Part shown: one piece after another, positions 1 to 64,000 of the stretch
Layout of the letters: each line of letters begins with the position of its first letter
Numbering within the stretch: position 1 is the stretch's first letter
Assembly: GCA_009784775.1 (NCBI GenBank)
Contig: WQXQ01000001.1
Coordinates: forward strand, 5,355 to 69,354
Length of the DNA stretch: 64,000 nt
Reading direction: 5' to 3'
DNA from: Treponema sp.
GTDB taxonomy: Bacteria > Spirochaetota > Spirochaetia > Treponematales > Breznakiellaceae
Translations under genes and position numbers: made by a program
The notes under the pieces: model-generated
Seen by the model: only the letters and a program-made list of their open reading frames with translations
The model's database searches: none
What the model was told of the DNA's origin: nothing

Positions 1-1
1 A

Positions 2-1420
2 AACAGCACGCGTATCTCACGGAATGTTGCGCTTATACGTGAAAAAACAAAAAACTTTGTGGAAATTCTGTATCCATTGGAAAATGAAACTATACAGGGC
101 ATCTTTAACTTGTATGGTTACGCCGGCGGCGCAGACAAAGCCGCAACCGTAATAATAAAGATAAACGGCGCTGATCAACTGATGAGAAAGGTTGATGACT
201 CTGGATTTTTCCGCATCTCATTGAATGCCAGTCATTTGAATTCGGGCAAAAATACAATAAGTGTGTACAGTCATTTTGGCGGATCTGACGAAATTGAGTC
301 GAATACACAAACCATCTTTTACAACGCCGAAGGTCCATGGATTACCATCGACAGCATGAATGTCGGCGATTTTGTTTTTGACAGACCTTATCTTTACGGA
401 CGGATGGGGTATAACCTGACTGCAGAAGAGCAGCAAATTCTTGCCGACAAAAAAGCCGACAAAAAGCAACGCGCCCTTATTCGGGCGAAAACGGCAAGCT
501 ATGCGGAAATCAGTTTTGACAACGGAAAAACTTTTGTTAAAGCCGGCAGAGGCAGAGACAAGGAAACAATGGATTACCGTTACCGGCTGGAAACCGGCGA
601 TATGGCCGAAGGAATGCACTATATCCTTGTTAAAGCAACAATGAAAAACGGCGAGATCGCCACAACACGGATGCTGGTTCAGGTAGACAAAACCCCGCCT
701 GTAATCCGGCTTATAACTCCGGAAGTAAGCGGCCGATACAACAAGAAAGTACCCTATTCCGCGTTTGCGTCCGATGACATTGAACTTGTCAGCCTGGAGT
801 ACCATTTACGCAAGGGTGACAAAGCGGCTTATGGAGTACCCGGCTTTATTCAGGGATTGTATATTGAAGGAATTATTCCGCCGTTTATAAAACAGATATC
901 CAACGATGCGCCGGTAATGCCTTTTGGAGGAGGGGCGACTTACACAGACTTTGGTCTTGGTCTAAGTTTCTTTGACGACAACGTAAAGATACAGGCCCAA
1001 TACGGATTTTTGACGCAGAATATATGGGAATCCATGGGCGGAACAGGCGCGGTACGTTACGGCGGTCATGTGCTGGGATTGAAACTGCTTGCAAGCATTT
1101 ATACCCTGCCGTTTGGTTCATTTGCCGGCCCCGACTGGGAATGGCTGTCGGCATCCCTTGCGTTAGGCGCAAACTTCTCCTTTTTTGATATTGGCAATAA
1201 TGGTTACACACAAAGCGGTAAATCAACCTGGATGAGCGCGCTTTTGGCCCAGGTAGAATTCCCCAAGGTAACCATTCCAAAAAGGACATTCCTGAGAACA
1301 TTCAGTTTGTTTACCGAAGGCCAGCTTTGGTTTGTACCAACTGACGTAAATGCGGATAACTATAAAATTGAAACCGTTATTCCGCATATAACCGTGGGAT
1401 TAAGAGCCTACATTTTCTAA
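2..1420 (+). CDS. 5'-truncated large envelope protein: Ig-like repeats followed by a predicted C-terminal outer-membrane beta-barrel
   Basis: Frame is open from base 2 (NSTRISRNVAL...), so the gene starts upstream of the window. Ig-like segments (DKTPPVIRLITP...SDDIELVSLEY) precede amphipathic strands ending in aromatic ITVGLRAYIF. Confidence 0.7.
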   Translation, partial: NSTRISRNVALIREKTKNFVEILYPLENETIQGIFNLYGYAGGADKAATVIIKINGADQLMRKVDDSGFFRISLNASHLNSGKNTISVYSHFGGSDEIESNTQTIFYNAEGPWITIDSMNVGDFVFDRPYLYGRMGYNLTAEEQQILADKKADKKQRALIRAKTASYAEISFDNGKTFVKAGRGRDKETMDYRYRLETGDMAEGMHYILVKATMKNGEIATTRMLVQVDKTPPVIRLITPEVSGRYNKKVPYSAFASDDIELVSLEYHLRKGDKAAYGVPGFIQGLYIEGIIPPFIKQISNDAPVMPFGGGATYTDFGLGLSFFDDNVKIQAQYGFLTQNIWESMGGTGAVRYGGHVLGLKLLASIYTLPFGSFAGPDWEWLSASLALGANFSFFDIGNNGYTQSGKSTWMSALLAQVEFPKVTIPKRTFLRTFSLFTEGQLWFVPTDVNADNYKIETVIPHITVGLRAYIF

Positions 1421-1440
1421 CCATGAGGTTGGAGGTATTT

Positions 1441-4400
1441 ATGTTTGATGCAAGAAAAAAATCATCATTCGCGAAATTGAATGCAATCTGCCTGGCGGTA
1501 TTGCCTGCATTAGCCGGATTTATCTTTACTGCATGTAATGTGCCTATGGGTATGGGCAAGCCCGTAGACACAACCCCCCCGGTAATTTCCATTCTCAGTC
1601 CGCGGGACAACGATTTTGTGCGCGGCGTAACCCAGGGCGAGCCTATACGACTGGCAGGTGTCACTTACGATGATTTTGGAATAAGTCATTTGACCGTAAG
1701 ACTGATAAATGTCGCAACAGGAGAAGAGTTTACTCCGGGTATCAATGATTTTTCATATACCATTGAAGATGACGGCGTATGGAAAGCTGCATTACACCTT
1801 CCCGGAGAAGGCGTAACCGAGTACCGTATCAGGGTAATAGCGGTAGACTTTTTCAAAAACGAAGGCGCGGATGAAGTAACCGTCAGGGTCGACATAGTTG
1901 CGCCCTGGATAAGTAAAGCCGTGGTTATACGTCATTCAATATTTGAAAAAGAACTGAAAAACCTCGATTTTTTTGAACAAGAGCTTAACTTCCGCTCTGA
2001 CAGCGGAAACACAGGGATACAGTTTAATGACATTGACTATTTCCAGAACGAAGCGTTTAACATTAAGCTCGAAATTGGTTCCAGTTTTGACAATGTTGCG
2101 GCTTCACGGCTTGATGTATACAGCGAAGATCACGTTAAGCTGAACCCCGAACCGCTGGTACCGCTTCCAAACCAGCCGATGTATAACCCGGAATGGAGAA
2201 TAACGCATGACCAGATGATAGAATGGGATGCAAGATACGAATGGGGAGCGCATTATATCTATTTTGTTGCCATGGCATGGAATACCACTTCCTGAGACCC
2301 AACTGCCAATGAAGGCAAGGGCGGCACCAGTTACGGGGAATTTCCCCGCGAACAGTTAGTCCACGGCATATGCTGGTATCCGGAATCGGATTATCCCCAC
2401 ATAAATGTAAATGCGAATATTTCGAGCGGTTTTATTTCGCTGCTGCCGGATAATGATCTTGCCATTGAATTTTACGATGATGACAAAATATCAGAAATTT
2501 ACGCGGCAATAATCCCGAAAGAAACTATGGATACATTACGCGGCAGTTTGTCTGAAGCCGCTTATATAGAACTGCTTGGAAATGATCACCTTAAACGGGA
2601 AGAAATTATTAATACTTTGGCTCTTGACCCTCTGTTTGTTCCTTCAGGCAGCCCGGACGAACGAAGCCAGATGGTTCATTTAAGAACCAGTGGTATTCCG
2701 GGTGAATATCGCCTTATTGCAATGGTGCAGGATTCAAAAAGCGGCGATAACCTTGATATATGTAATCCCCCGTTGTGGACCGTACATCCTCCGCTGAGAA
2801 TTCAGGTTCAGGATCCCAATGATCCCATTATCATGATAGAAAATCCCATTACGGAAAATATTTTCCCGGTATTAACCGAAGGCAAAAAATTCTCAATATC
2901 GGGCTTTACTATTGACCTTAATCCAAGCGGAATCGAAGCAATACAGATTGCCTGGATTCCTGCCGCTTCCGGCCTTGAGTTTGATGATGCAAAAAACGCT
3001 CTTGTATCTGCAAAAGATGAGCCGATCGGCAATTTCCCCATAATACAGAGCAACGAAATAAAGGTTTGGCGGCCGCAAAGAGGCGACAACATTTTGGTTA
3101 CGCTTAACAATGTCGACTATATGCGCAATGATTTCAGCCAGGAATTCCACATAGCCGATGATTTTATCTACAATGGCAGGACCGAAAACGCCAATAAACT
3201 TTTTATCATCCATGCCTATAAAGGCGACAGAGATATATTCAAAACATTCAGGCTTACCGCAAACAGCGGCAGGCCGGTCATTGAAGTGATTTTCCCCTAT
3301 CGTGACATGATGGTTCATGATACCAATCAGGATTTAAACCTGATCATGAGGGTAAGCAGCGTTATCGATCTGGATGAAAGCAGCATAAAAATCAGTGATA
3401 AAACGACCGGTAACACGAATGAAGCGCGAGGGTTCTCTAGCGATGTCGTTTTCGAAAACGGCGAATATAAAAGGACTATTACATCACAGGCTTTTGCCGA
3501 AAACGATATTAGAGAAGGAGCGCGCCTTACCTACCGATTTGAAGCGGCTGATTTAACCGGCAACTCTCAAATAGTGGAACGAAACGTCATTATGTCAAAT
3601 CGTCCGGCAGTGGTTTATGTAACTTCTTCCAACGCGCCGGGCAACTATGGCATTAACAGAGAACTGCTTTTTGAAGTGGTATTCTCGCTGCCGGTAAGAG
3701 TAGACAAACAAGGCGGAACAGGACCTCGATTGAAACTGTACTTCAACGATCCTGGCACCGGCGAACCTGCAGCGGATGCATACGCGGATTATGTGGATAG
3801 TCCCGCGGGAAATACGATTGTATTTACCTATAGAGTAAGAGAAGGAGACGATTCTCCAAAACTCTACACTTCCTATCGCCCCATAGAACTCAATGGTTCA
3901 ACAATAGTAACCACTGAAGCAGACGGCGGAGACGCAATAATAGAATTTGGCGGGCCGGGCAGCGGCTTACAAGACAGGGTTGCAATAATGGTGGACGGCA
4001 TTCGTCCCAAAATTACAAAAGCCGGCTTTAGCCTCCCCAACAACGGCGCGGGTGAATTTTATTATAACATTGGAAAAACCGTAACGCTGGAATTGTACAC
4101 TTCGGAACAGGTGCGTATTTCCGGCACCCCAATGGCCAGAATTGGCTACAACACAAGTACCGGACTGCAAATAGTGAATGCTTCTTTTTCAAAGGTTGAC
4201 CATAACGAGGCAGGCGGTGAAACCAGCAGCACGCTGTTCTTTACCTGGATGATTGATGATGATGATGTTCCGGAAACGCAATTGAGCTGGACAAGTCCCT
4301 GGTTTGTGTTTGGCGCATCCGATTCCATCACCGATATGGCAGGGAATGGAATTGATATTCGTACAAGCACCATGGATCTGCTTACGCCTGATGATCTTAA

Positions 4401-7221
4401 CGGCGCCAATATCAACAAAACAGCGTATATAATAACGCGGCCTCCTGCTCCCCCGGTATTTACTCTCTATAGGAGTCTAACCTTTAATGGGGAAAACATA
4501 CTTGCAGGTGATACGGTCGCTGTCAATTCTGAAATTTACATGACGATGGACAGAAACGGCGAGGCAAACACCACCATCATGTATTATTCTCTTGAAGCGG
4601 GAAACAATGGGCAAGTGATAAACACAGGCAGCCATCGGTCTATTGAGGATAAAAATGCAGCGCATAAAAACAGTATTTTATATATTCCTTCGGAGTATAT
4701 AATTACCGGCTGGCAGATTGACAGGGCAGGTAACCGTTCAAACAATGCGGCAGAGAGAAGCGTCATTATTAATTCCCGCGCACCGGAATTGGTTGACATA
4801 ACCTGTACCGATCCGGACGGCGAATATACTGCCGGAAGAACCCTCAGTTTCAGGCTGGTTTTTTCACGGAAAGTTATCGCGGAAAATACCGGCGCAACAC
4901 TCACTCTTGAGGGAACCGTTGGAGGATATGCCGATTCGATGACTATTCCTCTGACAGTGGCAAGCGAACCTGTCGCCGATACCGCTCTGGTTTTTTCGCA
5001 AGAGATTCCGGAAAATATGCGGATGAAAGACATTAAGGCAACAAGGATCGTTCTTACCGGTGTGAAAGACGCCGAGTATGGAAATGATCTTAAAGAATAT
5101 ACCAGTACCATCAGCGAAGAAGACAATGTTCGGCGGCCGCTGCCAACCACCGCACCCAACCTTAATCGTCCCGGATTGATTATAGATTCAATAGGACCAA
5201 GGATTGAGCAATATAACCCAGGTACATCTACCGGCACTGCTCTTGGCACAGGCCAGTATTCCAATGGCGGCGTTATGCAAAACGTAACCATTTCGAGTGA
5301 CGGCCTGATTAGAAATGCCAGGATTACCCTTACATTTGACAAAGATGTATGGGCGCAATCGGGCGGAACCATTACCATAAAGCCGTGGGGAGATTGGGCA
5401 ATTCCTCCCATCCTGACGGTCGAAGAAATGGACGCGCTGTATCATTCACCGCTATTTGGCGATAACAAAATTGAGTATCAGCGAATATTAAAATGGATAG
5501 ACGCCAATGGAATTCCGGAAAGGTTTGACTCAAATCTGACCACTGCCTTTGGGTTACGCACAAGGTACAATTCCTATATAAATACTACCCACGGCCTCAG
5601 ACAAAATAGTGGTGGCGTTGGTACAGCGCGTCCTGATACGAGGCCAAAATGGGTGCTGGCTTTTGACAGGGACCTGTACGACAATATGGAGTATTTGCGG
5701 GATGTCTTTAACGCCGCAGAATGGAAATGGCAGACCATTTCCGCTGCCTCAGGATCAGTGCAGATAAACCCGGCTGATCGCAGAGAAGTAACTATTACCC
5801 TGCCCGAACCCCTGCAAAAGGGACGTATATGGGAAGTTACCATAAGTGATGGCGCTTTCAGGGATCGGGCGGGGAACCCCTCGCAACCTATTGTGGAAAG
5901 CACCAGAACGGGCCTGCATTATCGCTTCTGGTCACCTGGCACTGCCGATCCGGTCATTCGGGTTGACCGTTATTCTCATGGTGATAATTACCATGGGCTG
6001 CCCGCTTCGTACAGGGGCGACTGGAGTACAATACCCTATATTGATACCAAGGTGCGTATTGATTGCGAAACACCGGGCGCTACCATTCACTATGATACGA
6101 TTAGAACAAAGTATACATTGGCGCCGGATGGAAGCACAGCCAATACCAGCAACGCGTTTACCACGACTGTCAATACAGCAACTGGTTTCTTTAATCATGA
6201 TAATTTTCCCTTTGGTTCCGGTTATACCAACAATACTATCGGCGATGCCCGAGCTTTAGCAGATAATTATTTGAGAAACCTGTTGATACCTATGAACGAT
6301 GAAACAAACAACGCAATAATTCCGGTCACTGCACAAAATGGCGCTATCTTATGGACAGATTTAACCACTAAAGGTAATGGGCTTGTCAATGACACTACTT
6401 TAACGACTAACGGCCGTGTGTACATCACGATAAGCTCAAATGGAACTGCATCATTAACGGCCGGAACTCCGGTGTTCGAGGTCATTACTCTTACAGCTCC
6501 TGAAACAGCCAGAGGGCGTTTCTTCTATGTCGGTGATGCGTACCGGGTAAATAATGATAATGGCACAGAAAACGACCGTAATGCCGGCACCAATACCAAT
6601 GCGGCGCTTTTCACCGGCCGGCGTGATTATGTCACTGCGGCAGCAAGGAAAAATGCAGTAACCACCGGAACAATTGCGGGACCCGACCTTGATGTGTCAT
6701 TCCCGTCTTACGAAGGCGTATTTAAAACCACAGTGCTTCACCGCGAACCCGCAAACGGAGCATACTGGCTTTTGATTCAGGGTTTTGATACGCCTGTTAC
6801 CCCCAGTACTCCGGGTTTTCCGTTACAGGAATATGTAGCCACTCCACCATCTCCTTACAACAAACTGGAACACACCTACTTCAGCAAACAGGCTTATCGC
6901 ACAGGCGCGCTGCCAAGCAGTGATCCCGCGGGCATTTGGCCTGATGCTACTAATGTGAGTAATAATGTCCTGCGATATGGTACTAATACTCCTGGTGTAC
7001 CTTTACCGCCCCGTGTTGATAATCATATTTGGGTAACCTGGGATATTGTTTCGGACTGGTACATGAAAGGCAGAAACAGGGGTGTAAATTTTGAATCTAG
7101 TGACACAGAACCCGGTGGTAATATTCAGTATCACCGGCTTCAAAGGGGCGATGCAAACTATGGCGCTGTTCTGGCAACCTATGGCGCGGTTATCTACCGT
7201 TACCGGCAGGATTTCCATTAA
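1441..7221 (+). pseudogene. Giant Ig-repeat lipoprotein (~1926 codons) interrupted by one in-frame TGA at 2293-2295 (nonsense allele, sequence error or readthrough)
   Basis: GGAGGT RBS at 1431-1436, ATG at 1441, lipobox FIFTA-C. ORFs 1423..2295 and 2527..7221 share a frame and 2296-2526 has no stop (DPTANEGKGG...IPKET-M). The sequence is colinear with the paralogue at 7258. Confidence 0.7.
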
Positions 7222-7257
7222 TAATTCTGCCATCGGCAATAAACAAGGAGACAAAGC

Positions 7258-10200
7258 ATGAAAACCGGAAAACTGTATATTAAACTTTTTGCTGTATCCG
7301 CATTGGTTTTTCTTACTCCATTACTGTTAACCTGTGAAACACCAATCGGACTTGGTTCAAAAATCAGCATAACGGGACCGATTCTTTCAATTACAGGCCC
7401 TACTCCGGTAAGCGGCCAAAAAGATGTACAGGTAGGCAGTTTTTTTACGTTAGAAGGTTTCAGCACGGGTGATACTGCCGCAACGCGCCTGGAAATACAG
7501 ATGACGTATTTTGACAGTATAACAAGTACATTGGTACCGCTGGGACGGGAATGGCGTTATGACCGTTTCTGGCAGTGGAAAAAAGACAGTGATGTTGCCT
7601 GGCAGCGTTATACGGAAAATGATTATAAGGACTCTGGGTTACCAGCGCCTTCATGGGTAGTTTCAGGCCATAATGTTACATGGAGCCTGCCGATAGCGCT
7701 TAACGGACTTCCAAAAGGGGACTACTTTTTTACGATCAGGGCATGGAACGCCACCGGAAATTCGGACGCAAATTCCGTGCAAAAATTAAAGGCGGTCCAC
7801 GATAACGAAAATCCCGAACTTAAAATAACAAACCTGAACGTATTACGTTTTGGCACAGGCTTTTTCACGCCTGAACCGCCCGAAGAATTCGATACCTATG
7901 TCTATGAGCCCATACATAATTGGGGAGCCACTGCTACCTATATTTCCAACTGGATAAACAATACACTGGAATTTGGATGGAATATTGATAAGCCAATAAT
8001 CGGCAATTACAGCCTGATGATTGAAATTACCAATAGACATAATTTGTATACCAATGCCGGCAAGGTTCTGTATTACCGGTATGAATGGAATGGCGCAGGA
8101 GTTTTACCTCGTTATGGTATGTTTACCGACAGGGCAAATCCTCCTGCAGGTTATACCAAAGTCGGCAATGCCATACCTGTCTCCGAACTTGTACCGCGTG
8201 ATCTTGTTACCGGACAGCCAACAGGAGCAACGCATCCTGAAAACACGTATGTTCCCATGCAGATAGTTGTCTGGTTAAAGGATGGCAACGGGAATGAAGA
8301 CAATGTACATAGCAAAGGGTGGTTTGCATACTGGCCCAAGACAGATGAACCTTGGGTACATATAGCTTTTGGTTACAAGGAAGATCCCAATAGAGAAACT
8401 CCCCTTAATGCGCCAAATCTGGCTTTTATCTGGAGCGGCACAACTAATGACAGAAGTATCGCGTATGACAATACCGGACTTGATTCACTGTCATGGAAAC
8501 TCTACAAGCTGCCTGAAAACAGCCTTGAGCCAGTAAATGATGGTGTGCCCGGATCCAAAGGTTCAAGAAATAATCCATGGGAAGGAGAGGTGGGATTTCC
8601 GGACAATGGAAGAGAGAAACACTGGGACTTTGAGGCAAAATCCGAATTTGGTACCGGATTTTTCAAAATCATAGTGACCGTAAAAGACATTCCTCATGGG
8701 AAACAAGGCGTATACACCGCCTATTTTTCCATTGAGTCCAATGCAACTCCCACCATCAAGAACCGGGAACTATTATCTCCTTCCATGACCGATGCTCTTT
8801 TGGGTGATGATGACCGGGGAAATTTCCTGATAAAGGGCATAGCCCAAATAGAGGACAGCGACACTATCGGCGTCAACGCTGCCAGCGTAGAGCGAGTCAC
8901 TATAGTATGGATTAATCCACAAAACCAAAACAGAGCGATGGAAAGTATACTGGAATACAGTGACCGGAATTATGGAAACTGGCGCAAGGTTTTGGAAGAA
9001 CCGCTCACAAATGGTTATTGGCAGGATCCAAACGGCAACCGTATATGGGAAGTAGCAGCCATTGACTGGGTTGCGAGTACTGATGGTAATAATAACGGCA
9101 ACGATCAGGAAGATTACTATTTTGAGAAACAGCTTAATATTTTTACCGATCTTGACATTGCTCCGGGAAAGAATCCGTCCGGATCGCAAACCTTCCTTAT
9201 CCGCGTACAAAGTAATGAGGTGGGAGGTAAATCATTAGCCTCGGTTGAAAGGTTTACCCCACAGGGAGACAGTTCCGATCCTGTACTCACGATAGATGAA
9301 ATTGTGGTTTATAAGCACAACAGCAGTACCGGAAATTATGAGGAAAAAATATACTCGAGCATATCCGAAGATGATTTCGAAATGATTTCCACGATAAACA
9401 GAAATGACAAAATGAAGATAAAGGGAAGCTGGAATGATAATTCCCGTGAAAAATGGAGCGGCCTTGCCCCTGCGGTCTTAAAAAGTTATTTCAATGATTT
9501 TTCGATCACATGGAACGGTGAACAAATCAACATTGACATGGAAACTTTACCGGGCAGCTATTTCGATGTAAACGGAAAATGGGAAACTGGTGAGTATGTG
9601 TTTACAGACGGAAATACAGACCCTATTGTTTTTCTAAGCGCCAGCATTACCGATCATAACAATAACCGCGGAAGCAAAGACATAACCCTGTTTTTGGAAA
9701 CTGACAATCCAACCATGATCCGTATTTCCAGTATTACCGGCGATGGAGAATACGGAGAAAACAAGGATACGAACCCAAATGTGTTTGGCATACAGAACTA
9801 CATTGATATTTTCCTTGAGTTCAACAAACACGTACAATTCTTTGAAAACAGAGGGGCGCATCCTTACTATCCTCCCAATCCATTAAAAGTCCCTTATCTG
9901 GAATTGAATAATGGCGGACGCGCCTTTTATTTTGCTGAAAATGGCGACACCAGAATCATATTCAGGTACTTTATAAACGGCATACCGGATCCCGAATTCT
10001 TGCCTACCGCAGTAAGCGGTTATGGCGGAGACTCGTCAAATGGCAGACTCAATGTAGATAGAATTGTCTTTTCTGATGAATATCCGCAAACAAGTCTGGT
10101 AAGCGTTGACGGCGGCACAGCGGTCATTATTCCCGTAAACGCTGTATTTAACCCAAGCAGTTTGCTTTCTCTTGCGGGCGGAAAAAATCTGGTTATTGAT

Positions 10201-13200
10201 AAAGTCCCGCCAGTGATAGAAACAATTGTTACCACCGCCGGGAGCCTCATACCCCACGGCGATGGCAGCCGCATTTACATCATGGTTAATTTCAACAAGA
10301 CTGTTGTCATTCCTTCCGCCGCAAATGCGGAAAATTTTTATCTTAACCTAAAAGGCGGAAACCTTACAGAAAAAGGCGCAAAGGCCATATTTGACAATGT
10401 TGCGGGAGCCGCAAGCATTACCTTCCGGTATGATGTGGAAGAAGGGCATGACACCAGTGAATACGGAGAATATTTAAGCATAGATTCTATTACTATAGAC
10501 GAGTTTAATATTACGGATATAGCATGGAACACTTTTGATCTTGACGCTGCCAATAATTCCCTCCCGAACGAAGGAAGATTGAACACTAATCTTACCATTG
10601 ACACTGTTGCTCCGCAGATTCCATCGATTACAGGTATAACAGCCAACAGAAGTTATTATGAGAATACAAGTTTCAATATTACCGGACTTGAAAGCAGGAA
10701 TGTAACTGTAGAATATTGCCTTGATTATGATCCTTCTAATCCGGAAAACGCAATATGGGTTACGGTACAACAGTCAATATACCCCATCCAGGGTAATACA
10801 ACAAACCATTATTACATCAACAATATTCCCCTGACCATTAATGGAACATACCATATTGCGGCCCGGCAGCGGGATAATGCGACAAAACCAAATGTATCCG
10901 AAAATCCGGAAGTTGCAAATGTCGTAGAATCGGTAATCGTTGACAAGGGGCCGCTGCTCACAAGGCTTGGTTCAAGCACGCCGGACGGCATCTATGGAGA
11001 TGGTGATACTATTGATATAGACCTTATATTCCGCATACCGGTATATCTGCCCGAACAGACTATTTCCGGTTCAACTGCATCTCTTACCATGCGCAATATG
11101 AGTTCCGGCAGTCCCATTCCCACAGCTGCGCTTAAGAGCATTTCCCCGGATAATAAAACATACACTTTCAGCTTTACAGTCAACGGCCACAGCACCGATC
11201 GTCTTGATGTTGCCAGTCTTGTCATGGGCAACTTGCAATTTTATGACGGCCCCAACACAAGTAACATACTTGTAAATCAATGGATAAATATTGCCAATGT
11301 GCCGGCAGACGCATATGGCTACAGACTTCCAAAATCCATCGAAATTATGTCGGGAACCCCTGAAAGAACAGTGATAGCGGTTAACGATGATGAAATACGC
11401 ATAACATTTAACCGTGATATTTACCGGGGCGATACGCGGGAAAAATTATTAATTAAACAAATTGCCACAGGCTACCGTATCCCGGTTGTCTTAACAGAAG
11501 AACGCTGGGCGGAGCTTTTCATTGGCCGCTCAGATATTACTGGTTTTACCGATGTACAATGGCGGGGTATTGGAAATCAGCTTTACCAGCGGGGGACAAA
11601 CGGAGCCAGTGTGGGAACGGGCAATACCCTTGTATCTGACACTACCATAAAATATGTGCTTAACTATAGTATTGATACAAGTGACAATGGTATGGGTCAT
11701 ATATCGGGTATAACACCTGCACTTACATACCAAACTTTAAGGGACAGCCTCAGAACCGCAGAAGCATTGAGTTTTTACGCTCTGGACAAGGAAGTTGAAA
11801 TTGAAAACATTACGGTAGATGGACAATTAAGACCAAGGCTGCTGAAGGTTTCACTTGCCAACTTTGATGATCTGATGATAAAGGGGGCGACTTACCAATG
11901 GGCTGTACCCAATGGTTTTGTCAAGGACTTCCTGGAAACTCCCAATGGCGGAAGCATTTCCGGTTATGATTCAACGATGACTTCAGGCGATCCTGAAAAT
12001 GCCGCCCATAACAACAATGTACATAGACTTCCCGTTTCCGGCATTGAGGAACCAGTTATCAGAATTAACAAAGGGCAGATTGAGCAAATTATTCCTGTTG
12101 GCGGTCAACGCCAGGCACACCAACCATTAAGATCAGAAGTCAAGATAGATTGCCGGACTCCGGGCAGTGTTATGCGATACAGGACGCGGCAAACTACCGA
12201 TAGTGTAGGACGCTTAATTATGCGTAATATTAACCTTACTATGTCTGCTAATTACAATTATTGGAATTGGGATACTCTCAGGCATCCAAACATACCTTTT
12301 CTTCTTCCGCATCTGGGAACTCAACAGCAAAATCAAGGGGGGATAGATTCTTTTGAAAGAACCAAAAGACGCCCTCAAAGCGGTAATATCTCCGCACCAT
12401 TAGTTTCCGGAACATATGCAAACGATGAAATGAACTATTGGGTACCTATGGGCAATTGGCCCGAATGGATAAATCTGGCTCCCAATTACACCGCTCCCTT
12501 TACGATTGGCACTGGCAGCTACAATGACGGAGGCATGGAAATTCACATTCATGCGCAATCCAGAAGAGCTGATGCAGGAAACTGGGAAGACGTCGTGTAC
12601 GCTTATGAAGCGGCCTACCGTTCGGTATTTGCATTTAATAATACAAATCTCAACAATAATAACTGTAATAGAAATATAGCTTCCGGATCTGGCGCAGCCA
12701 CTGTTCTTCCCGGTAATCCCCCTACATTTACTGAAAATACCTCTGCATCATATAGCGGCAATCCAGATATTGCAATTCGTGCCCGTATGTATATAAGAGG
12801 CGGCGATTCCACCAGTGGAGAACCTTCCATACCCGATTTCCCCATAGCGCGTGACCGGTCGCTGTCTAGAAAAGCCCGTCTTATGACACCTCTTAGTATT
12901 CCCGGCAATAGCGCCTTGGGTAATTCAGCCAACGGTTACAGCAATTTTATAGACAATTCATTTATCCCCGCCAGCTATCAGTCTCACGGTCATTATCTGT
13001 GGGTTTGGGTTACATGGGGCGTGAATGTATACGCATATATTGATTTCTTTTCGGGACTGATGCACCAAACAGAATCCTACCATACAGAAACCAAGGATTT
13101 CTACGGTGCATTTATACCCAGCAAGGAACATTATCCGGTAATACCGGGAAGGACCACGGTGGTTGAAACCAGAGGCGCCTATAACCTCCAGGCCGATGGC

Positions 13201-13263
13201 GGTCATGCTCCGTTCCCATACCTTGGTCCGCCAGTGCTAAGTCCTGCGCCTACGGACAGGTAG
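7258..13263 (+). CDS. Giant (2001 aa) Ig-repeat surface lipoprotein, paralogue of the upstream gene
   Basis: AAGGAG RBS, lipobox LLLT-C then ETPIGLG. Three DGxYG...F.Y.V..G Ig-like repeats, D..AP..P motifs, and a C-terminal VKIDCRTPGS module shared with the upstream protein. Confidence 0.8.
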   Translation: MKTGKLYIKLFAVSALVFLTPLLLTCETPIGLGSKISITGPILSITGPTPVSGQKDVQVGSFFTLEGFSTGDTAATRLEIQMTYFDSITSTLVPLGREWRYDRFWQWKKDSDVAWQRYTENDYKDSGLPAPSWVVSGHNVTWSLPIALNGLPKGDYFFTIRAWNATGNSDANSVQKLKAVHDNENPELKITNLNVLRFGTGFFTPEPPEEFDTYVYEPIHNWGATATYISNWINNTLEFGWNIDKPIIGNYSLMIEITNRHNLYTNAGKVLYYRYEWNGAGVLPRYGMFTDRANPPAGYTKVGNAIPVSELVPRDLVTGQPTGATHPENTYVPMQIVVWLKDGNGNEDNVHSKGWFAYWPKTDEPWVHIAFGYKEDPNRETPLNAPNLAFIWSGTTNDRSIAYDNTGLDSLSWKLYKLPENSLEPVNDGVPGSKGSRNNPWEGEVGFPDNGREKHWDFEAKSEFGTGFFKIIVTVKDIPHGKQGVYTAYFSIESNATPTIKNRELLSPSMTDALLGDDDRGNFLIKGIAQIEDSDTIGVNAASVERVTIVWINPQNQNRAMESILEYSDRNYGNWRKVLEEPLTNGYWQDPNGNRIWEVAAIDWVASTDGNNNGNDQEDYYFEKQLNIFTDLDIAPGKNPSGSQTFLIRVQSNEVGGKSLASVERFTPQGDSSDPVLTIDEIVVYKHNSSTGNYEEKIYSSISEDDFEMISTINRNDKMKIKGSWNDNSREKWSGLAPAVLKSYFNDFSITWNGEQINIDMETLPGSYFDVNGKWETGEYVFTDGNTDPIVFLSASITDHNNNRGSKDITLFLETDNPTMIRISSITGDGEYGENKDTNPNVFGIQNYIDIFLEFNKHVQFFENRGAHPYYPPNPLKVPYLELNNGGRAFYFAENGDTRIIFRYFINGIPDPEFLPTAVSGYGGDSSNGRLNVDRIVFSDEYPQTSLVSVDGGTAVIIPVNAVFNPSSLLSLAGGKNLVIDKVPPVIETIVTTAGSLIPHGDGSRIYIMVNFNKTVVIPSAANAENFYLNLKGGNLTEKGAKAIFDNVAGAASITFRYDVEEGHDTSEYGEYLSIDSITIDEFNITDIAWNTFDLDAANNSLPNEGRLNTNLTIDTVAPQIPSITGITANRSYYENTSFNITGLESRNVTVEYCLDYDPSNPENAIWVTVQQSIYPIQGNTTNHYYINNIPLTINGTYHIAARQRDNATKPNVSENPEVANVVESVIVDKGPLLTRLGSSTPDGIYGDGDTIDIDLIFRIPVYLPEQTISGSTASLTMRNMSSGSPIPTAALKSISPDNKTYTFSFTVNGHSTDRLDVASLVMGNLQFYDGPNTSNILVNQWINIANVPADAYGYRLPKSIEIMSGTPERTVIAVNDDEIRITFNRDIYRGDTREKLLIKQIATGYRIPVVLTEERWAELFIGRSDITGFTDVQWRGIGNQLYQRGTNGASVGTGNTLVSDTTIKYVLNYSIDTSDNGMGHISGITPALTYQTLRDSLRTAEALSFYALDKEVEIENITVDGQLRPRLLKVSLANFDDLMIKGATYQWAVPNGFVKDFLETPNGGSISGYDSTMTSGDPENAAHNNNVHRLPVSGIEEPVIRINKGQIEQIIPVGGQRQAHQPLRSEVKIDCRTPGSVMRYRTRQTTDSVGRLIMRNINLTMSANYNYWNWDTLRHPNIPFLLPHLGTQQQNQGGIDSFERTKRRPQSGNISAPLVSGTYANDEMNYWVPMGNWPEWINLAPNYTAPFTIGTGSYNDGGMEIHIHAQSRRADAGNWEDVVYAYEAAYRSVFAFNNTNLNNNNCNRNIASGSGAATVLPGNPPTFTENTSASYSGNPDIAIRARMYIRGGDSTSGEPSIPDFPIARDRSLSRKARLMTPLSIPGNSALGNSANGYSNFIDNSFIPASYQSHGHYLWVWVTWGVNVYAYIDFFSGLMHQTESYHTETKDFYGAFIPSKEHYPVIPGRTTVVETRGAYNLQADGGHAPFPYLGPPVLSPAPTDR

Positions 13264-13269
13264 TGAGTG

Positions 13270-13292
13270 CGAGGGGTACTTTGTACCCCTCG
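13270..13292. terminator. Hairpin between convergent genes, probable bidirectional terminator
   Basis: Perfect 10-bp stem CGAGGGGTAC-TTT-GTACCCCTCG between stops at 13263 (+) and 13299 (-). No long U tract. Confidence 0.6.
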
Positions 13293-13298
13293 TGACTT

Positions 13299-13652
13299 CT
13301 ACACATGAACCCCAATGGCTTCGCGAATGGAGTCTACCAGGTTTTTCCTGTCGGGGAGTTTTCCCATAATGCCAGGGATTTCAACTATTAACGGATAACA
13401 ACCGGAGAGCTGCCAATTGATCAGGTATTCATCCAGCCAGTTGGCGGCTTCTTCGGTTACAATCAGTACACGACAGCCTTGACCGTTAGGCAGCGAATCA
13501 GGTAAAGCGATACCAGCCTCTTCGACCCAGCCTTCGGTGATGCGCCTGAACACTGCGGCAGCTTCTTCCGCGTCATATACGGCCGTTCCTTCAATGCCGA
13601 TAAAACGGAAGGCTGTTACCAGCTCCGGGTCACCGATAATGTAATAATCCAA
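13299..13652 (-). CDS. atpF: V/A-type ATP synthase subunit F
   Basis: YYIIGDPELVTAFRFIGIEG...LIVEIPG...IREAIGV, the subunit F signature. TTG start, in the operon position after K. Symbol follows V/A-type nomenclature. Confidence 0.85.
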   Translation of the reverse strand: MDYYIIGDPELVTAFRFIGIEGTAVYDAEEAAAVFRRITEGWVEEAGIALPDSLPNGQGCRVLIVTEEAANWLDEYLINWQLSGCYPLIVEIPGIMGKLPDRKNLVDSIREAIGVHV

Positions 13653-13662
13653 TTGAGAGAGC

Positions 13663-13983
13663 CTACAGAATCAGTATCAACAGAGCAACAAGAAATCCCC
13701 AAAGACAGATTCCTTCAGCCAGACCGACATAGGGCAGCGCTTTTCCCGAAAGCTCCGGGTTTTCGCTCATTGCGCCCATTGCCGCAGCGCCGATACGCCC
13801 AACCGCAATGCCGCCGCCAACGCAGGAAGCTCCCACCGCAATAGCTGCGGCAAGATACCGCCACATTGCAGGCGCACCATTGCCGGATGCATCGGCGTTT
13901 TCCGCGCCTGCAATTTCCTGGGCAAATGCTGCAACACCCAAAATCAGAAACATTGCAATAACCATTAGCACTCTTCGTTTCAT
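13663..13983 (-). CDS. atpK: V/A-type ATP synthase proteolipid subunit K/c (single hairpin with N-terminal signal-like extension)
   Basis: GGGIAVGRIGAAAMGAMSENPE...GLAEGICLWG, with the carrier Glu in helix 2. Confidence 0.9.
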   Translation of the reverse strand: MKRRVLMVIAMFLILGVAAFAQEIAGAENADASGNGAPAMWRYLAAAIAVGASCVGGGIAVGRIGAAAMGAMSENPELSGKALPYVGLAEGICLWGFLVALLILIL

Positions 13984-13993
13984 AAAAAACTCC

Positions 13994-16015
13994 TTACTTG
14001 TTAAAACGGAACGGCGAAAACGCTACCCCGGTACTCGTGAAAAATTTACCAAAAAATTCATAATATTGCAGGCGCATCACCTGAATGGCAACAATCAGTC
14101 CTTCCAGCAGAATGATAACCAAGTTTCCAAAAACCAATACAAGCAATGCCGAAACAGAACCTGCCACAGTGCCGGTATTGGCCAGGTCCTCGGTAAAACG
14201 GAACACCACAAAAGCCAGTATAGCATGAGACAGGGCAAAGGCTCCAACACGAAGGAAACTGGCAGTGTTCGAAAAATAATTCGATGCGGTTTCCATCATT
14301 TCAACAATGCCTTCCATTATGAATGCCATAAGACCATGTTCCAGTATGGGCTGCGTACGGGTAATACAGCGCCAGATAACCGGACCGAAAAAAATACAGA
14401 GCAGCGGGATACACAAACCGGCAATATCAAAGAACTCAAAGGTGACACCACGCCCCCCAAAAATACAACGCAGGCCAATACATATCGCATACCAGAAAAA
14501 CAAAAGGCCAGCCAAACCCGTCTTGGTAAAAAATGCCTCCCTATACTTTTTCAGTATACAACAATTGACAATATTAATAAGCAGTCCCAGTGAATTAATG
14601 ATAATCCCTATGCCTATGGTAAAACCAAAAAAATAAAAAAGCTTTGTTATACTGCCGCCCTTTTCCGCCAAAGGCAAAATCGTCAAAATCCTGTCCATGG
14701 GCTGACCGGTAAGAGCGGCGGTAATTGCCCTTGTAGGGGCGATTAACAAGTGTTCACTGGTAAACATTTCGCCGGTAAGAAAACCCATAACCATTGAGGC
14801 AATACCCACGGTAACCAATGGAATGGAAAATTTACTGAATCGGGCAAGCTGCTTCAGGCCGTGTTTGCCGGCAAGCAGTCCCAGCAGCAACAGTACAAAA
14901 CCCTGGCCCAGATCACCAAACATAATCCCAAAAAGCAATGTATAAAAAAAAGCGACCAGCGGCGTTGGATCAATGGCCCCGTATGGCGGCGCGCCGTAGG
15001 ATAACACCATACCTTCAAAGCCTTTTACAAAAGCGCCATGTTTCAGGGAGACAGGTACTTTTTCGCTGCCATTACGCACTTCGGGAATTTCATTGGGATT
15101 AAAAACACGGATAGCCGTTCTGCCGCCGGTCATGCTTGCAGTATCTGCGGCAAGCTGCGAAATCATATCGGCGGGAACCCAGCCGGAAAACAGGTAAATG
15201 CTGGAAGTGCTGGTAAGCTGCGATTTAAGCCGCTCAACGGCAAGAACCATAAACAACAATGATGCCAATTTTTGCAGGGCTGCCTGAAGCTCATCCCGCA
15301 TCTGTATTTTTTCGCCATTAATTTTTACAAAATCACGATCAACGCCATCAAGCCGCCGCTGGAGTCCTTCAAGCAATTCAGAAGGCACACCCTGATACGC
15401 TTCGGGAATTGCTATTATGGTAAATCCGCATTTTTTTAATTCGGTATCCAGGGCAAAACGGCCTTTCCGGGAACTTGCCGCCAAAACCCGATCATCTCCC
15501 AAAGGGACAATTACCGCGCGATTGACAAGCCGTTCTTTCAGTTCAGGGAGTTCCGCCGGATCAAGATGCCCAACCCGCAAGGTCAAATATGACAAATGAT
15601 CCAAATCCGAAAAAGGCGCATTCAAGTTGGCGAATGCGCGCGCTTCATTATAGGCTTCTTCGATATGCTGCCGTTCCTGCCGGACAGCCAGTTCCCTTGC
15701 CTTAAGTACATCAATCGCAGCGCACAGCTTTTCCGCCAGAGCTTTAGCCCGGGATTCAGTCTGGTCCTCAGCCGTTTCTCCACACAGGGTACTGTCCGCC
15801 GCCGGTTCGGTTGGCAGCTCTATTTCCAGAAATTCAGCGCAAGCGTGCAATCTGTCCAGCAGTGTTTTTATCCGCGCAGAACCATCGCTTTCCGTATTAT
15901 CCTCAGCATGGCTAAAGTGCATTGCTCCATTGCGGCCAAGGTATTCGATCACATTATCAATATCGCTTTTGAGCACTGTCATTTGCACACGTTTCATCTT
16001 GCGGGGGTAAATCAT
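13994..16015 (-). CDS. atpI: V/A-type ATP synthase subunit I (a)
   Basis: MIYPRKMKRVQ start, DPTP...FGIMFGDLGQG, SFLRVGAFALSH, RLQYYEFFGKF. Confidence 0.93.
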   Translation of the reverse strand: MIYPRKMKRVQMTVLKSDIDNVIEYLGRNGAMHFSHAEDNTESDGSARIKTLLDRLHACAEFLEIELPTEPAADSTLCGETAEDQTESRAKALAEKLCAAIDVLKARELAVRQERQHIEEAYNEARAFANLNAPFSDLDHLSYLTLRVGHLDPAELPELKERLVNRAVIVPLGDDRVLAASSRKGRFALDTELKKCGFTIIAIPEAYQGVPSELLEGLQRRLDGVDRDFVKINGEKIQMRDELQAALQKLASLLFMVLAVERLKSQLTSTSSIYLFSGWVPADMISQLAADTASMTGGRTAIRVFNPNEIPEVRNGSEKVPVSLKHGAFVKGFEGMVLSYGAPPYGAIDPTPLVAFFYTLLFGIMFGDLGQGFVLLLLGLLAGKHGLKQLARFSKFSIPLVTVGIASMVMGFLTGEMFTSEHLLIAPTRAITAALTGQPMDRILTILPLAEKGGSITKLFYFFGFTIGIGIIINSLGLLINIVNCCILKKYREAFFTKTGLAGLLFFWYAICIGLRCIFGGRGVTFEFFDIAGLCIPLLCIFFGPVIWRCITRTQPILEHGLMAFIMEGIVEMMETASNYFSNTASFLRVGAFALSHAILAFVVFRFTEDLANTGTVAGSVSALLVLVFGNLVIILLEGLIVAIQVMRLQYYEFFGKFFTSTGVAFSPFRFNK

Positions 16016-17040
16016 GACGTCACCTCAAGCATTGCAAATACGTCTTTGCCGCTCATCCCAAGTGCCAAACCTTCCGCAATGCTAATCAGCAGATCTTCCT
16101 CATAGTGTTTGAGTTTGATATAGCAAAAAATGGAACTAACCGAAAAAGGCATGAACCGGAAACAGCGCCGGGACAAACGGTAAATATACCGCGAAGCGGC
16201 ATTTTGAAAATAGCGGGGATCAACGGTCCACTGCTCCCCCGCTTTTTGTGGATTGAGCAATTTTTCCCATCGCCAGCCATTCCAGGCCGGCCGGGAATCC
16301 AGCGGAAACCGCAGGGATTTACGCGCTTCTGCAGCAAGGGAAACTGCTTCGTCGTGCTGGTTTTGGCCGAACATTTTCAGATCCATGAGATACCTTGCCG
16401 TCTCATCTTGATCTTTTTTGAAATAGGTACGCAGCCGCAATGCCCAAACACAGTTACGCAGGGAAATTTCTTCAGCAAGAATGCGCTGGGCATAGAGACG
16501 ATCGGCGGCGGGAAGACCGCAGATACTTTCGGTCAGCAGTGTATAGTACTGTCGATCCAGCGCTGCTTCGATAGCAGTAAGATCGGCGGGTTTAGGGTCT
16601 TTGGGAAACTGCGTAAGAATAAAGGCAAACTCGGTGCCGGCAAGCATTGCGGCAAGATTGGGATATTTGGAAAAACGCACAGTGCTGAAACGGCCAATGT
16701 CATTAAACGCGGGCGGAGCCGTTTTTTTACCGGCGGCAATATGGTGCAAACAGGTTTTGAGGCCGGCATATTCGCAGGAACGAAGCTGCAGAACAAGCGC
16801 CTGCGGCGGAATGGAATACGAATTAAGTATAACACGTATATGCCGGACAGTCCGCTGCAGAATCCTTTGTTCAAGATTGGCTAACAGCTCCTTAACCGGC
16901 AGCTCCCTAACTGCTGCGGGAAAAACAAGCCGGTCCAACTCCTGCAATGAACTCATCTTTTCCAGTGCAGCGATTCGCTTTCCGATAAAAGACTTGCCAA
17001 TAATACCGCATGCTTTGGCATAGGCAAAGTCCGGCGTCAC
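16012..17040 (-). CDS. atpC: V/A-type ATP synthase subunit C (V0D/AC39 family)
   Basis: FAYAKACGIIGKSF start, EEISLRNCVWALR, YIKLKHYEEDLL. ATGA overlaps with both neighbours. Confidence 0.8.
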   Translation of the reverse strand: MTPDFAYAKACGIIGKSFIGKRIAALEKMSSLQELDRLVFPAAVRELPVKELLANLEQRILQRTVRHIRVILNSYSIPPQALVLQLRSCEYAGLKTCLHHIAAGKKTAPPAFNDIGRFSTVRFSKYPNLAAMLAGTEFAFILTQFPKDPKPADLTAIEAALDRQYYTLLTESICGLPAADRLYAQRILAEEISLRNCVWALRLRTYFKKDQDETARYLMDLKMFGQNQHDEAVSLAAEARKSLRFPLDSRPAWNGWRWEKLLNPQKAGEQWTVDPRYFQNAASRYIYRLSRRCFRFMPFSVSSIFCYIKLKHYEEDLLISIAEGLALGMSGKDVFAMLEVTS

Positions 17041-17345
17041 TCCTCTTCCTCCACAAGCCTGTTCATCAAGGCAGAAAACTGGTCCATATTAACCGCAACG
17101 GAATTTATTTTTTCTTTATATGCATCCAGTTCTTTTTGATACTGCTGCCGTGCATGATCTTTGGATTGCCGTAAATCGCTTTCCAGTTCCCGGATTTTCC
17201 TGTGGTAATGTTCCTCGTATGCGATACGGTTTTGTTTTTCCGCCTCAAGCACCCGCCTATCCGCTTCTGCCTGAGCATTGTCTACCAATGCGGCAGCCTC
17301 GGATTCGATTTCAAGCAGATGGCCAAGGACCTCGTCGTTATGCAT
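17037..17345 (-). CDS. V/A-type ATP synthase peripheral stalk subunit G/H-like
   Basis: 102-aa charged coiled coil (LLEIESEAAALVDNAQAEADRR) overlapping the subunit C start. Confidence 0.65.
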   Translation of the reverse strand: MHNDEVLGHLLEIESEAAALVDNAQAEADRRVLEAEKQNRIAYEEHYHRKIRELESDLRQSKDHARQQYQKELDAYKEKINSVAVNMDQFSALMNRLVEEEE

Positions 17346-17346
17346 T

Positions 17347-17826
17347 TTAACCTAAAGCAGCATCTATATTGCTCAGCTCGTAATTACAGATTACCTTGTA
17401 TGCGCCCTGTACGTCTTTTTGCGATTGTAAATCGGCATAGAATTGAGGATCTTCAAAAAGTTCCGCCATACGCTTTAGAATATGCAGATGTGTTTCTGTT
17501 TCCCCATACGGCGCAATAATCATAAACAGTAAATAAACCGGCTCTCCATCCAGGGCATCATAATCAATCCCTTTGCGGGAAATACCCAGTACACCGCGCA
17601 CCATATCTACCGCAGTGGTACTTCCATGGGGAATTGCTATGCCCCTGTGGACACCGGTTGACATTTTTGCTTCCCGTTGTTTTAACGCAGTTAAAAGTTC
17701 TTCCCGGGCGCTGGTTACACCTGTCTGGCACAAATGATCTACCAGCTCCTCGAATACCTCGTCTTTATCTTCCGATTCCAGATTAATCTTGATACATTCA
17801 AGCGGAAATACCTCATGGAGAAACAT
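17347..17826 (-). CDS. PTS IIA domain protein (fructose/nitrogen-regulatory PtsN type)
   Basis: REAKMSTGVHRGIAIPHG phospho-His motif, GIDYDALDGEPVYLLFMI. GGAGG RBS. Confidence 0.88.
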   Translation of the reverse strand: MFLHEVFPLECIKINLESEDKDEVFEELVDHLCQTGVTSAREELLTALKQREAKMSTGVHRGIAIPHGSTTAVDMVRGVLGISRKGIDYDALDGEPVYLLFMIIAPYGETETHLHILKRMAELFEDPQFYADLQSQKDVQGAYKVICNYELSNIDAALG

Positions 17827-17846
17827 CAGTACCCTCCCGGTTTGGA

Positions 17847-18257
17847 TTACTCGGCAGCCCCGGTTTCCAAAACCTCGTCCGGAATGTCGTTCAGAATAAA
17901 ATCGCTTTCCGGCATATCAAAAAGATTAATATCCAGCGGCGGATTTATCTCATCCTCCAACCAGTTACCAGTATCCGCTTCTCTGGAAAGCTCTAGGCCT
18001 TCCCTTTCAACCCCTGCGCCGCCGGGTGTCCGGTTGAGCAAGGCCAGGCCTAAACTAATAATGAGGAAAAGTATCCCCAATACTGTTGTAGCTCTGGTGA
18101 GCACATTTCCCGAACGGGAACCAAAAGCAGAGCTGCTGCCACCGGCAAAAATTCCGCCCAGACCGTCCCCTTCTTCGGTTTGCACAAGTACCAGCAATAT
18201 AAGCAGGATGGCGATAATAACGAAAAAAACCAAAAGAACCGTACTAAGAATACCCAT
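17847..18257 (-). CDS. secG: Preprotein translocase subunit SecG
   Basis: LVLVQTEEGDGLGGIFAGGSSSAFGSRSGNVLTRAT, two TM helices and an acidic tail. Confidence 0.93.
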   Translation of the reverse strand: MGILSTVLLVFFVIIAILLILLVLVQTEEGDGLGGIFAGGSSSAFGSRSGNVLTRATTVLGILFLIISLGLALLNRTPGGAGVEREGLELSREADTGNWLEDEINPPLDINLFDMPESDFILNDIPDEVLETGAAE

Positions 18258-18321
18258 TTACCAAACTCCAAACATAAAATCTACCCTTCATTATGCCAGA
18301 AGCAGCACAATTAGGCAAGTG

Positions 18322-21024
18322 TCAATGACCAATTTTCTGCTGTGCTACACGCTGTCTTTCCGCTTCGTGATACTTGTAGTTATCCCAGAATTTGCCATAT
18401 TCGGCAATTACCATGGGAATAAACGAAATCCCAAATGCAATCAGCCAATGATAGCCGTCCATGGCCACAAACCCCAAATTATCCCTTAAAAACGGTATAG
18501 CGATTAAGCCGGCAAGCACAAGGAACATAATACCCGCGCTTATCGGCAATTGGGGGTTATCTTTCAGAGTACGTTTGAAAACGGAAATTCTGCTTCTAAC
18601 CACAAAAATGTGCAATATTGAAGTCCAACCCAATACGATGAAGGCCATTGTCTGCCCCAGTGTGTGCGATGGCATAATAGCGCCGGGAATATTAACAAAT
18701 TTCCCGATGTAAAAACTTGCCAGAACCACAATGCTGCACATAATGGTCTGCTGGATGATAACCTCCATAAGGCCGCCGGCAAAAAAACTTTCGCTCCGGT
18801 CAATGGGTTTTCTGGCCATAATGCGCGTATCGGACTGCTCTTTTGCCAGAGCCATGCCGGGAATACCATCGCCCAACACGTTGATAATCAGCAGCATTAT
18901 AGGCGTTACAATGCCAACCCTTTCATGGGGATGGTCGGGAATACCCCATCCCGAAACCTGCCCAAAAATCATAACGACAATTTCGGAAATATTACATACG
19001 ATCAGGAAGTATACCAGTTTTTTGATATTGGCAAAAACTTTTCGGCCCTCACTGACGGCCTCTACGATTGTCGAGAAATTATCATCGGTCAAGACCATGT
19101 CGGATGCGCTCTTTGCCACTTCCGTTCCATTGATACCCATTGCAACGCCAACATCGGCGGCCTTGAGCGCCGGCGCATCGTTTACACCGTCACCAGTCAT
19201 TGATACAACAGCGCCCTTGGCTTGCCAGGCCTGCACTATGCGGATTTTATCCGACGGCGAAACACGGGCATACACGGAATAATATTCGATACTGTCGAAA
19301 AATTCATCGTCAGAAAGTTTTGACAGTTCTTCGCCGGTAATGATGCCTTCCTTTGCGGTAATAATACCCAATTCCCGGGCAATCGCGGTTGCGGTTACTG
19401 CATGGTCGCCGGTAATCATAACCGTACGAACACCGGCTTTTTTGGCGCGGGCAATTGCCGCCGCCGCTTCCGGCCGCGGAGGATCAATCAATCCGATAAA
19501 GCCCTGAAAATCAAGCTCTGTTTCCAGCTGTTCGATTTCTGCCGGCAGCGCATCTACTTCTTTGGAAGCAAGGGCAATAACGCGCAACGCATCTTCGGCA
19601 AAAGCATTGTGTATATCATTAAGTTCTTTCAGGTAATTCAGGTCTTGTCTATTCTTAAAAGGAATTCGGTCAAAAGCGCCTTTGGTCAATACCAGATACC
19701 ATCCATTTGGTTTTTTCAGAATAGTTGTCATCATTTTTCTTGTTGATGAAAATGGAATTTCGGCAACTTTTTCGTATTCGGTGTTCAGTTGCCCTCTACT
19801 TAATCCCTTTTCAATAGAAAGACGCATAATGGCAGATTCGGTTGGATCGCCGATTATTCTTTCTTCGCCGTTTTCGTTTTTTTCAAGCGTAACATTACTT
19901 GCCAAAAGGTATCTTTTTACCAGTTCAATATGTTCCGGCGAATCGGATTCCGCGTCACTGACAGGCGCGCCGCCGTAAGCCCAAAGCCTCTTGATGGCCA
20001 TTTTGTTTTGGGTAAGCGTTCCTGTTTTGTCAGAGCAAATAACAGAAGTGCTTCCCAATGTTTCAACTGCCTGTAATTTCCGAATAAGGGCATTTTTGCT
20101 GACCATTTTTTTAACGCCGTGGGTAAGCATAAGCGTTACAATAAGGGACAATGTTTCGGGAACCGCCGCAACCGCAAGAGTTACTGCCAGCATAAGCAGG
20201 AACCAAATATCCAGTTCCTGCACAAGGCCAATCATGAAAATGGTAAACGCCGCGACAATCGCAACAGTACTGATGAGCTTGCCCAGTTTATCCAGCCTGA
20301 TCTGCAACGGAGTTTTGTTTTTTCTGGTGTTATTAAGGTAACCGGCAATTTTACCGATTTGCGTATTCATCCCCGTCGAAGTCACTGCCACTTTGGCATG
20401 GCCGCTTACTACGAGACAACCAGAGAAGACCATATTCACCCGATCGCCAACAGGGGCATTTTCCTTGAGCAGGATATCTGTATGTTTCTCAGATGGTTCG
20501 CTTTCACCGGTCAGGGATGATTCATCTACGGCAAAGCTGTCACATTCCAAAATGCGCCCATCCGCCGGCACCAAATCGCCTGTCTTCAATACAATAATGT
20601 CACCCGGAACAACAAAGATGGTATCTATCTCCTGTTTAACGCCGCCCCGGATTACAAAACAAGACGGACTGTTCAACACCGCCAGAGCTTCCAGGGCTTT
20701 TTCGGCGCCGCGTTCCTGCGTAACCGCCAGGATAACATTCATTATGACGATGGAGATAATAACGATGGCCTCAACAAACCCGTGCCCATCTTTCAGCGCC
20801 AGTAAAAAAGAAAGAACCGCAGCCAAAAGCAGTATGATTACCGCAACATCTTTGAGCTGACGTATTATTTGAGAAAAAAGGCTTTCCTTCTTTTTTTCGG
20901 CAAACTTGTTCTGGCCAAATTGCGCTTGCCGTTCATTAACCTCTTCGGCAGCCAAACCTTTCAGGCTGTTTGTTTTGAGTTCTTCCAATACAAGGTTTGT
21001 ATCTTTATTATACCAATTGCTCAA
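18322..21024 (-). CDS. Cation-translocating P-type ATPase (type II, Ca2+-ATPase-like)
   Basis: TGES, DKTGTLT, KGA, DPPR, TGD and GDGVNDAPALK motifs, ~10 TM segments. TTG start 8 nt after the tpiA stop. Confidence 0.93.
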   Translation of the reverse strand: MSNWYNKDTNLVLEELKTNSLKGLAAEEVNERQAQFGQNKFAEKKKESLFSQIIRQLKDVAVIILLLAAVLSFLLALKDGHGFVEAIVIISIVIMNVILAVTQERGAEKALEALAVLNSPSCFVIRGGVKQEIDTIFVVPGDIIVLKTGDLVPADGRILECDSFAVDESSLTGESEPSEKHTDILLKENAPVGDRVNMVFSGCLVVSGHAKVAVTSTGMNTQIGKIAGYLNNTRKNKTPLQIRLDKLGKLISTVAIVAAFTIFMIGLVQELDIWFLLMLAVTLAVAAVPETLSLIVTLMLTHGVKKMVSKNALIRKLQAVETLGSTSVICSDKTGTLTQNKMAIKRLWAYGGAPVSDAESDSPEHIELVKRYLLASNVTLEKNENGEERIIGDPTESAIMRLSIEKGLSRGQLNTEYEKVAEIPFSSTRKMMTTILKKPNGWYLVLTKGAFDRIPFKNRQDLNYLKELNDIHNAFAEDALRVIALASKEVDALPAEIEQLETELDFQGFIGLIDPPRPEAAAAIARAKKAGVRTVMITGDHAVTATAIARELGIITAKEGIITGEELSKLSDDEFFDSIEYYSVYARVSPSDKIRIVQAWQAKGAVVSMTGDGVNDAPALKAADVGVAMGINGTEVAKSASDMVLTDDNFSTIVEAVSEGRKVFANIKKLVYFLIVCNISEIVVMIFGQVSGWGIPDHPHERVGIVTPIMLLIINVLGDGIPGMALAKEQSDTRIMARKPIDRSESFFAGGLMEVIIQQTIMCSIVVLASFYIGKFVNIPGAIMPSHTLGQTMAFIVLGWTSILHIFVVRSRISVFKRTLKDNPQLPISAGIMFLVLAGLIAIPFLRDNLGFVAMDGYHWLIAFGISFIPMVIAEYGKFWDNYKYHEAERQRVAQQKIGH

Positions 21025-21032
21025 ATCACACC

Positions 21033-21785
21033 TTACACAAATTTGGCGATGGGTACAAAGGTTTCCGGTTTAAGGGAAGCGCCGCCAACCAGCGCGCCAT
21101 CAATGTTTTCCTTTGCCATTAATTGAGCGGCATTTTCGGGCTTTACCGATCCGCCGTACTGGATAAGCACTTTTTCCGCCAACTCGGCTCCGTACAGCCT
21201 GGCCAGAACCTTGCGTACAAAGGCATGAACCGCCTCGGCATCTTCCGGCGTTGCCGTTTTTCCCGTACCAATCGCCCAAACCGGCTCGTAGGCAATGACC
21301 ACATTCGCCATTTCCGCCGCAGTGACTCCTTCCAGCCCTTTGACCGTTTGGGTTTCGCACACCGCTTCTACCTTGCCTGCCTCGCGCTCTTCCAGCAGCT
21401 CACCGATGCAGAGTATTACTTCAAAACCGTATTGCAAAGCCAGCTTGACCTTTTTGTTGATCAGCGCATCGTCTTCTTTGTATGTATGCCGCCGCTCGCT
21501 GTGGCCTAAAATGATGGTCTGCACTCCAAGGTCCTTAAGCTGCAGCACCGAAACTTCTCCGGTATGCGCTCCCTGTTCCTCGCAAGCGCAATCCTGCGCC
21601 CCCAGCCGAATATTGGTGCCTTTCACAATGGCCCCAACGGTCTCAAGGCTGGTGAAAGACGGCGCTGCCAGATAGGTATGTTTTCCGTCTTTCAGTTGAT
21701 CAACCAACGCTCTGGCAAGCTCCGCCGACTCAGAACGCGTCTTGTGCATCTTCCAATTGCCTGCTATGTAGTAACTTCTACTCAT
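21033..21785 (-). CDS. tpiA: Triosephosphate isomerase
   Basis: AGNWKM, GHSERR, AYEPVWAIGTG, YGGSV, LVGGASL. Confidence 0.98.
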   Translation of the reverse strand: MSRSYYIAGNWKMHKTRSESAELARALVDQLKDGKHTYLAAPSFTSLETVGAIVKGTNIRLGAQDCACEEQGAHTGEVSVLQLKDLGVQTIILGHSERRHTYKEDDALINKKVKLALQYGFEVILCIGELLEEREAGKVEAVCETQTVKGLEGVTAAEMANVVIAYEPVWAIGTGKTATPEDAEAVHAFVRKVLARLYGAELAEKVLIQYGGSVKPENAAQLMAKENIDGALVGGASLKPETFVPIAKFV

Positions 21786-21797
21786 TATGATACTCCT

Positions 21798-23060
21798 TTA
21801 ACCTCGGCACACTTCGATGCCGGGGAGTTTTTTGCCTTCCAGTAATTCCAGCGATGCGCCGCCGCCGGTACTTACATGGCTCATTTTGGAGGCAAGGCCA
21901 AATTTGTTTACCGCTGCAACGGAATCGCCGCCGCCAACCACGGTAATACAGCCTTTGCCGGTTGCTTCCGCTACCAGCTTTGCCACTTCTTCGGTGCCTT
22001 TGGCAAATGCGTCAAACTCAAATACGCCAACCGGGCCGTTCCACACAATGGTTTTTGCGGTGGCAAGTACTTCCTTGTATTTTGCCAAAGTCTTTGGCCC
22101 CACATCCAGACCCATGAGATTATCGGGTAGATCAAGACCGTCAACCGGAACCGGAACGGCCATTGAATCAAAGCTGGTCGCGCCAATATGATCCACCGGC
22201 AATACAATTTCCGAGCCGGCGCTTTTGGCCGCTGCAAGAATCTTTTTTGCCGTATCAATCTGGTCATCTTCAACCAGGGATTTTCCTACTTTATATCCTT
22301 GCGCCTTCAGGAAGGTGTACGCCATGCCGCCGCCAATAACCAGGGCAGAAGCATTTTGCAACAGGCTTTCCAGTACGGCAATTTTCGATGACACTTTTGC
22401 CCCGCCAATGATCGCCACTAATGGTTTTTGGGGATTGGTGACAATCGGCTCAAGGTAGTTAACTTCTTTTTCCATGAGGAAACCAGCCACGGCTACTGGC
22501 ACAAATTTGGCAATTGACGCGGTAGAGGCATGGTCACGATGGGCCGTGCCAAAGGCATCGTTGACAAATACATCGCCATAAGCGGCAAGTTCCTGCGCCA
22601 GCTTGTCCAGATCGGCCGCTTCTTTGGCGGTTTCTTCTTTGTGGAACCGGGTATTTTCCAGCATAATGACTGAGCCATCAGGCTGGCCTTCGATAAAGGC
22701 CTTTTTGCTGTAGCAGCTATCCTCGCCGGCAAAAATAACCGGCTTGCCCAGCTTTGTTTCCAGGTAGGCGGCAACCGGCGCCATGCGGTGCTTGCCCTTG
22801 ATATAGACAGCCTCGTCAAAAGTTTTACCGTCTTTCTCGGCCTTTTCCTTGGCTTTTTTTGCATCTTTGGAAGGGTCGCCCAAGTGGGACATAAGTGTCA
22901 GGGTTTTTGCCCCCTGATCAAGAATATACTGAATGGTTGGCAGCGCTGCCACAATGCGGGTATCATCCTGCACCACCCCGTCTTTCATCGGCACGTTAAA
23001 ATCGACGCGCATAATGACGCGTTTACCTTTCAGGTCTACAGATTTTACGGTTTTAATCAT
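21798..23060 (-). CDS. pgk: Phosphoglycerate kinase
   Basis: RVDFNVP, SHLG, LENTRF, NDAFGTAHR, GGAKVSSK, GGGDS, STGGGASLE. Confidence 0.98.
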   Translation of the reverse strand: MIKTVKSVDLKGKRVIMRVDFNVPMKDGVVQDDTRIVAALPTIQYILDQGAKTLTLMSHLGDPSKDAKKAKEKAEKDGKTFDEAVYIKGKHRMAPVAAYLETKLGKPVIFAGEDSCYSKKAFIEGQPDGSVIMLENTRFHKEETAKEAADLDKLAQELAAYGDVFVNDAFGTAHRDHASTASIAKFVPVAVAGFLMEKEVNYLEPIVTNPQKPLVAIIGGAKVSSKIAVLESLLQNASALVIGGGMAYTFLKAQGYKVGKSLVEDDQIDTAKKILAAAKSAGSEIVLPVDHIGATSFDSMAVPVPVDGLDLPDNLMGLDVGPKTLAKYKEVLATAKTIVWNGPVGVFEFDAFAKGTEEVAKLVAEATGKGCITVVGGGDSVAAVNKFGLASKMSHVSTGGGASLELLEGKKLPGIEVCRG

Positions 23061-23079
23061 TGTTTTCGCTCCTTAAGAA

Positions 23080-23198
23080 TGGGGAACGGGGACTGGGGAC
23101 TGGGGACTGGGGATAGCTGTTTGTAAGCATAACGTGTTGCTTTTACGCTCAGATTACGAACAACAATCCCTAGTCCCTAGTCCCTAGTCCCCAGTCCC
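23080..23198. repeat. Palindromic MITE/REP-like element with heptamer-repeat arms (GGGGACT)n ... (TAGTCCC)n
   Basis: Inverted arms of tandem 7-mers plus inner TGTTTGTAA/TTACGAACA arms. Flanked by direct repeat TAAGAA at 23074-23079 and 23199-23204. Confidence 0.75.
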
Positions 23199-23208
23199 TA
23201 AGAACTTA

Positions 23209-24294
<1,086 letters not shown>

Positions 24295-24299
24295 CTATA

Positions 24300-24328
24300 A
24301 TGGTAGGTAAAATCGCGGGTTTAGTCAA
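24300..24328 (-). promoter_or_regulatory. Sigma70-like promoter for gap-pgk-tpiA
   Basis: Minus strand TTGACT (24328-24323), 17 nt spacer, TACCAT (24305-24300). Confidence 0.5.
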
Positions 24329-24346
24329 TGGGACAAATCGCCGCGT

Positions 24347-24928
24347 TTAGGTATTTTTTTCCTTGTTTGCAGCCCTGTACGCAGAAAGGTAGTCAAAAAA
24401 CGACAGTGCCGAAAAGAGCACTGATATGCAAAAAACGGCAAAAGCGGCTATTTTGACAGCGGATTGCAGGGATTCGGGGGCGCCAAGACGACACAGGCTG
24501 GAATAGAACAGGGCTATTGCGGCGGCAATGATGTAGGCAACGGTTTTTATCTTGCCGCTTATACGCGCACCCAGGGTAATGCCTTTTTTCAGCATAAGGT
24601 TACGGATAAACAGGATGCCAAATTCGCGGTACAATACCACCAGAAACAGGGCCGCCGGAAATATGCCATCAACCACAAAGCAGAGAAAAGCGGTTAACTG
24701 CATGAGGGTATCGGCAAAGGGGTCAAACAGCTTGCCAAAGTCGCTGGCCTGATTCAGGCGGCGGGCAGCCATACCGTCGAACATATCGGTTAATTCGGCA
24801 ATAACGGCAATTACCCACAGCAATGCCACAACCCAGCCTGCGGGTAAGGGTATGGGCAAAAAGTACACGGCAAAAAACACCGGAGCAAGCGCTATGCGGA
24901 GAAAAGTAATCTTATCGGCCAAGCTCAT
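24347..24928 (-). CDS. pgsA: CDP-diacylglycerol--glycerol-3-phosphate 3-phosphatidyltransferase
   Basis: ADKITFLRI...TDMFDGMAARR...FGKLFDPFAD CDP-alcohol phosphotransferase motif. Confidence 0.88.
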   Translation of the reverse strand: MSLADKITFLRIALAPVFFAVYFLPIPLPAGWVVALLWVIAVIAELTDMFDGMAARRLNQASDFGKLFDPFADTLMQLTAFLCFVVDGIFPAALFLVVLYREFGILFIRNLMLKKGITLGARISGKIKTVAYIIAAAIALFYSSLCRLGAPESLQSAVKIAAFAVFCISVLFSALSFFDYLSAYRAANKEKNT

Positions 24929-24970
24929 GGCTTAGTATACTATGGTAATAATTACCATGACAAGCCCTTA

Positions 24971-26491
24971 TTATTGAATGCAAAGCTGCAGCAACTGTAT
25001 AAAACTATCGAGCTTTTTGCTTTCCGTTGCCATTATCTGCGACAGAGGATCTTTTGAAACAGAATTCAGTTCACGCCAGTTAACTATCACTTCAGGATGT
25101 TTCTTCTGTATGTCTTCTGCCAGGCGTTTCAAATAACTGTCAACAACGGAAAAATGCTGCGTGGCATTGTTGATTAATTCAATCGCTTCTCCGTTGATGC
25201 TGTCAATAATACTGTTGATATACCGTATCTGACTGCGATCCCGATCAACCCGAAGCATCGCTGCTTTTAAGCGCGGGCCATCCGTTCCGTCATCTGAAAG
25301 TGTTTCATCAAAATCGGCTATCTCTCCGGATAGTTCCATCAATTGGTGTACAGCCTCAGACATTTCTTTTGAGAAAGCGTTATTTATCCACTGCCCCCGG
25401 ATAAGCAGAATATCACAAAGCTCGTGAAGTTCTTTTTCAAAATGATCGTTTACGAAAACGGCAAGATAATTCACCCCTTCGGCATATACAAAGTGGGTTA
25501 ACTCTCTTTTTCGGAAACTTTCGCTTTTTGCAACCGAATAATTTTCCAGCCGCTCGAATTCAGCATGATCAAAAATTTCTTTGAGTAATATGGCAATTTG
25601 CTTGTTTCTTTCCGTGCGATTTATTTTGTTTATACATTCCTGCGCTTTGGCAACCCTCGCATCCAGCCAGCCTTCGGCGATATGCTCATCGGGGATTCGG
25701 GGTCTGCATATCCATACCGGATTTTGGCTGCCATATTGCACCATCAATTCCAGTATTTTTGAATTCACAATATCCCGCAGGCCAGTCAGCATTTGGGCAA
25801 ACTGGTTTTCAGAGATTATTTCTTCGCCGGCGCAGATCTTCAGCAATTTAAGAAGAGTCCTCCAGTCATTGTCGGGATTAATGTTCTGGGAAACCGCTAA
25901 AAAATCACCCAAATCTTTTGCCAGCAGCGGCAACTTGACAGGAGAAAATTTCGGTTCTCCGCCAAACGGCCCTTCGGCAAAATTAGGGTCAAATTTCTTA
26001 AGCAGGCCAGGGTAATCAAAATGAGCAAGCTGAAAAAAGACCATCACCAGATTGTAGCTGCGATTTATCCGGTTTCTCCGGTTATCATCAAACTCTGTTT
26101 TCAGTTTATTGATATCCGAACGTATTTGTCCGGTTAATTCTTCCGGAGAAGTCGTTTTGAAACGCTCTTCTATCCCCGTCGGATTGAGCTGTTTGACTAT
26201 GTCGATAATATTGGTGTCGATAAAAGCTTCCAGTACAACCTGCCGCAGCCGGGTTGTTTTGGCAACATCCTTCATAAAGGTTCTGATCGGCAAAATCATT
26301 TTATACAGGGTATGGAAAAACACACCCAGAGACGGATCCGCCTCGTCAGTTTTATGCCGAAAAAACCGACCGTACTTGTTTTCGGCCAGTTCTTTAAGCC
26401 TTTGCCGCAAGATAACTTCTTTATCCGACAGGTTACCGGTATTATCACCAGCAAAAAAAGAAATTACCTTCTCAACCAGATCTTCTGCCAT
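24971..26491 (-). CDS. Conserved spirochaetal hypothetical helical protein (resembles DUF5312 family, from recollection)
   Basis: 506-aa ORF with GGAG RBS. Soluble, helical, no catalytic motif recognised. Confidence 0.6.
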   Translation of the reverse strand: MAEDLVEKVISFFAGDNTGNLSDKEVILRQRLKELAENKYGRFFRHKTDEADPSLGVFFHTLYKMILPIRTFMKDVAKTTRLRQVVLEAFIDTNIIDIVKQLNPTGIEERFKTTSPEELTGQIRSDINKLKTEFDDNRRNRINRSYNLVMVFFQLAHFDYPGLLKKFDPNFAEGPFGGEPKFSPVKLPLLAKDLGDFLAVSQNINPDNDWRTLLKLLKICAGEEIISENQFAQMLTGLRDIVNSKILELMVQYGSQNPVWICRPRIPDEHIAEGWLDARVAKAQECINKINRTERNKQIAILLKEIFDHAEFERLENYSVAKSESFRKRELTHFVYAEGVNYLAVFVNDHFEKELHELCDILLIRGQWINNAFSKEMSEAVHQLMELSGEIADFDETLSDDGTDGPRLKAAMLRVDRDRSQIRYINSIIDSINGEAIELINNATQHFSVVDSYLKRLAEDIQKKHPEVIVNWRELNSVSKDPLSQIMATESKKLDSFIQLLQLCIQ

Positions 26492-26558
26492 ACAAGACTC
26501 CCTATTTAGAGTATATTAACTTAATAATCGGTATTTTGCGAGTCAAAAATTAGCCCAA

Positions 26559-26587
26559 TTTACGCTCTGGACAGCTCTTGTTATAAT
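26559..26587 (+). promoter_or_regulatory. Sigma70-like promoter with extended -10
   Basis: TTTACG (26559-64), 17 nt spacer, TG-n-TATAAT (26582-87) upstream of the gene at 26631. Confidence 0.5.
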
Positions 26588-26630
26588 ATTGTATACTATT
26601 GCTTTGTTATGTTATTTTGAGGAGGATTCC

Positions 26631-27797
26631 GTGAAAAATACACGAAAAATGCCGGCTTTGGTTTTATTACTGGTTTTGACGGGAATAACCCCGCTTTTTG
26701 CCCTTGACGTTAGACTCACTGCGCCGAAATTTGGCATTGACCCAAATGGCAGCCTCGTCGGAAACCCCTCCGCCAATGCAATTGTCAACTGGTTTGATAC
26801 TGAGTTTGCAGCTACCTTTTCAAGAATTCAAGATAGCACGAACGCTAAGGTTGGCAAGATAAAATCCGACCCTGAACAATTAATCGGGGCTTTCGGCAAT
26901 GCTTCCGTATTTGCAAGCGATGGAGCAAGCCAACGGACATTTGGGGGTTATAAGTTCCTGGCTATTACCACCGGCTCCATGTTCGGTTTTAAACTTCCCG
27001 AAAAGCCCTTTACCATCCTAAAAGAAATGGATTCCATAGGCGAAACCGTGAAAAAAGACGGTGATGTACCGGTAGGCCTGAATTTCCAGGCTTTTAATGT
27101 ACAGGCCGGCATTAATGCTTCTAAATTCCTGTTGAAGAACCTGTACCTGGGGCTTAAATTTGGCGTTATGAAGATGGATCTTGAAAACGTATCTTTTAAT
27201 ACGTTTTCCATTGGGGCATTGGGGAATTATCAATTAATACCCCATTTAAATCTGGGCGTGTTTGAGTGGCGGGGAATTAACCTGGGAACCGGCCTTATCT
27301 ATCAGGGAACCAAGTTCTGGTTCGATATTCCGCTGGACCCTGAAACACACAATATAGATATGAGTGCGTTTGACAGCCTTGGCATCACCTGGGGAGCTCC
27401 GGGTAATAAACAGATAACAAAATATTCGACCATCAACATGGACTTGAATGTACATACGATAACCATACCGCTGGAAGCAATGACGGCGATTCGAGTGGTC
27501 GCGGTAAACATACCTTTTGGCGTGGGGATAGATGTCGCGCTTGGAAGCTCCAAGCTAACGACCAGTTTATCAACAGATGTCCGATTTGAAGATTTACCAG
27601 ACGGTTTGATACAAACACAGCCCGCCAATATGACCATGACTATGGGCGGTAACCACCGGCCCGTTTTCTTCAACCCCAAAATTATGACCGGAATTGGTTT
27701 CAATATGGGGCCGATGATTTTTGACATTCCAATTACATTCTATATTAGTGATAATATGGGATATAACATAGGTGTCACGCTGGGGTTCATCTTGTAA
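26631..27797 (+). CDS. Secreted, predicted outer-membrane beta-barrel protein
   Basis: GTG 26631 after GAGGAGG (preferred over 26589). SPase I signal ending PLFA, amphipathic strands, C-terminus YNIGVTLGFIL. Confidence 0.6.
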   Translation: MKNTRKMPALVLLLVLTGITPLFALDVRLTAPKFGIDPNGSLVGNPSANAIVNWFDTEFAATFSRIQDSTNAKVGKIKSDPEQLIGAFGNASVFASDGASQRTFGGYKFLAITTGSMFGFKLPEKPFTILKEMDSIGETVKKDGDVPVGLNFQAFNVQAGINASKFLLKNLYLGLKFGVMKMDLENVSFNTFSIGALGNYQLIPHLNLGVFEWRGINLGTGLIYQGTKFWFDIPLDPETHNIDMSAFDSLGITWGAPGNKQITKYSTINMDLNVHTITIPLEAMTAIRVVAVNIPFGVGIDVALGSSKLTTSLSTDVRFEDLPDGLIQTQPANMTMTMGGNHRPVFFNPKIMTGIGFNMGPMIFDIPITFYISDNMGYNIGVTLGFIL

Positions 27798-27806
27798 ACG
27801 AAAAGC

Positions 27807-28961
27807 ATGCGTATGCTTGATATTATTTGCTATGGACACGGGATTTTCTTTGTAATTTTACAAACCATGCTGATGTTTGGTTTTTTTCGGGAATGGCTGC
27901 GGGACAGGCGTGCGAGTACAGCCAATAACGAACACAAAAAGGTATCGCTTATTATTCCCATCCATAACGAAAGCCATCGTATGGAAGGGTTGCTGCGGAG
28001 TCTGCTTGCGCAGGATTACTTGCTGCACACGGAAATTATTTTTATTGATGATCGCTCAGACGATGCAAGCCCTGCCATGCTTGCCCAGTTTGCGCAAGAT
28101 GCGGCAGATCGGGGCATACATCATTGCAAGATAATCACCCTGACCGAAAATCCGGGGCCAAACTATAAACAATATGCCCTATCGGCAGGCATAGCCGCAG
28201 CGAGCGGGGATTATTTTTTATTTACCGACGGCGACTGCGAGGTACCGCCGGGCTGGATTGGGGCAATGGTCAGCCGTATGAGTGACGAGTCCATTGGCGC
28301 TGTTATTGGCCCGGTATTCAAGAAAAAACAGGGGAAGGGATTTTTTTTCCTGTATCAATGTTATGATCATGTGGTGCGTTATAATTATCTGGCCGGAGCA
28401 ACAGGACTGGGCGCTGCGGGAGGCTGTTTTGGCAATAACCTTATTGTCAGCAAGGCAGCGCTGGATTCTGCCGGCGGTTATAATGCAATCCCTCCCTCCC
28501 CCACCGAAGATGCAGCGCTTATCTCGCTGCTGCGTTCTCGCAGCAAATACCGCATCCACGCCATTGCCCTGCCCGATGCGGCAGTGGAAACCGAGGCCGA
28601 ACAAACATGGCGCGGCTTTATCAATCAAACCCTTCGCTGGAACAATGGCGGTTTGTTCAGCCCCGAACGTATAACCCGTTTTAACTATAATTTGTTAATG
28701 CTTCTCATTTCCACGGGTATTCTTGCCATACCATTGCTGCCTTTTTTCCCCAGCCTTTGGCCGCTGCCCCTTGGCAATTGCATCGTGATGATCATGAACA
28801 CCATTGCCATTTTCGGCCTGTTCCGCACCAAGCTCCCCAAAGGCGGCTTTTTGAATTTGGGTTATGCGCTCACTCTGCTGTTTACTCCGGTGTATTTTAC
28901 GCTGATGACCATCATGGGCTACTGCAGGATAAAGGTACAGTGGAAAGGGAAGCAGGTGTAA
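27807..28961 (+). CDS. Membrane glycosyltransferase family 2
   Basis: SLIIPIHNE, IDDRSDD, FTDGD (DxD), TED, QTLRW (QxxRW), C-terminal TM helices. Confidence 0.9.
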   Translation: MRMLDIICYGHGIFFVILQTMLMFGFFREWLRDRRASTANNEHKKVSLIIPIHNESHRMEGLLRSLLAQDYLLHTEIIFIDDRSDDASPAMLAQFAQDAADRGIHHCKIITLTENPGPNYKQYALSAGIAAASGDYFLFTDGDCEVPPGWIGAMVSRMSDESIGAVIGPVFKKKQGKGFFFLYQCYDHVVRYNYLAGATGLGAAGGCFGNNLIVSKAALDSAGGYNAIPPSPTEDAALISLLRSRSKYRIHAIALPDAAVETEAEQTWRGFINQTLRWNNGGLFSPERITRFNYNLLMLLISTGILAIPLLPFFPSLWPLPLGNCIVMIMNTIAIFGLFRTKLPKGGFLNLGYALTLLFTPVYFTLMTIMGYCRIKVQWKGKQV

Positions 28962-29035
28962 GGCGTAAGCGGTGATACCTTTTTGGAGATCAGTAGATTG
29001 ACAAATAAACAATATTTATACTATAAAGTTACAAT

Positions 29036-30790
29036 ATGAAAAAATTACTTTTGGGTTTAGCCATTTTGGCGGTGGTTTTTACAACCAGCTGCGCAACCGG
29101 GCAGGGGAAAATAAAGTTCCCGTATGATAGCGATCACCTGGAAAAGGGCGAATACACTGAAGCGCGCGAATTATTGAGCACACAAAGGAGTAACAAGTTC
29201 TCCGAATATAACCTGAATAACGAGATCAGTTATTATCTGGATCGCGGTATGCTCGCCTACTATGCCGGGGATCATGCCGTTTCCAACGAAGATTTACTGG
29301 AAGCTGAACGCCTTATGGAAGAGGCGTTTACCAAAAGCGTTACAGAGCGTGTTAAACGGGTGTCAAAAAATGATCCATACAAAATTGAATATGTAGGCGA
29401 AGATTATGAAAACATTTACCTGAACGTTTTTACCGCCCTTAATTTTTACCAGCAGGGAAACATTGAAAGCGCGCAGGTGGAAATACGCAAGATGAATGAC
29501 AAAATGAAGTTTGTCGTAAATACTTATGAAGAATGGCTGGCAAGCATCGCACCGGACTGGCGGCAGCAAACAGCGGGTTCTCCGACATATTACTATAAAT
29601 CGGCGCTTGCCGGTTATTTGGGAATGTTATTCTGGAGGGCTGACGGAAATGAAGATTCCGCCCGTATCGACGCGCAGAGCATAAGCGACGCTTTCAAGGA
29701 AATGCCTGAAGTGTACTCACATCCTTTACCGCGGGAACTGGTCATGCGCGGGAATGTGAACGATGAGCTGTCAATCCCTGCCGGTATGGCAAGACTCAAT
29801 TTCATTGCATTTACCGGACTTTCCCCCCTTAAAACCGGGTATAATAGGGGACCCAGTCTTATAGTCCGCCGCTCCGAAGCTGATCGCATACAAATAGTGT
29901 TTGACAATGGCAACAGAATGAACCTTTCGCTTTTGGAGCCCATATCAAATGTGGTATACCAGATTGCGCGAACCCGGGAATTTTACAGAACGACCGGAGA
30001 AGAATTATTGAGAAAAGCAGGCACTCTTAAAGAAGGCATGGAATTTTTTGGAAACGTGGGTATTAACGCCGCCCTTTCATTATTTATGCCGCTTTTAGTA
30101 ACAAAAATTGCAGTTGAAATGATTGCAGAAAGTTCCAATAAAGCAAAAGGTGAATATGACACCATGGACAGGACTGTTGACAGACGCATGGGGCGCTTCA
30201 TCCCCGGCAGAGCATGGGTGGGAGGTATCAACCTACGCCCGGGCGAATATTCGTTTACCATAAACTATTACAAAGGAAATCAAATTATTAATTCCAGAAG
30301 AATAGAAAATTATCATGCAGAGGCTGGAAAACTTAACCTGGTGAATGACCACTACTTAAAACATGAAACTATTAGCGATAACCTGTATTGGGTATTTGAT
30401 AATGATACTGGTATATTTTTTACTCCTACTGGAGGTTATACTGTTCCAGGACCCAACGACCCCAGAGCAAAACCTTTACCCGATTATCCCGGAAGGCTTC
30501 CTGCCCCCAATGTAACATTGAGTAATATCGAAAGGAGAGAGGATTATCAATATATAGATGGTAATTGGAGAGGCACGGGAACTTACTACATGCAAGCAGA
30601 TATAACATGGGATCCGGTGCCGGGCGCTATTATGTATTATGTTTTTGAGTACACACTGCTAGAAAGAACAATGGGAACAAGTATCCGCGGTTCAGATTTT
30701 GGATATGGGATATATAAGATAATTGCATTCGGAAACGAAGGATATGGCCAGATAAGAACTGTAAATATGAAAGAAATGCTGAATCAATAG
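29036..30790 (+). CDS. COG3014-like TPR lipoprotein with an extra C-terminal domain
   Basis: Lipobox FTTS-C. YYLDRGML...SNEDLLEAERLMEE, YVGEDYENIYLN...ALNF...AQVEIRK pattern. Confidence 0.65.
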   Translation: MKKLLLGLAILAVVFTTSCATGQGKIKFPYDSDHLEKGEYTEARELLSTQRSNKFSEYNLNNEISYYLDRGMLAYYAGDHAVSNEDLLEAERLMEEAFTKSVTERVKRVSKNDPYKIEYVGEDYENIYLNVFTALNFYQQGNIESAQVEIRKMNDKMKFVVNTYEEWLASIAPDWRQQTAGSPTYYYKSALAGYLGMLFWRADGNEDSARIDAQSISDAFKEMPEVYSHPLPRELVMRGNVNDELSIPAGMARLNFIAFTGLSPLKTGYNRGPSLIVRRSEADRIQIVFDNGNRMNLSLLEPISNVVYQIARTREFYRTTGEELLRKAGTLKEGMEFFGNVGINAALSLFMPLLVTKIAVEMIAESSNKAKGEYDTMDRTVDRRMGRFIPGRAWVGGINLRPGEYSFTINYYKGNQIINSRRIENYHAEAGKLNLVNDHYLKHETISDNLYWVFDNDTGIFFTPTGGYTVPGPNDPRAKPLPDYPGRLPAPNVTLSNIERREDYQYIDGNWRGTGTYYMQADITWDPVPGAIMYYVFEYTLLERTMGTSIRGSDFGYGIYKIIAFGNEGYGQIRTVNMKEMLNQ

Positions 30791-30850
30791 TAGTGGGTAT
30801 AAGTACGTATGCACTTGCGCTTTTTTGCATAATAAAATACTCTTAATATT

Positions 30851-31414
30851 ATGATACAATTTATAATAAACGCCATTACATCGGTGTCGCCAGTGGAATT
30901 TTTCCTCATAATTATATTAAAATCCATTGAGGTGACAATAGCCACCTTGCGCATCATTTTAATCAGCAAGGGTTACCGCCGACAGGGTACCATGCTTTCA
31001 TTTGTGGAAGTACTGCTGTGGACTTTTATCGCGTCAAGGGTAATCATGGGTATTGCCGAAGCGCCCATAAAAGGCATTGCCTACAGTATCGGTTTTTCCA
31101 TAGGGGTCTTTCTGGGTTCAAAGATCGAAGCCCACATCGCAATGGGCCGGATTTTAATTCAGACCATTGTCTCAAAAGAAAATTCCGGCCCAATAACCGA
31201 ATGTCTGCGGGAAAAAGGTTACGCGGTTACCACTATCGACGCCCAGGGCAGGGATTCGCAGAAAGCGGTACTGATGATTTTTGCCAAACGCAAGGGCAAA
31301 GAAGAAATAATCAGCGAAATACAGCAGCTTGACGAATCCGCCATGATTATCACCAATGATGTAACCGCCCTGCATGGCGGAACCATTGCCGCCGCAAGGA
31401 AATGGTTAAAATAG
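30851..31414 (+). CDS. DUF5698/DUF2179 (UPF0316-like) membrane protein
   Basis: SIEVTIATLRIIL, SFVEVLLW, AYSIGFSIGVFLG, GYAVTTIDAQGRD. Confidence 0.75.
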   Translation: MIQFIINAITSVSPVEFFLIIILKSIEVTIATLRIILISKGYRRQGTMLSFVEVLLWTFIASRVIMGIAEAPIKGIAYSIGFSIGVFLGSKIEAHIAMGRILIQTIVSKENSGPITECLREKGYAVTTIDAQGRDSQKAVLMIFAKRKGKEEIISEIQQLDESAMIITNDVTALHGGTIAAARKWLK

Positions 31415-31490
31415 TTTGACTGCTTAAATGACCGTTAGGTGTTGATTTATTACGCCTAATGCTTTATAATCCGTAAGAGAGAGGTCCAAC

Positions 31491-33704
31491 GTGAAAATTG
31501 GTTTCAAACTTACGGTAATTATGATCGTGCTTAGCCTGTTCAGTACAGGCGCAGTCGGTATTACCCTGCTTATACAGGCAAGGGCAAATATCATTTCGCT
31601 TTCGCACGAGAAGGCCATTACTACTGCTCAGGATTATGCAGGGGAAATCAGGAATTTCTTTTCATCGTACTGGTTCACTGCCGAGACCATTGCGAGTGTA
31701 ATGGAAAATTATGACACCATTTCTGAATATAACCGGCGTTCTTTTATCAATGCCATGCTCAAGGCCGAAGTGGAAAAATACGATGATGTTACCGGAATTT
31801 GGGTTATTTGGGAACCAGATGTTCTGGAAGGCAATGATCAGCGGTATATTGGAACGCCCGGAACGACTGACTATGGACGCTTTACCCCTTATTGGTACCG
31901 TGATGGAACCAATATTTTTATGTACGCTCTGCCTGAAGAGGAATTTAATGATCCTGAAGCTGGCGATTACTATCATGTTCCAAGAGAAGCGGGTCGTACC
32001 ATGCTTTTGGATCCTTATCTTGATGACGTAGGCGGAACCATGATTTTGAATACTACTATTGCAGTGCCCATATTTTCCCGTGATCAGCCTCGTAAGGTAC
32101 TGGGGGTGGTTGGGATAGACATCAGCGTGGATACCATTCAAAAAATGTCCGAGAACCATATGCCATTTGGCAGCGGTTATACGGCTGTTTTCAGTAATGA
32201 TGGTACCATAGTCGCTCACTTTGATGCCAGCCGGTTAGGGGAGTCTATGCAGGAAACCGAACAGGATATGGCGGGTCCCTATCTTGATGATTTGGTGGAA
32301 GCGGTTACGAATGGCAAGCTATTTTACTTTACGCATTATATTGCGTCAGCAAAAGGGAGTTTTAACATTGTCGCGACTCCCATTTTTATCGGACAATACG
32401 GTGATTGCTGGAATTATACGATAGCTATTCCGATTAATACCATTACGTCTGCGGTAAACCAGATGTTATATATCGTTATCATCATCAGCGCGATTGTGCT
32501 AACATTGGTAATTCTGGCGTCAGTAATCCTGTCCCGCTCGTTAAGCAAACCAATTCTTACGGTAACCGATACCCTTAAGGATATATCCGAAGGCGAAGGG
32601 GATCTAACCCGCAGCATTATTGTCAATTCCAACGATGAAATTGGCAGTCTGGCACATTACTTCAATCTGACTCTGGAAAAAATCAAAAATCTTATTATCG
32701 TCATCAAAAAACAGACAGTGACTCTTCACGGCATCGGCGATGAGTTGTCCGGTAACATGACTGATACTGTTGCGGCTGTCAATACCATTACCTCCAATAT
32801 CCGAACTGTGAAAGACCATGTATTGAACCAGAGCGCCAGCGTCAGTGAAACGCATGCAACAATGGAACAGATGACTCAAAACATCAATAAACTCAATAAG
32901 TATGTTGAAAATCAAAGCAAACATATTTCTTATGCTTCATCCGCCATTGAGGAAATGGCAGCCAATATTCAGTCAGTTAACGGAACGCTTGCCAATAATG
33001 TTGTCAATGTACATGTTTTGAAAGAAGCATCCATGGTTGGACATACCGGATTACAGGAAGTGTCAAAAGACATTCAGGAAATAGCCCGTGAGTCCGAAGG
33101 TATTTTGGAAATTAACTCGGTAATGGAAAACATTGCCAGCCAGACTAATCTATTGTCAATGAATGCCGCGATAGAAGCCGCCCACGCAGGCGAAGCAGGC
33201 AGGGGCTTTGCAGTTGTTGCGGCGGAAATTCGCAAGTTGGCGGAAAGTTCCGGCAAGCAGTCTCAAACTATCAGTAATGTTTTGAAAAAAATAAAAGGTT
33301 CCATTGACAAAATTACCAGCTCAACCGAAAATGTGCTTAATCGGTTTGATGCCATTAATACAAGTGTCAGAACTGTTGCGGAACAGGAAGAAGTTATTCG
33401 CAATGCAATGGAGGAACAGGGAGCGGGAAGCAAACAGATTCTTGAAGGGGTGAGCAATGTAAATGAAATAACCCGGCAGGTACAAGACGGATCCCGGCAA
33501 ATGTTTGCGCGTTCCGAAGAAGTGATTGAAGAAAGTACAAGTCTTGAAAAGTCAACGCAGAAAATAACCACCGGTATGAACGATATAGCTCTGGGTGCTG
33601 AACATATTAATGTAACGATTAATCGGGTTAACGCAATTTGTGACAAGAACCGGGGAAACATTGAGCTATTGGTCAGGGAAGTCTCAAAGTTTAAGGTTGA
33701 GTAG
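31491..33704 (+). CDS. Methyl-accepting chemotaxis protein (Cache sensor, HAMP, MA domain)
   Basis: TM-Cache (GDYYHVP...LDPY)-TM-HAMP (GDLTRSI...DEIG). Signalling core [38 protein letters not shown]. Confidence 0.95.
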
Positions 33705-33706
33705 CC

Positions 33707-35854
33707 TTATTCGCCGACTGTACTTCGCCGGACAATGAACTCCTGCTTTACCGGCCCGGGGCCGTCGGAATCCCGCGCTGCACGGGAAAGCATATCTTTC
33801 TGAATGCGGAACGGTGTTTCGCCGGATGACGGGCTCAGCCGTTTCCACACGCCATCGGAACCAAGAACCCGTGCCTGGCAATTGTCGCGGAAATAGGCAG
33901 CCAGTACGCTGATAAGCTCGACCCGTATTTTTTCATCCAGAATGGGAAACAGTAGTTCAACACGGCGCTCAAGGTTGCGGGGCATCATATCCGCGCTGGA
34001 AAGGTACAGTTCTTCCGCGCCGCCGTTGGCAAAATAGTACATTCGTGAATGTTCAAGGTAATGGTCAATAATGCTAATCACCCGAATATTTTCGGAAAGT
34101 CCGGAAACGCCGGGAACCAGAGCGCATATTCCCCTGACGCACAGGAAACATTTTACCCCAGCCTGGGAAGCGCGGTACAGCGCGTTTATGATATCAATAT
34201 CAGTAAGAGAATTACACTTTATCATAATTTTGCTGGAGTACTTTTGGTCGGCTCGTCCTGCTTCGCGTTCAATAAGTTCCAGCAGCCGGGGTTTAAGATC
34301 GTACGGAGCAATTGCCAGCCGCCGCGTGGACTGTTTTTGCGAATAGCCGGTAATCATGTTAAAAAGCAGGCCGGCATCGTAGGCAATTTCATCGCGGCAG
34401 GTAAACAGGCAAATATCTTCATACGTTTTGGCTGTTTTGTCGTTGTAGTTGCCGGTGGAAAGGTGCACATAACGTTTGATCCGTTCATGTTCGCGGCGCA
34501 GTACCATGGTAACTTTCGCGTGTACCTTAAGTTTTGAAAGTCCGTATACCACAATAACGCCGGCTTTCTCCAGCCGGTTTGCCCAGGAAATATTTCGCCC
34601 TTCGTCAAAGCGGGCTTTCAGTTCAACCAATGCCGTTACGTGCTTGCCGTTCAGGGCAGCCTGTTCCAATGCCCGCACTATGGGCGATATTGCCTGAAGA
34701 TTTCCCGCGTTTCCGCCGGTACGATACAGGGCGGTCTTGATTGAAATAACCTGGGGATCCGCAGCGGCTTCCTGAAAAAAACGAACTACCGGATCAAAAG
34801 ATTGATAGGGAAAATGGAGTACTACATCGCCATAACTCAGGCGATCCCAAACTGAAATATCATCGGAAAAACCGGGCGCCGCATGAATCTTCCAGGGTTT
34901 TTCCTGAAATTGTTCAAAGCCCGTAACGCTGGCCAATTCCATAAGATTACTGGGATTAAAAGGTCCGTCAACCTCATACAAGTGATCGCTGTCAAGAGAA
35001 AATCGTTTTGCCAGTTCGTCCCGTAACCTGATGCTGCCGGGGGAATAGACCATCCGCACGACCTCGGATTTTTCCCTGCCTTCAATCACCTCTTCCATTG
35101 CCTCAATAAAGTCTTCGTCCCGCTGTTCGTCAACAGAAAAATCGGCATCACGGTTTACTTTGAACAGCATACTTTCCTGCACATGGTAACCGGGGAAAAA
35201 ATAGCTTCCCCAGGTGAGTATCACATCATCCAGCAGCGCCCATCGCAGTTTGTCCTCGGACGGCAGCCAGATAATCCGGCTTAAGGAAGAGGGAAGCTGT
35301 ACCATAACCAAACGTTCAGCTTCGTCGTTTTCGATTTCTTCTGCGGCTAACAGGAAAGCGGCATTGATGCTGCGGCTTTCAAAAAAAGGCAAAGGCTTTT
35401 CATCCTCAATACGCAGCGGTGTAAGGATGGGATATATTTGTTCAAGAAAAAAAGATTCCAGAAAATCCATCTGGGGGACGGTATACGAATCGGGACGGAC
35501 CAGTTCAAGGCCTTCATTGGCAAGGCCGGGAAAAATTTCGCCCAGAAGGCTGTCATACAAACGGCGAATTATCGAATGGGCTTTTTCGGAAATGACTTTC
35601 AACTGTTCTGCCGGAGCCAGACCGGATGGATCCCCTGCAAGCCCGGCTTTATACGCTCGTTTAATTGCCGCTACCCGTACCATGAAAAATTCATCAAAAT
35701 TGGACAACACGATCGACAAAAAGCGGAACCGCTCAAACAGAGGCAAATTCTTCTGCAGCCCTTCTTCCAGTACCCGCTCGTTAAAGTCTACCCACGATAC
35801 ATCGCGGTTAAAATACTGGGCAGGGGTTGGAGACAATTCAGTTTCATTACTCAT
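33707..35854 (-). CDS. ppk1: Polyphosphate kinase 1
   Basis: FNRDVSWVDFNERVL, VELKARFDE, KVHAK, HLSTGNYN, YLEHSR, SSADMMPRNLERRVE. Confidence 0.97.
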   Translation of the reverse strand: MSNETELSPTPAQYFNRDVSWVDFNERVLEEGLQKNLPLFERFRFLSIVLSNFDEFFMVRVAAIKRAYKAGLAGDPSGLAPAEQLKVISEKAHSIIRRLYDSLLGEIFPGLANEGLELVRPDSYTVPQMDFLESFFLEQIYPILTPLRIEDEKPLPFFESRSINAAFLLAAEEIENDEAERLVMVQLPSSLSRIIWLPSEDKLRWALLDDVILTWGSYFFPGYHVQESMLFKVNRDADFSVDEQRDEDFIEAMEEVIEGREKSEVVRMVYSPGSIRLRDELAKRFSLDSDHLYEVDGPFNPSNLMELASVTGFEQFQEKPWKIHAAPGFSDDISVWDRLSYGDVVLHFPYQSFDPVVRFFQEAAADPQVISIKTALYRTGGNAGNLQAISPIVRALEQAALNGKHVTALVELKARFDEGRNISWANRLEKAGVIVVYGLSKLKVHAKVTMVLRREHERIKRYVHLSTGNYNDKTAKTYEDICLFTCRDEIAYDAGLLFNMITGYSQKQSTRRLAIAPYDLKPRLLELIEREAGRADQKYSSKIMIKCNSLTDIDIINALYRASQAGVKCFLCVRGICALVPGVSGLSENIRVISIIDHYLEHSRMYYFANGGAEELYLSSADMMPRNLERRVELLFPILDEKIRVELISVLAAYFRDNCQARVLGSDGVWKRLSPSSGETPFRIQKDMLSRAARDSDGPGPVKQEFIVRRSTVGE

Positions 35855-35926
35855 TATCTTTTAATTATACTTGCAAAACGGTTAAAAATAAATAGGCAAA
35901 AAGCATATCCTTGAGTACAATGAACT

Positions 35927-37036
35927 ATGCCACATACATTACATGAAACCGAAGAACGGCAAAAACGAGCCTTGCTGGTCAGTCTGAGCGATGAAAAGGG
36001 CGATGCCGGCCACGAATTGCGAGGGCTTGCGGAAACGCTGGAATTGGGCATTGCCGGGCACGAAATAATTCGTGTGCGGGATAAGCAGCCCAAATTCGGC
36101 ATGGGCAGCGGAAAGGCTGCGGAATTGGCGGAAAAAGCCGCCCAGCTTGAGGCGGATTGCATCGTGTTTGACTGGGAGATAAGCCCCACCCAACAGCGGA
36201 ACTGGGAGAACCTTGCCGGAATTTCCGTATTGGACCGGCAGGAGCTGATAATCCAAATATTTGCCGCACGGGCTGCCACCCGAGAGGCGTCTTTGCAGGT
36301 GCAGCTTGCCGAATTACAGTACCGGCTGCCCCGGCTTGCCCACAAGTACATCGACCTTTCCCGGCAGCGCGGCGGGCGCTACGGCACCAAAGGCGCCGGT
36401 GAAACACGGCTGGAAACCGACCGCCGCCAAATTGAGCAGCGTATCCATAAACTGGAAAAAGAAATTGAAGAAGTGGCAAAACAGCGGCAGGTGCAGCGGC
36501 GGCAGCGGGAACGCCAGGGTTTACCGGTTTGCGCCATTGTGGGTTATACCAATGCGGGCAAATCCTGCCTGTTAAATGCCCTTACCGGCGCATCTGTGTT
36601 GGTTGAAAATAAACTGTTTGCAACGCTGGATGCCACTACCCGCCGTTTTGAACCCGCTCCTGGCGTAACGGCGCTGTTAACCGATACGGTAGGGTTTATC
36701 CGGCGCTTACCCCATTCCCTGATTAAGGCATTCCGGTCAACACTGGAAGAAGCAGCCCATGCCAGCCTTTTGCTCCATGTTCTTGACGCATCGGACCCCA
36801 ACATTGATGACTGTTACCGGACAACCGTTTCGGTGCTGCAAGAGCTGGGGGCAGGGGAAATTCCCGTCGTCACCGTGCTGAATAAGATCGATAACATTGA
36901 AGATATGGCGCAGATAGAAGCCCTGCTTGCCCGCTTTCCCGAAAGCCTTGCAGTGTCGGCCAAAAAAGGCAAAGGACTTGATGCGCTGAAATGCCATATT
37001 GCGCCTAAATTGGGTAATTTTCGGAAAATTCCATAA
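35927..37036 (+). CDS. hflX: Ribosome-splitting GTPase HflX
   Basis: GSGKAAEL, LIIQIFAARA, GETRLETDRR, G1 GYTNAGKS, DTVGF, NKID. Confidence 0.96.
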   Translation: MPHTLHETEERQKRALLVSLSDEKGDAGHELRGLAETLELGIAGHEIIRVRDKQPKFGMGSGKAAELAEKAAQLEADCIVFDWEISPTQQRNWENLAGISVLDRQELIIQIFAARAATREASLQVQLAELQYRLPRLAHKYIDLSRQRGGRYGTKGAGETRLETDRRQIEQRIHKLEKEIEEVAKQRQVQRRQRERQGLPVCAIVGYTNAGKSCLLNALTGASVLVENKLFATLDATTRRFEPAPGVTALLTDTVGFIRRLPHSLIKAFRSTLEEAAHASLLLHVLDASDPNIDDCYRTTVSVLQELGAGEIPVVTVLNKIDNIEDMAQIEALLARFPESLAVSAKKGKGLDALKCHIAPKLGNFRKIP

Positions 37037-37108
37037 AATCCAATGTAGAATTCGGCTTTTAACTTGTTTTTGATACCTCCGTGCACTATCTTTTATAATA
37101 GGTACAAT

Positions 37109-39451
37109 ATGCGCAAAAAATCCGGCGGAGTATTATTCGCCCTCCTGATAGGTCTCGTCTTTTACTCTTGTTCCGATATTTCTCTGCCCCAACGAGTGGA
37201 AATACAGGGAAGTTTCGACCCAATGATAAAAATAGGGGCAAGCAATTGGGGCATTATAGCGGCTCAGGCTTTTAGAGAAGCCTTTTTTGGAGAAAGAACC
37301 GAAGATGCGTCCGCAGGTTCGGGATCTTTGCTGGGAGGTCTTGAAACCATAGACTTTGGCGGAGATGTATACAATGTGTATTATGGATTACAGCAAATAG
37401 AACAGGCGTTTTGTTTTTATATCCATACTGAAATGACCTATCCTCTTGATGTTGATGAGTATTTGGAAATAGTCGGTGAGGCGCTGGCGAAAATTGGTTA
37501 TGAGGATCTCCAAATCAATTATACCATTAATACAGCGCCCTGGCAAAAAATTACTTTGCACGCCATACCCGTTCCTGTTCCTGTCGCCTTTGGTACTCCT
37601 GTTCCTTTGTCCGGTTCTGTCTCACTAACTATGGGCGCTAATTTTCTGCATACGGAAATTGGGGAAGGCGCTCTTACCATAAACCTGTATCGCGGGGGCG
37701 TTATCGTCGATAATATTGATATAATACCCAATATCACCATTACGCAAGCCGACATTCCTTCCTATCCCGGCTTGTTTTTGACTGCGACAAATGCTTCGAC
37801 ACATTTAAATGGTCAACACATAAACACCAATCCTGTACAACTGGGCGGTTCAATAAGTCTGGAACCAAAACCCGGCGCGGTCATCAGTCCCGAAACACTG
37901 GAGATGAGAATAGAAATAAGTCTTACTCTTCTGGAACGATTGCATTGGAGATTTGACGGCAGTATTAGAGATGAACTTAACCCCGAAGTGTATCCCATTT
38001 CCCTTAAACACATGGCTCCCTATGTAGAATATATTGATTTTGATGAAAAAGAAGAAGGTGACGAAACAATTGACGCAGGCATAGGGATATATTTTCATTT
38101 TGATGAAATGGTGAGCGGACTTGAACTGGCCATAAGTTGTAATACCCTGAATATCTTTCCGAAAGATGATCATGAAGTATTTGCAGATGCAGAATTTAAG
38201 CCGTTGGTAAGCAATATGCCTATCGTCTTCAGCAGTGCGGCAAACCATGCTCTTGAGCCTGGTGATACATCTTTTGATAAAGATTTTTATCGTCTGGATA
38301 TGCCGGATGGAGAAATTAAAGAGCAGTTTATAAATGAAGAAATACAATTTGAATTCAGGATGGAATTACGTCCCGCAGGCGGCGGCGATGTGTTGACTCT
38401 TGAAAATATAAGAACTGATATACCGCCCAAAATAATGGGAGAAGCGAGGTTTTTTCAGAATTGGAGAAGAGCGCTCATAAACATGAATAATGCCGTAAAA
38501 GCCGCGACTTCTGATGATGAGGTAATAATTGGCAAAAAAAATAGAATTCCCAATACCGAAGAAGGAATAGAAGATCCTATAGACCTATCCCTAATGGATA
38601 AATATATAACCGGCTTCACTTTTGAAAATATAAAAGGAAAACTGTATCTGCACGGCCCGAATAAAACCATTGCAGACATAAATGCGGAAATTTCCTTTTT
38701 TGCGTATTACAATGAGGAACAAACAAAAATAAAATTGTGCGAGGAAAGATCGCCGTTAGTGCTGGATAATATAGGCATAGCCATAGATGATTATCTCAGT
38801 TCAAGCGGAGCTTATGCCAGTCAGGCGCTGCCGGATAAGGCAAGGGGAACAGAATTTGAGTTAACCAGTGAGTTTAATGAAATATTTTTCCATATGCCTG
38901 AAGATTTATTTTTTGAATATATAATCGATATGCCGGAATTCCTGCCTGTATATCCGCATATGTTTACCGATGGACCGGGCAGCGATAAAACCCCTGCCGG
39001 AAGTAAAATTGTCGCGACTATTATGATATATCTGCCTATGGTATTGGTTGCAGTAGAAGACAATGCCAGAGTTATGTACCCGGATATGTTCGGCGAAAAT
39101 GCAAAAGACCTGTTCGGCAGGGAATCGGAAAATGAGAACCTTATTCCCGCTTCGCTGGATCTGGAGTATATGCGATTTTCTGTCGATTTTGCCACTGCCA
39201 TGTTTGCAGGCGGAAAATTGTTCCTTGAAAAAAATACGCCAATATTATTTGATCCTTTGGGTATTCCGGTGAACGGCAGAACGATAACGCTTGATCTATC
39301 CCGTAATCAATTTGATGTAATAAAAGATAATTTAATAGAACCAGATTTCTATGTGGAATTTAACGAAGGCTCAAAAATAACTATCCCCAGAAATCTGGGA
39401 GTAACCAGTGTCGGGTTTACAGTCAAAGGCAAATACGAGCTGGAGTTGTAG
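37109..39451 (+). CDS. Uncharacterised acidic beta-rich lipoprotein (780 aa)
   Basis: ATG 37109 gives MRKKSGGVLFALLIGLVFYS-C (lipobox). The TTG start at 37064 is not needed. Confidence 0.7.
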   Translation: MRKKSGGVLFALLIGLVFYSCSDISLPQRVEIQGSFDPMIKIGASNWGIIAAQAFREAFFGERTEDASAGSGSLLGGLETIDFGGDVYNVYYGLQQIEQAFCFYIHTEMTYPLDVDEYLEIVGEALAKIGYEDLQINYTINTAPWQKITLHAIPVPVPVAFGTPVPLSGSVSLTMGANFLHTEIGEGALTINLYRGGVIVDNIDIIPNITITQADIPSYPGLFLTATNASTHLNGQHINTNPVQLGGSISLEPKPGAVISPETLEMRIEISLTLLERLHWRFDGSIRDELNPEVYPISLKHMAPYVEYIDFDEKEEGDETIDAGIGIYFHFDEMVSGLELAISCNTLNIFPKDDHEVFADAEFKPLVSNMPIVFSSAANHALEPGDTSFDKDFYRLDMPDGEIKEQFINEEIQFEFRMELRPAGGGDVLTLENIRTDIPPKIMGEARFFQNWRRALINMNNAVKAATSDDEVIIGKKNRIPNTEEGIEDPIDLSLMDKYITGFTFENIKGKLYLHGPNKTIADINAEISFFAYYNEEQTKIKLCEERSPLVLDNIGIAIDDYLSSSGAYASQALPDKARGTEFELTSEFNEIFFHMPEDLFFEYIIDMPEFLPVYPHMFTDGPGSDKTPAGSKIVATIMIYLPMVLVAVEDNARVMYPDMFGENAKDLFGRESENENLIPASLDLEYMRFSVDFATAMFAGGKLFLEKNTPILFDPLGIPVNGRTITLDLSRNQFDVIKDNLIEPDFYVEFNEGSKITIPRNLGVTSVGFTVKGKYELEL

Positions 39452-39453
39452 CA

Positions 39454-40857
39454 GTGCATACATTACTGGCTGTTCTCATTCTGTTTTGCACCTCTTCGCT
39501 GCTTTGGGCTAATGAAGCAGTACTGACAGGAGAAGTAATGGCGGATGTACTGGTAAAGGAAGTATTGACAGGAGAAATACTGACAGGGAAGGTACAGGAC
39601 AAACCTCCTCAGAAATTACCGGAAGAGACACCGGCAAGAAAAATATTTCCTGTTAAAAACCGCACCGTAGAATGGAGTCTGATTAATCTGAATGTATATG
39701 CGTCCAATGATTCCTTTGCCGCCAAAAATTTTCTGCGGAATCCCTTTGATATGCTGATTAATAAAGAGATTTTTCGGGAGACGGTTTCCATTAATCTTAA
39801 TGATTTTTTAAGCGGTTTTAGGCTGGATCTTGGTACGGCGATTAAGCCTTTTTCGTTTAATTATAACCGGCAAGACAAATGGGGATTTGGTCTGGATATT
39901 GCCCATGTCGATATTATGGGAAATGTGTCGCTTTCGGGAAATATGTTGTCTCTCCATGAAACGGATGGGGATAAGTTCGGGGTTGGCGGCGCGGTTTTTA
40001 CCGATATCGGGATACCGGTTTTTTTTCACTACGATGATTTCAAGATTAAAATAAGGCCGGCGGTTTATTTGCCGATGATCTATACCGAACCAAATGTCAG
40101 CTACCGGCATATATCAGGCGCTGATCCCGAAACCGGCAGTCAATGGACAAGAATTGTAATGAACTATGATATGCGCGTTTATTCGATCTTTGATATACAG
40201 GGAATGGCAGACGGCGTCATAAGCGGCGATGCCTGGAATATTCTGGGTACCAATTTAGGTTATGATTTTGGATTGAATATTGAGTATCCCTGGGATGATT
40301 GGATTAATATAGGCGTGGATATTGTCAATATCCCGCTTGTAAAAGCAAAGCTGTATCATTGCGCGCGGTTTCAGGGGAGCGCATTTCTTGATACCAGTAA
40401 ATTTGATATTGTCGATTTAATGAACGGGGAAGACATTCCCGATGATGCGTACGGTTATACCGATTTTGATGACGATTCAATACAGTATTTTCAGGATTTG
40501 GACGGCAAAAAAATCTATCGTCCGTTTACCATGTTATTTTATGCCGATTGCCGCCCCTTTGACTCGGCGCCTTCTGTATCGCTCATCCCATCACTGGGTT
40601 TTTCCGTTAATCGTTTATACCCAAGGCCGGGCGCTGTTGAAGGCGGCTTGAGCGCTCGTTTGGATCTTTCCAATTTTTTTATTACCACTCTTGGCATTAA
40701 CTACAATGACCGCAAATGGAAAAACAGCATTGATTTTATTCTGAATCTTCGCGCTTTTGCAGTTGATTTTGGCATATCATTTCAATCGCCGGACTTTGTC
40801 AAAAGTTTTCAGGGAGCAGGACTGGGTGTTAATGTTGGCTTGAAATTTGGCTGGTAG
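39454..40857 (+). CDS. Predicted outer-membrane beta-barrel protein (DUF5723-like, from recollection)
   Basis: Signal ending LLWA, many amphipathic strands, C-terminus GLGVNVGLKFGW. Starts 2 nt after the upstream stop. Confidence 0.65.
   Translation: MHTLLAVLILFCTSSLLWANEAVLTGEVMADVLVKEVLTGEILTGKVQDKPPQKLPEETPARKIFPVKNRTVEWSLINLNVYASNDSFAAKNFLRNPFDMLINKEIFRETVSINLNDFLSGFRLDLGTAIKPFSFNYNRQDKWGFGLDIAHVDIMGNVSLSGNMLSLHETDGDKFGVGGAVFTDIGIPVFFHYDDFKIKIRPAVYLPMIYTEPNVSYRHISGADPETGSQWTRIVMNYDMRVYSIFDIQGMADGVISGDAWNILGTNLGYDFGLNIEYPWDDWINIGVDIVNIPLVKAKLYHCARFQGSAFLDTSKFDIVDLMNGEDIPDDAYGYTDFDDDSIQYFQDLDGKKIYRPFTMLFYADCRPFDSAPSVSLIPSLGFSVNRLYPRPGAVEGGLSARLDLSNFFITTLGINYNDRKWKNSIDFILNLRAFAVDFGISFQSPDFVKSFQGAGLGVNVGLKFGW
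39520..39591 (+). repeat. Degenerate 15-nt tandem repeat (GTACTGACAGGAGAA-like) encoding VLTGE repeats
   Basis: gtactgacaggagaa / gtaatggcggat / gtactggtaaaggaa / gtattgacaggagaa / atactgacagggaag. Confidence 0.7.
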
Positions 40858-40869
40858 TTTGCATGACTC

Positions 40870-41682
40870 CTATTGCCACAGCCGCAGTTCTGCACGGAAT
40901 GCGGCGGGGGATTCGGGCACTTGGCCTTTTTTTCCTTCAAAGGCAAAAGCGTTTGTCTCTGAAGAAGACTTGCCAATTTCCGCTGACCAGATATCGGTGA
41001 CTTCGCCGGGCAGCACTTCGTTCAGGTAGTTAATGTCCAGCCGCATACGCCGGGCCTGTTCCAGTAATGCGGGATCCAGCGTATCCTGAATCCAGCGTAT
41101 GTAACTTACATTGTTGACATGGCCGTTATAATCTACATCGGTGTACAGCGCCTGCCGTTCAGCTATTTTCTGTAAGGATGGCGCATTGTCAGCAATGCGG
41201 TATTCTTCAAGGCCAACGGCGGCAGACAGCGCATCCTGGCCTTCATTCAGGGGCAGGGAGTCCATGAGGGACTGCGGGCGCAGCGGGCGGCGTTTTTCCA
41301 TGTCAATGATAAGCCAGCAGCTGCGGGCCTGAATTACCGGATTGTCATTTAAATCGCGAATATCATAGTCGCGCAGGGCAAACAGCTTTTCCCCGCCCCG
41401 CGGCCAGGTTCGCACCGTAATGGTTTCGCCGTATTGGGGCCGCCGGTGTACCTCCACCGACATACGTGACAGTATCCACGCTTGATTGGTCCGGGCCATT
41501 GCCTCGCGGCCTACTCCCAGGTTTTCCGCATGGCTTATTGCCGCTTCCTGAAAAAAGTTGAGCGCCGCGTCCAAAGTCATCAAGTCCGATTTATCGATAG
41601 CGTCAAACCGCACAATACAGCTTTCCGACCAGATATCCAGGGGAGCACCGTGCATCAATGATGCAATGTCATGTTTTTCCAT
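40870..41682 (-). CDS. Acyl-ACP thioesterase (FatA/FatB-like double hotdog)
   Basis: FFQEAA...AWILSRM...TWPRG, DVDYNGHVNNVSYIRW. Confidence 0.92.
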   Translation of the reverse strand: MEKHDIASLMHGAPLDIWSESCIVRFDAIDKSDLMTLDAALNFFQEAAISHAENLGVGREAMARTNQAWILSRMSVEVHRRPQYGETITVRTWPRGGEKLFALRDYDIRDLNDNPVIQARSCWLIIDMEKRRPLRPQSLMDSLPLNEGQDALSAAVGLEEYRIADNAPSLQKIAERQALYTDVDYNGHVNNVSYIRWIQDTLDPALLEQARRMRLDINYLNEVLPGEVTDIWSAEIGKSSSETNAFAFEGKKGQVPESPAAFRAELRLWQ

Positions 41683-41761
41683 AGTCTTATATTGTTATAA
41701 AAAGGCCAAAATTGCAATATTGTATGTTGAACAAAAGTTGGATTTATGTCATTCTATAAGC

Positions 41762-42391
41762 ATGGCTTTGCACATAAATAGGGAAAAAACAAAAAAAACC
41801 ATAGACCTTATTCTTGACAAAATAAGGGAGGAATCAGATCAGGCGCTGCTTGCCGAGTACCACAGCCTTTTTACGAAGGAAGTTTCATTGTTTCACCGGT
41901 CTAAAGTCGCGGCCTATCTGCTGATGATGTATGATCAGGCGGCAGGCGTGCCGGGGAAAGACCTGCGTTCTGCCCTTGGCAGCCGCGCTCATGCGCCTGC
42001 TGCCGACACCAGAGGCAGAGATACTCAGGATAGCGCGTCAGATGGTCCGCCACGCAATCTGATACCTGAAGAAGAATCAAAACGGCTGTTTTTTAGCGTG
42101 GGCCGAAGCAGACGGGTTTTCCCCCGCGAGATTATCGGGCTTATCACCACAAAAACGACTGTTTCCAAGGAAGATATTGGCGCTATTCGTATTCTTGATA
42201 GTTACTCGTTTGTCCAGGTGCGGGACACGGTGGCGGAGCAGCTTATTGAATCACTGAACGGACTGAAGGTCCGGGGCAGGGCGCTTACGGTTAATTATGC
42301 CAAGTGGCGCAGAGATTCAGAGGATTCGGATGATGACGATATGTTTGACTCAGAGCAGAACCAGGATCATTCTGAGGAAGAAGATATTTAA
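41762..42391 (+). CDS. DbpA-type RNA-binding domain protein without a helicase core
   Basis: ATG 41762 chosen because 41558 overlaps the opposite gene. RLFFSVGRSRRVFPREIIG...IGAIRILDSYSFVQV...LNGLKVRGR. Confidence 0.8.
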   Translation: MALHINREKTKKTIDLILDKIREESDQALLAEYHSLFTKEVSLFHRSKVAAYLLMMYDQAAGVPGKDLRSALGSRAHAPAADTRGRDTQDSASDGPPRNLIPEEESKRLFFSVGRSRRVFPREIIGLITTKTTVSKEDIGAIRILDSYSFVQVRDTVAEQLIESLNGLKVRGRALTVNYAKWRRDSEDSDDDDMFDSEQNQDHSEEEDI

Positions 42392-43555
42392 CCCTATTCC
42401 CGCAATCAACAGAATCCAGGCCGCAAACTCCAATGCATATGCCTTGATCTGACAGTGCCGGGCAATCGTTTCCGGTTCGCCCGGAATAATCCCAAAAGTA
42501 GCAAACGCGTCTTTCGGCTGCGATGGCAGTTCCTCTCCAGGCTGTAATGCGCCAAAAATATACCACATCCGATGGCCTGATTTGGCCTTTCTGAATTCCG
42601 GCAGCAACAGCGGAATGGCGCCTTCCTGTGCCTGGGGCGGTAATTCGGCGCTGCGGATAAAACCATACCGTTCGCCGCTGGGAAGCAGGCAGCTTGAGTC
42701 TTTCAGCGGGTCCAGATACCGCAGCGGCAGCCGGGCAAGATCCCGGTAGGCCCGCAGTATTCTGGACATCCATGTCAGGCGGCGGTACACAACGGTAAAC
42801 AACAGCCCCGGCGGTATTGCCGGATAGAGCGGCACAAACAGCGCCATAATGGAAACAATTACCGTTAGGCGAAATGCAGGCCGGGAAAGAAACAATGCCG
42901 CTATGATAATTTGGCAAAGCGCGCCAATGATCAACGCATAGGGGGTAATGGCATTCCAGTATTCGCCGCGCTGCCTGCCTGCCCTGATTGTCTGTGTGGT
43001 AAGCGAGTGATCGGGGCCATCGTAAAAAATCACTATTAATGGATTCTCTTTGGTGGATACAAAACTCCAACGCCCGTTCTGGCAGACTAACAGGCCCCCG
43101 ACAAAAACTCTTGCTCCTACGGTGAGCGCGGAAACTCTCTCCCATCGGATTTTTTCCGGGGCCTCATCGCTTGGATCAACCGGTATGGTTTCTCCGGAAG
43201 GTATGCTTTTCTGTATTGGCAGCAAATATGTTTCGGCATTTTGCAGAGAAACGGGAACCGTAAGGTCTTCGCTGCGTATCCACAGGGTTTGTCCGTCTGT
43301 TATCGATTCAAAGCCGCCGACAAATCGAAACGTTTTTGCCTTCTCGCTATTGCTGTCCGGCGTTTGCTGGCAATAGCAGCTATAATCCAGAATGGGACTA
43401 AGACGGAGTTCATCAAAACGCTTCCTGAACGTATGCCACTTATAGCGTTTGATCAGGCCGCCAATCATTGGTATTAATCCGTACCAAAGGACCACCATGC
43501 TGATGATCACTAGAAAATCAATTATTCTCAGGGTATTATACCTCCATGGATACAA
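42350..43555 (-). CDS. Hypothetical membrane protein (start uncertain)
   Basis: 401-aa ORF with N-terminal, central and C-terminal hydrophobic helices. Overlaps both neighbours slightly. Confidence 0.6.
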   Translation of the reverse strand: MYPWRYNTLRIIDFLVIISMVVLWYGLIPMIGGLIKRYKWHTFRKRFDELRLSPILDYSCYCQQTPDSNSEKAKTFRFVGGFESITDGQTLWIRSEDLTVPVSLQNAETYLLPIQKSIPSGETIPVDPSDEAPEKIRWERVSALTVGARVFVGGLLVCQNGRWSFVSTKENPLIVIFYDGPDHSLTTQTIRAGRQRGEYWNAITPYALIIGALCQIIIAALFLSRPAFRLTVIVSIMALFVPLYPAIPPGLLFTVVYRRLTWMSRILRAYRDLARLPLRYLDPLKDSSCLLPSGERYGFIRSAELPPQAQEGAIPLLLPEFRKAKSGHRMWYIFGALQPGEELPSQPKDAFATFGIIPGEPETIARHCQIKAYALEFAAWILLIAGIGLNIFFLRMILVLL

Positions 43556-44232
43556 TATATAATATCACAGTTGGCGCCATTGCTACCAATTGCTGGGTAT
43601 ATCCCCTGAACGAAGACCGTGCAGAGGCGGGTTCCGGTTTTTCTCCCTGTGCAGTCATAGACCCCGGAGAGGAAGGCAGTCGTATCATTTCCTGTCTGGA
43701 TCAACATAAACTGTACCCCAAGTATATTCTACTCACTCACGGGCATTTTGACCATATCGCTGCAGTGCCGGCCCTTGTTGCGGAATACCGTAAACGGCAG
43801 ATAGCCGCGCCCATAGTTGCCATTCATGCGGCAGATGCCGAATATCTGGGCCCGGATTCTTATGCGGTTCACTGCCGCAGCGCCAGGGCTGCAATGGGGA
43901 GTTCGGCATTTATTGATGCGCTGTGGGAGGATATGCCGACAACCATGCCGGCGCCGGACAGAATCCTTGCGGAAGGAGACACGATAGGTCCTTTTACCAT
44001 ATTGCATCTGCCCGGCCACACCCCCGGCAGCATTGGCATATTGGATGCAAAAACAGGGGTTTTGTTCACCGGGGATACTCTTTTTTGCGATGGGTATGGC
44101 CGCACCGATCTTCCCGGCGGCAGCGGGTCGCAGCTTGTTGCCAGTCTCAAGCGCCTTTTTGCCCTGGACAGCACTACACAGATATACCCCGGCCATGGCC
44201 CTGCGGATATATTGCCCAATTCTTTTATTTAG
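43546..44232 (+). CDS. MBL-fold metallo-hydrolase (glyoxalase II-like)
   Basis: THGHFDH, LPGHTPGS, FTGDTLF, GRTDLPGG, IYPGHG. Confidence 0.93.
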   Translation: MDTIYNITVGAIATNCWVYPLNEDRAEAGSGFSPCAVIDPGEEGSRIISCLDQHKLYPKYILLTHGHFDHIAAVPALVAEYRKRQIAAPIVAIHAADAEYLGPDSYAVHCRSARAAMGSSAFIDALWEDMPTTMPAPDRILAEGDTIGPFTILHLPGHTPGSIGILDAKTGVLFTGDTLFCDGYGRTDLPGGSGSQLVASLKRLFALDSTTQIYPGHGPADILPNSFI

Positions 44233-44246
44233 TCTATAATCAGGCT

Positions 44247-45023
44247 ATGAGTGAAACCGCCAACAATGCAGACCTTGTAGGAAAAAAGATATTTTTTCTG
44301 CATCCTACGGTTGTAGTCCAGAATCGGATTATCACGGAACTTGTGCAGCAGGAATATGAAGTATACGTTGCCAAAAACAAAGATTCCATCAAAAAGGTGC
44401 TGAGAAAATACCCCGATTCTATTCTTTTCATAGATATTAACGAACATATGCCCGAAAAAGAGTGGGATCTTTGGATTACTGCGGTTATGGAGGCCTCGGA
44501 TACCAAAAGCGCTTCCATTGGCATTATTACCGCCAATGAGGATGAGCAGATTAAGCGCAAATACCTTCTGGTGACAAAAGTACCGTGCGGTTATACCATA
44601 TTGCGGTTTGATCTGGAAAAAGCCATAACCCACATCATGGCGGTTCTGCACAATGTGAATGCAAAAGGCCGCCGAAAGTATATTCGCGCAACCACCGAAC
44701 ATGAGACCAATACCACCATGAATATGCCCTGGCATGGCAATTTTATTAACGGTCATATAAAGGACATCAGTGTTGTAGGCATTTCCTGTACGCTTGATTC
44801 CAACCCGGATATACCCAAAAATACCCTGTGCAAGGATATTCAGATCAAACTCCAGAGCTCATTGCTTAAGGTAGAAGGTATTGTGTTGGGTTCCCGTAAA
44901 TCAGGTCTGGACACCGTATATGTCATTCTCTTTACCCAGCGCATCGATCCGGAAGTCCGTATAAAAATCCGTAAATATATTCAGCATAATTTGCAAAGCA
45001 AAATGGAATTCGATTTACGGTAG
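44247..45023 (+). CDS. PilZ domain protein (putative c-di-GMP effector)
   Basis: ATG 44247. RRKYIR (RxxxR) and DISVVG (DxSxxG) in the C-terminal domain. Confidence 0.8.
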   Translation: MSETANNADLVGKKIFFLHPTVVVQNRIITELVQQEYEVYVAKNKDSIKKVLRKYPDSILFIDINEHMPEKEWDLWITAVMEASDTKSASIGIITANEDEQIKRKYLLVTKVPCGYTILRFDLEKAITHIMAVLHNVNAKGRRKYIRATTEHETNTTMNMPWHGNFINGHIKDISVVGISCTLDSNPDIPKNTLCKDIQIKLQSSLLKVEGIVLGSRKSGLDTVYVILFTQRIDPEVRIKIRKYIQHNLQSKMEFDLR

Positions 45024-45290
45024 ACCAAATACCTTGATCCCCTCGCCGGGAAATTTTTCTTTCACCGATGCCACCGCCCGCTGAATGGCGCGCGCTTCTT
45101 CTTCCTCGCACCAGATTATCAGGGCGAAATTTTCCTCCGGCCATACAGCGTCACCCATGCGGGGGCCGGTGCTGCCGACCCCAAAAATGCTGGGGTATTT
45201 GGTGTAATACTTGCCAACGTCTGCTTTTGCAAGCGCTTCCAGAATATTTTCCTCAACGGAATGATTGGCGATTATTTCAATACGTATCAT
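45015..45290 (-). CDS. Small PII-like (PG0541-type) transporter-associated protein
   Basis: IEIIANHSVEE...GVGSTGPRMGDAVWPEENF. ATGA-coupled to the RND permease. Confidence 0.75.
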   Translation of the reverse strand: MIRIEIIANHSVEENILEALAKADVGKYYTKYPSIFGVGSTGPRMGDAVWPEENFALIIWCEEEEARAIQRAVASVKEKFPGEGIKVFGLP

Positions 45291-48200
45291 TTTCCAGCCT
45301 CCGTATTATTTTTTATGCGGCCGCCCTGGCCTGCCGCAATCCGTTCACGCCGCGCTTCTGCTTTTGCTTTGCGCAGATCGGAACGTTTATTTATTATTGC
45401 GTAAATCGTCGGCATAAGGAAGAGTGTCATTAAGGTGCCGAATGAGAGCCCTCCCAACACGGTTTTGCTTATGGGCGCCACCAGTTCCGAGCCTTCACCG
45501 GGGAAAAAAGCCATTGGTACCAGCGCAAAGAGGGTGGTAACCGTTGTCATCAGAATGGGACGAAGCCTGTTGCCTGCCGCTTCCACGCAGGCTTCGTGCA
45601 GGGCCATTCCCCGTTTGCGCAGCAGATTGATATAGTCTACAAGCACGATTCCGTTATTCGTCATAATCCCGATAAGGACCAATAATCCTACCAGAGTAAG
45701 CGCGTTGAAAGGTTCATTGGTCATAAGATAGATCAGAACGATACCGATAAAAGAAAGCGGTATGGTAAATATGATGATAAATGGATCTCTGAACGATTCG
45801 AATAAACTTGCCATGGTTCCAAAGTTAAGAAATATAGCCATAACGCAGATAAGCACAAAGCGGGTTAGTAATTTTACCATTTCAGAGTTGGCGCCGCCAT
45901 ATTCAATGAGCACATCATCTTCAACGGGAATTTCCGCTTTCATAAGGGATTCTACCCTTGATTGCAGCGTGTTTATTCTGGCTCCCGGCTTTGCGCTTGC
46001 GGTTACATGAATAACGCGGCTTTGGTTTTCGCGGCGAATGGTAAGCGGTCCGGTGCCTTCTTCGTAATGGACAAAACTTGACAGCGGAATTCGGCCTGCA
46101 ATTTGGCTGTTGATAAAAATGTGATCAAGAGACGGTCTTGTGCTGCGATCTTCTTCCGTGAGAATCAGCAGTACATCGTAGTCTTTGCCGCCCGATTTAT
46201 ATCTGGTAGCGATAACGCCGTCTACCGCAGCCTTAATCTCATTGCCTACGGTGAAGGCATTCAGGCCAAGAGCATACATTTTTTCCCTGTCCAGTATAAT
46301 TTCTATCTGGGGCAGTCCGTCTTTCAGATCCACCTGCGGCTCGGTTACATCGTCAATCCTGTCTTTCAGCAGGGCGGCAATTTTTTCGGCAAGCGCTTTG
46401 CCTTTAACCAGATCATCGGTACGAAGCACAATGTCAACTGCGTTGCCGCCGCCCATCATGTTCATGCCGCTGCCAAAATTGAAAGACACTCCGGGAAAAC
46501 TGTCAAAGTGTTTCCTTAAAATATCCTTGATTTCATCCGAGTCTTCAATGCGATCCGCATATTGGGGAAGTTGTATTTGCAAAGATCCGGAATTGCTGCC
46601 GCCGCCCAATCCAAATATAGGGCCGCCGCCGCCTGCGTTGACAATCAGGCTTTCATAACCTTTGACTTCATTTTTAACGATAATCTCAAGTTGTTTTAAG
46701 ACGGCTTCGGTTTCGTGCAGAGGTGTGCCCATGGGAAGCGTTGCAGTAACGCTTACACTGTCTTCTTTTTGCGGGGGCATGAAAACCCAGCCAACTACCG
46801 GAACCAGAAAAATGCTTACTGCCAGCAAAGCCGTAAGGAAAATAATGAGAACAGCCTTACGCCTGAGTACTTTATCTACTGCGCGGCGGTACTTGTTTTC
46901 CAGCCAAATAAAGAAACGTTCAAATACCGCGTCAATTTTTGCCAGTGTGCCCGTAAGGGGTTTTTGTTTACGGGTAACCAGAGGGAAATACCGGCTGGTA
47001 AGAACCGGCACCAGAAAGAGCGCAGTAACCAAAGAGATTGCCAACGAAATGACAACGGTAAAGGCAAGACCAGAGAACATTTCTCCCGCCATTTCCAATA
47101 AACCCTGAAACATTACCAGCGGCGCAAAAACGCATAACGTGGAGAGGGTAGAAGCGGTAATTGCCATGGTCATTTCCTGGGTGCCGATTATCGAAGCGGT
47201 AGTCAGCTTTGCGCCTTTTTCCCGGTAGTGATAAATTTTTTCCAGAATAATGATGGAGTTATCAATTAACATACCAATTCCCAAAACGAGTCCTGCCATG
47301 GTCATAAGATTAAGGGTAAGCCCCGCAAAGTACATGAGCATTAGGGTAATGATGATGGAAACCGGAATACTGATACCGATTATTATGGTCGGTTTGAATG
47401 AACGAAGAAACAGAAACAGCACAAATACTGCAAGAAATGCGCCCCACATGGCAGAAGATGTTACCTGATTAAGTGAATTTTCGATTATATCGGTTGTGTT
47501 AAAAAGTTCTTTTATTTTGATGTCCGGCGGCAGTTCTTTGGTCATGCGATCCAGCCTGGCACGAAGATCTTTTGCAGCCTGCACTGAGTTTTTGCCGCTT
47601 TGCTTTTGAACGATCATCGTTACGGCAGGTTGTCCGTTTACATATACGGCGCTGGTTTCATCGCGGAAACCTTCGAACACATCGGCAATATCGCGCAAAT
47701 AAATTTGCCGGGGCATCTCTATTTGGGTGCCGGTAAATCCGCCGCCTTTGTAGGAAATGACCGTGTCCCTAATCTGTTCCAGCGAAGTATATTCACCCAT
47801 GGTGGTAAGAATGTAGGACAGATCATTTTCGGTGATGGTTCCTGCGGCAATCTGCATATTCTGGATAGCCAGCATTTGTTGAATTTGCGTGACCGTAAGG
47901 CCATAGGCTTCAAGCCGGTTCTGCGGAATTTCCACCCGGATAATTTTTTCCCGTCCGCCGTTTACCGAAGCGGTAGCGATACCCGGCGTCTGCTCGATCC
48001 GCGGGATGATGGTATCTTCGGCCATTTCACGCAGTTCTTCGGGCGTTCGGTTTCCGGTAATCATCAAACCAACAATGGGAATCATGGATGGATCAAATTT
48101 GAAGATCATCGGCGCGTCTGCATTCGCGGGCATATAGTTTCTAATTCTGTCCAGAGCGTCGCGGACAGACAGGGACGCTTCGGCCAGATCTGAGCCGTAG

Positions 48201-48487
48201 GTAAACTGCATGATTACCATGCTGGTGCCTGATGATGATGTTGACGTCACTTTTTCAAGATTGGATACGCCAGACAGGGTCGCTTCCAGCAGCCGCGAAA
48301 CAGAACGTTCGACTTCTTCGGGACCAGCGCCGCGATAACTGGTATACACCACAAGATACGGAGGGTTAATCTCGGGATACAGATCCACCGGTAAATTAAC
48401 CAGCGCAAAAATACCAAGCCCCATGAGAAGGAAAAAAACAATTAAAACGGTAGTTGGCCTTGATACAACGGTTTTGGCAAGACTCAT
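45287..48487 (-). CDS. RND efflux permease (AcrB/AcrD/AcrF family)
   Basis: LPVDLYPEINPP, GAGPEEVE, GMLIDNSIIILE, RLRPILMTT. 1066 aa. Confidence 0.95.
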   Translation of the reverse strand: MSLAKTVVSRPTTVLIVFFLLMGLGIFALVNLPVDLYPEINPPYLVVYTSYRGAGPEEVERSVSRLLEATLSGVSNLEKVTSTSSSGTSMVIMQFTYGSDLAEASLSVRDALDRIRNYMPANADAPMIFKFDPSMIPIVGLMITGNRTPEELREMAEDTIIPRIEQTPGIATASVNGGREKIIRVEIPQNRLEAYGLTVTQIQQMLAIQNMQIAAGTITENDLSYILTTMGEYTSLEQIRDTVISYKGGGFTGTQIEMPRQIYLRDIADVFEGFRDETSAVYVNGQPAVTMIVQKQSGKNSVQAAKDLRARLDRMTKELPPDIKIKELFNTTDIIENSLNQVTSSAMWGAFLAVFVLFLFLRSFKPTIIIGISIPVSIIITLMLMYFAGLTLNLMTMAGLVLGIGMLIDNSIIILEKIYHYREKGAKLTTASIIGTQEMTMAITASTLSTLCVFAPLVMFQGLLEMAGEMFSGLAFTVVISLAISLVTALFLVPVLTSRYFPLVTRKQKPLTGTLAKIDAVFERFFIWLENKYRRAVDKVLRRKAVLIIFLTALLAVSIFLVPVVGWVFMPPQKEDSVSVTATLPMGTPLHETEAVLKQLEIIVKNEVKGYESLIVNAGGGGPIFGLGGGSNSGSLQIQLPQYADRIEDSDEIKDILRKHFDSFPGVSFNFGSGMNMMGGGNAVDIVLRTDDLVKGKALAEKIAALLKDRIDDVTEPQVDLKDGLPQIEIILDREKMYALGLNAFTVGNEIKAAVDGVIATRYKSGGKDYDVLLILTEEDRSTRPSLDHIFINSQIAGRIPLSSFVHYEEGTGPLTIRRENQSRVIHVTASAKPGARINTLQSRVESLMKAEIPVEDDVLIEYGGANSEMVKLLTRFVLICVMAIFLNFGTMASLFESFRDPFIIIFTIPLSFIGIVLIYLMTNEPFNALTLVGLLVLIGIMTNNGIVLVDYINLLRKRGMALHEACVEAAGNRLRPILMTTVTTLFALVPMAFFPGEGSELVAPISKTVLGGLSFGTLMTLFLMPTIYAIINKRSDLRKAKAEARRERIAAGQGGRIKNNTEAGK

Positions 48488-48488
48488 G

Positions 48489-49574
48489 TCAACCTCCCAG
48501 GGGCGGCGCGCCTATCGGTGCGAGCCGTTCGATAATGTTAACTCTGGAGCCGTCTTCCAGAAGACTCATGCCCCGGATAACAATTTCTTCGTGAGCCTCG
48601 ATTCCCTGATTTACTTCCAGAATGCCGTCGATAAGTATTCCTTGCACAATTGTTCTTTTGCGGACAACTGGATTTTCCGGATCACTGTTGTCTACCGCAA
48701 AAACATAGCGTTCGCCAAAACGGTTGATTACCGCATTGGCCGGAATCTTAACGATATTTTCTTTTTGTTCGGTGATGATCTTTGCCTTGGCGAACATTCC
48801 GGGTTTTAACCTTGACCCGGCATCGCTTACATTGACCCGTACTTCCATGGTACGGGATGCAGGATCAACCGTGGGGGCAAGTTCACTGATGCTGCCCTGA
48901 AAAATCTCGCCGGGCCATGCGTCAAGGGTAATTTCGCACGGCAGATTCATTGCCATCTTGGAGATAAAGCGTTCCGCCACATAGAGCCGTATTTCCAGAG
49001 CGCCGCCTCCGGCAATGCGGGCCAGCGGCACTGCCTGACTGATTGTCATGCCGATCTGGGCTGGTAAAGCCACTACGGTCCCGCTGATGGGAGCGGTTGC
49101 CACACCCCAGCGGAAAGTCATGCCGGGACGCGAAGGATCAACTGCGGCAATCTGCTCGCCCCTGTTTACCCGCTGGCCTACCGCGACATATACCTCGGCC
49201 ACTTTGCCCGCCGCATCGGAATAGACGTCAACCGTGGAACCGGCAATAATGTCACCTGACAACGAGATATAATCCTGAATGGGACCTTTTACCGCAAGCA
49301 TGGTATTGACCGCATATACCGGCGCTTCCAAAACACCTTCCGCCCCGCCGGCCTCTTTCTTACCATACACTTCCCTTATCCGCTCACAACTGGAAAATAT
49401 GAGTATTATTAATAGTAATAATAATAAGATATTACTCGAATTTTCTCTCGCAGAGGCGCAGGGACGCGGAGGCGCGGAGGAATCAAAAAGGTGGGGATCC
49501 GCGTTATTTCTTAATCTTTGCGCTCTCTGCGTCTCCGCGTCTCTGCGAGATTTAATGAGGGATGCTTTTTTCAT
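48489..49574 (-). CDS. RND periplasmic adaptor (MFP) lipoprotein
   Basis: ATG 49574 after AAGGAG. Lipobox FSS-C, GKVAEVYVAVGQRVNRGE, PTVDPASRT, LKPGMFA. Confidence 0.9.
   Translation of the reverse strand: MKKASLIKSRRDAETQRAQRLRNNADPHLFDSSAPPRPCASARENSSNILLLLLLIILIFSSCERIREVYGKKEAGGAEGVLEAPVYAVNTMLAVKGPIQDYISLSGDIIAGSTVDVYSDAAGKVAEVYVAVGQRVNRGEQIAAVDPSRPGMTFRWGVATAPISGTVVALPAQIGMTISQAVPLARIAGGGALEIRLYVAERFISKMAMNLPCEITLDAWPGEIFQGSISELAPTVDPASRTMEVRVNVSDAGSRLKPGMFAKAKIITEQKENIVKIPANAVINRFGERYVFAVDNSDPENPVVRKRTIVQGILIDGILEVNQGIEAHEEIVIRGMSLLEDGSRVNIIERLAPIGAPPLGG
49446..49550. repeat. 105-bp palindromic octamer-repeat element inserted in frame in the MFP signal peptide
   Basis: Terminal 10-bp perfect IR TCTCGCAGAG/CTCTGCGAGA with (A/G)CGC(A/G)GAG-type repeats. 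Encodes exactly 35 codons, SRRDAETQRAQR...SAPPRPCASAR. Confidence 0.8.
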
Positions 49575-49575
49575 A

Positions 49576-51009
49576 TTATTTTCTCTCCTTTGAAGACAAA
49601 GTTCCAAATGGAACTCCTATTGCATATTCAAGGTCCAACAGACCGTTGAGGTAATTAAATTGCTGTTCAAGTAATTGGACGCGGGCTTGTCTAAGGGATT
49701 GCTCCGCATTTTGCACCTGAAAATGATCCTGTAAACCGGCGCGGTAGGCCTGCTCACTTAACTGGTAGGCGCGTTCGGCAAGATTTACCGTTTGCGCCTG
49801 CGCTTCTGCTGTTATCCGCGTCTTATCCAGCGACAGCACCGTATTGTAAATTTCAATTTCAGTGCCCCGAATCATCATTGCAAGGCCTATATTGGCAGTG
49901 GTAATTTGATCATCCCAGTTTTTAATTCCCTGAAAATCAGGGCTAAAGGGAAAAAGGCTGTGCAGCCGTATCCCCAGCGTCATGGTAAGAGCGCCGGATT
50001 TTCGCCACATATCTTTATTGCCCCAGTCGTCTTTCCATGGGTCTCCCATAAAAGCCGGTGTGGTATTCCAGCTTAAATTCAAAAACGGCAGCAGCGATTG
50101 AGCCTGCGCCTTGCGGACGCTCTGCAGCATCAGTATGGTATGCCGCAGTTCCTGAATATCAGGCTTGCCGGAAGCGGCTTTGGAGATCATCTCCTGGACA
50201 TCAAGGGAAATAAAAGCGGTTTCCTGTTCTATTGGTATAAATTCAAAAACGGTGTCGTATGGCAAGCCCAGAAACATGGCAAAGCTGGCCATGGAAAGCC
50301 GCATACCGTTTTCAACTTGATCCATTATGGGTTTCATGTTTTCCACGGCAACCTGCGCCTGCAGGTACACCAGTTCCGGAGCAAGACCGGCATTGAAATT
50401 TGCCCGGGCTATCTGCACCTGTCTTTGGGCATTTTCAAAACTCCCTTGCAGCAGACTGATATTTTCCTGCAAGAGCAGCATATTGTTATACGCTTTGCGT
50501 ATATCCCGCTCAAGCTGTAATTTTGCCTTTTCGTAACCAATTAATCCGCTTTGGTAATCCAGCCGCAGCCGGTTCATGTTTTCAAACATGGCAATACTAA
50601 TCGTAAGCGAAGCCTGTATCGACCCTGCAACATTCCAGCGCGGCGCGTCTACGGAATAAGGGACAACGCCATACAAAGTATTCGGAGGCAAGGGCAGCAC
50701 TGCTCCTGCACCCGGTATAGTGGCAATATCTACCGGAAACAACCCTGTAATCGTATTTACTTCATTATTCAAAATCAAAGTCCCGCTTGCCGTTACGCTG
50801 GGAACAAATTGATTCCATGATAAATCCGATGCCCGTTTTTTGGTACCGCTCGCTATCCGCGCTGTTTCCAGACTCAAATTATTTTTGAGCGCCCTGTCCA
50901 CCGCCTCATCCTGACTCAGCCGCACCGGCGAGCTGCCCGCCTGAGCAAACCCCACCCCACAAACCGCCAAAATTAAAACCAGCATTATTGCTAACTGCCT
51001 ATTTCTCAT
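49576..51009 (-). CDS. TolC family outer-membrane efflux protein
   Basis: Signal peptide, LSQDEAVDRALKNN, AERAYQLSEQAYRAG...LLDLEYAIG, operon context. Confidence 0.88.
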   Translation of the reverse strand: MRNRQLAIMLVLILAVCGVGFAQAGSSPVRLSQDEAVDRALKNNLSLETARIASGTKKRASDLSWNQFVPSVTASGTLILNNEVNTITGLFPVDIATIPGAGAVLPLPPNTLYGVVPYSVDAPRWNVAGSIQASLTISIAMFENMNRLRLDYQSGLIGYEKAKLQLERDIRKAYNNMLLLQENISLLQGSFENAQRQVQIARANFNAGLAPELVYLQAQVAVENMKPIMDQVENGMRLSMASFAMFLGLPYDTVFEFIPIEQETAFISLDVQEMISKAASGKPDIQELRHTILMLQSVRKAQAQSLLPFLNLSWNTTPAFMGDPWKDDWGNKDMWRKSGALTMTLGIRLHSLFPFSPDFQGIKNWDDQITTANIGLAMMIRGTEIEIYNTVLSLDKTRITAEAQAQTVNLAERAYQLSEQAYRAGLQDHFQVQNAEQSLRQARVQLLEQQFNYLNGLLDLEYAIGVPFGTLSSKERK

Positions 51010-51030
51010 AACACATTGTTCCTTATCTTC

Positions 51031-51058
51031 TCCTCATTCCTCATTCCTCATTCCTCAT
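51031..51058. repeat. Four tandem heptamers (TCCTCAT)4, (ATGAGGA)4 on the coding strand
   Basis: Direct reading. The array straddles the TetR stop codon at 51048-51050. Confidence 0.85.
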
Positions 51059-52298
51059 TTTCCTTAACCCCTATTCCTGATGTTACAAAACGATACAAAA
51101 ACCGAATGTCGCTTTTTGGCACCGTTCCCAATGCCTGCCCCGAGTTTTCCCTCATTAACGTACTAGCGATAAGAAACAAAACCCAGGGAGAGATTCGCCC
51201 TTCTTTAAGTTCACTGAATGGACTATTACACAAAGGTTTTATGGCAATATCTTCAAAAACCCACAAAAATTCATGTTCCGGCCCGTCCATATTGTCTTTT
51301 GCCGGTTTCAGGCTCGGCCGCCGAGTACGGAGCCAATCCAGCGTGATAAGGATATCCGGCTTTGCGCGCAGATACTCGGCTATCGAAAAAATTCCCAGAT
51401 AGAGCTGTTCCTGCGGAATCACAGAATGCTGCATCCCTTGCCGGGCAAAATCAATAATCCGCCGTGACTCGGTCATAAAAAGCTGGTGCAGCATATCCTG
51501 TTTGCTTGCAAAGTGGTAATACAAACTGCTTTTTGATAAACCTGAACGACGGGCAACCTGTTCCATCGATGCTTCCCAGGGGCCTGCTTCGGCCACCGCG
51601 CTGGCCACCGCCTTGAGCAACGGATCATCCTCAAGACTGTTCACCGTCCCTAAAATACGGTTCTCCAGCCCCTCATAATCCAGCGCGTCTATCTCCTCAC
51701 TAATATAACCCAGACCTTGCCCAATAATTACACCAATTGCATTGATTATTTTGCTAATTGCCGCTTCAGACGGCTGTTTTACCAGAGATTCCCCCTTTTT
51801 GTGAAAATCTGCCATGCAAAAAGTGAGTGTTGCAAAGCTCAAACGCATGATTAACGGCTGAATATTATAGGTTTTCTTAATTGAATGGCTGTACAATTCC
51901 AGATCAATACCCCTTTTACGGAATTCTTCGTGCATTTTGGCACTGTTCAGTTCACGATCATGGAGTTTTATCATCGCAAAAATGAAAATATTCACATTTC
52001 GGGCATAATATTCCGCTACAGATCGGGCAAGTATGAAGACTCCCGTACTATTATGCTCGTTTTTCAGGGCTTTTTCATAGCCCGGGCGAACAAAATCGGT
52101 AAAATCATCAAAAAAATGCACGGTCATGGCATCAAGCAGGGCCTGTTTGCTCCTAAAATGGCGGTACAACGCCGGTTTACAGACCTTTAACTCACGGGCT
52201 ACATGGCTGAGACTGGTATTTGCATAAAACTCGCGGCCCCACACTCGAAAAGCCGCATCCATAATTTCTGTCTTTGTCATAAAAATGGTGTCAGTCAC
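51048..52298 (-). CDS. Tandem double TetR/AcrR family regulator
   Basis: Two HTHs: SLSHVARELKVCKPALYRHF and SMEQVARRSGLSKSSLYYHF. Confidence 0.88.
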   Translation of the reverse strand: MTDTIFMTKTEIMDAAFRVWGREFYANTSLSHVARELKVCKPALYRHFRSKQALLDAMTVHFFDDFTDFVRPGYEKALKNEHNSTGVFILARSVAEYYARNVNIFIFAMIKLHDRELNSAKMHEEFRKRGIDLELYSHSIKKTYNIQPLIMRLSFATLTFCMADFHKKGESLVKQPSEAAISKIINAIGVIIGQGLGYISEEIDALDYEGLENRILGTVNSLEDDPLLKAVASAVAEAGPWEASMEQVARRSGLSKSSLYYHFASKQDMLHQLFMTESRRIIDFARQGMQHSVIPQEQLYLGIFSIAEYLRAKPDILITLDWLRTRRPSLKPAKDNMDGPEHEFLWVFEDIAIKPLCNSPFSELKEGRISPWVLFLIASTLMRENSGQALGTVPKSDIRFLYRFVTSGIGVKENEE

Positions 52299-52315
52299 CT
52301 ATTTTGGCAGGCCAG

Positions 52316-52333
52316 TTACCGACCGGTCGTTAA
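52316..52333. promoter_or_regulatory. Palindromic TetR-type operator
   Basis: TTAC-CGACCGGTCG-TTAA, a perfect 10-bp core with 8 of 9 pairs over 18 bp. Lies just downstream of the -10 of the efflux operon promoter. Confidence 0.7.
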
Positions 52334-52334
52334 C

Positions 52335-52363
52335 AATATAACAAACGCCGGAAAAAAAGGCAA
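52335..52363 (-). promoter_or_regulatory. Sigma70-like promoter of the tetR-tolC-MFP-RND operon
   Basis: Minus strand TTGCCT (52363-58), 17 nt spacer, TG-n-TATATT (52340-35). Confidence 0.6.
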
Positions 52364-52389
52364 CAGCTTTTTGAGAAAATTAACGAATA

Positions 52390-55300
52390 TTACTTTAAGT
52401 ATGCTCTGAGCTTTTCTATCACCCTGTCAATATCAAGCGGTTTACCAAGATGATCGTCCATACCTGCCGCAAGGCAGTCCTCTACATCGCTCTTAAAAAC
52501 ATTCGCAGTCAGGGCAATTATGGGCAGTCTGCCTCGCTGCCTTGCAGGCAGGGCGCGTATGCGCCGGGTTGCTTCATACCCGTTCATTACCGGCATTTGC
52601 ACATCCATGAAAACGATGTCGTATTTATCGGGAGCCGCCTGCACCATCTTCAGCGCTTCCTCGCCGTTTTCGGCGCAGTCAATCGACAGCCCGGTATGCT
52701 CTAACAAGGCGATAAGGATTTCACGATTGATTTCCACATCTTCGGCAACCAACAGATTCTTTCCCCCGAACTCGCCGTCGCTCACCGTATTATCTTCTTT
52801 GATGTCGTCCGTTATACCCAACGTTTCGTTTATGCAGTCAATTATCATTGATGACATAAGCGGTTTCAGCAGGCATTTGCTTACACCGGCCCGCAGCGCA
52901 TCTTCTTTTATCTGTTCCCAATCCATTGCCGTTATCATAATTACTACAGATGGCTTGCTTGTTACGGATTCCTTGATTATTTTAGTCAGTTCAATTCCGT
53001 CCATGCCGGGCATACGCCAGTCTATAAAATAGATGTCATAAGCGCCGCGCTCTTCGATAATCCGGCAGGCTTCATGACCGTCAGCCGCAACATCGCAGTG
53101 CATTTCAAGCTGTCCGAATAATTTTTGAAATTGATCGCGTGTTTCCGCCATATCGTCTACGGCTAAAATCCGCACATTTTTCCAGTTGACGCCGGGAGCG
53201 AGCATTGAAATGGGACTCTTGTCACTGCGCTGCGCTTTTACGGTAAAAATAAACGCGGCGCCTTTGCCAAGTTCCGATTCGACCCAAATGGTTCCGTCCA
53301 TAAACTCAACGATATGCTTGGAAATGGCAAGTCCCAGTCCTGTTCCGCCATACTGCCGGCTTGTTCCGCTGTCGGCCTGCTCAAACGCAGAGAACAGCTT
53401 TTCGTGTTTTTCCGGGGATATGCCAATTCCGCTGTCTTTTACCTCGATACGCAATTCACAATTACCGTCAGTTTCACTAACCAAAAACGCGCCAAGGTGG
53501 ATTTCGCCGCCTTCAGGCGTAAACTTTACCGCGTTGGCCAACAGATTCGTAATAACCTGCGACAAGCGCTGATCATCTCCAATCAGGAAGCGCGGTATGT
53601 TACTGTCAATATTCAAAGAAAACCGCTGTTGTTTTTCATCTACTCTGAAATTTATTACGGACAGTACCTTTTGCAGCATTCTTTCAAAATTATACTCAAT
53701 GGGCGCCAATTCCAGCTTATTCGCTTCGATCTTCGCCATATCAAGTACATCGTTGATCACACCAAGCAAGTGGGAAGACGCATCTCCAATTTTATTCAAG
53801 GAGTGGTTTTTTTGTACGATGTCATCAGCTTTTTTTCCTATGACTGTCATGCCGATGATTGCGTTCAGGGGGGTGCGCATCTCATGGCTCATGTTGGCCA
53901 GGAAGTTGCTTTTTGATCGGCTGGCGATTTCAGCTTCCATTTGTTGCTTTTCCGCTTCATTGATTAGATTTTTGGTTTCAGTCATGTCGAACGCCGCATT
54001 CACAAAGCGTATGGGATTTCCGTCTTTATCCCGAATAGCTTTGCCGACGGTGCGGAACCAGGCATATTCGCCGTTTTTCTTTTTGAGCCGCTGTTCTATA
54101 TCGAAAGGAGTGTTGCCGGTTTTGTCGAGCAAATGAGCTGAAAAAACACGGAACGAACTTTCCAAATCGTCAGGATGCACAAGGCCAATCCTGCTTTCGC
54201 CGAGAGTTTTCAGGAATGTATCATCATCGTCGGTATATCCCAGCAATTTTTTGTATTTATCGGAATATTCGGTGTGGCTGTTAGGGCCCAGAAGGTCGTT
54301 TGGATCGAATTCCATATTAACGATACCTATATTCGCGGCTTCTATAAGCAGATTTAATTTGGTTAACTGCAGTTCTTTATCAAGCAACGTTGTCTTGGTT
54401 TCGGTTATATCCAGCAAAGCCCCCGCAATGCGAATGACATTGCCGTCTTTATCCCGTATAGCTTCACCGCAGGCGCGGAAATAGGCATATTCGCCGTCTT
54501 TTTTACGCAGCCTGTATTCAGCGTCATAAGGCGTTTCGCCGGTTGTGTCCGAAACGTGCCTCATGACATACGCGATGGCTTCGTCTTTGTCGTCGGGATG
54601 CAGGTGGTTTTCCCAGTTTTCCAGTGTGTTGGGGAAATCAATTTCGTTTTTATACCCCAGCATATTTCTGAATTCATCGGTAAATGTAACGGTATTATCG
54701 GGGTGGGCAAAATCATTATTTGTTATCCTCACATCATACAGACCGATTTTTGTGGCTTTCACCACCGCATTAAGCAAGGTAAGCTGCCGTTCGTTATTAA
54801 GCAATTCATGTACTTTTTCGGTTACATCTATTAACGAGCCCGCAACGTGTGTGGGGTTGCCGTTTTTATCACGTATGGTTTCGCCGTACGCATGAAAATA
54901 TGAATATTCGCCGTTTTTCTTTAACAGACGGTATTCAATGTCAAATGGGGTGTTGCCCGTTTTATCCAGCATATGCGCCGCGAAAGCGTTAACCGATCTT
55001 TCTTTATCCTCGGGATGCAGTTTATCACTCCAACTATTTATAATGCTGGGGAAATCGGATTCATTCGAATATCCCAGCATATGTCTGAATTCATCGGAAT
55101 AAATGATTTCATTTACAGGATTAACCGGGTCATCTTTTATAACATACATATCCCATAACGCTATTTGCGTCGCTTTAAGCATAAGGTTCACTTTTAAAAG
55201 GTACTGTTTATTTGTTTCATGCGCTTTTATTAATTCTTTTTCACGGTTACGCATTTCAGTCATATCATAGGCGTATGCAATTATCGCAAATGTGTTTCCG

Positions 55301-57573
55301 TAAGGAATTCTGACAAATTCAACCAGTAAGTTTTTGGTTTTATCTCCAATGTGCACTTCTGTTTCAACTTTGTCATATCCTTTCTTCGCGGCAGTTACGA
55401 GCCTTTCAGATACCGGTATCGAAACACGGCCGTCCGGTTGAATTTCCGGCAAGCTCCCGGTAAATCGTTCAAAAAATCCGGCAAAAAATGCTTCTTTTGT
55501 CTCAAAGCCCATAAAACGCAAGGCAGCGGGGTTGCAGTCAACGACGTTGAAGCTGCTGTCAAATAATACGTTTATTTGCGGGTTCGTTTCGAGTATTATT
55601 GATGTTGTTGCTTGCGATTCTTTAAGCTCCCGGAACATCCGCTTTTGCTCTCGCAGGTCACGCGTATATCCGGCTACTACATAATCATTTCCATATTTGA
55701 CTCTCGCAAGCGTAATCTCAACCGGTATGTGACTGCCGTCAGGCAGTACATGCAGCCATTCAAAACAGAGACTTTCACCCTTCTCAAACACCCGCTTCAA
55801 GTACCCAATCCTTTTGATGTCGGATCGTTGTCCATCAGGCTGAAATTCAGGATCAAGGTCGAAGTAACTTGATAAGTATTCTTGTTTGGTTTTGAATCCG
55901 CACAGATTTATAGCGGCCTGGTTACAATCCAGTATCTTGTAATCGCTGCTCCACAATTTGCAGCACAGCGGGTTAGAATCCAGCATGATTCTAAAATGTT
56001 CGTTTGCCTCCTGTTCCGCTTCCATTGCTATTTTTTTCGTTTTGTTATTTATATCTATCAGAAAAACGACAATTACCATCAGCAGCAAAAGTATAGCGGC
56101 TGCTACAGACACGATCAGAGAGCGTCGGTTCGCGTGGAGTGATTGTTCTTCGGCAAGTATTCTTGAATAGTCAAAGGAACGACTTGTCCATTCCTTTGCA
56201 ATTTTTCCGGTATCTATATACACAATGGTTTTGTCGATGATCGAGCATAGCATTTTCTCATTTATATTAAGTCCAAAAAATGTATCGTTGAAAACGGGGA
56301 ACGTGTAATTGGCTTTATAGCCGGGTTTTTCGCGGTAATTTTGCTGGTAATAAAGGATATATCCAAGATTAAAAAACAGGTCTATCTCATCTCTTTCAAG
56401 GGCATCCAGGGCATCATCTTGAGAGTCGTAGAGCCTGACGTTGGCATTGTTTGGAAACCATTGATCATATAATTGACGGGTAGCGCACCATCCAACAACC
56501 CCCACAGCCGCTTGTCCAATCTGATATAATGCAAGGTTTGGATATTCTGTTTTTGAAAAGAATGCGTAAGGTGTTGAAAAAAACGGCGTTTGCGGCCATA
56601 TAAAATATAACTTCCGTTCCTCGGTAATAATCAAATCCGAAATCAGCGCCGCTTCGCCGGTCCTGAGCATTTCGAGTATTTCTCCCCAGGTTGCGTCTTT
56701 TTTGTTAATAGGCTCAAACTCAATTCCGGTCATCCTGCTTATTTCTGTTAAAACATCTATCGAGATTCCCTGAAATTCATCTTCATTTGAATTGTAAAAA
56801 CTGACCGGATACGTATCAGTTCCCAACACTATGGGAATTTTTGCGGACAGGCTGTCTATATACGCTCTTTCTTCAGCAGAAAAAGAACTATATAGAACAT
56901 TTCGATTATATGCATTATTGCCTTCTTGATATAATGCATACAGTCTCTTAATCCCGCTTGCCGCGATGTATTTATTCATAACCGATATAACCGGTTCAAG
57001 TTCATTATTCGCCGTGGTCAGTGCAATGGGGGTGTATGCCAGCGGCAGTAATCCGTGTACAAGGGAAAGGTCTGTTGTTCCGTTGTAATCGTAAGCCATT
57101 CCCCGTGAGCGTTGTGCGACAGGATCGGACATAAGATATTTGCTTTGACGTTCCGGGGTAATTTCATACTCACTGGTGAAGTCAATTGTTTTGCTGTCTA
57201 TGCCGCCGGCAAGGGAGTTCGAGTCATGAAACTCCAGCACAAATGGAATCCCGAAAAGGTCTGACAGCAGTTCGCAGAGCATGGGCGAAAATCCGGCGTA
57301 TGTACCATCCGACAAGAGAAACCCTTCTGCAGAGGGTACTGTTCCGAAAGAAAAACGCTGCCGTGATCTCTTGAGCGTTTCAATCGCGGCTATTTCACTC
57401 TCGGTAATATCCGGTATGTCGCGGAATGATTGTATAACTTGTATGCCGAATTCGGGGTTATCCGATTCATTGCCGCAGCCTGTAAAGCCAAGTACAATGG
57501 CACAGAAAAGTAATATGGCTGCAAATCTTGTTGTAAGCTCCTGACACCTGTTTTTCAAAATCATGTTGTTCAT
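52390..57573 (-). CDS. Hybrid sensor histidine kinase: extracytoplasmic solute-binding domains, TM, five PAS, HisKA, HATPase, two receivers
   Basis: SHEMRTPLNAIIG, NLLANAVKFT, DSGIG, GGTGLGL, DWRMPGMDG, DVQMPVMNG. Three HP(E/D)D-type PAS repeats. Confidence 0.93.
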   Translation of the reverse strand: MNNMILKNRCQELTTRFAAILLFCAIVLGFTGCGNESDNPEFGIQVIQSFRDIPDITESEIAAIETLKRSRQRFSFGTVPSAEGFLLSDGTYAGFSPMLCELLSDLFGIPFVLEFHDSNSLAGGIDSKTIDFTSEYEITPERQSKYLMSDPVAQRSRGMAYDYNGTTDLSLVHGLLPLAYTPIALTTANNELEPVISVMNKYIAASGIKRLYALYQEGNNAYNRNVLYSSFSAEERAYIDSLSAKIPIVLGTDTYPVSFYNSNEDEFQGISIDVLTEISRMTGIEFEPINKKDATWGEILEMLRTGEAALISDLIITEERKLYFIWPQTPFFSTPYAFFSKTEYPNLALYQIGQAAVGVVGWCATRQLYDQWFPNNANVRLYDSQDDALDALERDEIDLFFNLGYILYYQQNYREKPGYKANYTFPVFNDTFFGLNINEKMLCSIIDKTIVYIDTGKIAKEWTSRSFDYSRILAEEQSLHANRRSLIVSVAAAILLLLMVIVVFLIDINNKTKKIAMEAEQEANEHFRIMLDSNPLCCKLWSSDYKILDCNQAAINLCGFKTKQEYLSSYFDLDPEFQPDGQRSDIKRIGYLKRVFEKGESLCFEWLHVLPDGSHIPVEITLARVKYGNDYVVAGYTRDLREQKRMFRELKESQATTSIILETNPQINVLFDSSFNVVDCNPAALRFMGFETKEAFFAGFFERFTGSLPEIQPDGRVSIPVSERLVTAAKKGYDKVETEVHIGDKTKNLLVEFVRIPYGNTFAIIAYAYDMTEMRNREKELIKAHETNKQYLLKVNLMLKATQIALWDMYVIKDDPVNPVNEIIYSDEFRHMLGYSNESDFPSIINSWSDKLHPEDKERSVNAFAAHMLDKTGNTPFDIEYRLLKKNGEYSYFHAYGETIRDKNGNPTHVAGSLIDVTEKVHELLNNERQLTLLNAVVKATKIGLYDVRITNNDFAHPDNTVTFTDEFRNMLGYKNEIDFPNTLENWENHLHPDDKDEAIAYVMRHVSDTTGETPYDAEYRLRKKDGEYAYFRACGEAIRDKDGNVIRIAGALLDITETKTTLLDKELQLTKLNLLIEAANIGIVNMEFDPNDLLGPNSHTEYSDKYKKLLGYTDDDDTFLKTLGESRIGLVHPDDLESSFRVFSAHLLDKTGNTPFDIEQRLKKKNGEYAWFRTVGKAIRDKDGNPIRFVNAAFDMTETKNLINEAEKQQMEAEIASRSKSNFLANMSHEMRTPLNAIIGMTVIGKKADDIVQKNHSLNKIGDASSHLLGVINDVLDMAKIEANKLELAPIEYNFERMLQKVLSVINFRVDEKQQRFSLNIDSNIPRFLIGDDQRLSQVITNLLANAVKFTPEGGEIHLGAFLVSETDGNCELRIEVKDSGIGISPEKHEKLFSAFEQADSGTSRQYGGTGLGLAISKHIVEFMDGTIWVESELGKGAAFIFTVKAQRSDKSPISMLAPGVNWKNVRILAVDDMAETRDQFQKLFGQLEMHCDVAADGHEACRIIEERGAYDIYFIDWRMPGMDGIELTKIIKESVTSKPSVVIMITAMDWEQIKEDALRAGVSKCLLKPLMSSMIIDCINETLGITDDIKEDNTVSDGEFGGKNLLVAEDVEINREILIALLEHTGLSIDCAENGEEALKMVQAAPDKYDIVFMDVQMPVMNGYEATRRIRALPARQRGRLPIIALTANVFKSDVEDCLAAGMDDHLGKPLDIDRVIEKLRAYLK

Positions 57574-57728
57574 ATCCCTATCTTTAGATTTTTTTATTTT
57601 TGTATCACACGGATATTATTTGATGTAAATATAGCATTTATATACATAATTGCCAATAGGTAATATTCTGGCACTCCCCATTATCCCGCTATACACAAGG
57701 CCTTTTTCAGGGTACCATTGTCTATATA

Positions 57729-60700
57729 ATGGGTAATTTTGTTCATCTTCATGTCCATTCCGACTATTCTCTGGCGGATGCCGCTGTTTCGGTACACGGT
57801 CTTGCAGATAAAGCCGCAGAACTGGGGATGACCCATCTTGCCCTAACCGACCACGGCAATATGTTTGGGAGCATGGAATTTGTTGCCGCCTGCCAGAAAA
57901 AGAACATTACGCCAATAGTCGGCTGCGAGGTATATGTCTCGCCCGGCTCCCGCCATGAAAAAAAAGGAACCGAGAACGAAAACAAGTACTATCATCTGGT
58001 GCTGCTGGCTGCTAACCGCGAAGGCTACTTTAACCTGGTTAAACTCTGCTCTTTTGCCTATACCGAAGGCTTTTACTACCGGCCCCGTATCGATGAAGAA
58101 CTGCTGACCCAACACAAGGGCGGGCTTATCGCCCTTTCCGCCTGTGTCTCCGGCGAAATTCCACGGCTTATCCGCGCGGGAAAAACCGATGAAGCGGAAC
58201 AAAAGGCCCTGCACTACCGTAATCTTTTTGGCGCAGACGAACAGGGCAACCCCAACTTTTACCTTGAGATACAAGACCATGGTATTCCCGCCGAGGTATT
58301 GAGAGGCCCTCTTTCCCAGCAGGACCTTAACAGGGAACTTGCCGCCATTTCCCGTAAAACCGGCGTGCCGCTTGTTGCGACTAACGATGTGCATTATATA
58401 ACGCAGGATGACTATATTGCCCATGACGTTCTCCTCTGCATCGGCACCGCCAAATTTCGCAGTGAGGAAAAACGAAAAAAATACTACGGCGATCAGTTTT
58501 ATTTTAAAACAGCCGATGAAATGACAACATTGTTTGCCGCTTACCCCGAAGCCATTGCCAATACAGTCCGCATTGCCGAACGCTGTGCGGCCGATATTCC
58601 CATGGTTTCAACCAAAGAGCTGCCGCAGTATTTGCCCGAATTCGCAATTCCCGCCGGTTTTGCCAGCGCGGACGAATATCTGCGCCATGTTGCCGCCGAA
58701 GGTCTTGCCAAACGGTACGCAAAAGAGAAGGCTGCAAATAGCGTTGACTGGAAACGGATACAGGAACGCTGCGAATACGAGTTAGGCGTCATCATTCAGA
58801 TGAATTTTACCGGATACTTCCTTATCGTAATGGATTTTGTGAACTGGGCAATCGAACACAATATTTCCGTGGGGCCGGGACGGGGCTCAGGGGCTGGTTC
58901 CATTGTCGCGTATGCTTTGCGTATCACCGACATTGAGCCGCTCAAATACGGCCTGCTTTTTGAACGATTCCTTAACCCCGACCGTATCTCCATGCCCGAC
59001 TTTGACATTGACTTTGCCAATGAAGGCCGTGACGATGTTATAAAATACATTACCGAAAAATACGGCAAAGAACGCGTGGGACAGATCATTACTTTTGGAA
59101 CTCTGGGGGCCAAGGCGGTGATTAAAGATGTCGCCCGCACATTGGGCATACCTATTGATGAAGCTGAAAAGATCGCCAAGCTCATTCCTTTTAAGCCCGG
59201 AACCACATTAAAGAAAGCATTTGAAGAAGAGGCAAAATTACGGGAACTGGAAGAGGATCCAAAATATACCGAGCTTTTTACCCTGGCCCGCAAGCTGGAA
59301 GGCCTGAACCGCCACTCAAGTTTGCACGCTGCCGGTGTGGTAATAGGCAAATCGGTTCTGCACAATTTTGTGCCGCTTTTCAAAGACTCCAAAACCGGCG
59401 CCATTGCAACGCAATACGACATGAACCATTTGGAAAATTGCGGACTGATAAAAATGGATTGTCTGGGGCTTAAAACACTTGACGTTATCAAACACACCGA
59501 AGAACTTATCCGCAATCGAGGCGGGGAATACGCGTTTTTCAGCGTAAAAAATGCTCCCGAAGACGATGCGGCAACATTCAAAATGCTTGGCGAAGGCCAT
59601 AGTTTCGAGATTTTTCAGTTTGAATCTGACGGAATGCAGAACATACTCAAACAGGCAAAACCGGGAAAAATCGAAGACCTTATCGCTTTGAATGCGTTGT
59701 ACCGGCCCGGCCCCATGGATAATATCCCGCAGTTTATTGATTCAAAAAACGGGCGGCAGTCAATTTACTATCCCGATCCCAGCCTGGAAAATGTGCTCAA
59801 GGAAACATACGGCGTTATTGTGTATCAGGAACAGGTTATGCAGGTAGCGCGGATCATCGCCGGTTACAGCATGGGACAAGCCGATCTGCTCCGCCGGGCA
59901 ATGGGAAAAAAGAAAAAAGAAATTATCGATCAGGAAAAAATTCCTTTCATTGAAGGCGCGGCAAAACAGGGTTTTTCACCGGCCAAAGCCGGCCAGATTT
60001 ACGATATATTGGTTCCTTTTGCCGGTTATGGGTTTAACAAGAGTCATGCGGCGGCCTATTCCGTCGTGGCGTATCACACTGCATACCTGAAAGCAAATTT
60101 TCCCGCAGAGTTTATGGCGGCAAATCTTACCAACGAAATTCACAGCGCCAACAAGGACAAACTTTCCGAGTGTATTGACGAAGCCCGCAAGATGGGCATT
60201 GCAATTGATCCGCCCGATGTGAATCATTCAGAAAAACTGTTTACCATTGTAGACGGGCGCATCATCTACGGCCTTTTGGGAATTAAAAGCGTGGGAGACA
60301 CTCCCGCCGATGAGATCGTGCGGTGCCGGAAAGACGGTCCCTACCAGGACTTTATGGATTTCCTTGCCAGAGTGGACATTAAAATGGTTGGAAAGGCCGT
60401 CATTGAAAAACTTATACTGACCGGCGTGTTTGACTGTTTTGGCATGAGCCGGGAAAAGCTGCAGGGCAATTTTGAACGAGCGATAGAATATGCGCAAAAG
60501 CAGAAAGACGATAAAAAATTCGGCCAAACCAGCCTGTTTGACGACACTGGCGAAAAAGAATACACCGATTTTATCTTTGAAGAATTTCCCGAAACAAGCC
60601 ATCTTGAAAAATTGAAAGTCGAAAAACAGCTTATCGGTTTTTATTTTTCCGGTCATCCCATGGATGAGTACCGCAGCTTGTGGGAAAAAGCGGTAAAGGT

Positions 60701-61712
60701 TGATCTGGGCCGTCCTGAGGCCATGGAACCGGGCAATCAAATTCTGGTTGGTATTATTAAAACGGCCAGAATCATGAACTCAAAAAACGGAAAAATGGCC
60801 AGTGTGATCATTGCAGATTATAACGGGGAAATCGAAATGGTTTTTTTCCCCAAGGTCTGGGAAAATTTTCAGGACCGAATAAAAGAAGACGAGCTTGCCA
60901 TCGTTAAGGGCAGAATCGATTATCAGAGAAACAGGGAACAATACAATTTTATTGTCGAAAGTGTCATCGACATCAGGGAAGTTGAAGGGGCGATAGCGGA
61001 AGATGAGGCGCTGCAGCGAAAGCGGGATAAGTTTCGCAATGTGTGGCTCTACATGGCGGATCTGAAAAGTGGCAGCCTTACGCAAGTAGAGAGGGGCAGC
61101 TACACGGTAGTGGGACAACTTACGGATTTGCGGGAAAAGCAGGACAGAAACGGCGACGACTATGCGTTTGGGAATTTGCATGATTTTGAAGGCGACATCA
61201 ATTTGGTATTTTTCGCAAAAGTCTGGAAAGAGTGCCGGGATATCCTGAGCCTTAATGAATTTGTTGCTCTGAAAGGAAGTTTTGATCCTGATGACCGCAA
61301 TCAGCAAAAACCCAGCTTTAAGGTTTCAGGCATTGCCGATATTGCCGCTCTGAGCCGTTCCGCCGCGCGTAAGATTGCTGCCGAGGAGGAGCCCAAAGTT
61401 CCGCCGGCCGCGGCGACAGCCATGCCGGCAAACATATCGGCAGCCGTGCCGGCGGCCGTGCCGGCGGCCATGCCGGCACCGGAAAAACAGCCGGCAGCTG
61501 TCCCAATGCGCGCCATCCATGTTCGCCTGCACAGTGAAGCTGCCAGCCGGGATGAAGGTATTGTGCCTTTGCGAAATTATATGTTGGGAAACCCCGGCTC
61601 CTGTCCGGTGTTTATCCATATCGGTGAAAAAATAATTCGCGCAAGCGCCGGTATAAACCCTGAAGCAGAATTAGCAAACTGCGCGGGAGTTATGGAGGCA
61701 TGGAGGGAATAA
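57729..61712 (+). CDS. dnaE: DNA polymerase III subunit alpha
   Basis: PHP domain HLHVHSDYS/TDHGN/TNDVH, SMPDFDIDF, GFNKSH. Two OB folds. No intein seen. Confidence 0.97.
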   Translation: MGNFVHLHVHSDYSLADAAVSVHGLADKAAELGMTHLALTDHGNMFGSMEFVAACQKKNITPIVGCEVYVSPGSRHEKKGTENENKYYHLVLLAANREGYFNLVKLCSFAYTEGFYYRPRIDEELLTQHKGGLIALSACVSGEIPRLIRAGKTDEAEQKALHYRNLFGADEQGNPNFYLEIQDHGIPAEVLRGPLSQQDLNRELAAISRKTGVPLVATNDVHYITQDDYIAHDVLLCIGTAKFRSEEKRKKYYGDQFYFKTADEMTTLFAAYPEAIANTVRIAERCAADIPMVSTKELPQYLPEFAIPAGFASADEYLRHVAAEGLAKRYAKEKAANSVDWKRIQERCEYELGVIIQMNFTGYFLIVMDFVNWAIEHNISVGPGRGSGAGSIVAYALRITDIEPLKYGLLFERFLNPDRISMPDFDIDFANEGRDDVIKYITEKYGKERVGQIITFGTLGAKAVIKDVARTLGIPIDEAEKIAKLIPFKPGTTLKKAFEEEAKLRELEEDPKYTELFTLARKLEGLNRHSSLHAAGVVIGKSVLHNFVPLFKDSKTGAIATQYDMNHLENCGLIKMDCLGLKTLDVIKHTEELIRNRGGEYAFFSVKNAPEDDAATFKMLGEGHSFEIFQFESDGMQNILKQAKPGKIEDLIALNALYRPGPMDNIPQFIDSKNGRQSIYYPDPSLENVLKETYGVIVYQEQVMQVARIIAGYSMGQADLLRRAMGKKKKEIIDQEKIPFIEGAAKQGFSPAKAGQIYDILVPFAGYGFNKSHAAAYSVVAYHTAYLKANFPAEFMAANLTNEIHSANKDKLSECIDEARKMGIAIDPPDVNHSEKLFTIVDGRIIYGLLGIKSVGDTPADEIVRCRKDGPYQDFMDFLARVDIKMVGKAVIEKLILTGVFDCFGMSREKLQGNFERAIEYAQKQKDDKKFGQTSLFDDTGEKEYTDFIFEEFPETSHLEKLKVEKQLIGFYFSGHPMDEYRSLWEKAVKVDLGRPEAMEPGNQILVGIIKTARIMNSKNGKMASVIIADYNGEIEMVFFPKVWENFQDRIKEDELAIVKGRIDYQRNREQYNFIVESVIDIREVEGAIAEDEALQRKRDKFRNVWLYMADLKSGSLTQVERGSYTVVGQLTDLREKQDRNGDDYAFGNLHDFEGDINLVFFAKVWKECRDILSLNEFVALKGSFDPDDRNQQKPSFKVSGIADIAALSRSAARKIAAEEEPKVPPAAATAMPANISAAVPAAVPAAMPAPEKQPAAVPMRAIHVRLHSEAASRDEGIVPLRNYMLGNPGSCPVFIHIGEKIIRASAGINPEAELANCAGVMEAWRE
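61419..61478 (+). repeat. Five 12-nt tandem units (GCCRTGCCGGCR, one degenerate) encoding a Pro/Ala linker in DnaE
   Basis: gccatgccggca aacatatcggca gccgtgccggcg gccgtgccggcg gccatgccggca. Confidence 0.8.
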
Positions 61713-62299
61713 TGGTTGCAGTATTCAGATTATTGTCAATGCTTTTGTGGATCTATTCTCTATTTATTATTATTCGCATAATACTAACCTGGTTTAGTCA
61801 TATGCAGCGCGGCAGATTTGTGGAATTTATATCCCGCATTACCGATCCCTACCTTAACTGGTGGCGGCAAAAGTTTAATTTACGGGTGGGTGTTCTGGAT
61901 ATTTCGCCCATTGTCGCAATGGCAGCCCTTAGTGTACTGCAAACAATATGTTCTACCATTGCCATCCAGGGCAGGATTAGCCTTGGGATTATTCTTGCCG
62001 TTTGTCTTTCCGCAATCTGGTCGGCGGCTTCTTTTGTTTTGGGTTTTTGTCTTTTGGTGCTTGTCCTGCGCTTTGTTGCATATATCGGTAACAGTAATAT
62101 GTATGCTCCATTCTGGAGTATTGTTGATACTATTTCCCGGCCTCTCCTGTATCGCATCAACCGAATCATTTTTGGCAATCGTCAGGTCCGTTTTGTAACC
62201 GGCATTATTGCTTCGGCTGCCGTGTTGATTGTAGTGTGGATTGGCGGACGTTTTCTTATACAACTGCTTGCCGCTTTTTTGTTAGGGCTTGCGGGATAA
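61712..62299 (+). CDS. yggT: YggT family membrane protein
   Basis: TAATG overlap with the dnaE stop, GGAGG RBS. ISRITDPYLNWWR...LDISPI, duplicated YggT-like halves. Confidence 0.8.
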   Translation: MVAVFRLLSMLLWIYSLFIIIRIILTWFSHMQRGRFVEFISRITDPYLNWWRQKFNLRVGVLDISPIVAMAALSVLQTICSTIAIQGRISLGIILAVCLSAIWSAASFVLGFCLLVLVLRFVAYIGNSNMYAPFWSIVDTISRPLLYRINRIIFGNRQVRFVTGIIASAAVLIVVWIGGRFLIQLLAAFLLGLAG

Positions 62300-62305
62300 A
62301 TAAGT

Positions 62306-64000
62306 ATGAACCGTGAAGATCGCATAAAGGAATTGATTTCCCAAATGACACTGGAAGAAAAAGTGTCTCAATTAATGTATATAAGTCCGGCGGTTAATCG
62401 TTTGGGTATACCCGAATATAATTGGTGGAATGAATGTCTGCATGGAGTCGCGCGGGCTGGCGTCGCAACCGTATTCCCCCAGGCCATTGCTCTGGCGGCA
62501 ACATTTGATGAAGATTGTGTTTACTCGGTGGCAGATGCAATTTCCGATGAAGCGCGGGCAAAATACAACGAGGCCATTAAACAGGGGAACCGGGGCCAAT
62601 ACTGGGGCCTTACATTCTGGACGCCTAACATTAATATTTTCCGCGATCCGCGCTGGGGCCGCGGACAGGAAACCTACGGCGAGGATCCATATTTAACAAG
62701 CCGTATTGGAACGGCGTTTGTGCAAGGCTTGCAGGGCGATGATCCTGACAATTTGAAACTTGCCGCCTGTGCCAAACACTATGCGGTTCATTCGGGGCCG
62801 GAAAAATTGCGGCATACATTTGATGCGCTTGTTTCAAAGAAAGATCTTTTTGAAACGTACCTTCCCGCATTCAAAGCCCTGGTTGATGCAGGCGTTGAAT
62901 CGGTCATGGGCGCATATAATCGCACACTGGGTGAACCTTGCTGCGGCAGTTATTTTTTGCTGCAGGAAATACTCCGTGAGACCTGGAATTTCAAGGGGCA
63001 TGTGGTATCAGATTGTTGGGCAATCAGGGATTTTCATGAAAATCACCAAGTAACCAATTCACCGGAAGAATCCGCCGCGCTTGCCCTGAATGCAGGATGC
63101 GATCTAAACTGCGGCTGTACCTATCCGATGCTGACCGTATCGGTAAAAAAAGGCCTGGTAACAGAAGACGCTATCGACCTGGCGCTTACCCGCCTTTTGC
63201 GCACCAGATTTAAACTGGGAATGTTTGAACCCATTGGTTCCGGTACATACGACAGGCTGGGCCGCGAGGTAATAAATTGTGAAAAGCACCGTAGAATTGC
63301 GCTTAACACGGCTGAAAAATCCATTGTACTGCTGAAAAACGACAAGGGATTATTGCCTTTGGATTCGAGCGCGAAAAAAATTACCGTTGTTGGCCCTGCC
63401 GCAGCCAATGCCCACGCCTTATTCGGCAATTATTTTGGCATCGCTCCCCGTTTCATCACCATACTTGAGGGACTTGCAGAAAAAACAAAAGACAAATTCG
63501 GAGTCAATATTGAATATCGTCAGGGCTGCCTGATGCACAGCGATAATCATTTTTCAAATGTTGAATTTGGCGAGGCAAATCCGGCGGACATTTTTATCGC
63601 AGTAATGGGTTTGGATGGCGCCATTGAAGGAGAAGAAGGTGATGCCATTGCTTCCGATTCCAATGGCGACAGGACAAATATAGAACTGCCGCCCTGGCAG
63701 CTCAAGTTTTTGCAGAAAGTCCGCGCTGTGGGTAAACCCGTGATTCTTGTTCTGACCGGAGGCAGCCCCATTGCCATACCCGAAGACATAGCCGACGCGA
63801 TTATTTTTGCATGGTACCCTGGCGAGCAGGGCGGAAAAGCCGTCGCGGATATTATTTTTGGCGATGTTGTTCCATCAGGAAAACTTCCCATAACATTCCC
63901 TGTTTCGACAGCCCAGCTTCCCCCTTACGAAGATTATTCCATGAAGGGGCGTACGTATCGTTACATGACAGAAAAGCCATTGTATCCCTTTGGTTTTGGT
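62306..64000 (+). CDS. Glycoside hydrolase family 3 (beta-xylosidase/glucosidase-like), 3'-truncated by the window edge
   Basis: Not in the ORF track. Translates MNREDRIKELISQMTLEEK...WWNECLHGVAR...TVFPQAI...WTPNINIFRDPRWGRGQETYGEDP...KHY...VSDCWAI (nucleophile Asp). Confidence 0.93.
   Translation, partial: MNREDRIKELISQMTLEEKVSQLMYISPAVNRLGIPEYNWWNECLHGVARAGVATVFPQAIALAATFDEDCVYSVADAISDEARAKYNEAIKQGNRGQYWGLTFWTPNINIFRDPRWGRGQETYGEDPYLTSRIGTAFVQGLQGDDPDNLKLAACAKHYAVHSGPEKLRHTFDALVSKKDLFETYLPAFKALVDAGVESVMGAYNRTLGEPCCGSYFLLQEILRETWNFKGHVVSDCWAIRDFHENHQVTNSPEESAALALNAGCDLNCGCTYPMLTVSVKKGLVTEDAIDLALTRLLRTRFKLGMFEPIGSGTYDRLGREVINCEKHRRIALNTAEKSIVLLKNDKGLLPLDSSAKKITVVGPAAANAHALFGNYFGIAPRFITILEGLAEKTKDKFGVNIEYRQGCLMHSDNHFSNVEFGEANPADIFIAVMGLDGAIEGEEGDAIASDSNGDRTNIELPPWQLKFLQKVRAVGKPVILVLTGGSPIAIPEDIADAIIFAWYPGEQGGKAVADIIFGDVVPSGKLPITFPVSTAQLPPYEDYSMKGRTYRYMTEKPLYPFGFG

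Follow-up and report, generated by a model that had tools for sequence, protein, structure and literature searches.

We find that three genes at one locus of a termite-gut Treponema form a conserved, uncharacterised block of genuine genes, which probably encodes a cell-envelope fibre or coat complex. The block joins a protein with an Ig-like array and a putative C-terminal outer-membrane barrel to two giant predicted lipoproteins that carry a common tag next to their lipid anchor. We tentatively interpret the locus as a conserved treponemal envelope module whose products would build one outer-membrane-anchored complex, with the barrel serving as an anchor or dock and not as a translocation pore. 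Outer-membrane proteins of Treponema are few and hard to identify, and they are sought both as vaccine targets and for envelope biology. Defined here are an uncurated family of predicted barrel-anchored Ig-array proteins and a class of giant lipoproteins, recognisable by their anchor-proximal tag and preferentially encoded beside members of that family.

Results and Discussion

The window, meaning the whole 64,000-nucleotide stretch of DNA that was analysed, begins with three plus-strand frames at 2..1420, 1423..7221 and 7258..13263, hereafter genes 1, 2 and 3. The preliminary description of this DNA as containing three tightly spaced, co-directional genes is thus borne out: genes 1 and 2 are 2 nt apart, a gap that widens to 20 nt with the probable start of gene 2 at ATG 1441 (GGAGG lies 7 nt before it), and 36 nt separate gene 2 from gene 3. 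The same description had a hairpin closing the gene set. A strong hairpin, assigned to neither strand, does lie at 13260..13302 (dG -27.9 kcal/mol, z -3.5), between convergent operons, the V-type ATPase operon being on the minus strand; however, it has no T-tract and did not pass a scan for intrinsic terminators.

The start of gene 1 (contig C1:2428) lies 2,927 nt before the window, which holds only the last 472 codons and the stop (2..1420; P0001). The full gene (C1:2428-6774; P0073) encodes 1,448 residues: a Sec signal peptide (…ALWA/AG) is followed by roughly a dozen Ig-like domains and, at the C-terminus, by the barrel-like module. On the full protein, hmmscan identified the Ig families Big_7 (E 4.7e-49) and Big_13 (E 4.3e-17), confirming the Ig-like repeats noticed earlier. 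More than 936 homologues match its last 549 aa at 56-68% identity. The family is widespread in Treponematales and occurs in a weaker form elsewhere in Spirochaetota, with no member in the single reduced genome of ~1.1 Mb that was sampled, probably from the T. pallidum group. Homologues are labelled 'BNR domain protein' or 'neuraminidase' in databases. Sialidases are six-bladed beta-propellers with a catalytic Arg triad; we reject the label because gene 1 has no sialidase domain and only a sub-threshold BNR/Asp-box motif (E 3e-4, 20.8 bits versus a cut-off of 27).

The C-terminal module of gene 1 (854..1417, plus strand; ~190 aa, residues 285-472 of P0001) was modelled by AlphaFold2 with eight long amphipathic strands of 6-16 residues at a pLDDT of about 80-90, helices being short and restricted to loops. 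Along the strands a hydrophobic face alternates with a small or polar face rich in Gly and Ser, giving dyad hydrophobicity, and the chain ends in GLRAYIF, a C-terminal beta-signal whose terminal F, G at -7 and R at -5 are invariant in 28 sequences. The prediction therefore agrees with the barrel-like C-terminus ending in Phe that had been proposed, and the module is probably an 8-stranded outer-membrane barrel. Searched alone against Pfam, it matched no family and no outer-membrane protein; Foldseek matches of gene 1 were swamped by Ig domains, with SiiE, MpIBP and Bap among the neighbours, and included no structural match confirming the barrel. Among 1.84 billion representatives the module forms 253 clusters, all confined to Spirochaetota, in which it is always C-terminal on long proteins and fused, in every member, to Ig arrays of 1,200-2,600 aa.

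Directly ahead of the module lies a pre-barrel segment (692..853, plus strand; residues 231-284 of P0001) in which invariant residues are packed more densely than anywhere else in the gene-1 family (columns D229…P294). Despite this invariance, AlphaFold gave residues 231-281 a pLDDT below 50. We regard the segment as a candidate docking or plug element.

An export function had also been suggested for the barrel. Known protein-conducting barrels have 12 to 16 or more strands, and a pore is unlikely here because about 190 residues and eight predicted strands are too few. Even-stranded barrels have both termini in the periplasm, so by the usual rule the Ig stalk of gene 1 would begin on the periplasmic side. 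The same complex might then face the periplasm, into which the stalk would hang from the outer membrane; with the giants lying subsurface, it would serve as a scaffold or spacer of the envelope and not as a coat. Eight strands indeed offer no obvious export route for an N-terminal passenger of 1,250 aa, and the family alignment shows the gene-1 stalk to be strongly conserved along its whole length, unlike typical exposed antigens. Genes 2 and 3, too, are evenly conserved lengthwise and lack a hypervariable head, and most T. pallidum lipoproteins are subsurface. On the other hand, genes 2 and 3 diverge far more quickly than gene 1, an end-to-end row of 12-20 domains would exceed the normal width of the periplasm, and the similar Ig arrays found as Foldseek neighbours are surface fibres. 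We consider a periplasmic arrangement unlikely.

The preliminary description further listed two lipoproteins of ~1930-2000 aa. Gene 3 (7258..13263, plus strand; P0002) is indeed intact at 2,001 aa, but gene 2 (1423..7221, plus strand; 1,932 codons) is broken by one in-frame TGA, to which we return below. Each begins with a basic n-region, a hydrophobic core and a lipobox Cys that is invariant in 31 aligned partners, features by which both are predicted to be lipidated. Their lipoboxes (GFIFTAC in gene 2, PLLLTC in gene 3) lead into FTAC-NVPMGMG and LLTC-ETPIGLG, in keeping with the C-x-x-P-x-G-[ML]-G motif first read there. The three Ig repeats claimed for each protein are likewise present as repeats of the DG.Y...F.Y.V..G type, seen by eye and in the same segments that BLASTP aligns. 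The direct resemblance between the giants is slight, BLASTP aligning short stretches at 24-27% (E 6e-4 to 2e-5), and the paralogy ascribed to them, judged from sequence, is distant and clear only at the profile level.

Both giants carry a family-specific tag that follows the lipidated Cys, C-x(1-7)-G-[LMF]-G-x-x-[VI]-D-x3-P, and precedes an Ig domain. In gene 2 it reads C-NVPMGMGKPVDTTPP (1534..1581, plus strand; A3 profile match at C1:6879-7181, E 3.1e-18) and in gene 3 C-ETPIGLGSKISITGP (7333..7380, plus strand; A3 profile match at C1:12681-12983, E 3.0e-15). At its other end, gene 3 carries a 662-aa module (11275..13260, plus strand) for which modelling gave, with good confidence (pLDDT 79.6, pTM 0.81), a single compact body made largely of beta structure. 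Comparison with PDB structures returned no neighbour for this module, the best TM being 0.17 with partial FnIII-type matches only.

Neither giant has relatives above cut-off in Pfam, NCBIfam or PDB, Pfam giving only weak, sub-threshold Big_7 and Big_5 matches, and none of the three proteins matched a characterised enzyme family by Pfam, NCBIfam, PDB sequence or Foldseek, as the earlier reading of no enzymatic motif would have it. This bears on a role in nutrient acquisition, in which the proteins would bind glycans or be unrecognised enzymes attacking polymers of plant or host origin inside the termite gut. CHB_HEX_C-type and Y_Y_Y domains do occur in distant gene 2 relatives (P0067, P0071), and the stretch ...KVRIDCETPGATIHYDT resembles, by eye and with no tool match, accessory domains of the CHB_HEX_C/Y_Y_Y type. 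Yet Pfam and NCBIfam revealed no catalytic or CBM family, the C-terminal module lacks a PDB neighbour, and orthologous pairs occur in oral Treponema that do not degrade fibre. A nutritional role appears very unlikely.

We then consider gene order. Other Treponema MAGs contain all three genes in this arrangement (gene 1, then gene 2-type, then gene 3-type), and about 12 such loci were recognised by HMM. Among 74 related loci, the gene following the gene-1 homologue encodes a giant tagged lipoprotein in 43, and two such giants are present in 15; downstream of about 28 gene-1 homologues there are other genes and no giant. Loci combining gene 1 with a tagged giant include those of T. denticola, T. 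putidum and T. socranskii. Within the present genome only four proteins bear the tag and three of them adjoin genes of the gene-1 family, namely gene 2, gene 3 and the product of C3:40743-51881, which lies beside two gene-1 paralogues, while ten other lipoproteins of at least 1,500 aa are devoid of it. The C3-type pairing is absent from the relatives checked, where the corresponding giants reside on other contigs. In a set of 41 relatives, 49 N-termini bear the tag, and 26 of these lie in a cluster with a gene of the gene-1 family, against less than 2% expected from random placement, a figure that is an estimate and not a computed one.

The association is not obligate. A relative whose genome is 94% complete (G013) has genes 2 and 3 and no gene 1, and T. 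denticola-like genomes encode extra tagged giants 30-55 kb away. Such partial linkage, seen in the 43 of 74 loci and 26 of 49 N-termini as well as in G013, would be expected if the locus specified no apparatus at all: gene 1 would encode an outer-membrane Ig protein that works on its own and the giants would be adhesins or binding fibres in their own right, brought together by co-regulation or by the accumulation of surface genes, and the tag would be the conserved start of a common first Ig domain. Consistent with this, the first gene 2 domain is a homologue of Ig domains within gene 1 (gene 2 HMM positions 38-150 match gene-1 homologues), so that shared descent could account for some of the resemblance, and one genome (G007) has seven giants arrayed around gene 1, a pattern typical of expanding surface-protein islands. 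Independent proteins do not readily account, however, for an adjacency that is kept in termite-gut, oral and rumen Treponema alike even as the giants diverge beyond HMM recognition, for the restriction of the tag to one class of giants within a genome, or for gene spacing of 2-36 nt. We judge their independence possible but rather improbable.

Rates of divergence provide a further hint. Identity among homologues is 56-68% for gene 1 versus 34-57% for genes 2 and 3; such a difference fits a constant anchor with variable cargo.

Comparison with known systems reveals analogies and no family membership, so that the likeness to intimin or two-partner systems drawn in the preliminary description survives in logic only. 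As predicted for gene 1, inverse autotransporters (type Ve: intimin, invasin) join an outer-membrane beta-barrel to a long bacterial Ig array. Their barrel, however, is N-terminal and 12-stranded with LysM before it, and the C-terminal Ig passenger threads through it, whereas the module of gene 1 is C-terminal, about 190 aa long, with eight predicted strands and no Pfam or PDB sequence match; hmmscan of the full protein returned Ig-type families only and not IAT_beta (PF11924). Classical autotransporters (type Va) resemble gene 1 in having a Sec signal, an N-terminal passenger of extracellular type and a C-terminal barrel (in gene 1 a predicted one) with an aromatic end, but their barrels comprise about 270 aa and 12 strands with an alpha-helical plug. 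The predicted gene 1 module is too small to pass a chain, and neither it nor the whole protein matched PF03797. In two-partner secretion, TpsB is a 16-stranded, Omp85-type protein with POTRA domains, and its cargo bears a TPS domain; no Omp85, POTRA or TPS families were detected in the three proteins.

Small 8-stranded barrels, such as the OmpA N-domain, OmpX, OmpW and the T. pallidum TP0126/TP0733 class, share with the gene 1 module the predicted number of strands, their amphipathic character and the terminal Phe, but they differ from it in that the module has no Pfam match and is C-terminally fused to Ig arrays throughout its family. Genes 2 and 3 recall LigA and LigB of Leptospira, which are also spirochaetal and built of long Ig-like arrays and are, as predicted for the giants, lipid-anchored. 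In contrast to these, whose domains are tandem Big_2 (PF02368), the giants consist of other domain types and possess both the anchor-proximal tag and a large C-terminal body that is not of Ig type; homology to Lig proteins was not detectable, nor was Big_2 in either giant, and we know of no barrel gene adjoining the Lig genes. A dedicated or partner barrel, encoded or assembled with a lipoprotein whose anchor-proximal segment matters, is found in Slam/TbpB of Neisseria and with the RcsF protein of E. coli, which is threaded through OmpA/C/F. RcsF is a small sensor, and Slam combines TPR repeats with a 14-stranded DUF560 barrel; neither is related in sequence to our locus, where, unlike in those systems, the putative barrel protein itself bears a 1,250-aa Ig stalk.

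In the anchored complex that we tentatively favour, the gene 1 protein would be exported by Sec and fixed in the outer membrane by its C-terminal beta-barrel of about eight strands, carrying a stalk of about 12 Ig domains. The products of genes 2 and 3, giant all-beta lipoproteins, would be held through their N-terminal lipid, and their tag and first domain may dock onto the gene 1 protein, most likely at its ultra-conserved, unmodelled pre-barrel segment. In this arrangement a single conserved anchor could gather one or more rapidly evolving lipoprotein fibres into a coat on the cell surface or a layer of adhesive fibres. The sequence data directly show the gene structures, the domain content, the conserved gene order, the specificity of the tag and the lack of enzyme folds; insertion into the outer membrane, physical contact, surface exposure and function, including an adhesin or S-layer role, are inferences. 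If confirmed, the relation of anchor to cargo would represent a new way for diderm bacteria to hold very large lipoproteins at the envelope. A bolder version, in which the gene 1 module and pre-barrel segment constitute a dedicated, spirochaete-specific dock that recognises the tag C-x(1-7)-G-L-G-x-x-V-D-x3-P and accepts interchangeable cargoes, strikes us as doubtful. If true, it could underlie the external fibre or arcade structures that Murphy et al. (2008) reportedly saw by cryo-ET on termite-gut Treponema. T. denticola, which is genetically tractable, has orthologous pairs, made up of a 1,556-aa 'Ig-like domain-containing protein' and a neighbouring hypothetical lipoprotein of 2,131-2,146 aa, so the anchor-cargo relation is open to direct test there. 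We found no paper on the T. denticola orthologues or on the gene-1 and giant families; T-Mac/TDE0362 (PMC11833123) is an unrelated protein of 647 aa.

Finally, the in-frame TGA of gene 2 (2293..2295, plus strand) represents a single TGG>TGA change relative to homologues, which are intact at 1,844-2,228 aa and have Trp at this codon in 33 of 33 cases. Under translation table 11 the frame yields ORFs of 290 aa plus 1564/1641 aa. Recoding, or reading of TGA as Trp, can be rejected because TGA is an ordinary stop in this genome, terminating 310 of 1,106 long ORFs; moreover, only 18 of 121 same-frame split pairs involve TGA, so there is no excess of TGA-split frames. Given that TGA is a normal stop here, this copy of gene 2 is either a pseudogene of recent origin or a leaky nonsense allele, unless the assembly is in error at this position. 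As part of our best explanation of the locus, the change would leave gene 2 inactivated or strongly down-tuned in this genome.

Locus organization

The window (C1:5355-69354, C1 being contig WQXQ01000001.1) belongs to a genome of 2.4 Mb in 153 contigs with 48% G+C, and the nearest protein relatives of the locus come from termite-gut Treponema MAGs. Three co-directional frames on the plus strand fill window positions 2-13263. Gene 1 is an open frame with its in-window end at 2..1420 and its 5' part outside the window; on the contig it encodes 1,448 aa in full (C1:2428-6774, plus strand). It is followed by gene 2 (1423..7221), whose frame contains one in-frame TGA, and by gene 3 (7258..13263), an open frame. 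Gaps of 2-20 nt separate genes 1 and 2, and 36 nt lie between genes 2 and 3. The block ends at a strong hairpin (13260-13302; dG -27.9 kcal/mol, z -3.5) that has no T-tract and failed the terminator scan. The preliminary description of a tight three-gene block was largely right; it overlooked the stop codon inside gene 2.

Downstream and convergent to the block lies a minus-strand operon for V-type ATPase subunits F, I and C/AC39 (window 13299-17040), with a P-type cation ATPase gene beyond it (18322-21024). Upstream of gene 1, a divergent 145-aa PIN-domain-like ORF overlaps a 118-aa ORF (C1:1624-2345, minus strand), probably a VapBC-type toxin-antitoxin pair, and a (CA/GT)n microsatellite near C1:1400-1500 translates as THTHTHTH. 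Elsewhere in the window, a plus-strand gene pair (37064-40857; 795 and 467 aa) matches no Pfam family at E 1e-5.

The sole in-frame TGA of gene 2 (window 2293-2295) occupies an alignment column that is Trp in 33/33 full-length homologues, and we therefore read the change as TGG to TGA. Recoding of this codon was rejected, because TGA is an ordinary terminator in the genome, ending 310 of 1,106 long ORFs, and we saw no excess of TGA-split frames. Since the frame stays intact for 1,641 codons beyond the stop, the lesion is either recent, or an artefact of assembly or population, or tolerated via low-level UGA read-through. Read-through by near-cognate tRNA-Trp would give back the ancestral Trp.

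Giant lipoproteins encoded by genes 2 and 3

Both proteins carry a lipoprotein signal (...GFIFTAC/NVPMGMG in gene 2, ...PLLLTC/ETPIGLG in gene 3), and neither matches a Pfam or NCBIfam family at cut-off. Gene 2 has 41 homologues and gene 3 has 30, nearly all of them 1,850-2,100 aa long, of Treponema MAG origin and labelled hypothetical; both families are evenly conserved over their length. Compared directly, the two proteins show weak, collinear similarity. Because the family HMMs cross-match in the central repeats and in the first half of the C-terminal region, genes 2 and 3 are distant paralogues. In gene 3, the final 662 residues are predicted with confidence to fold as one compact body (pLDDT 79.6, pTM 0.81), for which the PDB offered no structural neighbour; the top TM-score was 0.17, with partial FnIII matches to insulin-receptor ectodomains.

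Association of gene 1 with tagged lipoproteins

Gene 1, gene 2-type and gene 3-type genes follow one another in just this order in other MAGs too and, by HMM scoring, in about 12 loci, bearing out the expectation that the three genes would be found together elsewhere. Scanning one genome per species yielded 80 loci with a gene-1 homologue, of which 74 with at least 600 nt downstream were kept. A lipoprotein, counted if at least 1,000 aa long or running off the locus, lies directly downstream in 43 of the 74, and those that are complete span 1,600 to >3,300 aa. In each of the 43 loci the lipidated Cys directly precedes x(1-7)-G-[LMF]-G-x-x-[VI]-D-x3-P, here called the tag, and 15 loci have two tagged lipoprotein genes downstream. 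Loci pairing a gene-1 homologue with a tagged giant include those of T. putidum, T. socranskii and Treponema sp. HNW. The same pair, annotated 'Ig-like domain-containing protein / neuraminidase' and 'hypothetical protein', stands at corresponding loci of two T. denticola strains. The giants of these species keep only the tag and the first domain, and the gene 2 and gene 3 HMMs do not match them.

Among 41 relatives, 26 of 49 tag-bearing N-termini cluster with a gene of the gene-1 family. In the present genome the tag is rare, being carried by four proteins (gene 2, gene 3, C3:40743-51881 and C53:9210, the latter two on other contigs) and missing from ten other lipoproteins of at least 1,500 aa. 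The link is not obligate, since a relative of 94% completeness carries genes 2 and 3 and lacks gene 1, about 28 gene-1 homologues are followed by unrelated genes, and complete T. denticola-like genomes hold further tagged giants 30-55 kb off.

The gene 1 protein and its C-terminal module

The full protein has a Sec signal, seven scored Big_7 stretches, and Big_13 and Big_3_3 matches. A sub-threshold BNR match accounts for the database labels 'BNR domain protein' and 'neuraminidase'; the domain scan of the full protein found no sialidase domain. The earlier remark that no enzymatic motif is recognisable holds, in that nothing indicates an enzyme in any of the three proteins.

The last 549 residues have >936 homologues, with 56-68% identity among the 120 matches listed, where full-length homologues are nearly all 1,600-1,800 aa. 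Nearly all orthologues (about 1,630-1,700 aa) exceed the present gene 1 by about 200 aa, and the family consensus has about two further domains between ...KGI.VPG... and ...GP.I....P.G.WVQ..., which suggests that two domains were lost here by an in-frame deletion.

In an AlphaFold2 model of the last 472 residues, built from 37 sequences, Ig domains in the N-terminal part are followed by a low-confidence stretch (residues 231-281) and by eight strands (residues 285-470; pLDDT about 80-90). The five C-terminal strands, of 12-16 residues, exceed every Ig-domain strand of the same model, and most strands of the module alternate a hydrophobic face with one rich in Gly, Ser, Thr and Gln. The protein ends in GLRAYIF, with an invariant final Phe. 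Invariant residues of the family are most densely packed at 229-294, despite the low model confidence there. By such sequence and secondary-structure features a predicted barrel is well supported. Fold matching does not confirm it, since the module matches no Pfam family, gene 1 matches no PDB sequence, and Foldseek with the whole model returned only Ig/FnIII arrays (e.g. SiiE, MpIBP, Bap) and no barrel.

A barrel-only profile found only 253 clusters in 1.84 billion representatives. In all 150 matches listed, the matched module lies at the C-terminal end of the protein, with at most about 15 residues after it; most are proteins of 1,200-2,600 aa, and the shorter ones are probably fragments. 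The C-terminal 472 aa were detected in 26 of 41 relatives by whole-genome search and in 36 of a phylum-wide sample of 201 genomes, with full-length matches spread over several families of Treponematales and some sister families. They had no match in one 1.1-Mb single-contig genome, probably of the T. pallidum group, or in four 1.0-1.5 Mb genomes (6-10 contigs each), all of one genus that belongs to a different family of the same class, probably Borrelia.

In barrels of the termite clade the first loop is enlarged by a 22-residue insertion (IIPPFIKQISNDAPVMPFGGG), and their partner giants have four residues between Cys and G-x-G; most barrels lacking the insertion have partners with two-residue spacing (C-x-x-GLG). 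This pattern may be confounded by phylogeny.

Interpretation of the locus

We favour an outer-membrane-anchored complex in which a single conserved Ig protein, anchored by its barrel, is joined by variable lipoprotein partners that bear the tag. The preliminary description proposed a surface apparatus with an export or anchor barrel, and this reading is partly supported: the barrel-like C-terminus and the co-occurrence of the three genes find support, and the export role does not. As eight predicted strands are too few for a protein-conducting pore, 'anchor or dock' would fit the module better than 'export barrel'. The stalk and lipoproteins may lie on either side of the membrane: barrel topology rules favour the periplasmic face, while the fast divergence of the giants and the adhesin-like Ig architecture speak for the cell surface.

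Our literature search found no publication on the family, and the system represents an uncharacterised variant among the barrel-plus-Ig-array envelope proteins. It is conserved, lies outside any curated family and is testable in T. denticola.

Other tagged giants

A second locus in this genome (C3:32949-51881, minus strand) comprises a tagged lipoprotein of 3,675 aa (C3:40743-51881; ALAC-EQPFKSGLGPIVDTRPP), followed by a 352-aa gene and then by two gene-1 paralogues in tandem. These paralogues, of 1,040 and 1,221 aa, are 36% identical over the C-terminal region and end in ...RISLF and ...RVNFF. The relatives that were checked have their corresponding giants on other contigs. The remaining tagged giant (C53:9210-16808, plus strand; SC-QNPFSNNLGSKVDVEPP) has at least 2,533 aa and runs off its contig. 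It is not linked to a gene of the gene-1 family; an adjacent gene of 508 aa resembles glycerol kinase at its N-terminus, judged by eye. In one relative (G007, C8:8377-53934), seven tagged giants surround a single gene-1 orthologue, with five (1,968-2,834 aa) on its upstream side and two on its downstream side, an array that suggests local expansion of the cargo family.

Follow-up and report, generated by a model that had tools for sequence, protein, structure and literature searches.

A 1926-codon lipoprotein gene in the 64,000-nucleotide stretch of Treponema DNA analysed here (the window) is interrupted by a single in-frame TGA, at a codon for which its aligned homologues have tryptophan. The interruption is best explained as a very young and ordinary opal nonsense allele, which is probably still segregating with an intact version of the gene in the sampled Treponema. 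A probability of roughly 70% can be given to this explanation. The assembly that holds the window comprises 2.40 Mb in 153 contigs and is 92.7% complete. The features of the gene are as follows.

1441..7221, plus strand: interrupted lipoprotein gene of 1926 codons, with one stop at codon 285.
1441..1536, plus strand: lipoprotein signal peptide with lipobox Cys32 (FTAC), read from the sequence; the Cys column is conserved in 30/31.
2293..2295, plus strand: in-frame TGA where the family has an invariant Trp (TGG); the substitution is at base 2295.
2527..7221, plus strand: product of 1564 aa, the longest that a restart could give, with neither a Shine-Dalgarno (SD) motif nor a signal peptide.

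The gene starts at ATG 1441, with GGAGG 7 nt upstream, and its frame ends with the TAA at 7219-7221. The TGA at 2293-2295 is the sole stop within this frame, and 1641 open codons lie beyond it. The initial annotation of this DNA had described a lipoprotein gene with one in-frame TGA and the same number of open codons after it, and both the frame and the conserved lipobox agree with that description. The N-terminus has a basic n-region, a hydrophobic core and a lipobox of the spirochaete type (...FTAC), whose Cys is nearly invariant across the family (30/31 sequences).

Translation could resume only from a start codon beyond the stop. The first in-frame ATG, GTG or TTG in that region is the ATG at 2527, 77 codons on. 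It had been said to lack an SD motif and a signal peptide, and this is correct: the sequence upstream of it, CCCGAAAGAAACTATG, holds no Shine-Dalgarno motif. The public protein set lists the gene as two separate genes of 290 aa and 1564 aa (P0008). A proper annotation would instead give one 1926-codon gene with one internal stop, or a polymorphic gene.

A protein search with residues 1-600 of the query recovered about 30 full-length homologues of 1877-2072 aa, which are about 36-58% identical to the N-terminal part of the 1441 product. They are metagenome-derived, and the sole named source is 'Treponema sp.'. No near-identical full-length protein was found in this search. Sequence searches of Pfam, NCBIfam and PDB gave no match except a sub-threshold one to Big_5. 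An AF2 model of residues 31-500, with the TGA read as Trp, has a mean pLDDT of 85.4 and forms a chain of beta-sandwich domains, and its best structural matches in the PDB are tandem Ig, cadherin and surface-glycan-binding-protein (SGBP) arrays. The product is thus a predicted surface lipoprotein of tandem Ig-like domains. The stop at 285 is placed between model strands 241-251 and 273-282, within one confidently modelled beta-sandwich domain. A product of 284 residues would therefore end inside the fold.

The ancestral state of the interrupted codon can be read from the homologues. In two independent MAFFT alignments, Trp occupies the stop column in 30/30 homologues, and the column is invariant inside the motif AW..(S/A/D)W. 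Because Trp is encoded solely by TGG, the stop corresponds to a single G-to-A transition at base 2295. The remaining 30 Trp codons of the gene are all TGG, so that one TGA stands against 30 TGG. Clear orthologues without internal stops are present in three genomes of the same genus (G013, G007 and G012), at 44-45% identity. The initial annotation had proposed comparing the codon in orthologues, and none of them keeps a stop there.

The two genes that flank the interrupted one are transcribed in the same direction.

1..1420, plus strand: 3' portion of the co-directional gene upstream, whose open frame of 1467 codons begins before the window, at C1:2371.
7258..13263, plus strand: downstream co-directional lipoprotein gene of 2001 aa, a remote relative that is syntenic in relatives.

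The upstream gene has sub-threshold matches to Ca_tandemer and to an OmpL47 barrel, with hints of Ig repeats. For the products of both flanking genes there is no Pfam match above threshold, no NCBIfam match and no PDB sequence match. This downstream gene had been taken for an intact paralogue whose sequence appears to align with the region flanking the stop. BLASTP fails to recover such an alignment, and the orthologues from other genomes align far better. Pairwise BLASTP between the two products gives E = 1e-4 at best, with weak collinear matches, and the two genes do not match each other in tblastn at E <= 1e-4. The 7258-13263 gene is thus a remote relative only. Nor can the interrupted gene be called one variant of a set of adhesins, as had been suggested. 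There is no variant family, since the genome holds one copy of the 1441 gene and one copy of its remote neighbour.

Matches to the 1441 gene are found in 8/24 same-genus genomes. In G013 and G007, an orthologue of the 2001-aa gene (37-39% identity) lies directly 3' of the 1441-gene orthologue. In G007, an orthologue of the upstream gene (60% identity) also directly precedes it. This synteny, together with the occurrence in 8/24 genomes, places the 1441 gene in the middle of a cassette of three genes, conserved yet accessory, of which the second and third encode lipoproteins of about 1900-2050 aa. The gene family and the cassette appear to be restricted to Treponema-like gut spirochaetes and are uncharacterised.

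The age of the lesion was examined by a leave-one-out count of departures at the 142 columns where all the other members of the family agree. This count replaced dN/dS because the closest relatives are 45-58% identical and synonymous sites are saturated. The 1441 gene departs at 3/142 columns: the stop itself, L706T and P1263S. Downstream of the stop it therefore has 2 departures, compared with 0-10 (median 2) in intact homologues. At the resolution of this count, the 4.9 kb past the stop show no further stop, no frameshift and no relaxed constraint. The claim that 5.8 kb of gene carry no other lesion is borne out in the sense that there is no second stop or frameshift. The lesion must then be very young, or the gene must still be under selection. 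With an invariant Trp replaced, same-genus orthologues intact and no decay downstream, the evidence favours a recent nonsense switch-off, one of the explanations that the initial annotation had offered.

A near-identical strain would provide an independent view of the same site. None was found in the collections searched. The metagenome_contigs collection was scanned with N at 2295 and then with the right flank only; it yielded no same or near-identical strain, and its records of the present strain are possibly masked.

A nonsense mutation presupposes that TGA is read as a stop. The genome uses the standard code. The initial annotation had drawn this conclusion from genes ending in TGA at 16012 and 18322, and both of these minus-strand genes do end in TGA. 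Genome-wide, TGA ends 583/1871 stop-to-stop frames of at least 200 codons (~31%). The factor that recognises this codon, RF2 (prfB), was found with 496 bits against a cut-off of 370. The prfB match lies at C107:1730-2764 and covers model positions 8-353, in a single 355-aa open frame without internal stops. The anticodon UCA is absent from the 36 tRNAs found by aragorn. There is a single tRNA-Trp, with anticodon CCA and a canonical 5-bp anticodon stem.

A reassigned code should interrupt more than one gene. The genome was scanned for pairs of same-frame ORFs, each of at least 150 codons, that are parted by one stop; an initial scan for TGA interruptions had been too noisy, as it counted adjacent same-frame genes. 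The scan returned 218 pairs, 23 of which have no start codon within 40 codons past the stop. All but one of these candidates (22/23) are shadows of a longer ORF in another frame or on another strand, which leaves the 1441 gene as the only true interrupted gene in the 2.4 Mb. A reassigned or ambiguous code, in which UGA would stand for Trp (table 4 type) or Gly, is rejected on these grounds: RF2 is kept, TGA is a frequent terminator and is not frequent inside genes, there is no tRNA-Trp(UCA), the tRNA-Trp(CCA) has a 5-bp stem, and a single gene is interrupted.

Recoding of the TGA as selenocysteine would leave the code itself unchanged. Some termite-gut treponemes make selenoproteins, and the gene resembles bacterial selenoprotein genes (UGA, SECIS, SelB, tRNA-Sec) in that an in-frame UGA is followed by a nearby small stem-loop.

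2298..2322, plus strand: small hairpin after the stop; its fold is no better than that of shuffled sequences.

The hairpin noted by the initial annotation does exist, but its stability does not exceed that of shuffles (-16.0 vs -15.5 +/- 2.8 kcal/mol, z = -0.18), and 74/200 shuffles fold at least as stably. It starts 2 nt past the stop. In this 92.7% complete genome, the best match to selB reaches 185 bits, below the cut-off of 242, and is a 404-aa EF-Tu-like frame. The best match to the tRNA-Sec model has 43.7 bits, below the gathering score of 47, and aragorn calls those places tRNA-Ser. Among homologues the residue at the site is always Trp, and neither Cys nor Sec occurs. Selenocysteine is thus rejected as well, and recoding of the TGA in either form is effectively excluded.

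Alternatively, the stop may be functional and leaky. Near-cognate decoding by tRNA-Trp(CCA) would then produce the short form together with a trickle of full-length protein, and the stop would be kept as a dosage-reducing variant. UGA is established as the leakiest bacterial stop, and tRNA-Trp as its usual misreader (cf. PMC13092985, PMC10570021). Since the stop is at a Trp position, readthrough by tRNA-Trp would restore the wild-type sequence, and the junction peptide that spans the stop, with Trp read at 285, would be ...AWNTTSWDPTANEGK. Basal misreading of UGA by tRNA-Trp would in this way regenerate the exact wild-type protein at some low level. The 1641 undamaged codons downstream can be cited in favour of a leaky stop, but they are equally expected of a very young knockout.

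Known cases of UGA readthrough by tRNA-Trp include the Hirsh suppressor (G24A) and a tRNA-Trp(CCA) with a 4-bp anticodon stem, which reads UGA efficiently (PMC13092985). The 1441 gene is like them in having UGA at a Trp position, where misreading would likewise restore the native residue. It differs in that the tRNA-Trp has the canonical 5-bp stem, in that neither the context nor any structure favours readthrough, and in that the stop is not conserved. G follows the stop in 91/310 natural TGA terminators, so that there is nothing unusual about TGA-G as a terminator in this genome. None of the orthologues is interrupted at the site. Programmed readthrough, which had also been proposed, finds no support in a gene with a chance-level hairpin, an ordinary TGA-G context and a stop seen in no relative, in a genome with RF2 and with neither selenocysteine machinery nor a special tRNA. 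A functional leaky stop is thus improbable. A specific form of it is likewise improbable: a maintained hypomorph, in which misreading would supply a few percent of the normal amount of the wild-type lipoprotein of 1926 residues. If true, the population would hold a 'high' (TGG) and a 'trickle' (TGA) state of the protein, and base 2295 would be a dosage switch that can be slowly reversed, possibly under pressure from, for instance, phage or the host or protist surface.

Logan contigs suggest that the opal allele is still segregating. Logan builds on 31-mers, discards singleton k-mers and reports only contigs >150 bp (PMC12424806). The source evidence is a single sample with a word depth of about 8. 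It is represented by two termite gut metagenome runs, X1 and X2, which have near-identical contig sets and are probably one data set filed twice; a search for RNA runs gave none. In both, contigs of the present strain (0 mismatches) span 1400-2273, 2296-3809 and 3826-8613. No contig of this strain covers the two intervals in between.

2274..2295, no strand: gap of 22 bases between own-strain k=31 contigs; putative variable bases 2274 and 2295.
3810..3825, no strand: second gap of the same kind, 16 bases; putative variable bases 3810 and 3825.

Neighbouring contigs elsewhere overlap by 30 nt (17289-17318 and 18177-18206), as expected at the branch nodes of a k=31 graph. At 8603-8613, own-strain contigs overlap by 11 nt rather than the usual 30. 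Branching of the graph at 2274 and again at 2295 would leave arms of 82 nt (2244-2325), which fall under the length limit and so go unreported. The share of indexed words, 0.95, matches the loss of 52 k-mers from a 1001-base query.

Only two such gaps occur in 16 kb (1400-17318), giving four putative variable bases. Thus, the probability that one of them would coincide by chance with the third base of the stop is about 1 in 1000. All four are at third codon positions, as expected of real strain variants. Base 2274 is the third position of ATG (Met278) and 2295 that of TGA; 3810 belongs to GGA (Gly790), where any base is synonymous, and 3825 to TTT (Phe795). From the contig break points we infer that 2295 has two or more alleles, with no fewer than two reads for each: A, as in the assembly, and most plausibly G, which gives TGG. 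The stop allele probably segregates with this other allele in the sample. This polymorphism is read from the contigs of one sample at ~8x.

These contigs also bear on base-call error, the remaining explanation that the initial annotation had listed. The TGA could be an artefact of assembly or consensus that is present in no or trivially few molecules, the metagenome-assembled genome (MAG) having taken a wrong or minority base while the gene itself is intact, with TGG. A depth of about 8 in a single sample, a MAG of 153 contigs and the undamaged appearance of the rest of the gene all speak for this, and so does the independent contig graph, which is unresolved exactly at 2295. However, Logan drops singleton k-mers, so a random read error would not break contigs (PMC12424806). 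For breaks to arise at both 2274 and 2295, two or more alleles must each have been seen two times or more. Were A absent, a G-bearing Logan contig should run through the site, and none does. An artefact is therefore unlikely, while retaining some probability.

At 80% likeness, contigs with G at 2295 can be retrieved. With 8-14 mismatches in 50-83 nt, they represent diverged orthologues that belong to other members of the gut community, and are uninformative on the allele of this strain. The putative SNP pairs are 21 and 15 nt apart, in 16 kb otherwise without breaks. Sites so close together suggest short tracts of recombination more than mutations that arose independently. A target of a diversity-generating retroelement was considered for the clustered variable sites and rejected, because there are two sites only, both at third codon positions and in the N-terminal region. 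More generally, a segregating allele can be detected from the places where k-mer contigs break, even where no raw reads can be consulted.

Repeat-switched phase-variable surface genes offer another comparison. They too have a small early lesion, with both states apparently coexisting. The lesion here is a substitution in the non-repetitive sequence ACCACTTCCTGAGACCCA; there is no repeat tract and no high-frequency reversion.

The opal allele most likely arose and acts as follows. In one lineage of termite-gut Treponema, a very recent G-to-A change at 2295 turned Trp285 from TGG into the opal codon TGA. RF2 would terminate translation at 2293-2295, and the product would be a 284-residue lipoprotein stub ending within a beta-sandwich domain. 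The 1926-residue surface protein would be lost from the cell. A restart at ATG 2527, if any, would yield a protein that lacks an export signal. The middle gene of the cassette would then be naturally knocked out by this allele, which could at most be a strong hypomorph, and the 1441 gene has presumably lost its function. The stub would be expected to misfold and the surface protein to disappear. Rho-dependent polarity on the downstream gene, 7258-13263, is possible.

TGG to TGA is the commonest route to a nonsense allele. The 1441 gene has a stop one base from a conserved Trp codon, intact orthologues and a genome that uses TGA as a terminator. Young opal knockouts of accessory surface genes are alike in the one-base transition, the intact orthologues and the lack of decay. 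The accessory status of the gene (8/24 genomes) and a downstream part without a start or export signal are further points of likeness. Nothing essential differs. What is unusual here is the size of 5.8 kb, the position between the two other cassette genes and the polymorphism suggested indirectly by the contigs. The biological weight of the finding is small: it adds one more case of TGG to TGA, the gene being an accessory one for a surface protein and its host a gut spirochaete that is uncultured. The uncharacterised gene family and the three-gene cassette are a more interesting object than the stop.

Two other places in the window stand out in the same contig data. Between 24382 and 26352, depth is 0 at 99% likeness, with flanks at depth 9-10. 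The cause may be the removal of conserved-gene contigs for their similarity to human DNA, in which case the sequence is not truly absent. A palindromic repeat element lies at 23074-23204, where a Logan contig (depth 6.4) joins 23112 to 23167 and skips 54 nt. The join represents either a shorter form of the element or a collapse of the graph across its inverted arms. Word depth at the element rises to 113, which shows that the sample contains it in multiple copies.

Follow-up and report, generated by a model that had tools for sequence, protein, structure and literature searches.

A copy of a dispersed hairpin repeat was found to lie in frame within the leader-coding region of an MFP (periplasmic adaptor) lipoprotein gene of a termite-gut Treponema. 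This copy is probably a selfish, gene-less element that is tolerated at this position because the leader would be discarded. The gene is located in the window, a 64,000-nucleotide stretch of contig WQXQ01000001.1 (positions 5,355 to 69,354 of the forward strand; assembly GCA_009784775.1), which forms part of a 2.4-Mb metagenome-assembled genome (MAG) of 153 contigs (G000). On this reading, repeat DNA can inhabit a working gene without burdening the mature product, by way of a part of the protein that is discarded.

Position and anatomy of the element in the MFP gene

The MFP gene is part of an operon with the order TetR-OEP-MFP-RND, in which all genes are complete. The features of the operon are as follows.

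45287..48487, minus strand: RND transporter gene, following MFP in the operon; full-length match to Pfam ACR_tran (763 bits)
48489..49574, minus strand: MFP (periplasmic adaptor) gene of 361 codons, intact; Pfam HlyD_D23 at 91 bits
49386..49430, minus strand: hydrophobic core and lipobox ILLLLLLIILIF-SS-C, MFP codons 49-63, with Cys63 predicted to be lipidated
49572..49574, minus strand: MFP start codon ATG, one base past the stop codon TAA of the upstream OEP gene (TAA-T-ATG)
49576..51009, minus strand: outer-membrane efflux protein (OEP, TolC-like) gene, preceding MFP in the operon; Pfam OEP match of 123 bits
49585..49590, minus strand: Shine-Dalgarno (SD) sequence AAGGAG, 10 nt 5' of the MFP ATG and conserved in orthologues
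51048..52298, minus strand: TetR-family regulator gene at the operon head; Pfam TetR_N at 88 bits

The GGAG...TAATG context at the MFP start is common to orthologues, and by N-terminal alignment the ILLLLLLIILIF core and Cys63 match the h-region and invariant Cys of all orthologues. Residues ~45-356 of the protein are 60-73% identical to those of congeners. Between the start codon and the hydrophobic core, the following features were mapped.

49429..49567, no strand assigned: full element as delimited by family conservation, composed of an outer inverted repeat, octamer arm, core, octamer arm and outer inverted repeat
49431..49562, minus strand: in-frame insert relative to orthologues, SLIKSRRDAETQRAQRLRNNADPHLFDSSAPPRPCASARENSSN; codons 5-48, ~132 nt and 44 residues, based on the aligned N-termini of 12 orthologues
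49446..49550, minus strand: palindromic stretch flagged in the preliminary description; MFP codons 9-43, inverted repeat I1
49449..49480, plus strand: left arm of four tandem octamers, CGCAGAGG CGCAGGGA CGCGGAGG CGCGGAGG; direct-repeat family D1, 8-nt spacing
49481..49515, plus strand: core or loop AATCAAAAAGGTGGGGATCCGCGTTATTTCTTAAT, common to many copies by BLAST and nhmmer matches
49516..49547, plus strand: right arm of the complementary units CTTTGCG CTCTCTGCG TCTCCGCG TCTCTGCG, inverted relative to the left arm

The palindrome had been described as a 105-bp element falling exactly on codon boundaries. The palindrome and its phase were confirmed, with imperfect arms of 26 nt each (49446-49471 and 49525-49550; 85% complementary) and a stop-free reading of SRRDAETQRAQRLRNNADPHLFDSSAPPRPCASAR in minus-strand frame 0. 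The extent of the element, by contrast, was found to be larger than 105 bp. Each arm is built as a tandem run of 8-nt units (CRCRRAGG), outside of which is a conserved A/T-rich inverted repeat of ~17-20 nt. When alignment columns were examined over 62 element ends (consensus AATTTWTTCSCATTTTTTCA/CGCAAAGG), conservation was found to reach ~20 nt beyond the first CGC of each arm, and the nhmmer match for this copy (C1:54777-54927) corresponds to 49423-49573 of the window. The ends of the element were placed at 49429 and 49567 with an uncertainty of ~3 nt. Since family conservation extends beyond the arms, the residues SLIK and ENSSN are also element-derived. The ancestral leader would have been about MKKA-ILLLLLLIILIFSS-C, in place of the 28-residue signal beginning with MKKASLIK that was originally suggested. 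Boundaries of the insert are good to ~2 codons, the closest orthologue being ~72% identical and providing no precise empty site.

When folded, a 181-nt stretch of the mRNA that includes the element gave -58.7 kcal/mol compared to -37.4 ± 3.9 kcal/mol for shuffled sequences (z -5.5; 0 of 200 shuffles as good). On the mRNA strand, the hairpin is less stable by 16 kcal/mol than it is on the antisense strand. Large differences in folding between strands were observed for 12 of 28 copies of the family, with no consistent rule found.

No in-frame ATG, GTG or TTG was detected between the first MFP ATG and the hydrophobic core. Because there is no later start and both the start codon and ribosome binding site align with those of orthologues, translation must run through the element, as had been proposed. 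The resulting n-region is 48 residues in length with a net charge of ~+5 (counted from sequence) and precedes ILLLLLLIILIF-SSC. Two of the six frames of the insert stretch are open, the MFP frame among them, and 52 of 204 frames are open across the 34 full copies of the family; thus, an in-frame and stop-free state is unlikely without selection.

We propose that a copy of the dispersed termite-gut Treponema hairpin repeat landed just past codon ~4 of the MFP gene and would have survived due to a length that is a multiple of three, the lack of a stop in the frame used, and a location in a part of the protein that is discarded. Ribosomes would start at the ancestral ATG and translate the 44 inserted codons, generating a signal peptide whose n-region is 48 residues long and positive in net charge. 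The insert would be lost upon Sec-dependent export and cleavage by signal peptidase II at Cys63, with no change to the mature adaptor. The suggestion that the element creates new protein sequence is accurate in that extra residues are encoded; however, all of these are confined to the n-region upstream of the lipobox Cys63, and the mature pump protein would gain none if the leader functions.

Features of a lipoprotein signal are present, including the positive n-region, the ILLLLLLIILIF core and the lipobox IFSS-C, with an n-region length of 48 residues that is atypical. On the proposed reading, the long leader would still be exported and cleaved. Rule-based programs for lipoproteins and signal peptides look for the lipobox Cys among the first ~35 residues. 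Cys63 lies outside this range; thus, export efficiency could be impaired, and such programs would miss the MFP and similar proteins in repeat-rich genomes. The extended signal peptide region (ESPR) of autotransporters is a conserved, selected motif of a functional Sec signal peptide that is extended at its N-terminus to 50-60 residues in total. The MFP leader is predicted to be similar in its N-terminal extension and total length but differs in that its extension derives from a repeat, varies from species to species and is not found in most orthologues.

Distribution of the repeat family

Membership of the palindrome in a repeat family, as suggested in the preliminary description, was borne out by a genome-wide nhmmer search of G000 that revealed ~92 loci. 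An arm pattern was matched 37 times in this genome compared to 0 for the reversed control, and across congeners the arm matches were patchy, ranging from 0 to 312 per genome (reversed control 0). Full copies (n=34) were 125-238 bp with inverted arms. By use of a regular expression, 131 arms were identified, with 70 pairing into 35 hairpins (loops of 10-95 nt) and 61 unpaired.

Copies of the family were also found in frame in MnmE, RibD, Maf, CysS and UvrC, in agreement with the proposed likeness to the in-frame insertions of Rickettsia RPEs. The insert in MnmE, ~44 residues in length, is positioned between the NKxD and SAK motifs and is absent from 12 congeners. No target-site duplication was detected, as the best direct repeat in the flanks averaged 3.71 nt compared to 3.63 ± 0.15 nt for shuffled pairs. 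A search of Rfam returned no family above threshold, the sub-threshold matches being limited to plant and animal miRNA hairpin models. In the literature, nothing was found on palindromic elements of Treponema or on MITEs of termite Treponema, nor was a published report found of RPE-like in-frame behavior in spirochaetes, to which the present copies extend it.

Orthologous leaders and alternative explanations

Alignment of orthologous MFP N-termini, suggested earlier as a means to find the empty allele, revealed mostly short, empty leaders. Most comprise 17-25 residues and share the SD/TAATG start context of the G000 gene, and the element is absent from the nearest orthologues, G007 and G009 (72-73% identity). 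Hairpins or single arms were detected at the insert spot in 7 of 34 orthologous leaders that are scattered over the tree. Element-derived n-regions among the orthologues include single arms (G021, G002, G015 and G014), a compact hairpin (L065) and a heptamer hairpin (G016). One ancient insertion in the MFP leader was not favoured, as the four single-arm rows required four changes and did not cluster on a tree that excluded G000. On a more tentative reading, of lower probability than that of the MFP copy itself, the same few MFP codons would have been occupied several times independently, both by hairpins of different unit spelling and by single-arm remnants. Repeated occupation of this type would imply site-directed insertion or hairpin replacement. 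A possible cause of recurrent landing would be mimicry of the 'ATG AAA AAA' start of a leader by the element end GTGAAAAAATGG. On this reading, signal-peptide n-regions could serve as recurrent landing sites, or safe harbours, for an undescribed class of hairpin elements of many phyla that have tandem arms of 7-9-nt units and gene-carrying forms that encode GxxExxY nucleases.

These orthologous leaders bear on whether the hairpin is instead a selected regulatory device that throttles translation of MFP and RND, or that provides an RNase III or exonuclease-stop site to uncouple OEP from the MFP-RND mRNA. A strong stem (-51 to -59 kcal/mol) begins 24 nt (105-bp core) or ~12 nt (full element) past the start codon, flanks around the start codon can lengthen the pairing (inverted repeat I8 and the fold), and the occupied leaders include one hairpin of different spelling. 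However, the ~92 copies of the family are found in every type of context, among them the coding regions of MnmE, RibD and Maf, and four of the occupied orthologues retain a single arm that is unable to form a hairpin. Most orthologues, including the nearest, are without the element, and the stem formed by the mRNA strand is weaker than that of the antisense strand. Less adaptor relative to outer-membrane channel would also appear to be of no obvious benefit. A regulatory device is considered unlikely on this evidence, and the earlier suggestion that the element tunes pump expression or export was not supported. We infer a near-neutral insertion and not a regulatory one.

Similarly improbable is that the insertion inactivated the MFP gene, with an n-region that blocks Sec targeting or lipoprotein processing, such that the gene is a young and as yet undecayed pseudogene. 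The leader is unusually long, with its lipobox Cys at position 63, and a stray Cys is present within the insert. By contrast, the 361-codon open reading frame is without stops when compared to orthologues, and the neighbouring pump genes are intact. The arms have diverged by mismatches of ~15%, which indicates that the insertion is not of very recent date, and the frame has nevertheless stayed open. The gene is also undamaged in orthologues whose n-regions are longer by 10-45 residues, and the net charge of the insert is suited to an n-region.

A start after the element at a rare codon (e.g., ATC or ATA adjacent to the hydrophobic core), with the element in the mRNA 5' leader and a minimal signal peptide as the product, is very unlikely. 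In three other exported-protein genes of G000 (on C4, C10 and C106), an in-frame GTG or ATG plus KK is indeed supplied by the outer element end; however, the copy in the MFP gene is of the GCGAGA...AAATTCGAG end variant, which is without GTG or ATG, and no convincing SD sequence precedes the ATC or ATA. The upstream ATG, by contrast, has a conserved SD sequence and stop/start coupling with OEP that are common to orthologues, and the frame is open from this ATG through the element. It is hardly credible that the insert arose as an artefact in the assembly of a repeat-rich bin, although the MAG is in 153 contigs and family copies are present at several contig ends. The copy is located in the interior of a 71-kb contig with flanks collinear to the orthologous operon, its junctions preserve the reading frame exactly, and independent assemblies of other species carry a like insert at the same place.

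Relation to known repeats and a candidate partner gene

The family was compared to known systems. According to a review of MITEs (PMC10969869) that describes the work of Ogata et al. (2000), a sizeable share of RPE copies are in frame in functional, often housekeeping, genes and are translated; signal peptides are not mentioned as a location of RPE-type copies in this review. The Treponema element resembles RPEs as a many-copy palindromic repeat of ~100-150 bp that is in frame in unrelated functional genes. It works like an RPE but is not classed as a member, since the host is of the Spirochaetota and the likeness is one of behavior. The arms of the element are tandem 8-nt units used in several frames, whereas RPEs are a conserved peptide-coding module, and the element arms also bracket GxxExxY genes.

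Tandem-unit-armed hairpins with GxxExxY cassettes have no published name, and the nearest record is the class 1 and class 2 sites of Geobacter (2009, PMC2700814). These sites are opposite-strand pairs of 3-4 tandem octanucleotide repeats each, at variable spacing, and their description is limited to supplementary figures, as putative regulator sites. The class 2 unit, TCTCCGTS, is the reverse complement of SACGGAGA, which is close to the element units CACGGAGG and CGCAGAGG. The Treponema element fits the tandem-unit-armed class, with four octamers per arm, inverted arms, a variable loop, and arms that bracket GxxExxY. The Geobacter sites differ in phylum and in that no in-frame coding copies, link to a gene or mobility, or outer A/T-rich inverted repeat have been reported for them.

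Similarities to REP/REPIN-RAYT systems include short dispersed hairpins that are mostly intergenic and without target-site duplications, and a gene-carrying form that is bracketed by repeats. By contrast, the arms of the element are tandem octamers, while a REP is a single 20-40-nt sequence with a GTAG head, and the bracketed gene is GxxExxY of the PD-(D/E)XK type, while RAYT is a Y1 HUH transposase. Bacterial MITEs (Correia, ERIC and Nezha; PMC10969869) are likewise small, have terminal inverted repeats, reach high copy numbers and are occasionally fused in frame to host ORFs; the element differs from these in its internally repetitive arms and in that neither target-site duplications nor a related IS transposase were found.

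A GxxExxY/PDDEXK_3 gene at C12:18841-19370 of G000 (TIGR04256 at 131 bits; PF13366 at 132 bits) is bracketed by arms of the element family. The same arm family brackets a GxxExxY gene in G008, G013, G017 (twice) and G021, and in G020 only the upstream arm is in place. All seven genomes with at least 30 arm matches were found to have a GxxExxY gene. The gene is also present in five genomes with 0 arm matches, where the arms are of other spellings or there are no clear inverted arms. By association, the family probably has its gene-carrying form in these small, arm-bracketed nuclease genes of the PD-(D/E)XK type, and GxxExxY would be its partner protein. Nothing was found in the literature on a role for GxxExxY proteins; the link between hairpin and GxxExxY, if confirmed biochemically, would give this large uncharacterised family a function. 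When arm pairs 250-5000 bp apart were screened, no parent IS with the same ends was found, and the one gene-carrying form detected holds GxxExxY.

With the present family, the association of octamer-armed hairpins with GxxExxY gains a further well-resolved example, including discriminating comparisons that speak against S23p and, less firmly, against Y1 transposases. Among larger arm-bounded cassettes only GxxExxY was convincing, those at C16:7818-8707 and on C51 being separate arms. The S23p (23S-IVS four-helix-bundle) gene was rejected as a partner, as G000 has one copy, located between heptamer arms that belong to a different family, and the arm-rich congeners had no match above the family cut-off.

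A family of REP/REPIN type, moved by a RAYT-like Y1 (IS200-type) transposase and not partnered with GxxExxY genes, is an unlikely alternative. Both Y1_Tnp genes of G000 (C65:1288-1835 and C22:12926-13531) have family arms on both sides; however, close homologues in G022, G009, G012, G011 and G002 have no arms nearby. In addition, the two genomes with the most arm matches, G020 (312) and G021 (130), lack the Y1 gene, and G011 (0) and G022 (1) have it. GxxExxY genes, unlike Y1, were found to be placed exactly between arms in most genomes.

An in-frame hairpin in the leader of an efflux-pump adaptor

The imperfect palindrome at 49446-49550 was found to lie within the MFP gene, which encodes the periplasmic adaptor lipoprotein of an efflux-pump operon.

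Genes of the operon
45287-48487, RND transporter gene, flanking the MFP gene
48489-49574, minus strand, MFP gene (HlyD_D23, 91 bits), containing the palindrome
49576-51009, TolC-like outer-membrane efflux protein (OEP) gene, on the other flank of the MFP gene
51048-52298, TetR gene, at the head of the operon

The arms (49446-49471 and 49525-49550, 26 nt each) are 85% complementary, with the left arm composed on the forward strand of four tandem 8-nt units, CGCAGAGG CGCAGGGA CGCGGAGG CGCGGAGG, the complement of which forms the other arm. When folded as mRNA, the 181-nt stretch around the palindrome gave -58.7 kcal/mol compared to -37.4 ± 3.9 for shuffled sequences (z -5.5). The palindrome of the preliminary description is thus real, and its 105 bp fall on exact codon boundaries as claimed (codons 9-43, stop-free in the frame used).

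That the element must be translated was likewise borne out. The MFP gene starts with an ATG at 49574-49572, one base after the end of the OEP stop codon and with AAGGAG 10 nt upstream, and no in-frame ATG, GTG or TTG was detected between this ATG and the hydrophobic core. Alignment of orthologue N-termini for an empty allele, as had been proposed, revealed that same-genus orthologues (60-73% identity over residues ~45-356) have a GGAG...TAATG start context in common and mostly short leaders of 17-25 residues (e.g., MNRKVYLILLLAVFIFSGC-ERIKETYGK in congener genome G007 and MNSKKILVLLLAALSLSGC in G009); thus, the upstream ATG is the ancestral start.

The extent of the element, by contrast, required revision. 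Conservation among 62 aligned element ends (consensus AATTTWTTCSCATTTTTTCA followed by CGCAAAGG) extends ~20 nt beyond the first CGC of each arm, and both flanks of the MFP-leader copy match the outer inverted repeat of the family; the element therefore exceeds 105 bp and spans about 49429-49567. Compared to orthologues, the insert is ~132 bp, corresponding to codons 5-48 (49431-49562) with boundaries good to ~2 codons. By these alignments, the SLIK and ENSSN segments of the leader also derive from the element, and the ancestral leader was about MKKA-ILLLLLLIILIFSS-C. Only two of the six frames are open in this copy, and only 52 of 204 across 34 full copies of the family; an insert length divisible by three and a used frame free of stops suggest that this copy survived because selection kept the gene intact.

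The predicted leader has a 48-residue n-region (10 K/R and 5 D/E by sequence count) followed by ILLLLLLIILIF and the lipobox IFSS-C, of which Cys63 aligns with a Cys invariant in all orthologues. The whole insert is upstream of the predicted signal peptidase II site and, based on established lipoprotein biogenesis, we infer that it is cut away from the mature adaptor. Such removal with the leader would be the simplest reason that the insert is tolerated.

Occupancy of the leader site and a possible regulatory role

Repeat-derived sequence was found between the start codon and hydrophobic core in 7 of 34 orthologous MFP leaders.

MFP leaders with repeat-derived sequence
G000 (source genome), full hairpin
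L065 (orthologue locus), compact hairpin of the octamer family, MKKHALHNGTQSFTEEKKAKLLLLRVPSCTPW-LVLLLL
G021, single sense arm, …TSRKGAEAQRTRR…
G002, single sense arm, …LHKGTKEQRTQK…
G015, single sense arm, …FEIIHAKARRRR…
G014, single sense arm, …IFSHRQTGSK…
G016 (Treponema sp. Th196P3bin148; L040 / L058), in-frame hairpin of other spelling, (GGGACCA)x4 … (GGTCCCC)x4; leader MKTMKLLINRDQGPGTRDQG…PRSPIPGPRS-LFLLFSLF…ASC

On a tree of the mature MFP parts the occupied rows were scattered, with 4 changes for the 4 single-arm rows and no clustering, which indicates repeated gain or loss at the leader site and not one clean event.

A stem beginning about 12-24 nt past the start codon could impede ribosomes or recruit RNases, and tuning of pump expression or export had been suggested. 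The presence of the family in every kind of context argues against a selected regulatory role, as do the single-arm orthologues, in which the stem cannot form. Furthermore, the MFP-leader copy folds at -67.6 kcal/mol on the forward (antisense) strand but at -51.2 on the mRNA strand, a stem 16 kcal/mol weaker, since 4 of the 5 arm mismatches (purine transitions) are G·U on the former and A·C on the latter. The most likely reading is that the MFP-leader copy, in a leader that should be cleaved off, is a passenger that the gene tolerates and has no regulatory role; the observation of the preliminary description is confirmed and its interpretation partly supported. Strand fold energies differed by more than 10 kcal/mol in 12 of 28 family hairpins (this copy and 27 others), again through purine transitions that pair as G·U on one strand and oppose A and C on the other; no rule behind the asymmetry was found.

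The repeat family and its in-frame copies

The suspected repeat family was recovered by genome-wide search (BLAST and nhmmer profile) at 92 loci of G000 (2.40 Mb, 153 contigs, 48% G+C), ~35 of which are full hairpins and many others single arms. Rfam holds no family for the element, and no target-site duplication was detected (flank direct repeats average 3.71 nt vs 3.63 ± 0.15 for shuffled pairs). A near-identical pair, C49:16650-16791 and C4:37137-37288, carries CTCGCAGAGG-type family arms around an unrelated ~90-nt core; thus, arms and cores combine modularly.

Searched with the arm pattern TCWCRCRRAGRCRCRRAGRC, congener genomes had from 0 to 312 matches (312 in G020, 130 in G021, 96 in G013, 89 in G017, 48 in G008 and 30 in G016, with 37 in G000), and 12 of 24 had 0 or 1; the reversed control pattern gave 0 everywhere. 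This boom-and-bust abundance is the pattern shown by selfish repeats.

Family copies in frame within other genes of G000
MnmE, C100:383-1924, residues 355-408
RibD, C10:18728-19984, residues 275-331
Maf, C46:9801-10520, residues 57-110
CysS, C91:6600-8141, residues 373-397 (half copy)
UvrC, C40:2916-4949, residues 315-348
SAM methyltransferase, C26:702-1793, residues 100-119
Radical-SAM/SPASM protein, C38:14480-16102, residues 208-227

In the first five, the insert falls within a Pfam domain or is flanked by such domains; for the last two, the best Pfam matches listed fall downstream of it. The MnmE insert (~44 residues) is between the NKxD and SAK motifs and is missing in 12 of 12 aligned congeners. 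In three exported-protein genes (C4:39607-40185, C10:4517-5998 and C106:3060-4793), the element is directly 5' of the hydrophobic core, and its outer end (GCGTGAAAAAATGGGA or variant) offers GTG or ATG in frame with KK or the like behind it, supplying the KK n-region of the C4 gene; element ends may therefore serve as ready-made leader starts.

Rickettsia genomes are known to carry palindromic repeats in frame within genes (RPEs; PMC10969869), and the likeness proposed earlier is supported by the copies in MnmE, RibD, Maf, CysS and UvrC. Paired tandem-octamer sites are listed as putative regulator sites in Geobacter metallireducens (PMC2700814). Our literature search turned up no paper describing these elements from spirochaetes, a signal peptide that contains a repeat copy, or a hairpin-GxxExxY link. 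The Treponema element adds a variant, new and well documented, to the RPE-like in-frame repeats.

Candidate partner genes

Arm pairs 250-5000 bp apart were searched in G000. At C12:18841-19370, octamer-family arms were found to bracket exactly a 127-residue gene of the GxxExxY nuclease family (TIGR04256, 131 bits; PF13366, PDDEXK_3, 132 bits), where on the right a second reverse arm follows the first and the outer repeat TGAAAAAATAGCGAG, included on one side, comes after both. GxxExxY genes of relatives are mostly between inverted tandem-unit arms: arms of the octamer family (CRCRRAGG) bracket them in G008, G013, G017 (twice) and G021, one G017 cassette having ends TCTCGCAGAG…CTCTGCGAGAG that resemble the MFP-leader element; G020 has the upstream arm alone in place; and in further genomes the arms are spelled ACCACGAAC, TAATCCGY, GACAGGAT or CTCTGGG. 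A GxxExxY gene was present in 7 of 7 genomes with at least 30 arm matches vs 5 of 21 with none, all genomes compared being MAGs in which gene absences are soft. Hairpins and cassettes have in common a purine-rich stretch that follows the left arm (GGAAGAGAAAAG) and CTTTTCTTCC preceding the right one, and the hairpins therefore fit as gene-less derivatives of GxxExxY cassettes.

Both Y1_Tnp (IS200/RAYT-like) genes of G000 are also arm-flanked (C65:1020-2200 and C22:12750-13750); this candidate was downgraded, as arms are lacking beside five close homologues from other genomes and the gene is missing from G020 and G021. S23p (PF05635) was rejected as its sole G000 copy is between heptamer arms of another family and arm-rich congeners had no match above the family cut-off. 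GxxExxY is therefore the best-supported candidate partner of the octamer family.

The C65 Y1 gene lies between direct duplicates of a ~140-nt stretch (right arm plus flank), and the C22 and C16 arms are accompanied by the palindromic motif GGTGATTGACACC. The S23p (23S-rRNA-IVS, four-helix-bundle) gene at C54:12800-13230 (minus strand), is bracketed by (GGGACTG)x4 … (CAGTCCC)x4, and this entire cassette falls within an apparent leuS, with flanks …AHDERDWEFAKEYNLPIIQVV and …FTGDGYSINSGLITGLPTAEAKKK…. Its arm unit is the same as that of a heptamer-family hairpin at 23074-23204 of the window, (GGGGACT)n … (TAGTCCC)n, which has TAAGAA on each side.
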